A stretch of DNA of 64,000 bases, from positions 1-64,000 of the forward strand of contig CP142731.1 of NCBI GenBank assembly GCA_036630325.1. The letters run 5' to 3'. The notes beneath the pieces were generated by a model. The model was not told where the DNA came from and searched no databases. It saw nothing but the letters and a program-made list of their open reading frames with translations. Both the position numbers and the translations under genes were made by a program. Shown here one piece after another: positions 1-64,000 of this stretch. The stretch is from Vairimorpha necatrix (taxonomy: Eukaryota). Each line of letters begins with the position of its first letter. Positions within the stretch are counted from its first letter, which is position 1.

Positions 1-2605
1 ACCTAACCTACCTAACCTACCTACCTACCTAACCTACCTACCTACCTACCTAACCTACCTACCTACCTAACCTACCTACCTACCTACCTACCTAACCTAC
101 CTAACCTACCTAACCTAACCTACCTAACCTACCTACCTAACCTACCTACCTACCTAACCTACCTAACCTACCTACCTAACCTACCTAACCTACCTAACCT
201 ACCTACCTAACCTACCTAACCTAACCTACCTACCTAACCTACCTACCACCTACCTACCTACCTACCTAACCTACCTAACCTACCTACCTAACCTACCTAA
301 CCTACCTACCTACCTAACCTACCTACCTACCTACCTAACCTACCTAACCTACCTACCTACCTAACCTACCTACCTACCTACCTAACCTAACCTACCTACC
401 TACCTACCTACCTAACCTAACCTACCTACCTAACCTAACCTACCTACCTACCTAACCTACCTACCTAACCTACCTACCTACCTAACCTACCTACCTACCT
501 ACCTACCTACCTACCTAACCTACCTAACCTAACCTACCTAACCTACCTAACCTACCTACCTAACCTACCTACCTACCTAACCTACCTACCTAACCTACCT
601 ACCTAACCTACCTAACCTACCTACCTAACCTACCTACCTACCTAACCTACCTAACCTACCTAACCTACCTAACCTACCTAACCTACCTACCTAACCTACC
701 TACCTAACCTAACCTACCTACCTAACCTACCTAACCTAACCTAACCTAACCTACCTAACCTACCTACCTACCTAACCTACCTACCTAACCTACCTAACCT
801 ACCTAACCTACCTACCTACCTAACCTACCTAACCTACCTAACCTACCTAACCTACCTAACCTACCTAACCTACCTACCTAACCTAACCTACCTAACCTAC
901 CTACCTAACCTAACCTACCTACCTAACCTACCTACCTAACCTACCTAACCTACCTAACCTAACCTACCTACCTAACCTACCTACCTACCTACCTAACCTA
1001 CCTACCTAACCTACCTAACCTACCTACCTAACCTACCTAACCTACCTAACCTACCTAACCTACCTACCTACCTACCTACCTAACCTACCTAACCTAACCT
1101 ACCTACCTACCTAACCTACCTAACCTAACCTACCTACCTAACCTACCTAACCTACCTACCTAACCTACCTACCTAACCTACCTAACCTACCTACCTAACC
1201 TACCTAACCTACCTAACCTACCTAACCTAACCTAACCTACCTACCTACCTACCTACCTACCTAACCTACCTACCTACCTACCTACCTACCTAACCTACCT
1301 AACCTACCTACCTACCTAACCTACCTAACCTACCTAACCTACCTACCTAACCTAACCTACCTACCTAACCTACCTACCTACCTAACCTACCTAACCTAAC
1401 CTACCTAACCTACCTACCTACCTAACCTACCTACCTACCTAACCTACCTAACCTACCTACCTAACCTACCTAACCTAACCTACCTACCTAACCTACCTAC
1501 CTAACCTACCTAACCTACCTAACCTAACCTAACCTAACCTACCTACCTACCTAACCTACCTAACCTACCTACCTAACCTACCTACCTACCTAACCTACCT
1601 AACCTAACCTAACCTACTACCTACTACCTAACACCACCTACCTAACCTACCTACCTACCTAACCTAACCTACCTACCTACCTACCTAACCTACCTACCTA
1701 ACCTACTAACCTACCTACCTACCTACCTACCTAACCTACCTACCTAACCTAACCTACCTACCTACTACTACCTAACCTACCTACCTAACCTACCTAACCT
1801 ACCTAACCTACCTACCTACCTAACCTACCTACCTAACCTACCTACCTACCTACCTACCTAACCTAAAACCTACCTACCTACCTACCTAACCTACCTAACT
1901 AACCTACCTAACCTACTACCTAACCTACTAACCTACCTAACCTACCTAACCTACTACCTAACCTAAACCTACTACCTAAACCTACCTACCTACTACCTAA
2001 CTACTAAACCTACCTACTACTACCTAACCTACCTACCTACCTAACCTAACCTACCTACCTAACCTACTAAACCTACTAACCTACCTAACCTACCTACCTA
2101 ACCTACCTAACCTACCTACCTACCTAACCTACCTAACCTACCTAACCTACTACCTACCTACCCTACCTAACCTAACCTAACCTAACCTAACCTAACCTAC
2201 CTAACCTAACCTAAACCTAACCTAACCTACCTAACCTAACTAACCTAACCTACCTACCTAACCTACCTAACCTAACCTAACCTACCTAACCTACCTACCT
2301 AACCTACCTACCTACCTAACCTACCTAACCTACCTAACCTAACCTACCTAAACCTACCTACCTAACCTAACCTAAACACCTACCTAACCTACCTAACCTA
2401 CCTAACTATACCTAACCTACCTAACCTAACCTACCTACCTAACCTACCTAACCTACCTAACCTACTACCTAACCTAACCTACCTACCTACCTACCTACCT
2501 AACCTACCTACCTAACCTACCTACCTAACCTACCTACCTACCCTAACCTACTAACCTACTACCTACCTACCTACCCTAACCTACCTTAACCTACCTTAAC
2601 CTAAC
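1..2605. repeat. Telomeric array, composite (ACCT)n/(AACCT)n on + = (TAGG)n/(TTAGG)n on -
   Basis: The window starts inside a continuous C-rich array of ACCT and AACCT units in irregular order. Variant units (ACT, AAACCT, ACCCT, ACCTT) accumulate from ~1615 inward, and the array ends at ~2605. Confidence 0.97.
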
Positions 2606-2764
2606 ACGTAAGCTTTTAGACCTCAAACCTTTATGAATCTTTTGTTTAAAAAATTTATCACTTTATCAATATGTAACTAAAATAAATAAAAATTGAAAAT
2701 TTTAAGATAAATTTATCTAACTATCTTTATAATTCAATTATTTTTTTTCAGATTAATGATTATA

Positions 2765-2803
2765 TGTTATACTTTTATTTATTAGGAAAGTTCAACCTTA
2801 ACA
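2765..2803 (-). repeat. 3' mini-LTR (39 bp) of the Gypsy element
   Basis: Minus strand TGTTAAGGTTGAACTTTCCTAATAAATAAAAGTATAACA, directly after the polypurine tract. About 31/39 identical to 5873-5910. Confidence 0.8.
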
Positions 2804-5800
2804 TCCCCCCCAAACGGGTAGTCTTACGTTAAAAGCTTCTAATTAATCATTTTTATAATCTTCTAGGTCATAATGTCGTTTTTTAATGTATCTTCCGCTA
2901 TCAGTCCTTACAATAAAAGTATCATTCTCATACTTTCCCATCATTTTACCAACACTTGTAAATCTTCCTTTTGTACTTTTCATCTATTTACCCAAGTTTT
3001 TTATCTTGCGATTCTCACAGCCTGATCTACTTCAAATTTTTCTCTATGCTTTTGTTTAAACTTACTTGCATACACATTCTTTTTATTGTTTTCAATTAAG
3101 ACTTCTTTTCCTTGTTCTTTCCATGCTTCCATTGGTGTACATTTAATCGCTGTGTGTAGAGTGTTATTATAGGTTCTTGCAGCTTGTTCTAGTTTTTCCT
3201 CTGGGTTTCCTTCTTTTTTAATGATCATCGATTCCCTCATTGTTCAAATACATCGTTCTATTCTTCAATTACTCCTATGAGCTTCTAAACCTACTTTCCA
3301 TTGCATAATTTCGTTTTCTATACACCAAGTTACAAAATTCTTACTAAAAATTCCTTATGTTTTCCGTAATATATTCATCTAGGTATCTATCTCAAATATC
3401 CATTTTATAAAGTTTTAGACTAATTTCACTATCATTATTTTCTATCTTTGCGTCACATATTCTTGTTCTAAGTAGTCCATCCCTAATAGCACGTATCTTT
3501 CTATTTGCCAAATATCCAATACGTTAGAAAGTTTTTTAAATTTCTTAAATATTGTTACTTAATTGCTACCTCCCATCGTTTTTCTATTATTAATGCTACA
3601 TACTTCACAATTTTTTAGTGTTGTGGTTATCTGGTACTTCATACCGGACCAGTACCATCTTTGTTTAATCTTATAATGTGTTTCCTTAACTCCTCGATGA
3701 TTTAATTCCTCATGAACTCTACGAATTTCTGTACTCACTTATTTCTTCCTGTTGTATTTATGAATTACTCCTGTTGAGAACTTCCAAAAGTTTTTTCCTC
3801 TTCTAACCATGCGCTTTATTTCTTTCCTTTTCATCTATTTTTAGCCCGTTTCTACTTTCGCTGCTTTCTTTCACTTCGTTATTTTAAAATCTCTACTAAG
3901 AGCATCCACATACGTCATCCATTCGCCTTTTACATATTCAATAGTAGAATCATACTCTTGTATATATTATATCTATCTATTAATTATGTAATTATTGAAA
4001 AACGGTTTGTTTCTAATCATGGCCAGTCCTTTATGATTTGTCATTTATTGAAATTTACTTCCACCCAAATCTGACTCGATTTTCTTTATTCCAAATAAGG
4101 CTGCCAACATCTCTTTTTCACTAATCGTATACTTTTTATCTGTTGGTGTTATCATTTTTGATGCTCATTGTATCTGAATCCACCTTCCTTCTTTGTCTTC
4201 TTGCAATAGTATGGCTCCAATTCCCGTATCGTATGCATCTGTTCTTACTCTACACATTTTTTTTCTATCTACTATTTTTAAAATTTTAATTATCTTTAAA
4301 CCCTCTTTGATATCATAAAAGCTCTTTCCATATCTTCGGACCATTCCCATTATACATCTTTTTTTAGTGCTTCTGTAAGAAACGCTGACCGATAAGCATA
4401 ATGGGGAATAAAATTTCTTGATCAGCCTGCCCGTCCCTCAAATTCTCTAAGCTCATTTATGTTGTTAGGCCTTCTGTATTCTTTTGTCACTCGGAATTTA
4501 TTTTCCTTTGGTTTAATTTCTTCTCCGTAAATTGTTACTACAATAATTTTACTTCTCCTTTATATTGTATCTTTTTTAGTTTCTTTTAAACCATATTCTT
4601 AGAATTTTCGAAATATTTGTTTTAATAAATTATCGTGTATATTACTATCACTTACATGAATAATAATATCATCCATGTATACCTCATAACTTATCTAAAA
4701 CCCCGTTCATCACTCTTTGCATAATATATGGAGTATTTTTAAATCCCATTACCATGCTATTTCATCTGTAAACTCTAACATTTATCTCAAAAGTTCTCTT
4801 CTGTTTTTGAGCTTTTTCAATTTCTATATGATAGAATCCTTACTTTAGGTCTATAACCATAAATACTTTAGAACCTTGCGTTGCCCTAATAATGTCTCTA
4901 ATCAATGGCAATTCATACGGATCTTTTTAAACCAGTTCGTTTAAAGCCATCAAATCGAATACCGATCTCACTTCACTATTTGGTTTTTCTATGGGCTTTA
5001 TTAGGCTTCTCCATTCGCTCTTTGTCCTTCTGATAATACCTCTACTTTCTAATAAATTAATATACTTTTCTAACTTTTCTCGGAGTTTATAAGGAATATT
5101 TTGTTCCTTTTTAACTACTTTTACTCAATGTTTTGTTTTGATAGAACATTTTCTCCCGGTAAAGTATTTTATTTTCCCTTTGTCTTTTCCTAATACCTCA
5201 GGAAATTTTCCTTCCAATTCTTCATATTTATTAATATTTTTTCTTCTTTTATCTTGATTTGTATTTTTTATATAAAAACTGTTTCTTGAGTTCTTTCTTC
5301 CTACCTCCACTGGTAGTCTCAATTTAAAATCATTTCCTTTTAATATTTTCACTTTACTATAATCACGAATGCCAAAATATTTTTCACTTTTAATTTCATT
5401 ATTCTCTTCCTGCCTTCCTTTACGCTCCATACAACCTCTAGCTATATGTATATTTCTTCCACATATAAAACAATGTTTTCCTTCTCGTCTTTGATATTGA
5501 AAGTTTCTTCCTGGCACTGCTACAGTCCTAGTCAGATCTCTTTTTTTTTCTCTTTTTAATTTTTCTTTCATACCTCTACCTTTTCTTTTAGTTCTCTACA
5601 CCTTATTTTTTCCTTGTTCTTATTCTCTTTCTCTTCACAACTAATTTATCAATTTCATCAATAATATCATTCCAATTTATCATACTAATTAAATTTTTAT
5701 CAATAATAAAATTTTGAAGTTCAGTAATTACTTGTTTCGCCATTTCGTTGTCAAATCTTGTACATCTTTTTGCATTATGATGATTGTCTCACTCTTCGAG

Positions 5801-5872
5801 CTTCTTTTAGTAATTTATTGTTCTCTTAAACATGGCTCTCACTTGTTAACCTTTCGTATTTTGTGTTCGCCA

Positions 5873-5910
5873 TGTTATACATTTATCTAATAAGAGGTTC
5901 GACTTTAACA
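5873..5910 (-). repeat. 5' mini-LTR (38 bp) of the Gypsy element
   Basis: Minus strand TGTTAAAGTCGAACCTCTTATTAGATAAATGTATAACA, followed directly by TGGCGAACAC. Confidence 0.8.
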
Positions 5911-8900
5911 ATATAATTAAAACTTAAAGTATTTTTGGTGTAATTCTGCGAATAAATTTATTTAATTAAATATTGTAAAAGTTATAATTACTTCTTTATT
6001 TTGTAATATATATTATTGTAAAAAAAGTCATTTTTGTGTTTTAACATATTTCTTACTGGAAATATTCGTATTACACTAAAAAATAATATTGTTAGATATT
6101 CTACAAATAACTTAAATCTCGAATGCTGTACTATCGCATATATACAGACACAGGAGCATATACTCTATAGGAAAGCTCATGATAACCTCTTTGAATGATA
6201 AAATTAGATCATTATTCAAAGAAAGTAAAATGACGTAATATTTTCGAAACATTACGGACTAGATTCCAGTGATTGTTTGAAATACAATACGAATAACTAA
6301 TTACATTTATTTTTTTTACTATAATTATATGATTTTAAAATAGACCAATGAAAGTAATTTATATTTATCTAAATTTATATGATTTAATTTATTTTTTAAA
6401 AATAAAAAAATTTCGGAAAAAATTGTTTTTTGGAATTTTTTATTGAATATTTCTGCCTACTTAGGAGCTTCAAAGGGATGCGGCTTCTTCTAATGTACAA
6501 TCTTATTTATCTATGTATTTGCCCAACTGTTCAGGAAGTCTTTTATAATTACAAATGATATTGTGTCTATTTTTTATGTTCTCTTTGGGATTCAATTTTC
6601 TATGGTAGAAAATATAATATTTTTAAAATAAGAGGGTGTGTAAATATTGGATAATTGAAAAATACATCCTATAAAAAATTATTTGATTATATGATCATAA
6701 TACCCTAGATATGTTTTTTATACTTTTATATTTCTTTTTATAACCGTTAGATTTAGTTCTTGCTTGATCTATATATAATTTCAATTATGAAAAGAACTAG
6801 TTTGATATATTTGATAACCAGTTAATATTGATAAATTTTTGCGATTCAGATATGTTGTATATTCAAAATTATTGCGTAAAAAATTGCGGATAGTTATAAG
6901 GTAACTTAACATTCTCTATGAAAATGTTTTACTTAATGTGTTATGTTAAAATGAAATTTTATATAATAAAATAATACATGGATTATTAAAAAATTCTAAT
7001 TTTAAATTAAATCATTAGATTGATTTCATTCTACGAAAATCAAAATGTTTATATCAAAAAAACTCATAAAATTTTTTTTGTTTTAATAATTAAAATTTAT
7101 TCTATCAATTTATTATTATATTTTTTTATCAATTAAAATTTATATTAAATATTATTTTATAATTATTAGAAATCGTCTTTCGCATCTATGTTTTTATGAA
7201 ATTGGGTTTATGCATTAAAATATTTTAATTAAACTTTTTTCTGTCATTATTAAAGATAAAAATTGTTTTTTTAATTTATACGCTTTTTCATGATATTATC
7301 CTTAAATTTATATAAATATCTATTAATTAGTTGCATTGGGGTTTGTTTATACTTTTAATTAACCCTCCTTAGCTCTTATTGATTTATATTTTTTTATTCT
7401 TCGGTTAGTGTAAGATATTTTTCAATAAATTTACTAATATTGTATTTATTTTGATTTTATATTTACTATAATTATAGTATTAATAATAAATACTTGGAAT
7501 ATATGATATTTACTAGAAAAATTCACATGAAGAAATACGAAATTCATTTCCAGCCTAGTTTTGTGTATAAATTTACAATTTGTATATATATTGATTATTT
7601 TATTATGTGAAATGTATTTAATATGTTTTCTGGCCATTATTAGATTTATTTCTCAGATATTTATCATTGTTCCCATTGAAATAAATTTTTTTTTATAATA
7701 TTTTTACAGATTATAACCATAAATTTTAAAATACTGTTGTAATAAAGGATAACAGAATGAAATGTCGTTCGTTGTGTTCCTCTATAGATGTTTATATTTT
7801 ATTTTCGTCGTATGTCTTCATGTTTCTTTGAGACTTTAAATTTTTATTTATGAATTTTCTTGATATTATTGGGTTTTATACTACGTTTTTATAATAATTT
7901 TAAAAACTTAAGTTTTCATATAAAAATGAGTTTTTAGATATGAAGAACTCTCCAATGCTTCCTTGCGTTAAATAGTATTTTTTGTTTTACTAAAAGTATG
8001 ATTTAAATCATTTATAAAACTTTATGGAATAATGATTGTAATTTAATAACTTTAATCTACAATTTTCTAAAACCCTCCATGATACGGTTTCTTTTGAAAT
8101 ACAAATATATGAAAATCTTTAATAGATTATTTTTAATATTTTTATAAATTTTTCGTTATTGAATCATATGTTTCTCGTGTAGGTTGAATATATCATCATG
8201 TTTAACAATGTAGGTGTAATATATTGCATTGTTATTTTTCGATTGATATATTATTTTTAAAAAAGATTATGTCGTTATATGTTCTAAAACTATTACTTAT
8301 TCTAATCAGTCGTATGTGTATTATTATGAGCAAAATTTGAAAATATAAAATTCAATTTAATGATCAAAAAATATTATTTTCGTTTTAGTGGTTGAGACTT
8401 CTAGATTTATTAGTCGTGAAAATTTAATTGTATAAAAAGTTTCTTTTTTTTACTTATATAGAATAATTTGAACGTTTAGTTTGAATGTTTTTATTAACTT
8501 TTCTAAAAGAAAATATTTATTTTCAAAACGAGTTTTAGTCCAATATGTTTTTTTTTTTTAAAAAAAAAGTTATCCTACTACTTTAAATAAATTTTCTTTT
8601 AAAATTTTTTTTGTAATATTAACCTCAATTATCTGTATTGAAATTGCATTTCGAAAAATATTAGTTGTTTCAAAGATTTTTATTGGCATTATGTTTATTT
8701 TACTTGTAGATAAATCCTTGTGTATTAAAAATTTATATTGAAGTAAAAATGTTTCTTGACCTTTTCATACTTAGATTTAATCTAACGCTTTTTTTAAACT
8801 ATAGACAATATATAATATCAAAATTAAATTTCAATTTTTCTTCAAAAATATTGACTATAACGTTTATATTCAAATTTTTAATCTAAAAATTTTAAATATC

Positions 8901-11816
8901 TGATAATTATAAGACAAAGAATGAAAATTTTTATTTTATAAGAGGAATTTTTAAGTTTAGTTTTTAAACTAATAATATTTTGTTTTTTTTTGCTAAATAA
9001 TAAAAAATTTTGTTTTTTATTTAAATATGTGTAAATGAATTCTTTATATTCTAAAAATTTAATTTCTTAAAAATAATTTTAATTTTCGAGACTAACGATA
9101 TATAAATATAATTTAGGTATTTCTTTTCCAAGTTCAAATTTGTTTTCTCGAAGTATTACCATTATGTTAATATTTTTATATCCAATTCTAACCTTTAGAC
9201 TTTTTTTTAGATTTTGTAAATAATTTTGAAAACGTCAAGGTGAAATATTATATAGTATTATAATTGAGAAATATTTTCTATTAACATGTTTATAGTGGGT
9301 TTTTTTTAAAATTAAGCTAGTGTTAATCATGTTTGTTTTATGTTATTACTCTTATATTAATTAAAAAAATTTTCTGCTTAAATATATAAATTTTGAAATA
9401 TATATTCCGTTTGCGTGTAACTACGGTATATAAGATTTTTTATAAATATAGCATTTCATAATAAATTCTTAAATGTTATTAACTGTATTGTGTTTATATG
9501 CATTTCTATTCCCCCCCCCGTATTTTTGGTTTTATTTTTTTGCAATATGCGACGCTTTTTTCAAAATCTCGAAACCGTTTTATATACAACAACCTTGTAT
9601 TAAATTGTATGTGCTATTGTTTACATTTAATTATTCATAATTGGAAATTTACTTATTATTTCTTATTATATTATAATATGGAAAATGTATTTAAGTAGGA
9701 TTTCCCAAGGATTTTTGAAATTTAAGCATAAATGTTGTTTCTAAACAAAATTCTTTTTAACGTCACTGAACGATTTTACAATGAATAGGTCTGTTTTTAT
9801 ATTGTTAATTTGAAATAAATTTCTTTAAGGCGTCTAATTATACGTTAAAAAAATGATTTCCCCAATGAATTTATAATTTTACGATAAGTTGAATGAATTT
9901 GGAATTTTTTTCTTTCGTATATAAACTTTTTTTATAATATTTCGTCTTCATACTTAAATTTAAATCTAATTATTATATAAAAATATTTTACTTAACGGAT
10001 TTAGGAAGTATTATATACAACAAAAGAGCGAGTATCAAATATCTAACCGATAGATATTTGAATTGTTTTATTATTTCATTAAAATTAATAATATATTTTT
10101 ATAAATATGATAAAAGTATTAATGATTTTACTTTTTAGAATTTTTTGGTCATAATTTCTAATTTTGTGTGGTCAATATGATTGTAAACAACAAATTAATA
10201 TTTGTGACAATTGTTTTTTACCAACTTCGATTTCAAAAGTCTACAATGTTTTATAATTGAAACTTCTTTAGAATTCTATAAACCAAAAAAATGTAATATA
10301 CGAGGTCAATCTTAATTCGTTTAAAATTTTTATATAATATTTGTTTTCGATTTTTTACCATTAGTAATTATTATACTTAATAACGTGTACATATTGGTCA
10401 TATATAAATATAATATAGTTGATTTTTTAGTATAATTTTCATTTATAAAATCGTCTGATATGTTCTAGATAATTAAAAAAAAACTTCATTGCTTGTGTTA
10501 ATTGTATTTAAATTATACTATATGCAATATTGGGATTTATTTTTGTTTATTTTGGCGTAGATTTTAATATAAAGGAAAATTATATTTCATATAATATCTT
10601 GATCGTATATCTTTATTTTGAATTCTTATGTATTTATCTTGCAAAGCAATATGTATGAATCATATGTATATCTTTTCTTTATAATACCTTTACTATCTAG
10701 TTATAATAAATGAATATTATTTGTATCACTTCTAAAACAGTGCTATATTGATCGTAAAAGAAATTTTATTTGTTTGCTTTCGTATTTATACCAAATGAAA
10801 AAGCGAAAGATCAAATTTAAATTATCTTGTTATTACCTTCGTTGTAAATTTAGATAGATTGTAGAGTTCGTTTTAAAAATATTTTTTCTTATAACCAATA
10901 TGCTCCTTCTTATTTTTCCTTTTTTTCTCTGTTCTTCACAGATAAAACTTTGCTACTTTTAAGTTAGAAGGCTAAAAATATTTTGCTATTAATAACTTCA
11001 TGATTGTGTACTTGCTTCATAGATATTCCTTGCCCTTCATATACAAACTTTTTTTTTAAATTTTATTTTTATTGTAATAATTTTTTAGCCACGTAAGTTA
11101 AAGGTTAATTATTTTGCATGGATAAACACATATTGTAAATTTTTCATTTTTTGTTGTATTATTGGTGTGTTGGAACGTTGTTGGTGAATATTTAATAATA
11201 AACTTCGTCAATGTCCTTATGATGCAATCGTTAATACACGTTTCCAAGAAACCTTTGACTTTAGTTTATCAAATTTGGTTTTTTAACATTTATTTAAATA
11301 CTTTAATGCATATATTTAAATTATTTTAGTATGATTTAGTATCTTATTTCTTGTATATAAATACATCCTAATTTAATAAAAAAATAGATTGTTAGACTAA
11401 ATTATGTGTCTTAAATGATTGATAAATATAGTTCAGACATTTCTTGTAATTAAATCACTCAATGATTGTGTTTTAATTTCTTTTTGAAAGAATCTAATTT
11501 ACTTGTTTGAAAAATATGTTTTTATCTTGAAAAAAGAAATAAATTATCGTTTAATTAACGTATTTGTCCAAAGCCGAATTAATATGTTTAACTTTACATC
11601 AATTTTTTATTTTTATGTCGATTCTGCACATAATGCGTTTCATAATTATTTTATATACAGCAAATTATATACTTACGTACTCATATGAAAAGACAAATAA
11701 ATCTAAATTTCTTAAAATATTAATTATACAGATACATACGTTGGCAACCTCTAAAAAATGTACTAAATTGTGCAAGAAATAATTTTCAAAATAACAATAT
11801 TAATATTTTCTTCAGA

Positions 11817-12188
11817 TGTGTGAGGCTGCAGACCTGCACTGACGAATCTTGTTTATAATTATACAATGATTATTGGTACTGTCAAACGTCTAAGAATATT
11901 GTAAATAAACATTAGACATGTTTGACATTCACAAACTAAAAGTAAGACAAGTGCATGTCACATGAAGTACTACTAATTCAGTAGAACTTCGGTTTCATGT
12001 TTGTTTGATTACATCTCAAAGAGTTTGACAGTTAATCTGATTGACTATTTAAACGGAAATTACCCCTGACCTACAATTCCGATGAGCAGCAAAACAAACA
12101 AATAATATAAATCAATATATAAATTTAGACTCATCACTTCAACTTCGGATCAGGCTTCATGCCGGATATAAGATGTGTAGATACTCCA
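11817..12188 (+). mobile_element. Solo-LTR-like insertion
   Basis: GC-richer 372-bp block bounded by TG...CA and flanked on both sides by TTCAGA (11811-11816, 12189-12194). Contains TATTTAAA...AAATTACCCC, a promoter-like motif, at ~12046-12067. Confidence 0.55.
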
Positions 12189-12246
12189 TTCAGAAAAAAA
12201 ATTATTAATTTGTCATATATTTATTTCTTGTTTTTATGTTTAATTC

Positions 12247-14223
12247 TTAGGTATTACCCGGGAGTTGGCCATTCCTCAGATAGCATTCTATAATGCTTCT
12301 CCCGGGTATTAAAGTTTTATTATAATGCAAGTTGTATTATTAAATCTGCCTCCTTGGGCTTTATCTTTCCTCTTCTAAGGATGCATTGATTGATACTGCT
12401 GATTTCTAGACTCCTCTGTTCTTATTGACATATTTTGGTGGGGGTAAAAATAAAAAGAAAATATTTATATATATGTTAAATTCTAGAAAATTCATTTGGA
12501 GAAAAAATATAATAATGTGGTAAATAATACCACATACTACCTCCTCTAAAGGGTCAGCAAATTAGAATACGGATTCCTTTGAAATCATCAAATAGTTCTT
12601 TCCGCCGTTTCCTAGTAATAGCTGGGTTGGATATTTTAAACCTCAAATCAAGGTATGAGTTCAACTTATCATATTTGAGCTTCTCAGATTCACCGTTTAC
12701 TCCATATCTACATATGCTAAATGGCATCTGCTGCATTTTATTTTTAAGGCAATGTTTTCTGAAAGTGTCAAGATTTAATTTATTTTTATTCTGATAACTA
12801 TCATATTTAGATGTTGCCAAATCTTTTACCTGTTGATGGTTATCTTTAATTTTATCAGGAGGCTTGCTTCTTTCTTTGTTATTTATTTTAATAATTCTTG
12901 AATATATATCATCTGATGGTATCGTATCTTCTGTCCTTTTCACAAAGTCAACTATATTAGTTAAGACTTTAGCTGGAAGATTGTCTATTTTTTATTCAAA
13001 TTCCTTTTAATACAAAGTCGTATTATTTATTCTTTCATTTATACATTTCTGTTTATTGATGTTTTATTTTCTTTTTGTTTCTGAATTAATAGGCAGTCGG
13101 TTTTTTTATGTTTTTCATCCAATTCATCGTTAGGAATTTTCTTTTATCATTAACGATTTTCCTTCTTTTTTTATTTCTCTATCGTTGGCTTTTGGTTTTT
13201 GTAGACGACAATCTCGTGTATCTTGTGATCTTGCTCGATGTATAGAGCACCACTTATCACTTTTAAAGTATCTTCCTGTTTCTTCAGGTCTTTCATAATT
13301 CTCTTTCTTAGATATAAATTGAGATATTCGTGTCCCTTCCAGTTTCGCATGTAAAATAATCATTTCTTCCAAATCTTGTGAATATTTTAATAGCTCGTCC
13401 ATTCCCTTGTTTTTCATTCCTGATTTTAAAACTTCAATGGCAGTTGATCTGTCTAATTTTCTCTCAAAAATCTGTTTCAATCTAACATCATTTCCTTTTT
13501 CGATAGGTTTATAGATAGTCCGTATATTTTAATCATCGACTCTAGTTTCTCATAGTAATCTGCTATACTTCTATAATTTACCTGTTATACAGTTTCCATC
13601 TCTGTTAATAATAAAGCTACATCATTTTTTGGATATCTAAATTCTAGTAGTTCTTTTTTTTGTTTTTTGAAGCTTTTCTTATTTAGCTTATCTTTCACCT
13701 TAGAATCTTCAATCAAAGAATGGTAGATGAGTCCCATCTGCTCATCAGTCCATTTATTGGCCGTTCCTAGCTCTTCAAACAGCTTGAGATGCTTTATGGT
13801 GCAGTCTCGTTTTACATTTTTCGATTTTTTCTTTAACCACTATTGTAGTTCCTTCTGTGGTTTTATCAAATGTGGTATATGCTTCATCATCATTTTGTTT
13901 CTCAGTATTATTACTTTTTTCTGATACTAATGAGCTCATTGAGGTATTACCCAAAAGTTAGCTGCTCCTCAGATAGCATTCTATAATGCTTCTCAGAGTA
14001 TTAAAGTTTATTATAATTAAAGTTGTATTATTAAATCTGCCTCCTTGGGCTTTATCTTCCCTCTTCTGGGGATGCATTGATTGATACTGCTGATTTCTAG
14101 ACTCCTCTGTTCTTCTTGACATATTTTGGTGAGGGTAAAAATAAAAAGAAAATATTTATAGAAAAATAAATTCTAGAAAATTCATTTGGAGGAAAATATA
14201 ATAATGTGGTAAATAACACCACA
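12247..14223 (-). mobile_element. Internally deleted LTR retrotransposon with ~285-bp LTRs
   Basis: Highly similar LTRs at 12247-12534 and 13940-14223, a perfect 5-bp TSD (AATTC), and a PPT-like AGAGGAGGTAGTA before the 3' LTR. Gag-like remnants LFEELGTANKWTD and KWCSIHRARSQDTRDC. No RT visible. Confidence 0.9.
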
Positions 14224-14375
14224 AATTCATATTTAATATAAGAAAATATAGTTTATTTCAGAAAATAACATAATAAATACCATTGTTATAATATATATAA
14301 ATAATCTTTATAAATATATAAAACATAATTATTATTATTATTCTAATAAAAATGAATTAATACGGGATATGCTAA

Positions 14376-14599
14376 TGGTGTTTTATATTTTAGTATATTC
14401 TTAATAGGTTCCGCATTAGCATCTCCTGTTTGTAGGCAGCTTCACGGCTCTTAGTCCTTTTTAAATCGGAACCTTCACACCTCTTTTGTAGTCTATTGGA
14501 ATGCTTTAGTTTGTCTTCTGTTAATCATCTTGATGTACGCTATTAAATTCTTAGAGTATTTGATAGTTAGACCTATTTTTTATTTTATATAATACAACA
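14376..14599. repeat. Dispersed LTR-like repeat, copy 1 of 3
   Basis: Termini TGGTGTTTTATAT...ATATAATACAACA. Core GCATCTCCTGTTTGTAGGCAGCTTC...AGTCCTTTT is shared with ~24716 and ~33176. No TSD. Confidence 0.5.
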
Positions 14600-15046
14600 A
14601 TATTAATATTATATTTTTATTCAAATGTATATATATCTTCTTTATTATACTCTATAAACCATCTTATTTAAATTTTTTTTATATCTTTTTTGTTCAATCA
14701 TAAAATGTTTAAAATATTTTTTTTAAAATATTTTCCTCAAATGAAGATAATTTCAGATCCCTAAATAAATAATTTTAAATATTACAAAAAGATTAGTTTT
14801 ATTAAATATAATAGACAAGATTAATATGAACCTTGCATCGATAAAAAATATTAGGTTCTACAAGGCTTGATCTGATGATTTGTCCTTCATTTAGTATTTA
14901 TTGTAATATAATCCGTTGTATTAATTATCTTTATCTCTAAAAAAGCAAAATTCATTACCGACAATTAAATTACTACACACCTTCTTTTACATGGCCAACA
15001 TGTTTTTTCTAAATATATTTTTTTTATACTAAACTCTAGATTTTTA

Positions 15047-15087
<41 letters not shown>

Positions 15088-15149
15088 ATCATTCTTATTA
15101 CTTTATAGAATTTTATATCTTATATACGTTTTTATGATAATTTTATTTT

Positions 15150-16200
15150 TAAACTCTTTTAATAATTTTTATATAGAATGACAGTCTTCAATTTGGTATT
15201 TATATAATGTTCTAATTATTTATAACTTTACATTTGAAATATTTTGTTTTACTGATTCATCTTAATTATAACTGTAAACAGTATATATGATAATTTGGTA
15301 TCTATTTATAACTAATATATTATCTAAAGTTGAATGTTAACTAATAAAGACTTTCAAAACTGTTTTTAAACTTTGTCTGTATCAGTGTCAATATATACTT
15401 TATATGACAGATATGTAATTGCAATCAATTACGTATGCACAAACTTTCAAATCTTATTATATGCTAAATTTCTTATCTAATAAATTCGCTTTTGGATTTT
15501 TATAAATTTTTCGTAAATGTTAATGATCCTTCATTAGATATTATTTCTAGACATTCTCTTCTTTTCTCATAATATTACTCTCTTCTTGATTTTTATTTAT
15601 TTCCATGTAAGATAAGAGAGAACCATTACATAGAATTTTGTTAACAATAAATTTAACCTCATATGTTTTGTGTAGGTAGTTTATTGATAAATACCAATTT
15701 GATTTTTCATACAAACTAAAGAACGTACATATTGTAAAATTTTTTCGTTTCAGAACATATGTTTTATCTTTTTTTTGTCATTACATCGTCAAGATTCACT
15801 GCTGATAAAAAAACTAATACTTAAAAAAAATTCTAAATTGAAAAACCATGTACATAATTCACTAACACAAATAACACTTATCATTACACGATTTTTTTAC
15901 GCGACTTCTAACATTACTAAAATTTGATCCTGCTTTCTACGAACTTCTTTGACAACCGGTTATTCGAATTTTGGAAATTGGGGATATAGAATTGTATAAA
16001 AGAAAAAAAGATGATCCTAGATAAATTCTTCTAGTCGTTAAATCACCATTAACAAATTTCATTAAACACTGCATCGAGTTTGTTATTAAAAAACTGGCCT
16101 CTTTTTGAAAACACGGTCGATGTAAACATCAATTTTATTTCTATTTGTAAGTGAAGTTGTTCATTAATAGTAAAGTTCTATTTTTGTATTTTTTGAAGCT
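15150..16200 (-). pseudogene. Decayed paralogue of the 724/743-aa protein family (boundaries approximate)
   Basis: Minus-strand fragments VKFIVNKILCNGSLLSYM (~15660-15605) and LIAITYLSYKVYIDTDT...KSLLVNIQL (~15428-15325) resemble FLVQRILLSSGSAINI and LIALCLLLEIEAYINETD / LILSNIAAL, with similar spacing. Confidence 0.4.
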
Positions 16201-16899
16201 CATTGTTACATAAAATTTTTTAATAATTTCAAAAATAAACTTCGTCGTGCGGGGAACGAAAAAAATTTTTTAAAAAAAGTAAATCTTAATAGTCATTATG
16301 GAAAAGCTTGTTACAATGTTTTTTTCTAGTGACGTTAATCTTAAAGATAAAGGACTGGATATTCATTTTATATCTCATAAGTATTTTCAAAATGTTCTAC
16401 ATATTCAGTGTCTACCACAAAAATATAACTTTAAAATTGTTATTAAAGCTACTTTATACAATATACTTATCATTTTTTATACAATAACCATCTCTAATTT
16501 ATATATAAACATTCGTTTTCAGTTTATTAATACTCTATATGTAAATTTTCTTTATATTACACTATTGATTATGTAATTGTATCAGAAAACGGTTTGTTAT
16601 TTTGTTTTAAACAAAATATTTTTTTTATCCACTCTATATATATTACTGATGCAAGTTTTATATTCAAATTGGTTAACTTAAAAATTTCTACATACATAGT
16701 TTTATGTGTATAATGCAAGTTATTTTTGATTTTTAAAGAGTGTGTTTGATAAGCATTATTTTAATGCTTGTATTATATTAAATTTAAGATACGTTTCTTG
16801 TAATTTTCAAATAATAATTAAAAAATATAAATACTTCAAATTATTATATTTTATATAATTTATTTTTTAAGTAAGAATTTATCTCATTTTCGAATTTAC

Positions 16900-17350
16900 A
16901 CAGATACATTGAATCATGCGTCTTAACATAGTATTCTAAACTTATAACAAGTTGATTATATTAATTCGACATAAATTGCACGTATTAAGCGTATTTCACT
17001 TAGGTTTTATAAGGAAGTTTTCATATTTATTTCTTGTCAAGATTTCATCTACAACTGATATTTATTAAAACAATACATCTTTATTAAAGAATCAGTAATA
17101 CTTTAATAAACGAAATTCTTAAAGATTATCAAATGTGTAACCTTATTTTTTTATACGATAGAAGATTTGGTTCGGATTTACGGAACAAACAAATAATAAT
17201 GACAGTATTACTATTTTAAAAATGGTATAATAGAACCTTGTCCTTTACAAAAGAAAAAAAGCTATTGATTAATCTAAAATAAATATTGGACTGTTTCTTC
17301 AAAGAAATTGATTCTTTTATTTTGTAAATATTAATTTCTCGCATATATAT
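16900..17350 (-). pseudogene. Possible second decayed paralogue of the 724/743-aa family
   Basis: Minus-strand fragments EETVQY/FRLIN, KGQGSIIPF and ILSLLFVCS occur in the same order as EVELLFRLL, KRGSAIYL and IFSHLLLC in the intact genes. Frameshifted. Confidence 0.3.
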
Positions 17351-19639
17351 ATTTTCGCCCTTAAAATTATAAATGGCTTGAACATAACATAAAAATTTTT
17401 ATTGTAAGAAACGACATTTCGATAATCTTTCATCTAGGGATTTGTTTTTCTGAAAAATTAAAATTAGTGTACGGAATTTGCTTTTAGAAATTAGAGATAA
17501 GGGCAAAACAAGTTAATTGGTTTTTTCTGCATAATTTATTTTTTGTCAAATTATTTTTAAAGTAACTTATAATGTGAATATAATGTCGTTTTTCTTTTTT
17601 TTATCGAACATAAATATAATATGTGCATTTATTTTAAATATTTAATTTCCAACCAAATCAATCCCAGGAAGGTTCAGTCAAAATTTATGTCTGCATGCAT
17701 TTAATCCATGGTATAATATCTAATGTGAACAATAAATTATATTTAGTGTACAGTTTTATAACTATTTTTAGACCAGTAATTTTTTATTTGTTTTCTTTTC
17801 TATTGTATATATCGTCCACTTCTCTATTTGAATTTAATATGATTTAGATAGTCTAATTATTTGCAAACAGAAAGTATATCTATTAAGGGGTGTAATGCAA
17901 AATAAACCAATTTACTTGTTTTTTAGATATGTTATATTTAAATGATCATTCACCCCATCTTTGAAAAATATTTTCATCTGTGGAATATTTAAAAAATATA
18001 GTATCATAAAATATAAATTTTTCATTGTTAAGATTATGTAATTTAAAAAAAAATGTTAACATAATGAAATCTAAACATATCAAATATTAAATCGCGGAAT
18101 TCTATTACTCTATTGTATATATGTTGTAAAAAAATGATTTTATTTTCAATCAAAATCACAAATAATTTTAATCTCGTTATTTCCAATGTATATTTCCTTT
18201 ATTTCTTAACTTTTGTTCATTTTACTATCTTAAATAACTGATTATTTCTCTTCTATTTTTGGTTTTGTAAGTCAAAATTACTATAATCAGTCCTATAAAA
18301 TATTAATAATTATATCTTTTTACTGACATTATATTTATAGAATAATAAGATACGTAAATTCTATTTTTTAATTTGTCTCTAATTTTGGTTTTTGCCATTA
18401 TCTTGACAAAAAGAACAATAGTTTGGTTGTTTTTAATACATAATTTTCATCGATTGGGTTTTTTAATATAATTTGTTTACTCTTTTTACATATGAAATAT
18501 TTTTTTTTATTAATTAATCGATATTGTTCATAACTCAGAAACAAACATAACTTCTTATTATATATCATTAAAAACACTATTGTTCATTATGTTTAGTCTG
18601 TACGAATAAAATATATGAAGTAATTTATTCTGGGGTATTTCATTCTTTTATACATAGATACATCTGATTGTTGCAATTAACATGAACTTATTAATATGTA
18701 TTTTATTTCTTAGTATATTTATGTATATTTATATTAAGCACTTGGCATCTATATCATATCTACACATAACTTAGTAAAAATTTATAAATTTTGTTGGCAT
18801 TTTGAATTTCTAGTATCATATAATTTTTATTTTATTTTATATATAGACTTCGAGGTTAATTTACGCCCTAAAGAGGGAATATTGTTGTTTTCTTTAATCT
18901 GTTCATTTTTTCTGTGCTTTTCGATCCTTAATAAGTAATCTTTCCTAGTCTTTCCCCAAAAATGTCTTATTTAAGTAAAATGCTAATGACTAATTGAAGA
19001 TATTTAAAACACAAAAAACATTTGTTATATAAATCTTTATATTTCAACATTACAGATATATACCTGCTCATTTTGCCATCTAAAGTCAATCATTGTTTTT
19101 GTCTCATAATATACTTGGCAATAATAGCTAAGTTTTTGGGAAGAGCACGTCTCAGTATGCAATTGACTCGTCACACATAGATCATTTAATTTAGTAGTAT
19201 TGATGGAAAATCTGTTCGAAATACAAATTTCTTAGATCATCTAAGCTCGGTTATATGAATAAATATCTCTAAAACAATGTATTTAACAGTGTTTGTTGAA
19301 TAAACGATTAAACTAATTTTTTTTATTTCTATATTATACATACTAACTTTACTTGTTTGCAAGCGTTAGATATAATTATAATTTTTCAATCGCAAAAAAT
19401 ATTAAATCTACTTTTGAAGTTTGGTACTTACAATACTGTTTATTCTGAATTTTAATATCAGATTATTTTTGTCTTGTCAATATTATTATCTCTTCTTAAA
19501 TATATATATACATATACAAATACATCTCTTCTTAATAATTAGTTAGTCGTTTAAAATATCATTAATAATTACTTTCAAGCCTTCATGATATAGCTAAGTT
19601 CTTTTGTAATGAATTATTTTGGGGTGATTATTTTCCTCA

Positions 19640-20070
19640 GTTAATTATCATGATTTCTTCTTCATCTTATTACATTTGTATATTTACTTGTTGTGTTTGA
19701 AAAATCTAAAATTTAAATCTCTAAAATTAGAAATTATTGCATTTTAGACTAATTATCTTTTCATAATTTTCTTTTCTGTCTTATTGTATATATATATATA
19801 TGTATATAAAATTTTCCTCATTTTAAAAATGAAAATTTCAAAACTCTAAAATTAGAAATTATTGCAAGTTAGACAAATATTTTTTCATGATTTTTATCAA
19901 CTTCTTATTTTTTATAAATGTGTATAAATTCTTTTCATCATGAAAAAAGTAAATCAAAATTATGTCATTTTAGATAATTTATTTTTTCATGATTTTATTC
20001 TTATTCTTGGTATTTGAATATATTTACTTGTCATCCTTGAAAAATTAAAAATTTGGAAGTTCTAAAAACA
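19640..20070. repeat. Degenerate tandem repeat, unit ~110-125 bp, about 3.5 copies
   Basis: CTCTAAAATTAGAAATTATTGCA recurs at ~19719 and ~19844. TTTTCATGATTTT and TATATTTACTTGT also recur periodically. Confidence 0.7.
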
Positions 20071-20189
20071 AAATTTTGACTTATAGCCTATATTTACTTT
20101 AAAATTTCATATTCTTGGCGAGTAGAAGAGAAGATGAAATATTATACATAACTCAAAAGAAAGAGAGTTAATTATCCAATTGATATAAA

Positions 20190-20778
20190 TGTGGTGTTAG
20201 CACCAGGGATGCGGCCTGTTTGTAAATAGCACTCGATGGTGCTCCTCCCTGCAATATGTTTATGATTATTATAATAGTAATATTGTTTATTTATTAAAGA
20301 GTGTTCTCTTGTCCTTCTTGTCCTGTATCAACGGGACTTTGCTATATTTAAAATAGCTTTCTAAATAGTTTTTATTATTATATAATTTATTGATGGTTTC
20401 TCTCTTTCTCTTATACTCCATACCCTTCACAGACAGACTTTCTTTTATATTTTATTTTTAATTTATTATTTCTTGTCAACACTAAACACAAACATTGGCG
20501 TACTTACGAATGTAGTAACGACCATCCAACTTTCGTTTGTTTGTTTGTGTGACTCATCTTGACAGGTCATTTGAAATGCTTGACATGTCTTTAGACATCA
20601 GTGACAGCTGATGGTTTTAGCAGCTGTCCATGTGATGTAGTAATATACATCACACTTCTCATGTTGATCGACCTTAGGGGTAAAATAAAAGGAAAATATT
20701 TATAGTAAAATATTTTCTAGAATATTCGTTTGGAGGGAATATAAAATAAAAATAAGTAATGTGGTAAATAATACCACA
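20190..20778 (-). mobile_element. Solo LTR related to the 12247/13940 LTR family, carrying a nested insertion
   Basis: TGTGGT...ACCACA termini with a perfect TSD (ATAAA). The right ~100 bp (GGGGTAAAATAAAAGGAAAATATTT...TGTGGTAAATAATACCACA) match the 12247 and 13940 LTRs. Confidence 0.8.
20474..20654. repeat. Nested TG...CA repeat (solo-LTR-like), copy A
   Basis: Reverse complement of 22046-22196 (e.g. CACAAACATTGGCGTACTTACGAATG). Flanks TTTCT/CTTCT match 4 of 5. Confidence 0.7.
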
Positions 20779-21319
20779 ATAAAGCATTTCTACTCCCTTA
20801 ACTTCTACCAAATACTTGCGCTGCACTATCTCCGACTTAGCCATTGGGATTTGATTTGGTAAGAATATTTTTATATACAAGCCTCTAATCGCATCATTAA
20901 ATCAATAAATATATTAAAATGAAGATTTTAAAACCTCTGTATAGATTTAGCGTATTAATATTATGTCTATATAAAAATAAATCATCTAGATTCCAGATGG
21001 CTCTTTCTCTTACACAGAACACTAAAAGCAAACTTATTAAACTTCTTTGTAACTAATGAAATAATTGAACAGATCTCCATCTTATACTATATCTTGTTTG
21101 TATAATAACAAACTTCACAAATTTCTACATCAAGAGTGCCATAATCGGCTTTTAGATCCCTATAGAATATACAGCTATGGTATTATGAAACACAGAAGGA
21201 CAAATTATATGTAATAAGAATTTAAAGTGTGAATATATTTAAGAAATTAATGATCAATTCATTACAAGAGATACTTTTCATAATATTTGTTTAGTCTATC
21301 AATTTTGAAATATTATATT

Positions 21320-21448
21320 TAGTGACGTCTGAATGTCCGCGAGTAGATATCTTTATACTTAAAATAAATTTAAATTTTTTCTTACCGAGAATCGAACCTT
21401 GGACCTTCGAAATCCTAAATCAAGGTGCAACTATTCTGCCAAGCACAC
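21320..21448 (-). mobile_element. tRNA-derived SINE-like head or pseudo-tRNA
   Basis: Minus strand has A-box-like TGGCAGAATAG and B-box GGTTCGATTC at tRNA-like spacing, but no intact cloverleaf or acceptor stem. Confidence 0.5.
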
Positions 21449-22045
21449 TTATTAAAAATTTTGTTATCCATTAAGAAAACCAATTATAGTTTAACTTCCT
21501 TTAATTTTTGTTTTCTTTCTATACATAAAGAAAATTTTCAAATTAGTCAGATTGAAAGATCATTAAGCGATTTAACCAAATAATAGAATAATTTACAATA
21601 TTAGTTTTATGCATTCTTATATAAAATAAAATTATATAAGATTTTCTTGATCCCAATATACTTTTTTAATATATATATACTTGTTATACTAAAAAATAAT
21701 ATACACTTTACACGGCAAAAAACAAGTATATATCCTATATTATATACAAAATACTTTCATATGTGATCGCAAATTTTAAGATTTACTGGCATCGTATTTC
21801 AATTTCTCTATTAAATCTGGCAATTTTGTTATTCTTATTTTCCATACCCTCTAAAGTAAATTTTTTTAAATAATTTTTTCAACAAGTTAAAACTGTCATT
21901 TGTAAGAATATGTTTAATATGTATTTGATCTGCTACAACTATATATGAACTACATTCTTTTAAGAATTTAAACTAAAAAATAATAAAAACATATTTATGT
22001 GATTTAACTAATATTCTTTATTGAGATTTTGTTTTTCTTAGATAC

Positions 22046-22196
22046 TGTGATGTACATTACTACAACACTTGGACAGATGTCAAAAATATGTCAACCGTTT
22101 CGGATGGCATGTCAATTTGGGTCACATAATCAAACGAAAGTTGCATGGTCGTTACAACATTCGTAAGTACGCCAATGTTTGTGTTATGTGTTGACA
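22046..22196. repeat. Inverted copy B of the 20474-20654 repeat
   Basis: TGTGATGTACATTACTACA...CATTCGTAAGTACGCCAATGTTTGTG...TTGACA is the reverse complement of copy A. Confidence 0.8.
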
Positions 22197-22199
22197 ACA

Positions 22200-22510
22200 T
22201 ATAAAAGATTTATTAGGTTAATTTATCATTAAGTTAGATTAGCACAGTTTCCCTCGGTATCGCTCACTAGATTCGGCTCTTCATAGACTTTGGTTTCTGT
22301 GGAATTATTTATGTTTTTCAACTCCATATTTTGAGTTTCATTCTCCTATAGTTACAACGCATGTTCAACAGTCGCCATATTCGCTAGTGAGCTTACAGCT
22401 CTACCCACTTCTTTTTCTTCTGCATAATCTTAATCTTATCTTGTTCGTCGTTCAAAGAGATGGACTCTGGAGTTTTCTTCATCACATTAGACTAAATGTA
22501 TGCTTCCAGA
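22200..22510 (-). mobile_element. 3' fragment of an RLE-type non-LTR retrotransposon
   Basis: Minus-strand EAYI*SNVMKKTPESISL is homologous to EAYIQSRVLKMTLESLTM of the 41618 ORF. Confidence 0.6.
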
Positions 22511-24669
22511 AATGTTTAGATTTCTGCAGAATGCAAATAAGATCTTAAAATATAAATATATATGTACACAATAATTATATAGTTTAGAAATAATGAATTC
22601 CTAAACTTTTAAAATTTTACAACTGTAACTATTATTTTGGAAAAAATATTTTATTTTGACATTACGATTGATTTTTAGTAAAAATTTAATTAAATTTTGA
22701 ATTTCTTCAAAAATGTCAAAAGAATTTAAAAAATTTAAAGGCCGTAAAGTATTTCAAAAATTATTATCTGGTCATCTTTTTAATTGAGTTGTTATTCTGT
22801 AGACAAAGAAAAATTAGTAATAAATTTCAAAACAAGATCATCGAATAAAGAGTAATTAACATTTTTGTTTAGTTTTTGATTGTATATTTTTTGATTAATT
22901 TATAAAGTAAAATTTGTTTTATTTTTGCTATTAAATCCTTTAAATTCAAAATATACGCTCTTTTAAATTTTTGTTTATTTTAAATTTCCCTCCTAAAATA
23001 TTAAATAAAATTTTTTTGTTTATGGGCAATGAGAAATCAAAGATTGGATTGGTGCAATAAAGAGATGAGTTAAGTTTGGAGTGACAATAAAGTTTGTGAA
23101 ATTAATACTACTATAAGTAGAGGATTATACAATATCTAATCAAAGACAGTCAATTTTTTTTCTGCTAGTGTAATAATCTTTATATTTTATGCTCATGATC
23201 TTTTTTTATCAACAAATGATTATTATACGAATTATTTACTTCAGAAATTTGAGTACCGTTAGTTATACCAACTTCAATGGACAAGACCTTATAGCGCTTG
23301 CGCATCCCACGTGTCGCGAGAAGTTGAAAAGTTGGAATACAGATGTATACTCAAATTTCCGAAGTATTAAATTGTATAATAATCATTAGCTGATAAATAA
23401 GATCATAAGCATAAAATAAAAAAAATACATTAACAGTGAAAAACCACGGGCTGTCACAAGAATTGTAATTGCAGCTTTTTACTATAATTATATAAAAGCT
23501 CTTCCGCTACATGTGCTTTACCCAAATTAAGTCATATAATCTATTGATAAACATAAGGTTTCTCCGGTCATATATTTCTAGTCCGTAGAAAATAATGATT
23601 TTAATGATCGCATTTATACCTAATTATTGCCAATCAAACATAAGTATGATTATTACATAATCATTGTGATGAATGCATGCGAAAACTTCTATAGATATAA
23701 GTTTACCATTATCTGAATAAATAATTCAATTATTCAGAGGGATATTAGAATTAAGATCAAAATTATAAATATTAGATATTTAGACACAGTTTTACGTAGA
23801 ATAAAAGGCAATTTTAGACATTTCGAGCATTTAAATAATCCTACTTACTAATATTATTCATAGAGCATCAGTCTGATGAATTGTGTGATATGTGTAAACA
23901 AGAATATTTTGATAATTAACTAGTATTTAATTTATGATTATAAGAATTTAAAAAGATAATTTATGAAAACTTTTAAAATGCTTAATATTTTATGTGTCTC
24001 TTCCATGTACTGATATAAATAAATGGTAAAATTCAAAACATTATCATATTTAGTGTTATAACACTATACGATTAACAATGAATATTTTGAATTAAGAAGT
24101 ATGCATAAATATCCCTAATTCTCAATTTGCTATTAATTATAAACAGATGTATAAGGATAAAATTTTAGAAATATCGAAAACAAAATATTAAACAAAAAAG
24201 TATTTTATATATACAATAGAAATTGTTATTAATGAGGTTTCTATATAAAAGATATACAAAAAAATATTAGTTCAAAATGTTAAGTCCTTTTTACTTTTTT
24301 TTGACCTACTACTGATTTAACGAGTATATATTATACGATCAGATATAAAATATTTTCTCTAATAGAAAGATACTAACATAACAATCAGATATATATATAT
24401 ATTTTGTAATTGAAGGTGGTCTAATCATCTCCTGAACAGGTTTGCCAATATTATCATATATTAAAAGTAAGTTTTTCTAAAACTATCCTTTATTAAAAGT
24501 AATTTTGATCTCGTAAAATCAATGAGATATCTTAAGATCAAGATGTTACAACTAATTTTATAATATCTTATATTAGGTCGCAAAATTCTATGTTATACTA
24601 CCATAAGATATCGTTGGGATATAGTTATATTTCGACATAAAAATAAATGAATCTAATTAGGGGATGCTT

Positions 24670-24790
24670 ATTGTAATTTATATTTATAGTATAAAAAGGA
24701 AAGGTTACGCGTTAGCGTCTCAAGCTTGTAGGTTGCTTCTCGTCTCCATAGTCCTTTTCACATCAGCTTCGGTAGTCCAGAGAAATGGTT
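24670..24790. repeat. Dispersed repeat, copy 2 of 3
   Basis: GCGTCTCAAGCTTGTAGGTTGCTTC...AGTCCTTTTCACATCAGCTTCG matches ~14420 and ~33176. Confidence 0.6.
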
Positions 24791-27054
24791 TGTAGCATGA
24801 TCATTTGGATGTTATTTCGACATAACATAATTTTATGTTTATGACAATTCTTATTCAAGCTTATTTTTTTTTAGAAAATCTCATTAAATTATGCAAAAAA
24901 TTATACAATTTTTTAATATAATTACATGATTTTATAAGATCTTATTTATTTGAACTATGTCAATTTCTTTATTCATTTTTACATGCCCTCTTTAAGAATT
25001 TTTCTTAATACTTTTTGTAGCCAATTAAATCTGCCAATTTGTGAGAATATGATTGATCAGTATTTGATTGGCTACGATAATATCTACATTTTTGTATAAA
25101 AATTATAATTTTTAGATAATTTCAATGCTAAATTCATACATACGTACTTATGAGATTTTGCTATTATTCTTAATACAAATTGTGTTTATTCTCAATACAT
25201 TTATATAATCGCTCTCTCGTATTAAATAAATAAAATATAAAATCTTCATGATATTTAATTTCGTTTTATATTATATTATATTAAAGTGTTGTATTTTAAT
25301 ACAGTATTGTTCTCCAATGGGGTATTGGTTGTTTTTTATCCACAATTATATTCGTTCTAATGTACCTCGATGTATTCCAATAATAAGAATTCATCATTAA
25401 ATACAAAAAAATTTTGTTATTGATTTATACACATATTATATTCTGATTTTTAATTCAAAATCTATTTATTCTATGTGTTGATACTGGCAATAATTATATA
25501 ATTGAATGTTTTAATTACACAAAAATACTTATATATTATTTGTTACCATATAGAAAGTTCTATTATTTCAATACAATTATTTTTACTGCACTAATATTTA
25601 TGTATATTTTTCTTGATTTTTAAGTTTTTTATTTTGTACTTTCATATATATATATATATATATATATATGCAGATAGATACCCTTTAAAAAAAATTAAAT
25701 CATGTATATAATAAAGGTTTTAATTAGAATAAAAAAAAACTTCACAATCTACTTACATATATACATATGTTATTTTTACTAGTTTTTATGAGATGTCAAA
25801 ATCTTCTTTTTTCGTGTTCATTATCTCTCTCATGTACAAATGTACATAGATACTTTCTATTAGCCAAAAAAATTAGAAATATTGCTGATACTTAAAGACC
25901 TGTAAAATATATTTAGATGTAATTGTAATTAAAATATAGATTGTTTCTGAGAGTTTTTAAAATATTTAATCATTATTTAAAAATTTTTACCAATTAGTAT
26001 ACATTTATTAATTTTATTCTTATGTTAGAATGTTAAATCGTAAAACGCCCACGGTTACACTAGAAACTTTTAGAATCATTCTGTTTTAAAATCTTCATAA
26101 TAAAGACATACTTTGATTTACTTAAAGAAAAGATAAATCATTCAAACATATAAGTACGCATATATATATATACACAGATTCCTAGTTATCACATAGATCG
26201 CACAATTATATGCATTTTCAGATGTTCTTATTTTTTTTTTTTATATTTTTCAAGATTTGTCTTCTTATATATATATATATGCAAGAAAGAGATGGAAAAT
26301 GGCAAATTTTATAAATGCTTTAAAAACAAATAAAGACACACAAATTATACTTATATATCAATAATATATATATATATATATATAAATATATATATATAGA
26401 TATGTAGTCTTAGATGTTCTAAATTTTACTACATTGTTATTTCCTTCTTATATGTTTACAAAGTTATAGTTACTTATCTATAAAAAACATTCGAAATTAT
26501 TTTATTCTTAAAAATATCATCAAGAAAACCAATACTTCTAACTTAACATACATATACTATAAATGTTAATTTTTTTTGTTTAGAAGTAAAGTTTTTTTTC
26601 TTCTTCTTTTAAGTTCATTATCCTTCTTATATATACATATACATCTTTACAATTGATTTTTTAAAAGAGGATAAGTTCTGTTTTTCTTAGTACCTCAATG
26701 ATTTGAATATATTTAACAAATATTTCGATACAATATGTTTCTGTTTGTTGTTAAAATACGTTATGTTAGGGCTTTTTTATTATTTTAGCATTTTAGTGTA
26801 TATAGTATATTATTGTTTTATAATTACAATTTAAAAGGTTGAATTTCTACATTTACACTATTAAAATTTATGGTTAATTCTTTGACACAACTTCTTCATA
26901 CATCGGTCATCTAAAAACTTAAAGAGCCTAACAAACCATAATAGATGATCTATATATACAAAAATATAAAGTAATAAAATAACTTGCATTGCTTTGTTTT
27001 GCAGACTTTGATTGTTTCTTAAGTTAAGAATTGGTCTTTTTCTACATGAAAAAT

Positions 27055-27078
27055 ACCTAACCTACCTACATACCTAAC
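27055..27078. repeat. Short interstitial telomere-like sequence
   Basis: ACCTAACCTACCTACATACCTAAC contains both unit types, in the same orientation as the terminal array. Confidence 0.55.
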
Positions 27079-29232
27079 AAAAGCTAAATTAGCCGTATCT
27101 TTTCCTTAATGCATTCTCGTTTGGGTTTTAAAAAAATTCAAAATAAATTTGTGCTGAAATACGTACTTATATTATAAACAATTTGGTATTTAAAGTATCG
27201 TCTAAAATTCGATCAAAACTATAATTTTTAACATTTCTATAGGTAAGATTTGGTGTTTAATGCATAAAAATAAAAAAAATACCTTTCATCATATGATTGT
27301 ATTTATTAATAATGTTATTATATCATTCATTGCACTATAATTTTATTTTAGAAGTGTCTATCGGAGAGTTTTAATCTAATTCTTTTATAAAAAATATTTG
27401 AATTATAACAAAATAATGTATATTTTAAGTATATATGCAATAGACCAAGCTAAATTTTGTACTAAGTCATCTATACAGAACAGAATTATAAAAGAATCTT
27501 AAAAAGTTCTACATTACTATCCTTCGATAAAAAAACTTTAATAAGTATTAGTTCGGTAAGGCAACACGCAAATAAAATAGAATTTTTTGGGATTCAATTG
27601 TAAGATTTGTTAGGAACTCCCAGTATACGATTTTAAGGGATTCAGATATAACATGTGTAAAATATTAAATCTATTAATATATAAATGTAAATTATATCGA
27701 CATATCATATTAATTTATTATATTTTTTGAGTTTTATAGTCGTAACGTATTGTATTATTATATTTTTAAATAAATGTATAGTTTTATTTTTCCGTTAAAC
27801 ACAATGATTTTTAATACATAATTTTTGTTAATTTCTATAACCTGTATCTATCAAATCAATCGTCATTTTGATAATTCAAATTCTTAACAAATAAATTTCA
27901 TTATAATAGATAGCAAAATTTGAGATTTTTAATATTTTGATTCTTTGTATATGCACGCAATGAAAAAAGAAGGTAAGATGTATATAAATGTAAATTGTAT
28001 TGTCTCTTTGTTTTTTTTAGAAATTTTGTGGATAACAAAAATAATTTGTAAAATGAATTTTATAGTATTAATATTGCATTTTATTTTAAATTTTGCTGGA
28101 TACATTAAATTATCTAATAAAAAGTAGATATCTTAAATATTTTTCTATAGCAATCATTTACTTATCTAAACATTTAACCAACTCTCAAAACATTACCTAC
28201 GTAGGATCTTTTTTTGTTCTTGAATATCTTCTTAACAAATATTAACAATTTTAATAAAATGTATATTACACATACTAAAGATAAATTTAATGCACTTCCT
28301 TGTTATCTAGATTACTCTATCTTTTAATCAAATATTGTATTTATCTATCTTTAAATTAATCTTGAATTCATATATCTTTAATACAAGGTTTATGGTCACT
28401 ATACAATATTCATCAATAATTTAGTCCATTACAAATTTTCAATAAACATCTATATATAAATATCTAATATTTTATTAAAAGATTGCTGCTTTTAGTTCTG
28501 TATTTTTTAACCAAATATTTTCGTAAAAAATACCACTACATGTATGGCTTAAGCCTATTGTATTTGCGATTTTGGATTTTTTTGATTCATATTTGGCTCT
28601 AGAATTTGCTGAACCTAAATCAGGGGGTCGTAAAGCCGTGAATACAGTTATATAATTGATAGGATTTTGGAAAGCCTAGGATGTGTCAGTCCTCATAGTA
28701 CAAAAAAATGTTTCGGTCATTAAAGAGGGAGATAAATGTAGAGATTAGAATTTTAATTGAACTTTAGTATAAGGTTTGTTAAATATGATCGAATTGTTAC
28801 AAAAATACAATCCATTACATCTAATTAAATTTGTTAAATCTTTAAACTTACATTTCTAATATTTTTCTTGACATCATAATTAAGAAAATAAATTTCTTTT
28901 CTGAGTAACAATTTATTTTTGTTTTGTGTTGATATTAAATTTATAAAAAATGAAATGTATTTTTTATTATAGATTTTCTTGTTTTATATATAATTTATAG
29001 AATTATAATGGGTTTATATAATATTTTATAAATTTGAATCAAATAAATTTAATATAATATAAAAGAGGGGGTTTGTAATTTACATTTAGTAGCTAATTCA
29101 TTTTTTGGATAAAAAATATGCACAAGAAGGCGAATAAAGATTAATAGTGATAATAATTCAGAAATAGTTGTGTGAATGTGATATTTATAGAAAATTATTT
29201 AAACAAAAAAAATAACATAATTTAAGGCTTAT

Positions 29233-29958
29233 TGTTAAAGATAAATGTATGTGAAGGGTTAATTTATAAAATATATATTCTCAACATCCCGCGCTGAATT
29301 TACAACTAAGTATTTTATATATTTGTACTTTTAACTCGCTCACTACTTGGCTCTCATAATAATAGTGCAATTTTATCTTAACAGACCATGGGCTGCTTTA
29401 TTCTTTTGCATCTTAATATCTTCTCTTGTTTTGGTCTTTACAGTTCTTTCTTTCCCTGTTGAAATAAATTTCCTCGATAAGCATGAAAAAAAATTTTAAC
29501 ATGTCTTCTTAACATTAAAACCATGATTTTATCTATCTATTTCATTATTCAACTATAACACTGTTTTTTTTTTGATTTTCTTCTCTTTTTAAATCTCTCT
29601 GGATTTCGAATACTGGTGGTTCAGCTATCTTCCCACGATAGCTTTAATATTAATGGTGATTACCACTACACTCAATATCGACAACTTTTATGTCAGATAT
29701 TACAAGATCAAAACTGTTTCAAATAGCAATCCATAGCTACTCTAAGTCTTCACATATGCAAGACATCACCTTCTCTTCTGTTAGACATCCAACACCCCAA
29801 TCTGTCATATACTGCATTTTTTTTACGTCTCATGCCTCGGCGGAACTTACAACCTTTTCTTTTGTTTATGTTTGGGTTCGATCATTTTTTTTATTGTCCA
29901 CCATGTTAAAGAAAATTGTAAGTTAAGGGTTAAATTTTTTAAATATATATTCTCAACA
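29233..29958 (-). mobile_element. Non-autonomous miniature LTR element (TRIM-like) with 54-55-bp LTRs
   Basis: Direct repeats at 29233-29286 and 29904-29958 (TGTT...AACA). PBS TGGTGGAC abuts the 5' LTR and a degenerate PPT (GCGCGGGA) abuts the 3' LTR. About 620 bp of decayed interior. No TSD. Confidence 0.8.
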
Positions 29959-32900
29959 AAAAAAATGATAAAATTATTAATATTAGCAGTTCAAAAAAAA
30001 ATAGTAATATCTATAAGCGATGTTAGTTATCACTAGATTAATAAAAGTACAAATTTGTATGTTTAAATGATTTCATTTATCGTATTATTATTGTATAAGT
30101 TTATTTTTTAAATTCATTCTGCAGTCATAATGTCTTATCTTAAAAAACATTAAAATCATATATTTAAATGACAGATGTTCTGGACGAATTAGATTATCCT
30201 CTTGACATCTTTAGCATAATAATTCCAAAACAATGGGTTTGAATTAAATATGAATACATTTGAATTTACGAATATGTGCATTAATAAAAAGAAGACTTTA
30301 AAAACGCATTTTTATATAAAGCAAACATATAAAATCAAGAAATGTAATATAAAAATAAACATTATTTGTTCTATATTATTATTAGATATGTATAATATAT
30401 TTTTCTATTAATTTTCAAATTTGATCTCATATGATTTTTAGATTTCCTATAGTATTTAAGGCATTTACTTTATTATTTCTTTATGTTTTTAATTAAACTT
30501 TAAATGTGTACAAGAACAGCTATTTCGATTTTACGCATGTTTTACTTATCATATATATGATGTAAAATTTTTCATCGTTGGTCTTGCTATTTTGGTTAAA
30601 AACAATATAAGTAATATTTTTTAACGTCAAAACAATTGTACTCATTTTGATTTTACTTAATTAACTTATTTTTCATAGATAAATCTTTTTATCGTATATA
30701 TATTGTTTACATAACTCATATATATTTTAAACAAAAAAATTCTGTGCACTTTGCAGACTTTTGATCAGAAAAAAGAAAATACATACGGACCAACAAACAC
30801 GAAAATACAAAAAAAAAAAGGTTTCTCATAAAGATATACTTTTTAAAGCCAATTTACAGAGGAAACAAAATTTCATTACAAAGTTCTAGTAAAATTATTA
30901 TATACTATTACTATTATGATCGTTCATATTTGTTTTTTATAAAAAGCCTTTTTTGATAATCTTTATATACTTTTTTTTTCCGTAAATGAAGATAATATAA
31001 ACCACAATTTTTAATATTTAAATGTCTTTCAGTTTATACTTTTCTTTTCATGTTGCTTTAAGATAAATACAAAAGTTTAAATATTGTGAATTTGAAAAAT
31101 ATTAAACTGTATATAATGGAGCTGGTAGTTTTTGAGCTACAACGACAATTTTAAGACAAGTTTTTGTAACAAAAGAAATAATTTAATATATATTTTTTTT
31201 GTATTTATATTAATTTCTATTTTATTTTTTTAACAATTCCTTTTGTATATAATATTTCGATTTTTTTAAATTTACTTCTTCCCTTTTTTTATTCAAAAAA
31301 AATTAATTACTTCAATATAACTTGACGAAATCAAATATTTGAATGAATATATTGTAATCTTTAAACATCACAAATTACTTATTCGATAACATTATCTTTA
31401 TCTATTCTTTGTCCATACAAGAACTTTTGAATGCTTTATTGTCTATGAGGATTTATTTTCATTGTTAAAAATTTCTAGATAAAAAAAATTCATTTTCGTT
31501 TGAATATCATATTGTTTTGTTACTAATAAATTTTTTCTCTGTTTATAAATTCTTTTTTATTTGTGTTATTAAATTTATTCAATCTTACACCACTCGTAAA
31601 GGTAATATAATCTAATACATTTAATTAGGTAATACCTAACTTTTAAACATATTGTACCATAATTTGAATATTTAAATCATAATTATACAGCGTAATTTTT
31701 AATATCTTTTATCAACTTTAATCAGAAAATTTGATTTTTATTCATGCATATTTATATTGATGTATTATATGACTTAATGAAGATATATTTGCCATATAAT
31801 AATTTGATTTGCAAGATTTTAAAGAATTTCTAGCTTCTAGTAATTTGTTTATCTGAATATGAATTTAAGTTAAATAAATTTACCATAGATATTTGAAACA
31901 ATTTATCTTATGTTTTTTTATGTGCTGTAGTATGTGTATAATATATACGAGTCGACTCGTATGCATATTCTTTTCGTTGATTTAGTATCAAATAATATTA
32001 AATCTTTTATTCGGTCAATTTTTTAGTGTGATATCTATAACGACTATCTGATGTGTCCGAATTCTCTTTATCATTGTTGCTAGATATAAGTTATGTTTTA
32101 TAATACTCGATATTATTTTATTGCATAGGCTTCTTTTAAAATCTAAAATAGTTCAGACTAATGTACTCAAGTTTACATTATGAATAGTCGATTCTAATAA
32201 GTATAAACCAATTCGTATTGTGAATGTGCTCTTATATGTTTTAAAGTTTATATTTCAAAATCATTCTATATTTGAAACTTTATATTATACTGCATACTAT
32301 ATTATTCAAAAAAAACGGCTACTATCAACATTATACTTGGTCTTCTAATTGGTACTTATATAGATTTATTATTATAGTTAATTTACTATACTTTTAAAAT
32401 CTATTTTTGATATTTATTTAATAATGCGACATATTAATTATTTATTTTTAAATTTTTATTTTTTTATTTTTTATGATAAAATTAGTATTTTAATCTATTT
32501 ATTTTCTAGGTTTTCTGTCTTTTTTATATTGACAATACATATTGTAAATATTTGATTATAATTTTACTTTGAAGTGTATAAAATGTTCATTGTTTAGGGT
32601 AAAAGTCATATGAGCATTGTTATTCTATAACTTTGTGTTTATATATATATGAGATAATCATATTTTATCATATGAAATATATAATTGAAATGAAAAAGAA
32701 TTAGTAGTACCTTAAGTTGAGAAAAAAATAAATAATAAGTTGTTCAGTAAAACATGTGTTTTAAATCTGAAAATTTATAATAAACAATGTTTGTATGTAA
32801 AATATTTCTTGACTTAGAAATTCTAAGTATATGTTTTAAAAAAAATAAATATAACGAAAAAATTTTTTTATATGAAATGTAGTAATATATTCATTGTGTT

Positions 32901-33129
32901 TCTAAAGTTTCAACTTTTAAAATTTTATTTAATTTCTGATACATTAATTTCTTAAATAACAAAAGAAATTAATTGAGAAGTATATTTATATAAATTTTCC
33001 TGAATCAAAATAAAAAAATAACAACTTAAAGGTTTTTCTAGAAAAATCCCAACGTATTTCAAATTAATTTGTAAGAAAGTTTTTTTTTATAGAAAGAAAA
33101 TATGCATAATAAAATTAATTTGTGTATGC

Positions 33130-33245
33130 TAGTGTTGTTTATACTTCTAATTAAACAAGAATATGATTTGAGTTGGCGTCTTCTGCTTGTAGGAAGCATC
33201 CGCTCTATGGTCCTTTCAACATCAGCTTCGTATCCTCGAATTAGT
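33130..33245. repeat. Dispersed repeat, copy 3 of 3
   Basis: GCGTCTTCTGCTTGTAGGAAGCATC...GGTCCTTTCAACATCAGCTTCG matches ~24716 and ~14420. Confidence 0.6.
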
Positions 33246-35352
33246 AATTTCAGAGATACGCATTCTTATATCTTCTTTAGCTTGATCGTCTAGATATAAG
33301 CTTGTACTGTCTTAGGGATTCTAAGTCACTTTTAAAAGATTTGTAAAACTTAGTCACTATACCGTCGCAGGTGATTATGTAGAGAATTATTTCTGTTTTA
33401 AAACCATACTAAGCACAGTTCGTTTGTAAGACATCGTATTTCTATACTTATCGGTTTAAAGGAGATATTAAATATATATATAAATTATATTTTTAAAACA
33501 AGAAAATATAATTTAAGTATTTTTATGTCTGCGATAATAAGAAAAATTATCTGATTTTTCCTTTTCTCGTTTAAAATTTTTTTCATACAGTTAAAAAGCT
33601 GGATGTTGTTTGTTTAATTATGCGTTGTGTCAATATATTATGTTTAGGCTAATTTAGATAGATAAAATATATAGTGTAGTGAAAAACTCAAAAATTTTCA
33701 TGCAATATTTATAAAAAAGCTTTTACCTCAGTACTATTATTATAAATGATGCACTTATTTTCTAATATTCATTAGAAATACAGAAATTTATAAAACCATT
33801 TGTACAAGCGTGGTAGGTGTAATTTAAAAGTAACTAAAAAAAAGCCTTAAGCAAGTCTTAAGACAATACAACAAAGTTATTCCGATGTATGACAAGTTAT
33901 ATATAGCAAATAAAACACGATTCATATATTGATATAATTTATTATATCATTTTTTTTAAATTCAATCAAAAACACATTAAAATCTTTGTTTTCATTATTT
34001 AATTATTATGAAAACGAGTTATGACATGGGCTGTTTTCGTTAGTGTCGAAATTAGAGTTAACAATACTTATAAAGTTAACGAAAACATAGTATATTAGAT
34101 TTTACTATATATATATGACGTTCTTATAAACACTTTGATTTTTATAATATAAACATGTTTTGAAATAAAGTAGCTTTAATATCATTTTTTTGTAATTACG
34201 GATTATACGGATTTAAGATTCAATCTTTACTTTATATGTTCATGATTTGTTATATTAAATTTATCTGTGCATTACAATGGCTTTTTTGGTAGATTCGAAA
34301 TTGACCTAAATTTAAGCATAATTTTTCTGTTTTGATACAAATACTAGGTCTTTTCTGTAAAAAAAACCTTCAAATAGTAATAGAATCACAAAGATTATGT
34401 ACTTTTTCTTATTTTAAAATTATATAATAATATTTGCTATCTCTGATATTCAAATAATTTAGCCTACACAAATATATAAATAGCCGTCCAAACCTATACT
34501 TCTTAATTGTATCTATATACTGAATCAAATTTCACATAGAAACATAATAGTAAAACAAATTTGGAGAAATCCTTGTGCAATATTATAAATATAATTTCAA
34601 ACAATCATTGTATTATAAACAAACTATTAAGTTAACATAATTTTAAAAATTTGATCTATATATATTTTTATCATTCTAAGAGGAGTCTGACAAATTTTCT
34701 AAATTACGGCTTTTTAAGAATTTTATGTGGCTACGTGTTTTTTATTTTGTTGTATTAAAGGCAATTTACATTATCATCAGTTACAGTAACTATCAGTCGT
34801 TTCAATGTTTACGGAATTACAATTTATACAATTAAAATTTTGTTTTCAAATTTGAATAGAGCTAAAAATAGTAAATAAAGATTATATTATTAATACTATG
34901 TTAATTATTAATCAACTTACGTGACAAGTCATTTTTTTTCATATCTGTGTCTAATACATTATATATTTTATTAATATTGCAATAAAACACATGTATATTA
35001 ATTCTTAAAGTTTTTTTTTTAATCTTTACCCTTTATTTCTAGTTAAATATAAGAAGAGAAATACAAGGCTTTGTGAAAATTAAAAAGAAATATGTAAATT
35101 TATATGGTTTATAGTGTTCGATTTAATATAACAGTAAAAATTTGATTATATAAAAACTTTTATTTTCTTACAAATGAAAATTTATTTTGACAGCACAATT
35201 GATATTTAGTAAATATTTAATTAAAATCATTTGCAGTAGATATAATTAAAGTCCAAAGTGCTTGAAAAATTTCCATAATTTTAGAATGTTGATATGTAAG
35301 AAAATAAAACGTAATTTATATGCTAAAATTCATATAATATTTATGGAGCTAT

Positions 35353-36311
35353 GGCAGTCTGGTGGCCAAAAATCCCTTAAAAGGAATTTTTAAAAAAATC
35401 ACCCCAAAAATGAAAAGTCAAGAGGAAAAACTTTTTGAAATTTTTAAAATATATTGAAAAAACAAGCAAATCATGTATAAAATGTGGTTCTATAAGTAAA
35501 AAATATTATGAAAATGTTATTTTTCGATGTACTTGGTCTAAATGTAGAAGTAAATGGTCTTTATTAAAAAACACTCCATTCTACAATAACAAGCTTGGAA
35601 TTAATACTATGTTATTAATTATTAAATCATGGTCTGTTAATGTAAAGTATAAAGCTATTGCGGAATTTCTTGAAATTACCATTAAAAGTGTAATAAAAAT
35701 CATTTCTTTAACAGTAAATTCCATCGAAAATTCTGTTTACGTTGAAACAGGTATAAATGGAGGACCTGGGATTGTTGTGGAAATAGATGAAAGTAAGTTT
35801 GGTAAATTAAAATACCATAGAGGCCATGGGTAGAAGGAGTTTGGATTTTCGGAATGGTAGAAAGAACACCTCAAAGGAAAATTGTGTTTGTTCCTGTTGA
35901 TAATAGAAGAGCAACTACACTAGAAGAACTTTTAAAAAAAATATGTTCACCCAGAATCTATCATACATAGTGATTGCTTCTCTTCATATTCTAGGTTGTG
36001 TTCAATTTTTCAACAACATAAGACGGTTAATCATTCAAAAGAATTTGTTAATAAAAATAAATATGCCATACTAATACTATCGAAGGTAATTGGAGCGCTG
36101 TTAAAAGTGAAACTTCCATAAGGCATAGAACAAAAAAATTAATAAAGAGTTCTTTGTTAAGATTTATGCTTAGAAGAAATTTTGAAGGGAATTTGTTTGA
36201 TAAAATTATTAAAATGATTTTTAAGTTTTTATTTTTTTCATCTTGACTTTTCATTTTTGGGGTGATTTTTTTAAAAATTCCTTTTAAGGGATTTTTGGCC
36301 ACCAGATTGCC
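35353..36311 (+). mobile_element. Merlin (ISXO2/IS1595-like) DNA transposon with frameshifted transposase
   Basis: Near-perfect ~75-bp TIRs (GGCAGTCTGGTGGCCAAAAATCCC...). Motifs CIKC...CTWSKC, GGPGIVVEIDESKFGKLKYHRGH, WIFGMVER, IHSDCFSSY, HKTVNHS and HTNTIEGNW lie across several frameshifts. No clear TSD. Confidence 0.93.
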
Positions 36312-38739
36312 CTTTAACCAATATTTATAGACATAAAAAAATAAATATTTCAACATCTTTAAATGATTTGTATTTTATAAAATATTTTACAGCTGAAATT
36401 ATTCGTTTTAAATATAAAAACGATTAGACATAATTATTTATTTCATATTTGTTTGTTTTTATTTTACTTTTCAAGCAAAGATATATATTTTTGGTTAAAT
36501 TTACAATAAAAAATTATATATTGTTAGAATAAAATTTAAAAGTAATAGACAAGATGTTTTTTGATACTTTAACTACAAGATTATCAATTTTGTTAATAAA
36601 TGGTTATTTTATATACGTTTTATATTGATGAAGGAATTTTTATGCATTCCATATCTATAATTATTATAATAGTATTAAAATGTTTTTTACACATTTCAGG
36701 ATTTATACGTGAATTTCCATTTGTTTATTTATGGCAATAAATAAGAGCCCTTATAATATCGTGAGATCACACATAGAAATAAGTTAGAAAAATAGATAAA
36801 TAATAGGAAAGTATATAATAAGTATTAAAATATTAAATAGGATTTTTTTATAAATTTTAAATATATAAGACCTTTTGTTTGCTTGTATGTGTGTTTAATG
36901 ATCAAGCAATTAAGTTTTTCTAATATTTTGAAAGATTTTAACGTAAGACTAAGAATTTTACGTAATCAATTAGATAAATTTATTAATGACCTATTAATTA
37001 TAGAAACACTGAACTTACTCTTTTTAAGAATCTTGTATAGTTGTTTATAATAATATGCACAATTTTACAAATTTGTAATTTTATTAATCAAAAAATATAT
37101 GGTAGAACATAAGAAAGAAATAATATATATTTCGGCATATTTGTATTGACTTTGAGCATTTTTAAGAAAGTGTTATGATATACAATATGAGCGTTTGAAT
37201 TTTGATTACGATTAAGTCCTGCTTAAATTAATCAATAGATAAATAATTATACACATACCAATATAAATTAGGGAGTATATTTATAAAAGACTACTCATAA
37301 TGTAAAATATGTACTGGCATAAGGGTTGGTATGTATGATTGCTAAATTAAATTTTGATGATTAACAAAAGATATTTAAATTTGTTAGTATACTATTTTTT
37401 CGAGACATTAGATCATTTATTTCTCAATATAGTAAAATATACTGTTAAAAGATTGTGCAATATGATATTTAAGCGTTTCATACTTTTGTAAGTATTGACG
37501 ATCATTAAGATGAATAATTTCCTCTATAATTCAGATGTTTAATAAATTTAATTAATGAATTAGTTTGAAGAAAACATTGTTTTGTTAATACAAATGCAAA
37601 AATAATGAACAGATTAAAAATTTATTAACAGTGAAATTATAAATATAAAAAATGTCTTATATTTTTTTTGAATCCGAACAATGTGTTGTTCGCTATTGTA
37701 AAGTTTAATTTGGTAATTTTTAATATTGTATGATTGATGAAAAAATTTGTCTTATCTTAACTACTTGAACTCTATGATTATTTACTAATACTTCAAAATA
37801 TTTTTAAAGCGTATAGGTTGTCATCGTTAAATCTTTTATTCACTTTGTAACTCACTTTGTAACATCTGCTTGGAAGATGGTACTTGAAAAAGTATTTAGT
37901 GTATCAAATCCTCTTATTATATGTAATAGTATGGTCATCTCTATTAAGTTAAACACAAAACACATCATGGTAAGCGCAATTTGTTAATTTTTTCTATTTA
38001 AGAATCGTTCTTATATATTAAAACTTCTATCATTTACATTTGCTTTTTAAAATCTTATAATTAAAAATTTTGACTTATAATATCGTTACACATTATATAA
38101 TATAATTAAATGATTCTACAAACAATTTATACGCATGTCAGATATTAGATTTACAACAAACTCAAGTGGTTAATAGCTTTTTGGTCGTATATATGTAATT
38201 AATAAATAAAATTACGAAAGCAATTCATCTTTCCATATTATATAATTCTATAAATTTCTTTATGACTAATTATAATATACTCAGCTATATGTAATACGCT
38301 ATTAATATTGATTAAAATTAAATATTATATATCTGGAAATTACGAATGTACTAGAACCTAGGCTTTTAAAAATATTGTATGTACAAAAATTATTTAATTT
38401 GTAAAAAAGAAATTTTCGATTTCTAATTAATTTGACTTCGAAAAGTTTTGCACTAGAATTCATTAAGTGTTTCTATAATATAAAAGCATCACAACAAAAA
38501 AAAAATTATTTTAAATAAAAGTGAAGTCATATTCTGTTTAAGATACTTTTTTCTGATTAACTTTTTTTATTAGATTAATTGAAGATTTTATAAGCATCGA
38601 TTAATAGCTATCATTTTTTATTACCATATTAATATATATCATTTTAAAATATAATATATTTTTATTTTTCCTATTATTTAATCAAAGCAGTATGATCAAA
38701 TTGTTTATAATATCATATTACTGATTACCTTCACAAAAT

Positions 38740-38900
38740 GCACTCAAAATCTCTTCATCTGTTCCCGAGATGGTTTCTAAAATTCTCTTATTGGGCTTAA
38801 AACACTCTTTCCTGCTCAGTATCTGCCCATGTCCGATTGAAAATTAAATTTTTCGAAGTCTTTAAGGACTCTCATCTTTATATATGCTTTTGTCAAATCA
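38740..38900 (-). mobile_element. Decayed 3' fragment of an RLE-type non-LTR retrotransposon
   Basis: Nucleotide similarity to 41650-41730. Minus-strand KAYIKMRVLK vs EAYIQSRVLK. Confidence 0.5.
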
Positions 38901-51738: not shown

Positions 51739-52922
51739 TGCGCAACGGTCTGAGCCCGGACTTTTTTTCTCCTAAGAGACCCTTGGAGAGAATCGAAAAA
51801 ATAATATTAATAAAACATTTTATTCCAAGAAAACTTTGATAATTTCAAATAAACATTCTCAACTCTTGATATTAAAATATATAGCGCATATATTCTACAA
51901 ATAAGTGCTTCAAAAAATCTGTGATTGCATTTTTGAATTCTTTTCTGGCTATTGTATCAAATTTGAGCTAAACCAGACTCCCTCTATTATATTTTTGGTC
52001 TTTCGGACTTGTGGATAAAACCGTCATCATGGACTACAACGCGATGATCTTCATTGATAGATTTAACTGCTGCGGAATGAGATTTATGCCCTTCCAATGT
52101 GCAAGTCGTTTCGTTTTTTATGTATTTTTAAAAGAATTAGTCATCGTCTGTATAGTACGGTTAGGTATTATCTCGGTTCTTAATTCAAACGTTCGCTCTT
52201 CTATTGTACCAATAAAACATGTACAATTTTGACTGTGTCATATCTTTCCGACAAAAATATGACAAATTCCTCTTTTACTATAGCAGCTTCATCGGTATGT
52301 GTCACTTCTTCAATCCCTCCTTTTTTTTGGTATTTGATGTTTTCCTTTCTCAGTGTTTCATATACTTTTTTTTTAGTCCTGAAAACACTGGAAGCTGACA
52401 CACGTAATTTTTATTAAGTTTAGTGTAGACTGCTTTTTATTAAATGAACACAAAATATACCAATAATTGTGTTTAGGTATTCTGGGATTCGAAATGAAAG
52501 TTTTATCAAAAACTCCATATTAGCTCAACATCCACCCTTTCCCCTACACTTAAACCGTTGGCAGCCTATGTACGAATTATTCGGAGGGAATACTCTTATC
52601 CCAGGACAAATCGTACATTCTATGGCAATTTTTAGTAATTTTATCCACTAGCCAACATATTGCCTCATTGGGTCTTGTAAGTTTTTGACCTACTGTCAAT
52701 CAGCTATGGGCATATCATAAAAATAAAATATTTTTGAAAAAATAGTCTAAAAAAGAAAAAAGTTTATAGCTAAAAAATGTTAATCCGAATGAAATTCAAA
52801 CAAAACTGCAAAATTTCGTATCTTGGGGATATGGTTCGTAAAAATCCTTTTTCCCACTTTACGATCTGTGCCCGGATTTAGTACGTAAAAAAATGGAAAG
52901 TCCGGGCTCAGACCGTTGCACC
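51739..52922 (-). mobile_element. Second, divergent Merlin (ISXO2-like) transposon, decayed
   Basis: Perfect 23-bp inverted repeat GCAACGGTCTGAGCCCGGACTTT at both ends. Minus-strand remnants VTHTDEAAIVK, EIIPNRTIQT, HRVVVHDDGF and IEGVW. Confidence 0.8.
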
Positions 52923-53169
52923 AAAAAATAAGTGGAAGTAAATTTTTTCTCGTTAAATCTTTACTTAATACCCATCAGATATTTATACAAATTTTGATTT
53001 TTATTTTTGTTCCTTTTTTAATATCGAAATCAACAAATGCGGAAATAAGTAAATTACATAGTTGAAGGTATGGTTACGTTAGGAAATATTTTAGTTAAGA
53101 ATATATAAAACATAGTAATATTGTAATTTAAAACTGTTTGTCTTCTAGCATTCATTGAGAAATTTAACA

Positions 53170-53672
53170 GTACAATATAAGAATTTTTTTAATTTTATAC
53201 CATCGTTTTTTGTAAGTTAGAGGTCTTCATCTACTTATTTTATTCTTGTTTTCTCAATATGATATTATTTGGGTTCGATGTTACAAATTAGATGTATTAA
53301 GTGTGTATAATTTATCTATATAGAAATGAATTTAGTTTATTTTTTCTGGGAAACTCAGTTCCGGAATATTGTCGGAATTGTTTTCTAGAATTTACTTAAC
53401 CCTTTCACAAAGCAATATAATAACGTTCATTCAAATAAAAAAAAGTGTATGAATTGAAATATAAAACATAAGGAAGTCATCTCATTGAAAGATATAGAAT
53501 AAAGCGATATAATGTTGTCATTCGAATTAAATAAGATAACCAATTATTGGGGTTTCTTTATTACATCTCTCTGTTTTGATATTCCGACCAAAAATGGAAA
53601 CTCAAAAAAAGGAGGTACGTACCATAAAACTTTTATATAAATTCGCTTTCAAAACGGGGAAGCATATGCTAG
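53170..53672 (+). mobile_element. Diverged non-autonomous Helitron copy
   Basis: Similar along its length to 62462-62983. Ends in TTCGCTTTCAAAACGGGGAAGCATATGCTAG followed by T. Confidence 0.7.
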
Positions 53673-56600
53673 TTAGATATATAAAAAATTTACATATTCA
53701 ACATGATTTTTTGTGTCATTATTATTCAATTTTGTTTAGTTAAATATAGCTTCATCTATTTTTAAAACTTTATAATAGTTTATGGATTTTTATTTATCTT
53801 TCTTTAGTAAAAAGTTAATTATTTCTTTAGAATATAAATATTGATTATATGTTCGAGGAGTAAGAAAATCTATTTTTTATCTTTTAAACGTGCATAAGTC
53901 TTTAAAAAAAAAATTAATCATTTATAATTTTTTATTTATAGATTGATTTTATATATTTGTATATTTATATTTTCTTTATTTATTTATTACTAACATTATA
54001 ACTTACTTGTACACATATTCATTGTGATATAATCGTATAAGGCACAATAGATATACATAATAAAGAATAAGAAGAAGTCATGTTCAAGTAAATGAAATAT
54101 TTATATATTTAAATATAGAAAATGTGAAAAAACTAATTATTTAAAGTGATTGTGTTGTTTTTTTTGATTTTTATTTTTTTTTCTTCCGGTTCAAACGATT
54201 AAACTTTCATTAATAGTACTAAAATTAGAGTTCCATCTACTATGTTAGTGTTGCGTGGAACTGCTCGATTTTCTTTTGTTAATAAAAAGATACCAAATTT
54301 AGATAGCAAGATTAAATTATACATTTCTGATCTCAATATAATAAACAAAATTCTACTAAGAACAATTTGTTTTAGATATATTTTTAATTATATAAAAAAA
54401 TGCAAGAATGAGAAATCGCCTCACAATATTTAAAAATCTGAAATCAATCAGATATAAAAATTATTTTTAAAATAATAATGTCTAGGGGTTGTTTAAATGT
54501 AAATTTTGAAAATCAATTTTTCTAATTGCAAAAATACATACAGTTGGAGTTATTATAGTGTATAATATAATAAATTTTAAAACATCATATAAAATCATAA
54601 TATGTTTGTTTTGTGCATTATTATATTGCTTACATGTTTAATTTTACGGTAAATCTATTCGAGGATTTATAAATTTCAGTTTTTTTTTGTCCGAAAAAAT
54701 TGAAGGATGTTTGTCCTGTCATAGTAGAATATAAATTTTATAACAGCTTACATAACGCTAAAAAAATTCAAATTTTTATATAAACAATATATTATTAGTA
54801 CAAGATGCATTTTTTTATTGGGGAAAATTATAATTTTTAATTTTATGTTTTTTCCATTCGGTCATAAAATTAGAATATAAATTTTATAATAAATTAAAAT
54901 TAGTTATATTATTTAATTTTTTTTGAAAAAATATAACTAGATCAAGTCAATGATGCAATTAACATAAATAAATAAATAGACATCGTGCTTCAATGATTCC
55001 TTATTGTATTTATATAATACCCGAGAAGATTATGATTGTATATTTTATAATACAATCAGTTAGAAAGCTACCTGATTTTTTATTGTATAAATAAATTTAT
55101 TGATATATGTAATTTAATAGTTTCTTATTCATATATACAACAATAATTAAATGAAATTGGCAAGAATATGGCCAAAAGAAATAAAAAAAATATTACAAAT
55201 AATAAAGAATCTGCGAAATATTATGTAATAAAAATCGCTAGATGTAAATATTTTATTGTTTTTAGCTGAAAAAATCTTAGATTAATTTCTATGTTTATTA
55301 GTCATTAAATTTTTAAAAAAGCTTTATAAAAACTTGTAGCTTGTTATTTTCCATTCTTTGCAATTTAACGTCCTTCAAACATATTTTAATTAGCTTTATA
55401 TCAATTTGTACAAAATAAAACAAACTAATAGTTTATATAAAAAAAATAAAAAGTATCCAAATTTTTATCGTGTATAAATATGTACTCATGTAATTAGATA
55501 GAATTTAAATATTAGGGTATAATAGACCATCATTATTTCTCTACTGTCTTTCTTATCAACGTTACACAAAAGTAAAATACATTTATTTTTAATTTTCTTG
55601 ATAGGAAACATTTATAATTTATATTTTTATTGTAATTTAATAACAAAAAAAAGAATTTTAATATAATGAATTGTTCATGGATAAAAAGGAATAAAAAAAA
55701 AGAATAAATTTATTAAAGAGATTTTTTATATTTAACTTTTGAATTAATTAGAATGGCACAAAAGGATTTTTTGATAAATAACTGGTTCGCAAAACTCTTG
55801 TTTGAGCAATTTAAAACTTATACAAGCATGTATAGCTTTAAAAACTAAAAACACATTAACTTATTTAGTAACTTAGAAAGACTTTTTAGTCATAAATGAG
55901 AAATTCTTAGGTATACAATTTGCTTTAAAGATTTTTTATTAGATATTTTTCTTTTATTACATTTATTTATTAAATTTAATTTTTTTACTATAAACAAAAA
56001 ACAAAACAATAGCAAAGTACGGATATAAGAAATAAGCTTTCCAAAGATTTGCAATCCTATCTAAATTTTTTAGGAAAGGTTATAATCAAAACGAAGTACT
56101 ATATCAGACCAATCTGGTGTTAAAAATTTATTTATAAGTATATTAGGCGGATTTAGACACTACATTTTGTTTATTGCCCCCAAATGTAAGCAACTTTTGC
56201 ATTGATAAATAATTTGCATAAATAGTACAATCCTAAACATGCAATAATACTAAGTATCGAAAATTATATAAAAGACCACAAAATCGATTGAAAATTTAAA
56301 AATTGTTAATCATGATTGTATAATTTGCGTTTTAAAAAGATTAAATTTTAATCTAAGATAAATTAATTGCTTATCTTTTTTTTGCATATATTTATACATG
56401 AAAAAATTTTGATTTATTTATTCATATTTTTGTTTAACAAACTTTTTCACGGAAAAGTTAACAATTTTCATAAGATTTCCGTTTAATTTTCGATCTTCAA
56501 TTTAATTACTAATCTATGTGGCTTGTTGCAAAGCTATAATTGGACTTATTTTGGTATCATAGAATACAGGATTAGAATGCATTATTTAAAGAATAAGTAT

Positions 56601-58118
56601 GGAAAAGCATTGTAATTATTTTTTTGGAAAAGGCGCTTTATTGAATAAATCAAAATTGTTTTATGTGTCTCAAAAATATTGTGAGCATTACATTTAAATA
56701 ATTCGAGTTAGAAAATACCAAGTGGTAAGTTTATTAATTGCATTTAGGCATTAAAATTTTGTAAAGAATGTGGAAATAGTTGTAAAAAATTAGAATCAAT
56801 TTATTGACTTACGAATACAATTTACAATAATTATATATAAATTTCTGAATAAAGTATACCGAGTAAATAAATTTAGTGAGATAATAAATATAGTTTGATA
56901 TTTATTTTAATTATTTGCTTAATTGATATTATTAGTTTAATTGGGATTTTTTTGTTTTCTTATAGAAAACGGAAATATCAGAAGCCATTTTAATCACTAC
57001 AAATCAAAAATAAATAGAATGTATGCTTATTGAACATATTTGGTGCAATAATGTAAGAATGTGTGCTAACCTGTAAAACCCCTTTTTGTTATTTATCAAA
57101 TTATATACAATTATAATAATAATAATAATTACTTCATATATATATAATAGACTTTTATGTTAATATTGAAAATGTCAAATTCAAAATATATTGAATCTTA
57201 TAAAACAAGTTTTTAAAGTTAAAACTACAATAAGATTGTTATTTTTTTCATGTAGATATTATTAATTCGACTTATTGGTTATATATTATAAGGAATTGTA
57301 TATTTCTTACTTAAAATATTAAATCGCACATATCGTGACGTTTATTTCTTAAGTTTAAATTAATATAACTTATGGAGTCAGAAGAATTAGTTGTTAAAAC
57401 CTAGTTTCCAAAATTATACCTTAAAATTTATAATATATGAAAGACTTTTAATAAACATTGCAAAAATCAGTTTGACTTTGTATTATAATTTTGGTTACGT
57501 TTATGTTTTGCCTTCATCTGGTGTTTCCATTCACATAAAAAATTCTACATTATATTCATTTCTTCTGAATGTTTGCAAGGAGAAACTAAATCGAAGCTTG
57601 TGATCAATGCGAGTGAGTAACCATGAACAAAGAAGTAATGCGTGGGATATTTTTAAAATAGACTTTATATCTGGAATAGTTTTTATAAAATACTATGTTC
57701 AAATTCGTTCCAAACATGGAAGTCTGTTGTACCTTGTATAATATAATATTAGTCATTTGTAATTTTTTATGTAACAAACATTACATTTATTACAAATACC
57801 AAACTAAATATTTTAAAAATCTTTTGAAAAAGAAAATATATTTTTCAAAAGTTTTAAGTAATAATCTAATTATTAAAACCATTTTCAGAACAACTGTTTA
57901 TTTAAAGCGATTGTTGCGCAATCGCTAAGCAATACATAAAATAAGACATATATAACATCGAAAATATTAAAGACAATAAACAGGTTATTTTTTTGTGTAT
58001 GAAAATGCCGCAATAATTGATTGAGATCTATAAGTCTCAATCTATGATCGTAAAAACTCAGAAATTAAATTTTTTTATGCATAGAAATATTCTTGTGTAA
58101 AATTTTGATTGTATGTTT

Positions 58119-60350
58119 TTATTTTTTATCATAATTTTCCAAAATCTTGGTTAAATTTCTGTGAAATTTCACTCCTATATTGTAATCATTCAGAATTTCA
58201 GATAATTCATTTTCACACAGCAACATTCGAATTTTTTTAATTTTTTTTTCCGCAAATTCTTTAAAAATTTTTTTGTTACTAATTTCATTGTCCAAAAGAG
58301 ATTCAAGAGATATTAAAAAATCATTTTTTATAGTATTTCTTATATTTAAATTAATTAACTTGTTTAAATCTCGAGAGAAAATTTCAAGTTCGTCTTTTTT
58401 ACATTCATAAAGCAATTCTGCATTAATTCCTGCCGATACATTGGATACATCTTCTGTCAAACATTTATTACTAAAGATCTTTTCAATTACATTTACTCCG
58501 TTTTGACGTAATCGTTTTTCAAACATTTTAGTTTTATTTTTATCATATAAATAATTAATTTTTTTATTTAAAGCATCATGCTTAATTTTACATAGTGCCG
58601 TAGATAATCTTTTTTCATAGAAACTATAAACAATATTTTTCAATTCTTTTCTATAACGATATAGTGCTTCGTTAATACGTTGGTTTCTTGTGTTTTCTGA
58701 TAATTTTTTTCTTATTATTTCATTATTATTTTCAACTGTAATATTATTTAAGCAAAAAAAATCAAAAACTCTATCTTTTTCAATATAAAAATGTACATAT
58801 TCAAGTATACACAAATTTTGCTCATATCCTGTATATAATGATGTTATCGAAAAAATTTGCTTCCATATATTGTTCATGTATGCCTGAATATCTTTAAGAT
58901 GAAATTTTACAGCGACGTGGAATATTTCAATTAAATCGATATTTTTTATGACATTATATTGATTATCACATGGTATAAACCCTGCTTTTTTCTTGATAAG
59001 AGCGGCGATATTGCTCAAAATTAATAATATTGGTTTATCACTAACATCATTTTCATTTATAAAACGTTCAACTTCGTATAATAAACAGATTTTTATCAGG
59101 AAAGTACTCGCTAAAAAACTACAATTGCATAAATTTGTTATTATTTTTTCTATAAGCAGATTTTTCGATGTTTCATCAAATTCTTTGTTTCTTAAAATTT
59201 TACTTAGATTAAATTCTTTATACAAATTATCAGACAACAATATATGAAGTAAAATCAAATAAATTGCACTTCCTCTTTTATTTAAGATTTTTTTTAAGAA
59301 GAATTCTGCACGACCACCTGTTTCTAATAATCTAAAAAGCAATTCCACTTCGTTATGACATTCACCTAAAGTCTTTATATAATAGGTTTTTCTAAAAAAC
59401 TCTTGAAATTCCAAAGATGTCGAATTTGTAAAAATGGCTTCATGTTGTAAAGAATATATATATTCCTTGTAATTTTGTGTAAAACGTATTTCGTCATTAT
59501 CCATTTTAATTTTGAATATATTGTGATAAAATTCAATTTTATTTAACGTACAAACCGAAAAATAAGATATATTACGCTTAACGATTTTATCAACATATAT
59601 AAATTTATACAATTCTTTAAGGTGAATACATATTTGGTGGTCAATTTCATTAATATGTTCTCTTATCATAATTGTATGTGGAATAAGATTTTCAGAACCA
59701 AGTTCTTTAATATTTAATTCAAAGAAATAATGAACCTTGTCTATATTTATACAAATACATATGTAGCGGGAATTGCTCCTTTTAATATAAGAAATTGGAG
59801 ATTGTGGAAAACATAATCTACCCTGGACAATGCTAGTCTTAAATTTTAAATTTGTAAATACTTTGTACCAAAGAACATCATTTTCCATGATGTATTCATA
59901 AAATAGTTCATCTTTGAGTCTTAGTTTTTTTTGTTTAATATTTTCGTTTTTTATATGTTCAATTAAGTTCTTAAAAATAGGACGAACCTGGAAAAATAAC
60001 GGATTATAAATCAAAACGTTATAATCAGCCAAATAATTTCTATGTTCCATTAAAATAATGTGTTTAAATTCTTTAACTACAGTTAAAATAGATTTGTTAG
60101 TGCAATTAATCTTTACATTTTTAGTTTCTTGTCTTTTTTGAAACCCTTTGATCTCTACTATAATATCTACATTAATATTATTTTGTCTGATATCAAAATC
60201 CATTAAAATTCTCAAATATCGTTTATCATAATCAATTGTAGTATAATCACCGCTTTCTATTTTTTTTATTAGTACCAAATTTATCTGATTAGAAACATAT
60301 TGACCCGATTTTATAAATAAAATAGTAAAAGCAAATTTAACGACATCCAT
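58119..60350 (-). CDS. Hypothetical 743-aa protein, predicted secreted, paralogue of 45252-47426
   Basis: Long ORF starting MDVVKFAFTILFIKS, with TTACCCCAT before the ATG and AATAAA overlapping the stop. Shared motifs IK.IE.G, CTLN.I, IL...GSAI, I.LIE.F, L.TG and NNE.IRK. Confidence 0.93.
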   Translation of the reverse strand: MDVVKFAFTILFIKSGQYVSNQINLVLIKKIESGDYTTIDYDKRYLRILMDFDIRQNNINVDIIVEIKGFQKRQETKNVKINCTNKSILTVVKEFKHIILMEHRNYLADYNVLIYNPLFFQVRPIFKNLIEHIKNENIKQKKLRLKDELFYEYIMENDVLWYKVFTNLKFKTSIVQGRLCFPQSPISYIKRSNSRYICICINIDKVHYFFELNIKELGSENLIPHTIMIREHINEIDHQICIHLKELYKFIYVDKIVKRNISYFSVCTLNKIEFYHNIFKIKMDNDEIRFTQNYKEYIYSLQHEAIFTNSTSLEFQEFFRKTYYIKTLGECHNEVELLFRLLETGGRAEFFLKKILNKRGSAIYLILLHILLSDNLYKEFNLSKILRNKEFDETSKNLLIEKIITNLCNCSFLASTFLIKICLLYEVERFINENDVSDKPILLILSNIAALIKKKAGFIPCDNQYNVIKNIDLIEIFHVAVKFHLKDIQAYMNNIWKQIFSITSLYTGYEQNLCILEYVHFYIEKDRVFDFFCLNNITVENNNEIIRKKLSENTRNQRINEALYRYRKELKNIVYSFYEKRLSTALCKIKHDALNKKINYLYDKNKTKMFEKRLRQNGVNVIEKIFSNKCLTEDVSNVSAGINAELLYECKKDELEIFSRDLNKLINLNIRNTIKNDFLISLESLLDNEISNKKIFKEFAEKKIKKIRMLLCENELSEILNDYNIGVKFHRNLTKILENYDKK

Positions 60351-60360
60351 ATGGGGTAAC
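60351..60360 (-). promoter_or_regulatory. CCC start-proximal motif
   Basis: Minus strand GTTACCCCAT-ATG. Confidence 0.75.
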
Positions 60361-62461
60361 TCTAGCTTATTTGGATTTAATCAAAATCCTATAAAAAATG
60401 GCAAATTTATGTATTATAGAATTTTTTTGCAATCAAAAATCATAATAATTTGTTAACACAAAAAAATATGAGCAAGGGGATCTAAAACAAAATAGGGTTG
60501 AAATTTGATGGCTAGATATAAAAAGTCTATAAAAAATTGAAATCAAATTTTAATAAACTAAATACTGAAAAAAGCATTATTTTCACTAATTTTCTAGTCA
60601 TAATGACTTATTTTCTAAGATATTTATAACAATACACTTATAAACACAATCTAAGTAAACATTTGTAAAAATATAAAGGTGGTTTTGTTTAACTTGTTTG
60701 CAGTTTATAGCCAATAATAAAAATTTTCAGAAAATTTATATTTTCTTGACTGGTTGACATGTGTCAGATAAAACTGTTTGATATTTTTTTAAAAAAAAAT
60801 ATTTAAGAGAATACACATTGTATGCCTGCAAATTATCTTTCAATATACCTTGTTTTGTAATGCTTCAAAAGGAAATTTATTTTTAATCGTCTTATTATAT
60901 TATTTATAGATAGAATATCCAATGATAGATATGTATAAAAAAAAAAACTCAATGTTATTACGATCTTAAATTTTAATAATTTCAAATCTAATTTGTTGTA
61001 TCATCTAGTCTATTTAAGACAAGACGCCATTTCGGTGAATATATTGCGATAGATATCAAGAAATAAAATATACGTATTTAAAAATCGTATGTAAATTAAA
61101 TACTAACTGTAAGTTTTATTTAACATAGTTTTTTTTCTAGTTTTTTCATATAGATATATCAATAATATGGAAGCAATACATAATGTTTTCACTCCACATG
61201 AAATAATAATCGTTGTATATGACATTAGAACATATTCATAATAAATAATGATAAAAGATAATCCTGAATTTGGGTGTTCTAAGCGTATCAAAAATTTACA
61301 AAAAAGATGATTTAGTTTTTACTAAAATTCATTTAGTAACTAATTTTTAAACACAGGCTTTTTATGAAATTAAAAGACCAAAAAATTATTATGAACATTA
61401 TAGTGAAACAAAAACATATTTTCAGTCATTAAACTAAATTTATCATACAAATTTTTTTAGTAAGGTCGGCAAATGACATGTTTAAAAAAATTTACCATAT
61501 TAAATGTTTATTAGCAGTTAAAATGATAAAAAAAATTCGCAAATATTTTTTAATATTAAATCGACTCATTTGAAAAATACATAGCTGGATTTTTAAATTG
61601 CATATTTGCGCACATATATGATACTTGGTCTTCAAACAGATCCTTTTTGGATCATAAAATTTCAAATAATATTTCTATTCAGAATGTAGCTTAGTTTTTT
61701 TCAAACAATATTTCTATTTTACTGTTATGTCATGACCATATAGATTAAAAAAACTATGTTTTAAATTTATTTTTATAAGAAAAATTATGACTTAATGACA
61801 ATAATAAATACTTGAAATGTATTTTTACAATATTACTATTTATTCTAGCTCGCACCAAGGTAATAAAAACATTAAATTGCTTGTTTTCAAATTTACTAGT
61901 TCTTTTTTATGCGTATATAATCGCAAAGTGGAAAAAATTGTTTCGTATAATGTGGTGATTTTTTTGGGCAGGGAATATATCTAGTTATCACCATAAGAAG
62001 TAAAAACTTAACTACACATACGTATAAACAAGTTTGAACATCATAAAATGTATATTATTTGAAGGTTTTTTATGCCATTTTGATCTCTTGATATAAATTA
62101 GAAATAAAAGTATGAAGTACATTATCCATGAGTTACTTATATTTAACTTTAAAAATTTTAAAAAGTAGTTCATCAAAGCAGTGATAAAATACTTCAATAT
62201 ACGATTAAAAATTGTAGTTTTAGTTTTAATGATGGACTGGTGCTAAATTTTTAATATATCTTAACAATCGCTTTTTTATTAAATATACAATTATCAATCC
62301 CAATTGAAAATTTAATAGAAATGTTTTAGTTTTCAGGTATGGAAGATATTTGCATATTAAAATGACTACAATATAAAGGGAATTCAGCAGTATTTATGTC
62401 TTGGTTTTCGTTTATACAGCACCAACCTCCCATATTTATGCTATATGTAATTCCGTAATCA

Positions 62462-63500
62462 TCATATATATAAAAGAATTTTATTTAATTTTTTACCCCT
62501 CTTTTTTGTGGGTTTGAAATTACTAAACGATACATTTTGATGCTTTTACGTTATTAAAATATTAAAAATAAATTCAATGTTTTAATTTGACTATTCCAAG
62601 TGTGTATACTATGTGTTAATACATTTTGATTTAGTTTGTTATTTTTGGAAAGCATGGTCCCAAAATATCGTCAGAATCGTTGTTTAGAATTTATTTGACC
62701 CTTCCGCGAAAAATTGTAAAAACATTTAACCAATAATGATTTTAAAGATAAAGGTCAAAAGTTGAGCTTAGAAGTTTATAAAAGCATTTCAATATGACTC
62801 AAAAGTGTTTTTAACTTAACTTAACTCCTTATATGTTACTAAAAAGTATTTTTAAAAACGATGTCTTCATCCTATCAAATTCAATCATCCCGAAATAGAA
62901 ACTCACCAAAATTTACCGAGGGGCGACATATTAAAAAACAAAACATTCAAAACCCGTTTTCAAAACGGGAAAGCATACGCTAGTCATATTATAAAAGAAT
63001 TTTATTTAATTTTTAACCCTTCTTTTTTGTGGTTTTGAAATTTCTAAACGGTACATTTTGAGCCTTTTACGTTAATATAATATCAAATTTAATTTTAACG
63101 TTTTAATTTGATAATTGTAAGTGCGTATATTATATATTAATGCATTTTAATTCATATTATTATTTTTGTAAAACTCAGTTCTAAAATATCGTCAGAATCG
63201 TTTTTTAGAATTTATTTAACCCTTCTAGAAAAATTTTAAAAATAATTGCCAAATAAAGATTTTGAATATAAGTGTCAAAAATTGAGCTTAGAAGTCCCCA
63301 AAATTATTTCAATATGACTCATAAGTGTTTTTAAAAACTTTACTCCTTATATGTTACTTAAAAGTATTTTTAAAAAGATGTCTTCATCCTGTCAAATTCA
63401 ATCATCCCAAAATGGAAACTTAAAAAAATTAAAAGGGGAAATACATATTATAAAACTAAACATTTCGATGCCGTTTTCAAAACGGGAAAGCATACGCTAG
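62462..63500 (+). mobile_element. Head-to-tail dimer of a ~520-bp non-autonomous Helitron
   Basis: Units at 62462-62983 and 62984-63500. Each starts TC and ends with the hairpin CCGTTTTCAAAACGG ~11 nt before CTAG. Outer flanks are A and T, with no TSD. Confidence 0.88.
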
Positions 63501-64000
63501 TTATTTTTATAAAGCAATTTAATTATACATACCAAATTAAACAACATGTTTTAGAATAGTCTATAAAAAAATTTGCAGCATAAGGCATACATTAAAATTG
63601 TATTGCTAAAAAATTTAATAAATATTAGTATAAAAATCATTTATAAACAGAAGTTTCCGAAAAAATATATATCGACTTATAAATGACAACATATTGTTAT
63701 TCTGAAACTATATTTCCTGGAAACATTAAAGGCGCCTATAATAATAAGATTTTTTGAATCAAAAATTTTGAGACTAAAGTGCGTAAAAATTATATAATGT
63801 ATAAAAACAATTTATCTATAAATAATGAAAAAAACTTTAAAGATTTTATTTTGATATAGTATCTAATAAAGTATTCATTTTTGTAAAACCTTTTATATAA
63901 TATTTCCTTCTTCTATTAATAACAAAGAATTTTTTTCGTAATTGGTCGAAACATTTGACAAAATCTTCATCGATATTATCTATAGATTGAAGTTGGCTAT

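Follow-up and report, generated by a model that had tools for sequence, protein, structure and literature searches.

The chromosome ends of Vairimorpha necatrix carry a composite telomere, an aperiodic mixture of TAGG and TTAGG units in which the choice of each unit depends on the one before it. This order points, with a probability that we put at about 0.6, to one RNA template which reads TAGG and then TTAGG and is re-used in several registers by the single TERT of the genome. A composite TAGG/TTAGG telomere has already been published for Nosema muscidifuracis and was apparently overlooked in V. necatrix; new here are the rule of unit order and the template prediction. The sequence analysed (the window) is the stretch of 64,000 nucleotides at the left end of contig C6, starting from contig base 1, of a genome of 15.0 Mb in 12 contigs.

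Parsed on the minus strand, bases 1-2604 resolve into 344 TAGG, 214 TTAGG and 39 other units, and the unit parse of this G-rich strand places the inner boundary of the array at 2604-2606. The plus strand of 1-2604 is composed of C, A and T alone, with zero G over 1-2605. The initial annotation had described a terminal array of two irregularly alternating units, with four-base runs up to about seven, five-base runs mostly of one to four and no higher-order period. Description and coordinates are correct: TAGG runs range from 1 to 7, and in the clean stretch no internal repeat exceeds 17 units, where Markov simulations give 17.6. The length of the TTAGG runs was slightly overstated, since 141 of the 172 are single and the maximum of 6 is reached once. 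The order of units in the window is not random, as TTAGG follows TAGG in 161 of 323 cases and follows TTAGG in 42 of 201 (Fisher p=2e-11). Throughout the genome a 28-base word of the array is found 208 times in forward and 207 times in reverse orientation, and the control word, read backwards, 0 times. The features of the window are listed in Table 1.

Table 1. Coordinates of the telomeric and subtelomeric features of the window
Feature	Position	Strand	Basis or remark
Terminal composite telomere array	1-2604	-	G-rich strand toward base 1; unit counts, no G on plus strand
Distal zone, almost free of variants	1-1616	-	single variant, TGG at 246-248
Proximal variant-rich zone (TAG, TTAG, TTTAGG, TG, others)	1617-2606	-	38 of the 39 variant units
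Example of the context rule: TTAG, TAGG, TTAGG	1697-1709	-	TTAG 1706-1709, TAGG 1702-1705, TTAGG 1697-1701
Second case of the context rule	TTAG at 1928-1931	-	unit parse
Telomere-subtelomere junction motif common to ends	2605-2625	-	pattern at 18 of 21 arrays
Shared subtelomeric block, decayed LTR-retroelement-like, facing the telomere	2606-5900	-	other ends carry it at about 84-88% identity
Short decayed internal TAGG/TTAGG tract (fossil telomere)	27037-27081	-	polarity same as array

For the comparison across chromosome ends, 8 kb were taken from each of the 24 contig ends and parsed. The same mixture is present at 21 of them, always with the G-rich strand outward and in arrays of 1.1-3.7 kb as parsed, and no array was found in the end sequence fetched for C3 right, C8 left and C11 right. 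The 21 ends together hold 6457 TAGG and 4263 TTAGG units (1.5:1), so that TAGG makes up 57% of the 11391 units, and 1904 of the 2362 TTAGG runs are single. A minor unit, TAGGG (153/11391), is mostly proximal, as are nearly all of the 59 occurrences of TTTAGG. A profile search for the telomerase RNA-binding domain PF12009 gave one match in the genome. TERT is an intact ORF of 912 amino acids (Telomerase_RBD E=2.5e-17 and RVT_1 E=3.5e-16, both above cut-off), identical to the protein labelled TERT of V. necatrix by NCBI. The presence of the array at 21 of 24 ends with correct polarity, together with an intact TERT, supports the reading of the window array as a true telomere of the telomerase type, as the initial annotation had it, and we infer that telomerase synthesises it. 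Three low-complexity insertions (N/I-rich, M/N/D repeats and S/T/N-rich) set the TERT of V. necatrix (L001:775-3513) apart from a 55%-identical relative (P0002), the sole relative found, which lacks them.

Arrays of this kind might instead be copied by recombination or rolling circles, or represent an internal satellite. Some exchange has indeed occurred, since C2 right and C9 left have 254 identical units in common and the two ends of C5 have 32, and short internal tracts are present. All other pairs of ends share at most 30 units, the longest run common to two ends has a median of 18 units, and the longest internal repeats agree with simulation, without excess, at 19 of 21 ends (the exceptions are C8 right with p=0.01 and C10 left with p=0.03). 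The median shared run and the agreement with simulation indicate that most ends were built independently, while the 254 identical units speak for reproducible reading and for one exchange between ends. Against a satellite stand the position of the arrays at contig ends, their outward G-rich strand and the intact TERT, and we consider copying without telomerase very improbable. The 254 units shared by C2 right and C9 left include the G-rich degenerate proximal part, and reflect either a recent exchange or an assembly join.

Genome-wide, variant units make up 13-15% within 750 bp of the junction and 0.2% at a distance of 1.5-2.0 kb, a gradient that would be expected of an array renewed distally and ageing proximally; the distal zone of the window would be a recent product of telomerase. 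The units lying 1250-2000 bases from the junction are 1883 TAGG, 1285 TTAGG and 13 others (total 3181), which makes the two main units 99.6% of the distal array. At C4 right, C5 left, C11 left and C7 left, unlike at most ends, variant-rich patches recur distally and are possibly copies of proximal zones. The two units differ by a single homopolymer base and TTTAGG does occur in the genome, which could speak for stuttering on T over a TAGG template, a stuttering enzyme having been one of the initial suggestions, or for base-calling loss of T from pure TTAGG. Homopolymer errors would strike GG as well and stuttering would yield TTT, and the distal counts, with 0 TTTAGG and 6 TAG, speak for neither; graded lengths of T, TT and TTT are absent from this zone. 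Independent errors would also leave no Markov memory, and they do not agree with 254 units identical at two ends or with a 51-bp internal tract identical on C3 and C7. For the assembly this reading is already refuted, and it is the one to which we give the least weight.

The Markov models called for by the initial annotation were fitted to 55 variant-free stretches with 7263 decisions. By BIC a first-order chain is best (9026; order 0 has 9764 and order 2 has 9031), and AIC slightly favours order 3 (8997 against 9012). The probability of TTAGG is 0.521 after TAGG and 0.208 after TTAGG, the latter being the smaller of the two at 21 of 21 ends, and the lag-1 autocorrelation of units is -0.315. 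The array has no hidden period; it is aperiodic with one unit of memory.

Variant units extend this rule further upstream. In counts cleared of two duplicates, C9 left and the initial 170 bases at C5 right, the next unit starts with TT in 34/35 cases after TTAG-TAGG (0.97; 16 ends), in 13/15 after TTAGG-TGG (0.87), in 49/75 after TAG-TAGG (0.65), in 24/48 after TAGG-TGG, at a frequency of 0.52 after a normal TAGG, in 30/101 after TAGGG-TAGG (0.30), at 0.22 after TTAGG and at 0.13-0.14 directly after TAG or TAGGG. The choice of unit thus varies with upstream sequence, from 0.97 down to 0.13. The two strongest contexts, TTAG-TAGG and TTAGG-TGG, are both 8-base repeats inside the string TAGG-TTAGG-T, and the simplest reading is re-entry 8 bases back, with TAGG copied into TTAG in one pass. 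If TTAG were a TTAGG that had later simply lost a G, the expected frequency would be 0.52, not the 34/35 observed. TAGG comes next after isolated TAG, TTAG, TAGGG or TG in 24/24 cases, and after isolated TGG in 4/7; TGG variants are mostly preceded by TAGG (67 against 18 cases). The informative variants sit mostly in the old proximal zone and may instead be later mutations, and the effect of an upstream TTAG could be exerted by protein-DNA contacts, not by RNA pairing.

The model which we favour would work as follows. The template RNA would contain the core 5'-CUAACCUA(C)-3', possibly with a few extra bases on either side, and after each round the DNA end would re-anneal in two or three registers. 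A poorly pairing end would be placed at the template start and gain TAGG, an end pairing well through GTAGGT would be carried into TTAGG about half the time, and an end in TTAGG, which would pair one base less well, would mostly gain TAGG. Two registers on one template had been among the initial suggestions, and the unit statistics favour this one.

A toy pairing model with two fitted parameters was applied to 10,507 decisions, the templates being chosen after the data had been seen. The best-scoring templates all include TAGGTTAG. Log-likelihoods are -6534 for the three-register template TA+GTAGGTTAGGT and -6532 for TTA+GTAGGTTAGGT, against -6572 for the previous-unit rule, -6660 for a template of five-then-four order and -6670 for the bare core. 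A 13-nt template of 4-4-5 form, proposed in the initial annotation, contains the likely core and scores -6607, worse than the previous-unit rule. In a two-register scan the 4-5 and 4-5-4 forms tie, and TGG variants are poorly explained by the toy model and by the one-template reading. Since the templates are post hoc, the two forms tie and TGG fits poorly, only the order four-then-five deserves some trust; a single template with this order and several registers is what we infer from the data.

Two template RNAs, paralogs or the alleles of a polyploid, might each encode one unit and share one TERT. This situation has been demonstrated in Mimulus lewisii, where two TR paralogs cause a mixed telomere of interspersed 6- and 7-mers (PMC12169523), and V. 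necatrix is described as tetraploid (PMC10759460), so that the searched 15-Mb genome may display one allele per gene. Processive use of two RNAs should presumably cluster like units, against which stand the depletion of TTAGG after TTAGG at every one of the 21 ends and the negative autocorrelation, and the TTAG-TAGG-TT rule requires TAGG and TTAG to be copied in a single pass. This alternative, also raised at the outset, is disfavoured and we hold it to be quite unlikely. The units of M. lewisii are interspersed and one base apart, as here; its account, as far as the accessible text goes, is without statistics of unit order, whereas in V. necatrix TTAGG units avoid each other.

Somewhat less unlikely, though still improbable, is a single ancestral template of pure TTAGG on which one of the two A's is often left uncopied, by a bulge or a mispaired re-entry, so that TAGG is produced. 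No change of template would be needed, a pure-template gene would be invisible to our pattern searches, which demanded both unit types, and TTAGG is reported for Encephalitozoon (PMC10158259) and for N. ceranae; the low-complexity insertions of TERT might, as a speculation, alter fidelity. The toy model is unable to score this explanation. Against it, the supposed error would account for 60% of units while all other changes together amount to 13/3181, and skipping would be commoner (0.79) after TTAGG, the very unit with which a pure template pairs best.

The composite telomere of N. muscidifuracis mentioned in the initial annotation is the subject of a real report (PMC11592040), which in its accessible text describes the form as unreported elsewhere among microsporidia and does not settle how it is maintained. 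As here, both units are interspersed at contig ends, a minor TAGGG is present and the subtelomeres are conserved; the arrays measure 0.6-4 kb, against 1.1-3.7 kb here, and the TAGG:TTAGG ratio is 4.3:1 (sum of its Table S4), against 1.5:1 here. As far as the same text goes, that account is without unit-order analysis, template or mechanism. The telomere of V. necatrix has been published, in the text available, as a five-base repeat only, TTAGG/TAACC (PMC10759460, PMC12449221); TTAGG is common to both descriptions, whereas in our parse the four-base unit is the majority. A four-base unit, which the initial annotation called exceptionally short, is less exceptional than stated, as TTAG telomeres are reported for two other microsporidia, Microsporidia sp. 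MB and Glugoides intestinalis (PMC13174016, PMC12449221). Those have likewise a 4-nt unit, but with a G lost and as a simple repeat, whereas here a T is lost and the unit is mixed with a five-base one.

Mixed repeats made on one template have precedents in yeasts. The TG1-3 repeats of Saccharomyces cerevisiae arise from registers combined with abortive synthesis. For the 28/25-nt motifs of Tetrapisispora, dual annealing registers on one template have been proposed (PMC8211666). These dual-register yeasts share with the model proposed here one template, more than one register and mixed repeat lengths; they differ in that the distal array of V. necatrix consists almost wholly of two units, of 4 and 5 nt, and that its template is predicted only. 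In a search by title and abstract, with subscription papers outside its coverage, neither a composite V. necatrix telomere nor a microsporidian telomerase RNA was found.

A telomere type known from one species is thus present in a second lineage described as pure TTAGG, and other TTAGG calls in the clade may therefore hide mixtures. With more than 10,000 units, the two-unit array records individual steps of telomerase with unusual clarity. If the one-template model is confirmed, a telomere motif can shorten gradually through the choice of register on one RNA, and there would be a handle on the telomerase RNA of a highly reduced eukaryote. A wider proposal, to which we give rather less than even odds, is that the Vairimorpha/Nosema template is very short and has lost one base in its first repeat, so as to read TAGG and then TTAGG, and that the enzyme switches between two states with odds depending on the last 8-9 bases of the DNA end; the telomere itself would then predict the template. 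In that case the template RNA would be 5'-UACCUAACCUACUA-3' or part of it, which would lead to a microsporidian telomerase RNA, and in N. muscidifuracis the odds would be shifted on an identical template, halfway along a change from a five-base to a four-base telomere without gene duplication.

Of the two components which the initial annotation proposed to identify, TERT was found; genome pattern searches and 51 inspected neighbourhoods gave no convincing locus for the template RNA. The genome was searched with 10-mer, 9-mer and wobble patterns requiring both unit types, and 51 site neighbourhoods (9+16+14+12), a subset of the listed sites, were screened for ORFs and repeats. The patterns carried end filters, so that the site lists are partial and the bare 8-9-mer CUAACCUA lies outside the enumeration. 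Control counts are of the same order as the internal matches, which places the candidates at chance level, and the predicted longer form, CTAACCTACT followed by two purines, occurs in the genome inside telomeres only. This outcome keeps alive both A-skipping on a pure template and the pair of template RNAs.

Each candidate site either lacks support or falls in an ORF, a SINE relic or decayed repeats. C6:471000 has an integrase remnant (rve E=2e-8) next to it, C7:952458 is situated inside a frame of 575 codons, C9:178422 belongs to an old repeat family, and C6:390037 and C12:25746 are repeats. C3:1000348, at first promising, belongs to the old copies of a SINE headed by a tRNA; in the young copies the site reads CCTATCCTAC. 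This SINE-like family (C3:1000049-1000769, L032/L087; L088-L116) is headed by tRNA-Met, poly(A)-tailed and about 780 bp long; its 29 fetched copies are 95-100% alike, it provides 41 matches among 184 candidates, and old decayed copies are present too. The C1:968350 candidate is a unique sequence flanked by repeats; it measures about 125 nt, contains a GC hairpin, and has a folding z-score of -0.3 to -0.5, no Rfam match and a flank that fits the variant data poorly. Contigs from the read runs X1 and X2 do not cover its core, which counts neither for nor against it. The closest match to the predicted template, of 13 nt, is C8:724216, antisense within a single-copy frame of 987 codons; by an estimate from base composition, chance would give about 0.45 matches of this kind. 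Its single-copy host gene (L034:38-3001) encodes a large protein that combines a repetitive stalk rich in K/E/S/T with a hydrophobic segment at the C-terminus; the protein has no Pfam match and looks like a surface protein.

The core of the junction motif is also found at two more ends, C2 right and C9 left, and the junction of C9 right differs. In the subtelomeric block a decayed RNase H domain (RT_RNaseH_2, E=1.2e-8) lies at 4168-4437, and putative gag-like (5128-5595) and integrase-like (3004-3243) pieces were read from the sequence, with no match in Pfam. On the minus strand at 2800-2812, about 200 bases before the telomere junction, a G run followed by TG resembles a polypurine tract and the beginning of an LTR; the window yielded no further LTR copy.

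The internal tract is the only one of its kind beyond base 2700 of the window in a density scan. At other ends, related tracts 19-51 bp long are found 14-50 kb further in, most of them behind the same junction motif, and since they consist of mixed units the mixture probably predates those insertions. In the window (2606-27081) and at other ends (L036-L044) subtelomeric blocks recur inward, each behind a telomere relic and junction motif, and resemble the tandem Y' elements of yeast. In metagenome contigs a 31-base composite word matched one unrelated internal tract only. It is a tract of about 200 bp of TAGG/TTAGG (L072:81-290) between CCGGCCGGG motifs, in a contig of 1233 bp with terminal redundancy, and is not telomeric.

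Rfam gave 0 matches over the window, and Pfam 0 matches on the four window ORFs tested. Three long minus-strand ORFs (45252-47426, 49430-50341 and 58119-60350) have hydrophobic N-termini and no Pfam match, and they likely represent families of secreted proteins. A tandem repeat of about 520 bp occupies 62462-63524, and the region directly upstream of TERT on C3 contains similar copies.

Follow-up and report, generated by a model that had tools for sequence, protein, structure and literature searches.

In yeast Ty1, a Ty1/copia element, gag starts inside the 5′ long terminal repeat (LTR), and the primer-binding site (PBS) is coding. In Tf1 of fission yeast, a single ORF provides all the proteins, and the element primes itself. 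Both have LTRs of several hundred bases and a protease of their own, and in Ty3 and the retroviruses protease processing is required. Very short terminal repeats are a mark of the TRIMs, non-autonomous elements that carry a PBS and a polypurine tract (PPT) and have no pol. Elements that depend on a helper usually lose pol.

Closer to the element described here are the Ty3/gypsy elements of microsporidia. According to the available part of PMC2474625 (citing Xu et al., 2006), "nearly all" elements of Nosema bombycis encode Gag, protease, reverse transcriptase (RT), RNase H and integrase, and the available part of PMC13174016 mentions only a single polyprotein. Table S1 of Parisot et al. (2014; PMC4202319) covers 50 complete families of Anncaliia algerae, of which 46 list LTRs of at least 100 bp (105–272) and four list LTRs below 100 bp. 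In that supplement, retroL has an LTR listed as 50, a total length of 3,127 bp and an ORF at 32–3049. The retroS entry seems to have its LTR and ORF values interchanged, and the repeat by eye is about 81 nt. The main text of the paper has no occurrence of "protease" or "primer", and LTR length is not discussed in its available part. In microsporidian genes, 5′ UTRs are shorter than 7 nt, the start is immediately preceded by a CCC-like box, and AAUAAA serves as a signal (PMC2803860, available part).

Here we analyze a window of 64,000 nt from Vairimorpha necatrix (contig CP142731.1, positions 1 to 64,000), which holds a Ty3/gypsy element of 3,146 bp on the minus strand, running from 5910 to 2765. 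We read it as an old, inactivated, full-length copy from a lineage of microsporidian Ty3/gypsy elements whose minimal form is inherited: about 3.1 kb long, with LTRs of 38–50 bp and a single ORF, of about 1,000 codons, occupying the whole interval from one LTR to the other. We would put the probability of this reading, the compact-LTR mechanism proposed below included, at roughly 0.8.

Ends and coding remnants of the window copy

Table 1. Features of the element in the window (all on the minus strand).
Feature	Position	Strand	Remarks
Target-site duplication, upstream copy	5911..5915	-	TATAT
5′ LTR	5873..5910	-	38 nt, TGTTA...TAACA
In-LTR ATG	5880..5882	-	LTR nt 29, in frame with junction ATG (MYN-MANT); probably the likeliest start
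Junction ATG	5871..5873	-	last LTR base A + TG of primer site; MANTKYERL
Putative primer-binding site	5855..5872	-	starts TGGCG, doubles as gag codons; extent putative
Mini-gag remnant	5431..5882	-	~140–150 codons, stops and frameshifts; tblastn to P0005, P0055, P0013
Mini-gag parts	5472-5431 (zinc knuckle)	-	small helical bundle, long charged helix, CCHC zinc knuckle; after a model of relative L022
Linker, at the protease position	5203..5430	-	low-complexity, K/R/E/N-rich; ~76 codons, no protease
Reverse transcriptase remnant	4317..5202	-	Pfam RVT_1 E 2e-12; YMDD 4679-4668
RNase H remnant	3883..4316	-	Pfam RT_RNaseH E 1.5e-19; TDA 4242-4234
Integrase remnant	2864..3714	-	Pfam Integrase_H2C2 E 4e-11; tblastn
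Integrase parts		-	HHCC 3714-3598, core, C-terminal KKRHYDL 2884-2864
Polypurine run	2804..2811	-	G7A, touching 3′ LTR; 8 nt, short for a PPT
3′ LTR	2765..2803	-	39 nt, TGTTA...TAACA; two overlapping AATAAA at 2783-2774
Target-site duplication, downstream copy	2760..2764	-	TATAA, 4/5 match

The element is bounded by direct terminal repeats with TG..CA ends, as befits Ty3/gypsy, and their coordinates are exactly those of the 38/39-bp TGTTA...TAACA repeats claimed in a first-pass annotation made from the sequence letters. The two copies are identical in 31 of 39 alignment columns (~79%), and their similarity stops at the called ends, with none beyond. The pair scores 22, and the runner-up among 1,116 TG..CA candidates in the window scores 13. 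When the middle of the LTR was shuffled and the ends kept, none of 200 shuffles reached 22, whether scored against the partner repeat or across the full window. Given these shuffles and the next-best score, the repeats are not due to chance.

Several other marks of a complete element had been claimed and are present. TGGCGAACAC directly adjoins the 5′ LTR, and TGGCGAAC is the sequence immediately after it. The abutting TGG site and the purine run are both there, the latter only 8 nt long, and so are the TATAT/TATAA flanks of a target-site duplication that matches at four of five positions. The AATAAA reported in the 3′ copy occurs there twice, overlapping; the 5′ LTR has none, and neither copy has CCC. 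In relatives, the sequence before the 3′ LTR is purine-rich (less pure in L005), and where the relative is intact the ORF can continue through the purine run into the LTR. The target duplication is a perfect 5 bp in L024 and unmatched in the bin contigs L005 and L015. The element sits 160 bp inside a telomere-like TAGG/TTAGG array.

The domain order is mini-Gag, zinc knuckle, linker, RT, RNase H and integrase, the last three in the gypsy order. The gag-RT-RH-INT remnant seen in the first pass was borne out by Pfam matches to RVT_1, RT_RNaseH and Integrase_H2C2. Aligned to P0004, the coding region is interrupted by 25 stops and three frame changes, and there are frame changes in gag besides. 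To judge from these stops and frame changes and from the ~79% LTR identity, the window copy is old and dead. It is collinear with P0004, P0005 and P0055 from the first codons to the integrase end, and thus is full length and not internally deleted.

Relatives and the length of their LTRs

The closest proteins are P0005 of Nosema granulosis (70% over RNase H) and P0004. Within the best 120 of 137 matches, at least about 65 proteins are 40–73% identical to P0004. Among the matches listed, many are single ORFs of about 1,000 residues on contigs of 3.0–3.2 kb, the named members belong to Nosema, Vairimorpha, Enteropsectra and Nematocida, and all neighbors are gypsy-type. The trees cited below were built without a copia or BEL outgroup. 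A single gag-to-integrase polyprotein ORF is a trait of the microsporidia-specific groups and is found here as well, at about 1,000 aa. Two relatives bear bacterial MAG labels, which we take to be binning contamination. The named genera, together with the telomere type, make a microsporidian host probable.

For the DNA of relatives we drew on two genome bins and on a scan of metagenomes. The metagenome scan gave seven loci, three of them close (L022–L024) and four of them distant gypsy elements. There were no relatives among the 20 pattern matches of a viral-contig scan, and every score in an Atlas search was below 0.9. The contigs of two sequencing runs (run X3, a small share, was excluded) provided 364 and 560 pieces in several identity bands. 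Such counts and bands fit a multi-copy family; the contigs of the runs showed no LTR ends from further copies. In Logan contigs, the length minus the ORF has a median of 62 nt and is 100 or less in 17 of 20. The difference is not used for LTR size since assembly collapses identical LTRs; it indicates only that non-coding DNA between the LTRs is scant.

Short repeats in so old a copy (79% LTR identity, 25 stops) might be leftovers of normal-length LTRs after deletion, or chance repeats. This explanation gains from the 46 of 50 complete A. algerae families that list LTRs of 100 bp or more (PMC4202319, Table S1), and from another element in the window whose repeats are at least 262 bp. The first-pass annotation had named relatives with LTRs of normal length as the sign of a deletion remnant, and the relatives instead have short ones. 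We screened 27 sequences for ends and found a full LTR in ten loci besides the window; the remaining sequences were truncated, degenerate (L029) or of other lineages. L024, itself decayed, is 3,163 bp long, with LTRs of 39/39 nt that are identical at 38 of 39 positions and a perfect TTATA duplication. L001 has a 38-nt 3′ end with the stop codon within. The 5′ end of L002 (47 nt) and the 3′ end of L018 (46 nt), on a separate contig, are identical at 45 of 47 positions, and L012 has a 5′ end of 49 nt. L001 and L024 were placed in the clade by tree, and L002, L018 and L012 by best match alone. Besides the window copy, paired LTRs inside the clade come only from L024 and one published consensus, the other ends being single. 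Together with retroL, these relatives carry ends of 38–49 nt, the same size as in the window. The two window copies also share the same ends, abut the primer site and the purine run, and lie within the target duplication, and the shuffles did not reach their score. An origin of the repeats by deletion or chance, contradicted by L024 and retroL, is thus very improbable. Short LTRs thus characterize the family and are not deletion remnants.

In relatives that bear a protease or are more distant, the LTRs measure 58 nt (L005), 69 nt (L031), 75 nt (L015 and L038) and 172–176 nt (L011). As the protease-bearing L005, L031, L015 and L011 span 58–176 bp, LTR shortness is not tied to protease loss.

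Gag, protease and start codon

The Gag of the family has about 140 residues, roughly half the size of Gag in the microsporidia-specific gypsy groups. In the AlphaFold model of L022 (pLDDT 78 and 88), three short helices are followed by one of 65 residues, then by the knuckle and by a linker modeled as disordered. The CCHC motif of a nucleocapsid is present both in the window copy and in relatives: at E ≤ 1, zf-CCHC matches 26 of the 35 members aligned. On this model, Gag would have room for one capsid lobe only. Fold searches with the bundle gave weak matches (best Z 5.5–5.6), none above Z 6.2 or below E 0.1. The CA-like domain of MOAP1 (Z 5.5, rmsd 4.1, 79 aligned) was tied among unrelated helical proteins, and the C-lobe of Arc (Foldseek E 7) did not rise above such proteins either; hhalign gave a probability of 1%. 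Gag is longer, and seemingly built of two units, in the outsiders and in the basal protease-less P0060 (Retrotrans_gag E 0.004), and the core bundle aligns weakly to the first of these units. The tree suggests a staircase, from a full Gag with protease, through loss of the protease, to loss of one capsid lobe.

In core members, the interval between knuckle and RT is typically 40–90 low-complexity residues, at most about 190, with no protease motif. A profile built from 24 distant gypsy proteases scored 18–45 bits in seven of the nine nearest outsiders, −1 bit or less in the clade proteins (0/49), and about 0 in three window frames. The two outsiders that it missed are P0067, a fragment with half a protease, and P0075. 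The protease-less clade has SH support of 98 (61 of 89 rows, in a tree that omits 43 distant rows of 132) and UFBoot/SH-aLRT support of 100/99 in a second tree (16 of 26 selected rows). P0075 is protease-less yet falls outside the supported clade, and may represent a second protease loss. Pfam Peptidase_A17 was considered as the protease and rejected: its matches (E 0.03–0.07) are below the cut-off, and in P0013 the match lies on the RNase H region (25 of 65 families listed). Loss of the protease by deletion in the window copy was also rejected, since the intact relatives are protease-less too. An alignment of the linkers has no conserved columns that could be a cleavage site. Since the aspartic protease that canonical Metaviridae have between Gag and RT was found neither in the clade proteins nor in the window frames, we file the element as a gypsy-derived variant and not as a canonical Ty3/gypsy member. 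The first-pass annotation had overlooked the missing protease and the halved Gag.

It had, on the other hand, drawn attention to an ATG at the junction of LTR and primer site (5873-5871, MANTKYERL), which is real, in frame and conserved in relatives. As any CA abutting TGG yields ATG, the presence of this codon is no evidence, whereas its frame is. A second in-frame ATG in the 5′ LTR (5882-5880) had been overlooked. The window sequence read from there, MYN-MANT, aligns from residue 1 to MTY-MANT of P0055 from Nosema granulosis. Of the 43 proteins examined, 25 have two methionines within the first 14 residues. In 24 of these 25 the second Met is preceded by H, Y, D or N, the residues of the four NAC codons (background 144/1,077), and in 23 of the 25 it is followed by A, G or V (background 215/1,051). 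This footprint is the translation of the LTR end and the TGG site, and it also reveals an upstream Met. At the DNA level, nine of ten element types, window included, have at least one copy with an open in-frame ATG 10–49 nt upstream of the LTR end, and the in-LTR ATG is mostly just behind a host-type CCC box. CCC is present in nine of the ten types and AATAAA or ATTAAA in all ten (L038 counted after a 1-nt end correction).

Translation probably starts at the in-LTR ATG where one is present, and then runs through the LTR end and the primer site. A start inside the LTR is likelier because of the upstream in-frame ATG in nine of ten types and because some relatives have no junction Met. The other candidate is the junction ATG (A|TG) itself, with the entire LTR non-coding. 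The junction Met is in frame and widely conserved, and 11 of 43 database proteins begin with M-A/G/V, although this reflects the choice of a gene caller. The protease-bearing outsider L005 and a 726-bp element in the window have the junction ATG only, and from L005 it follows that the junction codon can serve alone. A junction start in the family is nevertheless doubtful, given the in-LTR ATG of the window copy and most other types, the Leu at the junction in P0060 and P0066, and the lack of a junction Met in P0037 and P0074. In A. algerae, the LTRs of retroS and retroCK end ACT|TGG (PMC4202319, supplement). Host 5′ UTRs of less than 7 nt, if applied to a junction start, would leave less than about 8 nt for strand transfer. 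Thus, of the proposal that the PBS supplies the first gag codons, the coding nature of the primer site holds, but the likelier start is upstream, inside the LTR. The proposal that the LTR is a core promoter plus a poly(A) signal agrees with the LTR content of the family (AT-rich stretch, CCC-like box, ATG, AATAAA), but the window LTRs themselves are without CCC.

Proposed mechanism, possible autonomy and known systems

In the mechanism that we propose, the LTR would amount to a core promoter of the host type flanked by two att sites, one per end. Transcription would be started by the AT-rich/AATAAA stretch and the CCC-like box, a few bases before the in-LTR ATG, and the same AATAAA would end the transcript near the end of the 3′ LTR. 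With such transcript ends, R + U5, and thus the minus strong-stop DNA, would be about 10–20 nt long. A host tRNA would pair via its CCA with the TGG site; priming by tRNA is suggested by the TGG start and by the lack of self-complement in all seven elements. A search for tRNAs with ARAGORN was negative, both for the window and for 18 loci. Self-priming of the Tf1 type was rejected, the longest complement being 4–5 nt in the LTR in 7/7 elements and none exceeding 7 nt; in the window copy, no self-complement exceeds 5 nt, either within the LTR or over the ~280 nt that follow it. The purine run would prime the plus strand, the integrase would insert the product with a 5-bp duplication, and the long helix would provide oligomerization in place of a two-lobed capsid.

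How such an element copes without its own protease can be seen in two ways. We incline, at slightly better than even odds, to autonomy, with a polyprotein that either remains uncut or is processed in the basic linker by a host enzyme, and that oligomerizes by the long helix. With the same architecture, the element could be semi-autonomous and depend on gypsy elements elsewhere in its genome that do bear a protease, which would cut and perhaps also package its polyprotein. Such help in trans is conceivable: the protease-bearing L005, L011, L015 and L031 share the genome bin G001 with the protease-less L001, the window itself contains the L005-like 726-bp element, and protease processing is a requirement in Ty3 and the retroviruses. 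But RT, RNase H and integrase have been kept 40–73% identical across distant microsporidia (matches listed), helper-dependent elements usually lose pol, and the linker has no conserved columns fit for a cleavage site, which together make reliance on a helper rather unlikely. The autonomous reading has a far-reaching form, a retroelement without proteolytic maturation or closed capsid, in which an uncut polyprotein of about 1,000 residues is oligomerized by the long helix, the RNA is almost fully coding, the first strand transfer takes place over about 10–20 nt, and the product integrates; this form we offer tentatively, as one that may well not hold.

The family is surprising and testable, the window copy being a decayed example of it. 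Pipelines with a 100-bp LTR minimum skip such elements (PMC10025401, available part), a blind spot that the first-pass annotation rightly predicted for 38-bp LTRs, and counts of intact LTR elements in microsporidia are therefore probably too low. The known floor for a working LTR is lowered to about 38 bp. The minimum length of R/U5 for strand transfer becomes directly testable, as does the way in which promoter, poly(A) signal, start codon, att site and primer site overlap. An old and diverse protease-less clade that has RT, RNase H and integrase calls into question the rule of an own protease and a two-lobed capsid.

Among known systems, Ty1 has in common with the clade the gag start inside the LTR and the coding PBS, and Tf1 the single ORF, although Tf1 primes itself. 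Both differ from the clade by long LTRs and a protease of their own. The very short repeats are reminiscent of TRIMs, but the clade keeps RT, RNase H and integrase, and with a full RT-RH-IN set between the short LTRs we rejected an identity with TRIMs. The microsporidia-specific Ty3/gypsy groups (Parisot et al., 2014) and Nbr of Nosema bombycis have the same single gag-pol polyprotein, the same RT-RH-IN order and the same host group. They differ in that a protease is present in nearly all, and the LTRs are mostly 105–272 bp (46 of 50 A. algerae families; PMC4202319, Table S1).

A literature search, with most subscription journals outside its coverage, found no description of ultra-short or protease-less microsporidian LTR elements. 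To this extent the architecture is undescribed, as had been claimed from the first pass, but retroL in the 2014 supplement has the same build, apparently not remarked on in the main text, and the layout of Ty1 shares the in-LTR start. By eye, the retroL sequence has repeats of 49 nt (LTRs of 49–50 bp, TGTTA..TAACA) with TGGCG directly after them (TAACA|TGGCG), an in-frame ATG behind CCC in the LTR, a single ORF in 3,127 bp, a short gag, and about 50 codons from knuckle to RT. RetroL is represented there by a consensus and a table row only; the window copy is its counterpart with shorter LTRs, in a decayed state.

Other repetitive elements in the window

The main element, a decayed Ty3/gypsy copy, lies 160 bp inside of a telomere-like array and is accompanied in the window by two further LTR-type elements (see table). 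The shorter of these, the second with short LTRs, looks like a non-autonomous, TRIM-like derivative: it has a purine-rich tract and a TGG site, the putative primer-binding site start, which translates as MVDN, but lacks pol. Its LTRs match at 48/55 positions, no matching TSD was found in its flanks, and its LTR resembles (42/62 columns) that of L005, a protease-bearing relative. The direct repeats of the longer, gypsy-like element are 92.7% identical, start with TGTGGT and contain CCC...ATG; a gag-like knuckle is also present. Since these repeats are so extended, the LTRs of the V. necatrix genome are not all short.

The ORF of the terminal-inverted-repeat (TIR) element, which we take to be Merlin/IS1595-like, ends in IDESKFGKLKYHRG and gave no match in a Pfam search. 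The same search gave none for three long ORFs, which have hydrophobic N-termini and possibly encode secreted parasite proteins.

Features of the window other than the main element
Feature	Position	Strand	Description
Telomere-like array	1-2603		345 TAGG units mixed with 213 TTAGG units
Gypsy-like element, internally deleted	12273-14223	-	direct repeats at least 262 bp
MITE-like element, non-coding	20473-22197		TIRs 67 bp
MITE-like element, non-coding	23183-23418		TIRs ~73 bp
Second short-LTR element	29233-29958	-	726 bp, LTRs 55/54 bp
TIR element	35353-36311		TIRs 78 bp, 97% identity
Long ORF	45252-47432		726 codons
Long ORF	49430-50404		324 codons
Long ORF	58119-60380	-	753 codons
Tandem duplication	62469-63501		~520 bp, 83% identity

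Relatives of the main element

Loci L001-L021 and L029-L041 were taken from two bacterial genome bins, G001 and G002, in which eukaryotic retroelement contigs are numerous (47 and 14 matches, respectively), probably as contamination. At L022 and L023, a protease-less element without its 5′ LTR is joined in frame downstream of the RNase H of another retroelement (protein P0053). Inspection by eye of the family proteins revealed a recurrent basic motif, KR-x-K, at the end of the linker just before RT; it could be a nuclear-localization signal or a host cleavage site.

Comparison with Anncaliia algerae

In File S1 of PMC4202319 (Parisot, 2014), the LTR end of the A. algerae families retroA and retroM is, by eye, not followed by a TGG site; both families begin with AGTTGG.

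Follow-up and report, generated by a model that had tools for sequence, protein, structure and literature searches.

The locus examined here raises the question of what a pair of direct repeats of about 55 nt, set 617 nt apart in gene-poor subtelomeric DNA of the microsporidian Vairimorpha necatrix, represents: an LTR retroelement reduced to its signals, the remains of a larger one, or host sequence that happens to be duplicated. The repeats lie in the first 64,000 nucleotides of contig CP142731.1 (GenBank assembly GCA_036630325.1), and this 64-kb stretch is the window to which all counts and coordinates refer. The window begins with a telomere of about 2.6 kb (1–2600) in which CCTA units are mixed with CCTAA units (TAGG and TTAGG on the opposite strand); among the sources used here, a composite TAGG/TTAGG telomere is published for one microsporidian only, Nosema muscidifuracis (PMC11592040). 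Beyond the telomere the window has 20–30% G+C and is poor in genes. Only three ATG-initiated frames reach 150 codons, all of them on the minus strand (45252–47426, 724 codons; 49430–50341, 303 codons; 58119–60350, 743 codons); each has CCC 2–3 nt before its ATG, in agreement with what is described for genes of microsporidia (PMC2803860, PMC11592040), and none belongs to a Pfam family.

The repeats bound a segment of 726 bp (29233–29958), which lies about 26.6 kb inward of the point where the telomere stops, and the segment has the anatomy of an LTR retroelement. Its 5′ LTR (29904–29958, minus strand) is 55 nt long and runs from TGTTGAGA to CTTTAACA (full sequence TGTTGAGAATATATATTTAAAAAATTTAACCCTTAACTTACAATTTTCTTTAACA); the repeat quoted in an earlier sequence-only reading of this DNA is the exact reverse complement of 29904–29958. 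The 3′ LTR (29233–29286, minus strand) is 54 nt long and the same as the 5′ copy at 48 of the 55 aligned columns, with six substitutions and a single one-base gap. BLAST of the element against the 64-kb window returns this pair with E = 1.85e-12 and no third repeat or second copy of the element. The likeness between the repeats ends exactly at TG and CA on both sides. A TGG site follows the first copy and a G-run precedes the second on the minus strand only; because the plus strand has neither a TGG site nor a purine run, the element is read on the minus strand, as the sequence-only reading had it, and its call of very short LTRs likewise stands.

Four direct-repeat pairs were recovered by self-BLAST outside the telomere, and one of them, 29233–29958, has TG..CA edges and a TGG behind the first copy as well as at least five purines among the six bases before the second; the 38/39-bp LTR pair of a gypsy element described below fell under the threshold of this control. 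By our own arithmetic for an A+T-rich composition, the chance that all of the edge signals coincide at edges fixed by the repeat is far below 1e-6. No target-site duplication of 4–5 bp is present (the minus-strand flanks are TTTTT and ATAAG), which may be due either to decay, the LTRs differing at 7 of 55 columns, or to recombination. The segment is probably one old copy, no longer active, of a TRIM-type LTR retrotransposon that encodes no protein, lying on the minus strand in a Nosema-type microsporidian.

Other repeats are present in the window. Direct repeats of 286 nt, 1.7 kb apart (12249–12534 and 13942–14223), match each other at 91%, and part of the sequence recurs a third time at 20676–20779; on the minus strand they carry a T-run+ACCCC motif, resembling a host promoter, followed by ATG. 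They were considered as LTRs of the mini-element kind and rejected, having no TGG or purine signals; they probably represent the 5′ ends of genes, duplicated within a subtelomeric family. At 62469–63525 there are two units of about 520 bp in tandem, 79–82% alike and each with AGAATTTATTTAACCCTT, and a related piece is located at about 53370–53404.

The signals required for priming are present but short. The candidate primer-binding site TGGTGGAC (29896–29903, minus strand) adjoins the 5′ LTR with no spacer. It is complementary to a transfer RNA end of the form ...UCCACCA, which we take to be that of alanine tRNAs (G3:U70 rule), over a match of only 8 nt. The 8-mer occurs once in the window, where 0.33 occurrences are expected and 30 of 100 shuffles contain at least one. 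ARAGORN finds no tRNA gene in the 64-kb window. The ATG that the sequence-only reading had pointed out at CA|TGG is indeed spelled at the junction, but it arises automatically wherever a ...CA end meets TGG, and it opens 12 codons only.

A second motif with a possible relation to tRNA lies 13 nt beyond the primer site. This is GATCGAACCC (29874–29883, minus strand), the complement of the T-loop/T-stem-like sequence GGGTTCGATC, and it lies beyond a run of eight A residues, at a distance from the TGG that is 4 nt greater than canonical tRNAs have. The shorter ATCGAACC is found three times when both strands outside the telomere are counted, against about 0.5 expected by our own composition arithmetic. 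The box may be a second tRNA-complementary box or the relic of a longer copied primer; coming from one decayed copy, it is a lead. Another ATCGAACC is found in a tRNA-like relic at about 21380–21445 (minus strand), which ends in a GGTTCGATTCTCGG-type T-arm and is called by neither ARAGORN nor Rfam.

Just past the primer site is AATAAA, followed by an A-run (29890–29895, minus strand). This hexamer occurs 436 times on both strands of the window outside the telomere, and it has probably arisen here through decay; a transcript polyadenylated at this signal would end prematurely, which is a point against the explanation favoured here. At the other end of the interior, the candidate polypurine tract GCGCGGGA (29287–29294, minus strand) has its GGGA end directly before the 3′ LTR. 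Five of its last six bases are purines, and the tract is short, interrupted and weak.

Three other arrangements for priming were considered and rejected. Self-priming of the Tf1 kind would call for a complement of the primer-site region, which the LTR does not contain; a palindrome in place of the primer-binding site is contradicted by the junction itself, which reads TTAACATGGTGG; and a full plus-strand tRNA ending at 29903 fails on its 5′ part, which lacks an acceptor complement, with both Rfam and ARAGORN blank.

The whole interior (29287–29903) is 617 nt long with 32% G+C and 62% purine on the minus strand. What remains of it between the T-loop-like box and the purine tract (29295–29873, minus strand) is non-coding. 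The best minus frame of the interior has 13 stops in 206 codons, and the frames that open behind the two repeat copies are 12 and 7 codons long. No frame on either strand exceeds 88 codons; the one of that length is on the plus strand, and its best explanation is that the antisense of a purine-rich strand is usually open.

Searches with these frames and with the DNA returned no relatives. The two frames of at least 70 codons in or overlapping the element have no match in Pfam. Within a length band of 113–361 residues the read-through minus frame has no relative, whether by a word-indexed protein search or by exhaustive phmmer over 1.84 billion protein representatives, and the plus-strand frame of 88 residues has none in the length band of 48–154 residues. 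Rfam gives no match at E up to 10 over 29000–30200. The LTR pattern has no match in metagenome and viral contigs, and an interior 23-mer has none in prokaryote genome contigs and viral contigs. A 20-mer across the LTR–interior junction does match two loci in metagenome contigs (L001 and L002); both were set aside as bare chance matches of 20–21 nt with no extension. Pfam, the protein searches and tblastn reveal no autonomous Ty3/gypsy coding sequence (gag, reverse transcriptase, RNase H or integrase) in the interior. The element appears to be protein-less as far as can be seen, and its description as non-autonomous agrees with a 617-nt interior having no usable frame and no protein relative.

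Reverse transcriptase and integrase would have to be supplied from elsewhere, and the window contains one example of a possible source. A decayed Ty3/gypsy element of 3.1 kb (2765–5910, minus strand) has LTRs of 38/39 nt and many stops. One of its frames matches two overlapping Pfam families of the RT-associated RNase H-like kind, RT_RNaseH_2 (1.2e-08, above the cut-off) and RT_RNaseH (8.8e-05, below the cut-off), and its frames also show a zinc knuckle and the zinc motif of an integrase. Its signals include a spacer-less ...AACA|TGG junction and a plus-strand primer site of the form GGGGGGGA|TGTT. A target duplication of 4–5 bp is possible (TTATA / ATATA).

The two elements share TGTT..AACA ends, a spacer-less TGG site and a GGGA-ended tract, and the sense strand of the gypsy element has a composition similar to that of the mini-element interior (30% G+C, 66% purine); the likeness in purine content also favours the minus-strand orientation of the mini-element. 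The start of the gypsy LTR, TGTTAAAG, is the inverted complement of the end of the mini-element LTR; the LTRs are otherwise unrelated, and a tblastn search of the window with the three minus frames of the mini-element gives no match in 2765–5910. The sequence-only reading is supported in proposing a second element of LTR type without sequence relation to that at 2765–5910. Unlike LTRs are no argument against mobilisation in trans, because published miniature elements differ likewise, having no more in common with their partner than the primer site, the purine tract and a short motif (PMC3281118). For the same reason little can be made of a test that the sequence-only reading had suggested, namely that the repeat never pairs with retroelement coding sequence, as the LTRs of miniature elements can differ from those of the autonomous partner (PMC3281118). 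To judge from these shared signals, compact Ty3/gypsy elements such as 2765–5910 are the likely helpers.

Whether the segment is a lone relic or a member of a family was addressed with contigs of two public runs (X1 and X2, from two studies), which were aligned on a 4-kb stretch around the element at 85% likeness. Both runs contain about 40% of the sampled words of this stretch. Two further runs (X3 and X4) have no cover over 29242–30045 and are not counted as evidence. The stretch is matched by 122 contigs of X1 and 157 of X2, most of them less than 95% alike to it, and the same position is covered by up to 3–4 contigs of one run. Some contigs skip part of the sequence. All five of the skip joints in X2 and two of the five in X1 fall inside the element, with the remaining three X1 joints in the right flank, and one skip, from 29606 to 29818/29819, is seen in both runs. 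A 243-nt X2 contig spans the 3′ LTR together with 155 nt of the interior. Wherever the loose ends of the relatives can be compared with the window copy, their G+C is higher, which fits the window copy being an A+T-decayed member. From the contigs of these two runs, together with the one copy in the window, the element probably belongs to a multi-copy family with many diverged and deleted versions.

These data bear on a rival reading in which the segment stands outside any propagating protein-less family: a compact autonomous gypsy element would have inserted here and then had its coding region deleted, leaving an isolated wreck. A decayed copy of the autonomous type is present in the window (2765–5910), the window holds a single copy of the mini-element, and deletion joints are many among the relatives, all of which such a wreck would lead one to expect. 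It would also be expected to leave some protein-level trace of gag, reverse transcriptase, RNase H or integrase, and there is none, nor does tblastn of the three minus frames match 2765–5910; moreover, the same LTR–interior junction and interior recur in several versions in two runs, which is not expected of a private deletion. We regard a private wreck as unlikely, and a propagating protein-less element as the better reading.

The edges of the element are also the edges of the likeness among contigs. Eight X2 contigs diverge just before 29904, with a mutual agreement of 0.51, and six contigs of X2 and four of X1 depart just past 29958. These contigs leave exactly at 29904 and 29958 into mutually unlike sequence (agreement 0.51–0.6). 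Summed contig depth is not a copy number and is taken as a hint only; in X2 it is 899–13,924 over the element and 102–103 over most of the right flank (80 in the last covered bin), and in X1 it is 8–109 over the element and 7–19 over the right flank. The left side is less simple. An X2 contig of depth 1082 continues 28 nt past the 3′ LTR into the left flank, and the left-flank bin 29108–29241 has a depth of 1299 in X2, against 13 in the next bin leftwards; no repeat within the window explains this depth at 29108–29241.

The left flank raises the possibility that the multiplicity is a segmental duplication of subtelomeric DNA, carrying either a single insertion or a repeat pair that did not arise by retrotransposition. 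The deep X2 contig that passes the LTR and the deep left-flank bin suit such an account, as do the missing target-site duplication and the position of the element at a distance of about 26.6 kb from the telomere, and conserved subtelomeres, of about 20 kb, are described for a Nosema species with the same composite type of telomere (PMC11592040). Against it, the contigs exit precisely at 29904 and 29958 into unlike sequence, the right flank is mostly at a depth of about 100 whereas the element reaches 13,924, and TG..CA, TGG and GGGA at the exact edges would be very unlikely in a duplication that did not involve LTRs. Duplication of subtelomeric blocks may account for part of the multiplicity; as an explanation of the whole it is distinctly unlikely, and dispersal of a protein-less LTR element remains the preferred reading of the copies.

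Depth is also uneven within the element, being about tenfold higher in X2 over 29510–29958 than over 29242–29509. This unevenness could mean that the abundant part (29510–29903) is some other many-copy non-coding repeat, for example a SINE-like repeat with a tRNA head, that was captured between the short LTRs or inserted into the pair, and the T-loop-like motif at 29874–29883 would agree with a tRNA origin. However, neither ARAGORN nor Rfam (E up to 10) detects tRNA-derived sequence, be it in the LTR as in the TRIM Helenus or at the head as in a tRNA-headed SINE, no A-rich tail is present at either end, and the T-loop-like motif lies antisense, as a primer site would, with the complement of CCA at its end. 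A captured repeat is very unlikely on this evidence, and the interior is better regarded as belonging to the LTR element itself.

The LTR also resembles a host promoter. On the minus strand the 5′ LTR contains a TATA-like run (29951–29935), AAATTT (29937–29932) and ACCCTT (29930–29925). It carries AAAAAATTTAACCCTT, which fits the AAATTT-like and CCC-like signals described for microsporidia (PMC2803860, PMC11592040), and AAAAAATTTAACCC matches the order and spacing of these signals as tabulated upstream of ribosomal-protein genes in five microsporidia (PMC2803860, Table 1). In other Nosema species a T-run+ACCC(C) motif lies immediately upstream of expressed transcripts, ACCCTT being the motif of N. 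apis (PMC11592040). ACCCTT is present in both LTR copies (29925–29930 and 29254–29259) and again at 50343–50348, one base ahead of the ATG of the 303-codon ORF; the TATA-like run and the motif common to the LTR and the host gene at 50341 had both been noticed in the sequence-only reading, correctly.

As a bare hexamer ACCCTT is barely above chance: the window has 19, against 22.65 in whole-window shuffles, and outside the telomere the 19 compare with an expected 13.5 ± 3.0, a number reached in 1 of 40 simulations. The 9-mer TTAACCCTT is the same in both LTR copies and all seven differences between them fall elsewhere, which is not significant with so few differences. This 9-mer occurs five times in the window, where 0.85 occurrences are expected.

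The CCC of the LTR is located 22 nt before the junction ATG, against 2–3 nt in all three long ORFs of the window. The suggestion that the LTR is essentially a host core promoter therefore holds for the content and order of its motifs and not for the spacing of CCC and ATG, which is unlike that of host genes. The host-type box appears instead to be placed for a start of transcription inside the LTR, with an R-U5 of about 15–20 nt; for Cassandra the R region is stated as 18 bp (PMC10886601). Because every LTR must carry a promoter, a promoter in this one is an economical case and not a new principle.

The same motifs invite the view that the pair of 55-nt repeats consists of host promoters that became duplicated and have nothing to do with mobile DNA, their AAATTT and ACCC content being like that of host upstream regions. 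But no ORF follows either copy (12 and 7 codons), the distance from CCC to ATG does not correspond to that of host genes, and the TG..CA ends, the TGG site and the G-run would be left unexplained. Duplicated promoters are extremely unlikely, and we return to the protein-less retrotransposon in proposing how the element could have worked.

RNA polymerase II would start within a few bases downstream of the AAATTT/ACCC box, near position 35–40 of the 55-nt LTR, giving a transcript with the short R-U5 (about 15–20 nt) noted above. A host tRNA with the 3′ end ...GUCCACCA (alanine-like) would anneal to the 8-nt site, perhaps aided by the T-loop-complementary box 13 nt on. Reverse transcriptase, RNase H and integrase would be provided in trans by compact Ty3/gypsy elements of the same genome. 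After insertion, the copy in the window would have drifted towards A+T and lost any target-site duplication.

A more specific version of this proposal is possible but doubtful. In it, the element represents the first TRIM-type family in Microsporidia, its 55-nt LTR would amount to an AAATTT/CCC core promoter between integrase-recognition ends, the tRNA site would be in two parts (8 nt and the T-loop box), and a high copy number would have been reached in a related strain by way of protease-less gypsy helpers of 3 kb. Were it true, the 55-nt LTR would be shorter than the repeats of about 85 nt of the SMART elements of grasses, which are called the shortest reported non-autonomous LTR group (PMC10886601). 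Confirmation of the family genome-wide would extend the shrinking of microsporidian LTR retrotransposons to their parasitic derivatives, and would mean that about 55 nt suffices for a promoter, an R region and both integrase ends. Such elements escape standard LTR finders, whose minimum LTR is near 100 nt, and are left as unannotated 'intergenic' DNA. The window copy itself is dead and tells nothing of host biology.

Among known systems, the budding yeast element Ty3 has an 8-nt primer-binding site that abuts the LTR, extra tRNA-complementary boxes and LTR ends of the TGTT...AACA type; it is autonomous, with the initiator methionine tRNA and LTRs of 340 bp. The mini-element is like Ty3 in its candidate 8-nt site abutting the LTR and its TGTT...AACA ends, and differs in that its possible second box is a single decayed 10-mer.

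TRIMs are protein-less elements of less than 1000 bp with two LTRs, a primer-binding site and a polypurine tract, described from plants, hymenopterans, cestodes, bivalves and fungi (PMC10886601). The mini-element resembles them in its length below 1000 bp with two terminal direct repeats, its lack of protein, its candidate primer site and purine tract, and its presumed mobilisation in trans; it differs in having LTRs of only 54/55 nt, a microsporidian host and no retained target-site duplication. The SMART element FRetro129 of grasses is likewise protein-less with very short repeats, of about 85 bp, and shares the primer site and purine tract, but not LTR sequence, with its presumed autonomous partner (PMC3281118). 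It is 292 bp long, depends on copia elements and keeps target duplications of 5 bp (PMC3281118), whereas the mini-element is 726 bp long with shorter LTRs and likely Ty3/gypsy helpers.

The literature searched, which was judged mostly by title, yielded no protein-less LTR element in Microsporidia, and the terms 'non-autonomous' and 'PBS' do not occur in the main text of the survey of Anncaliia algerae (Parisot 2014, PMC4202319). Among the entries of Table S1 of that survey covered here, all but one, a fragmentary one of 4,063 bp, have ORF coordinates and none is a miniature element lacking protein; the LTR lengths in the table are 45, 50, 73, 90 bp and upward (PMC4202319). The closest in LTR length are retro L and retro S, with comparably short LTRs of 50 and 45 bp; these are coding elements of 3127 and 3806 bp, and the ORF of retro L starts at position 32, inside its LTR (PMC4202319), whereas the mini-element is non-coding and has no detectable sequence relationship to any protein. 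The claim of an independent example of an ultra-short-LTR design is upheld in that the window has a second short-LTR element, but the design itself was already tabulated, with A. algerae LTRs of 45 and 50 bp (PMC4202319). With very short microsporidian LTRs already on record, the element at 29233–29958 is a small extension of a known kind.
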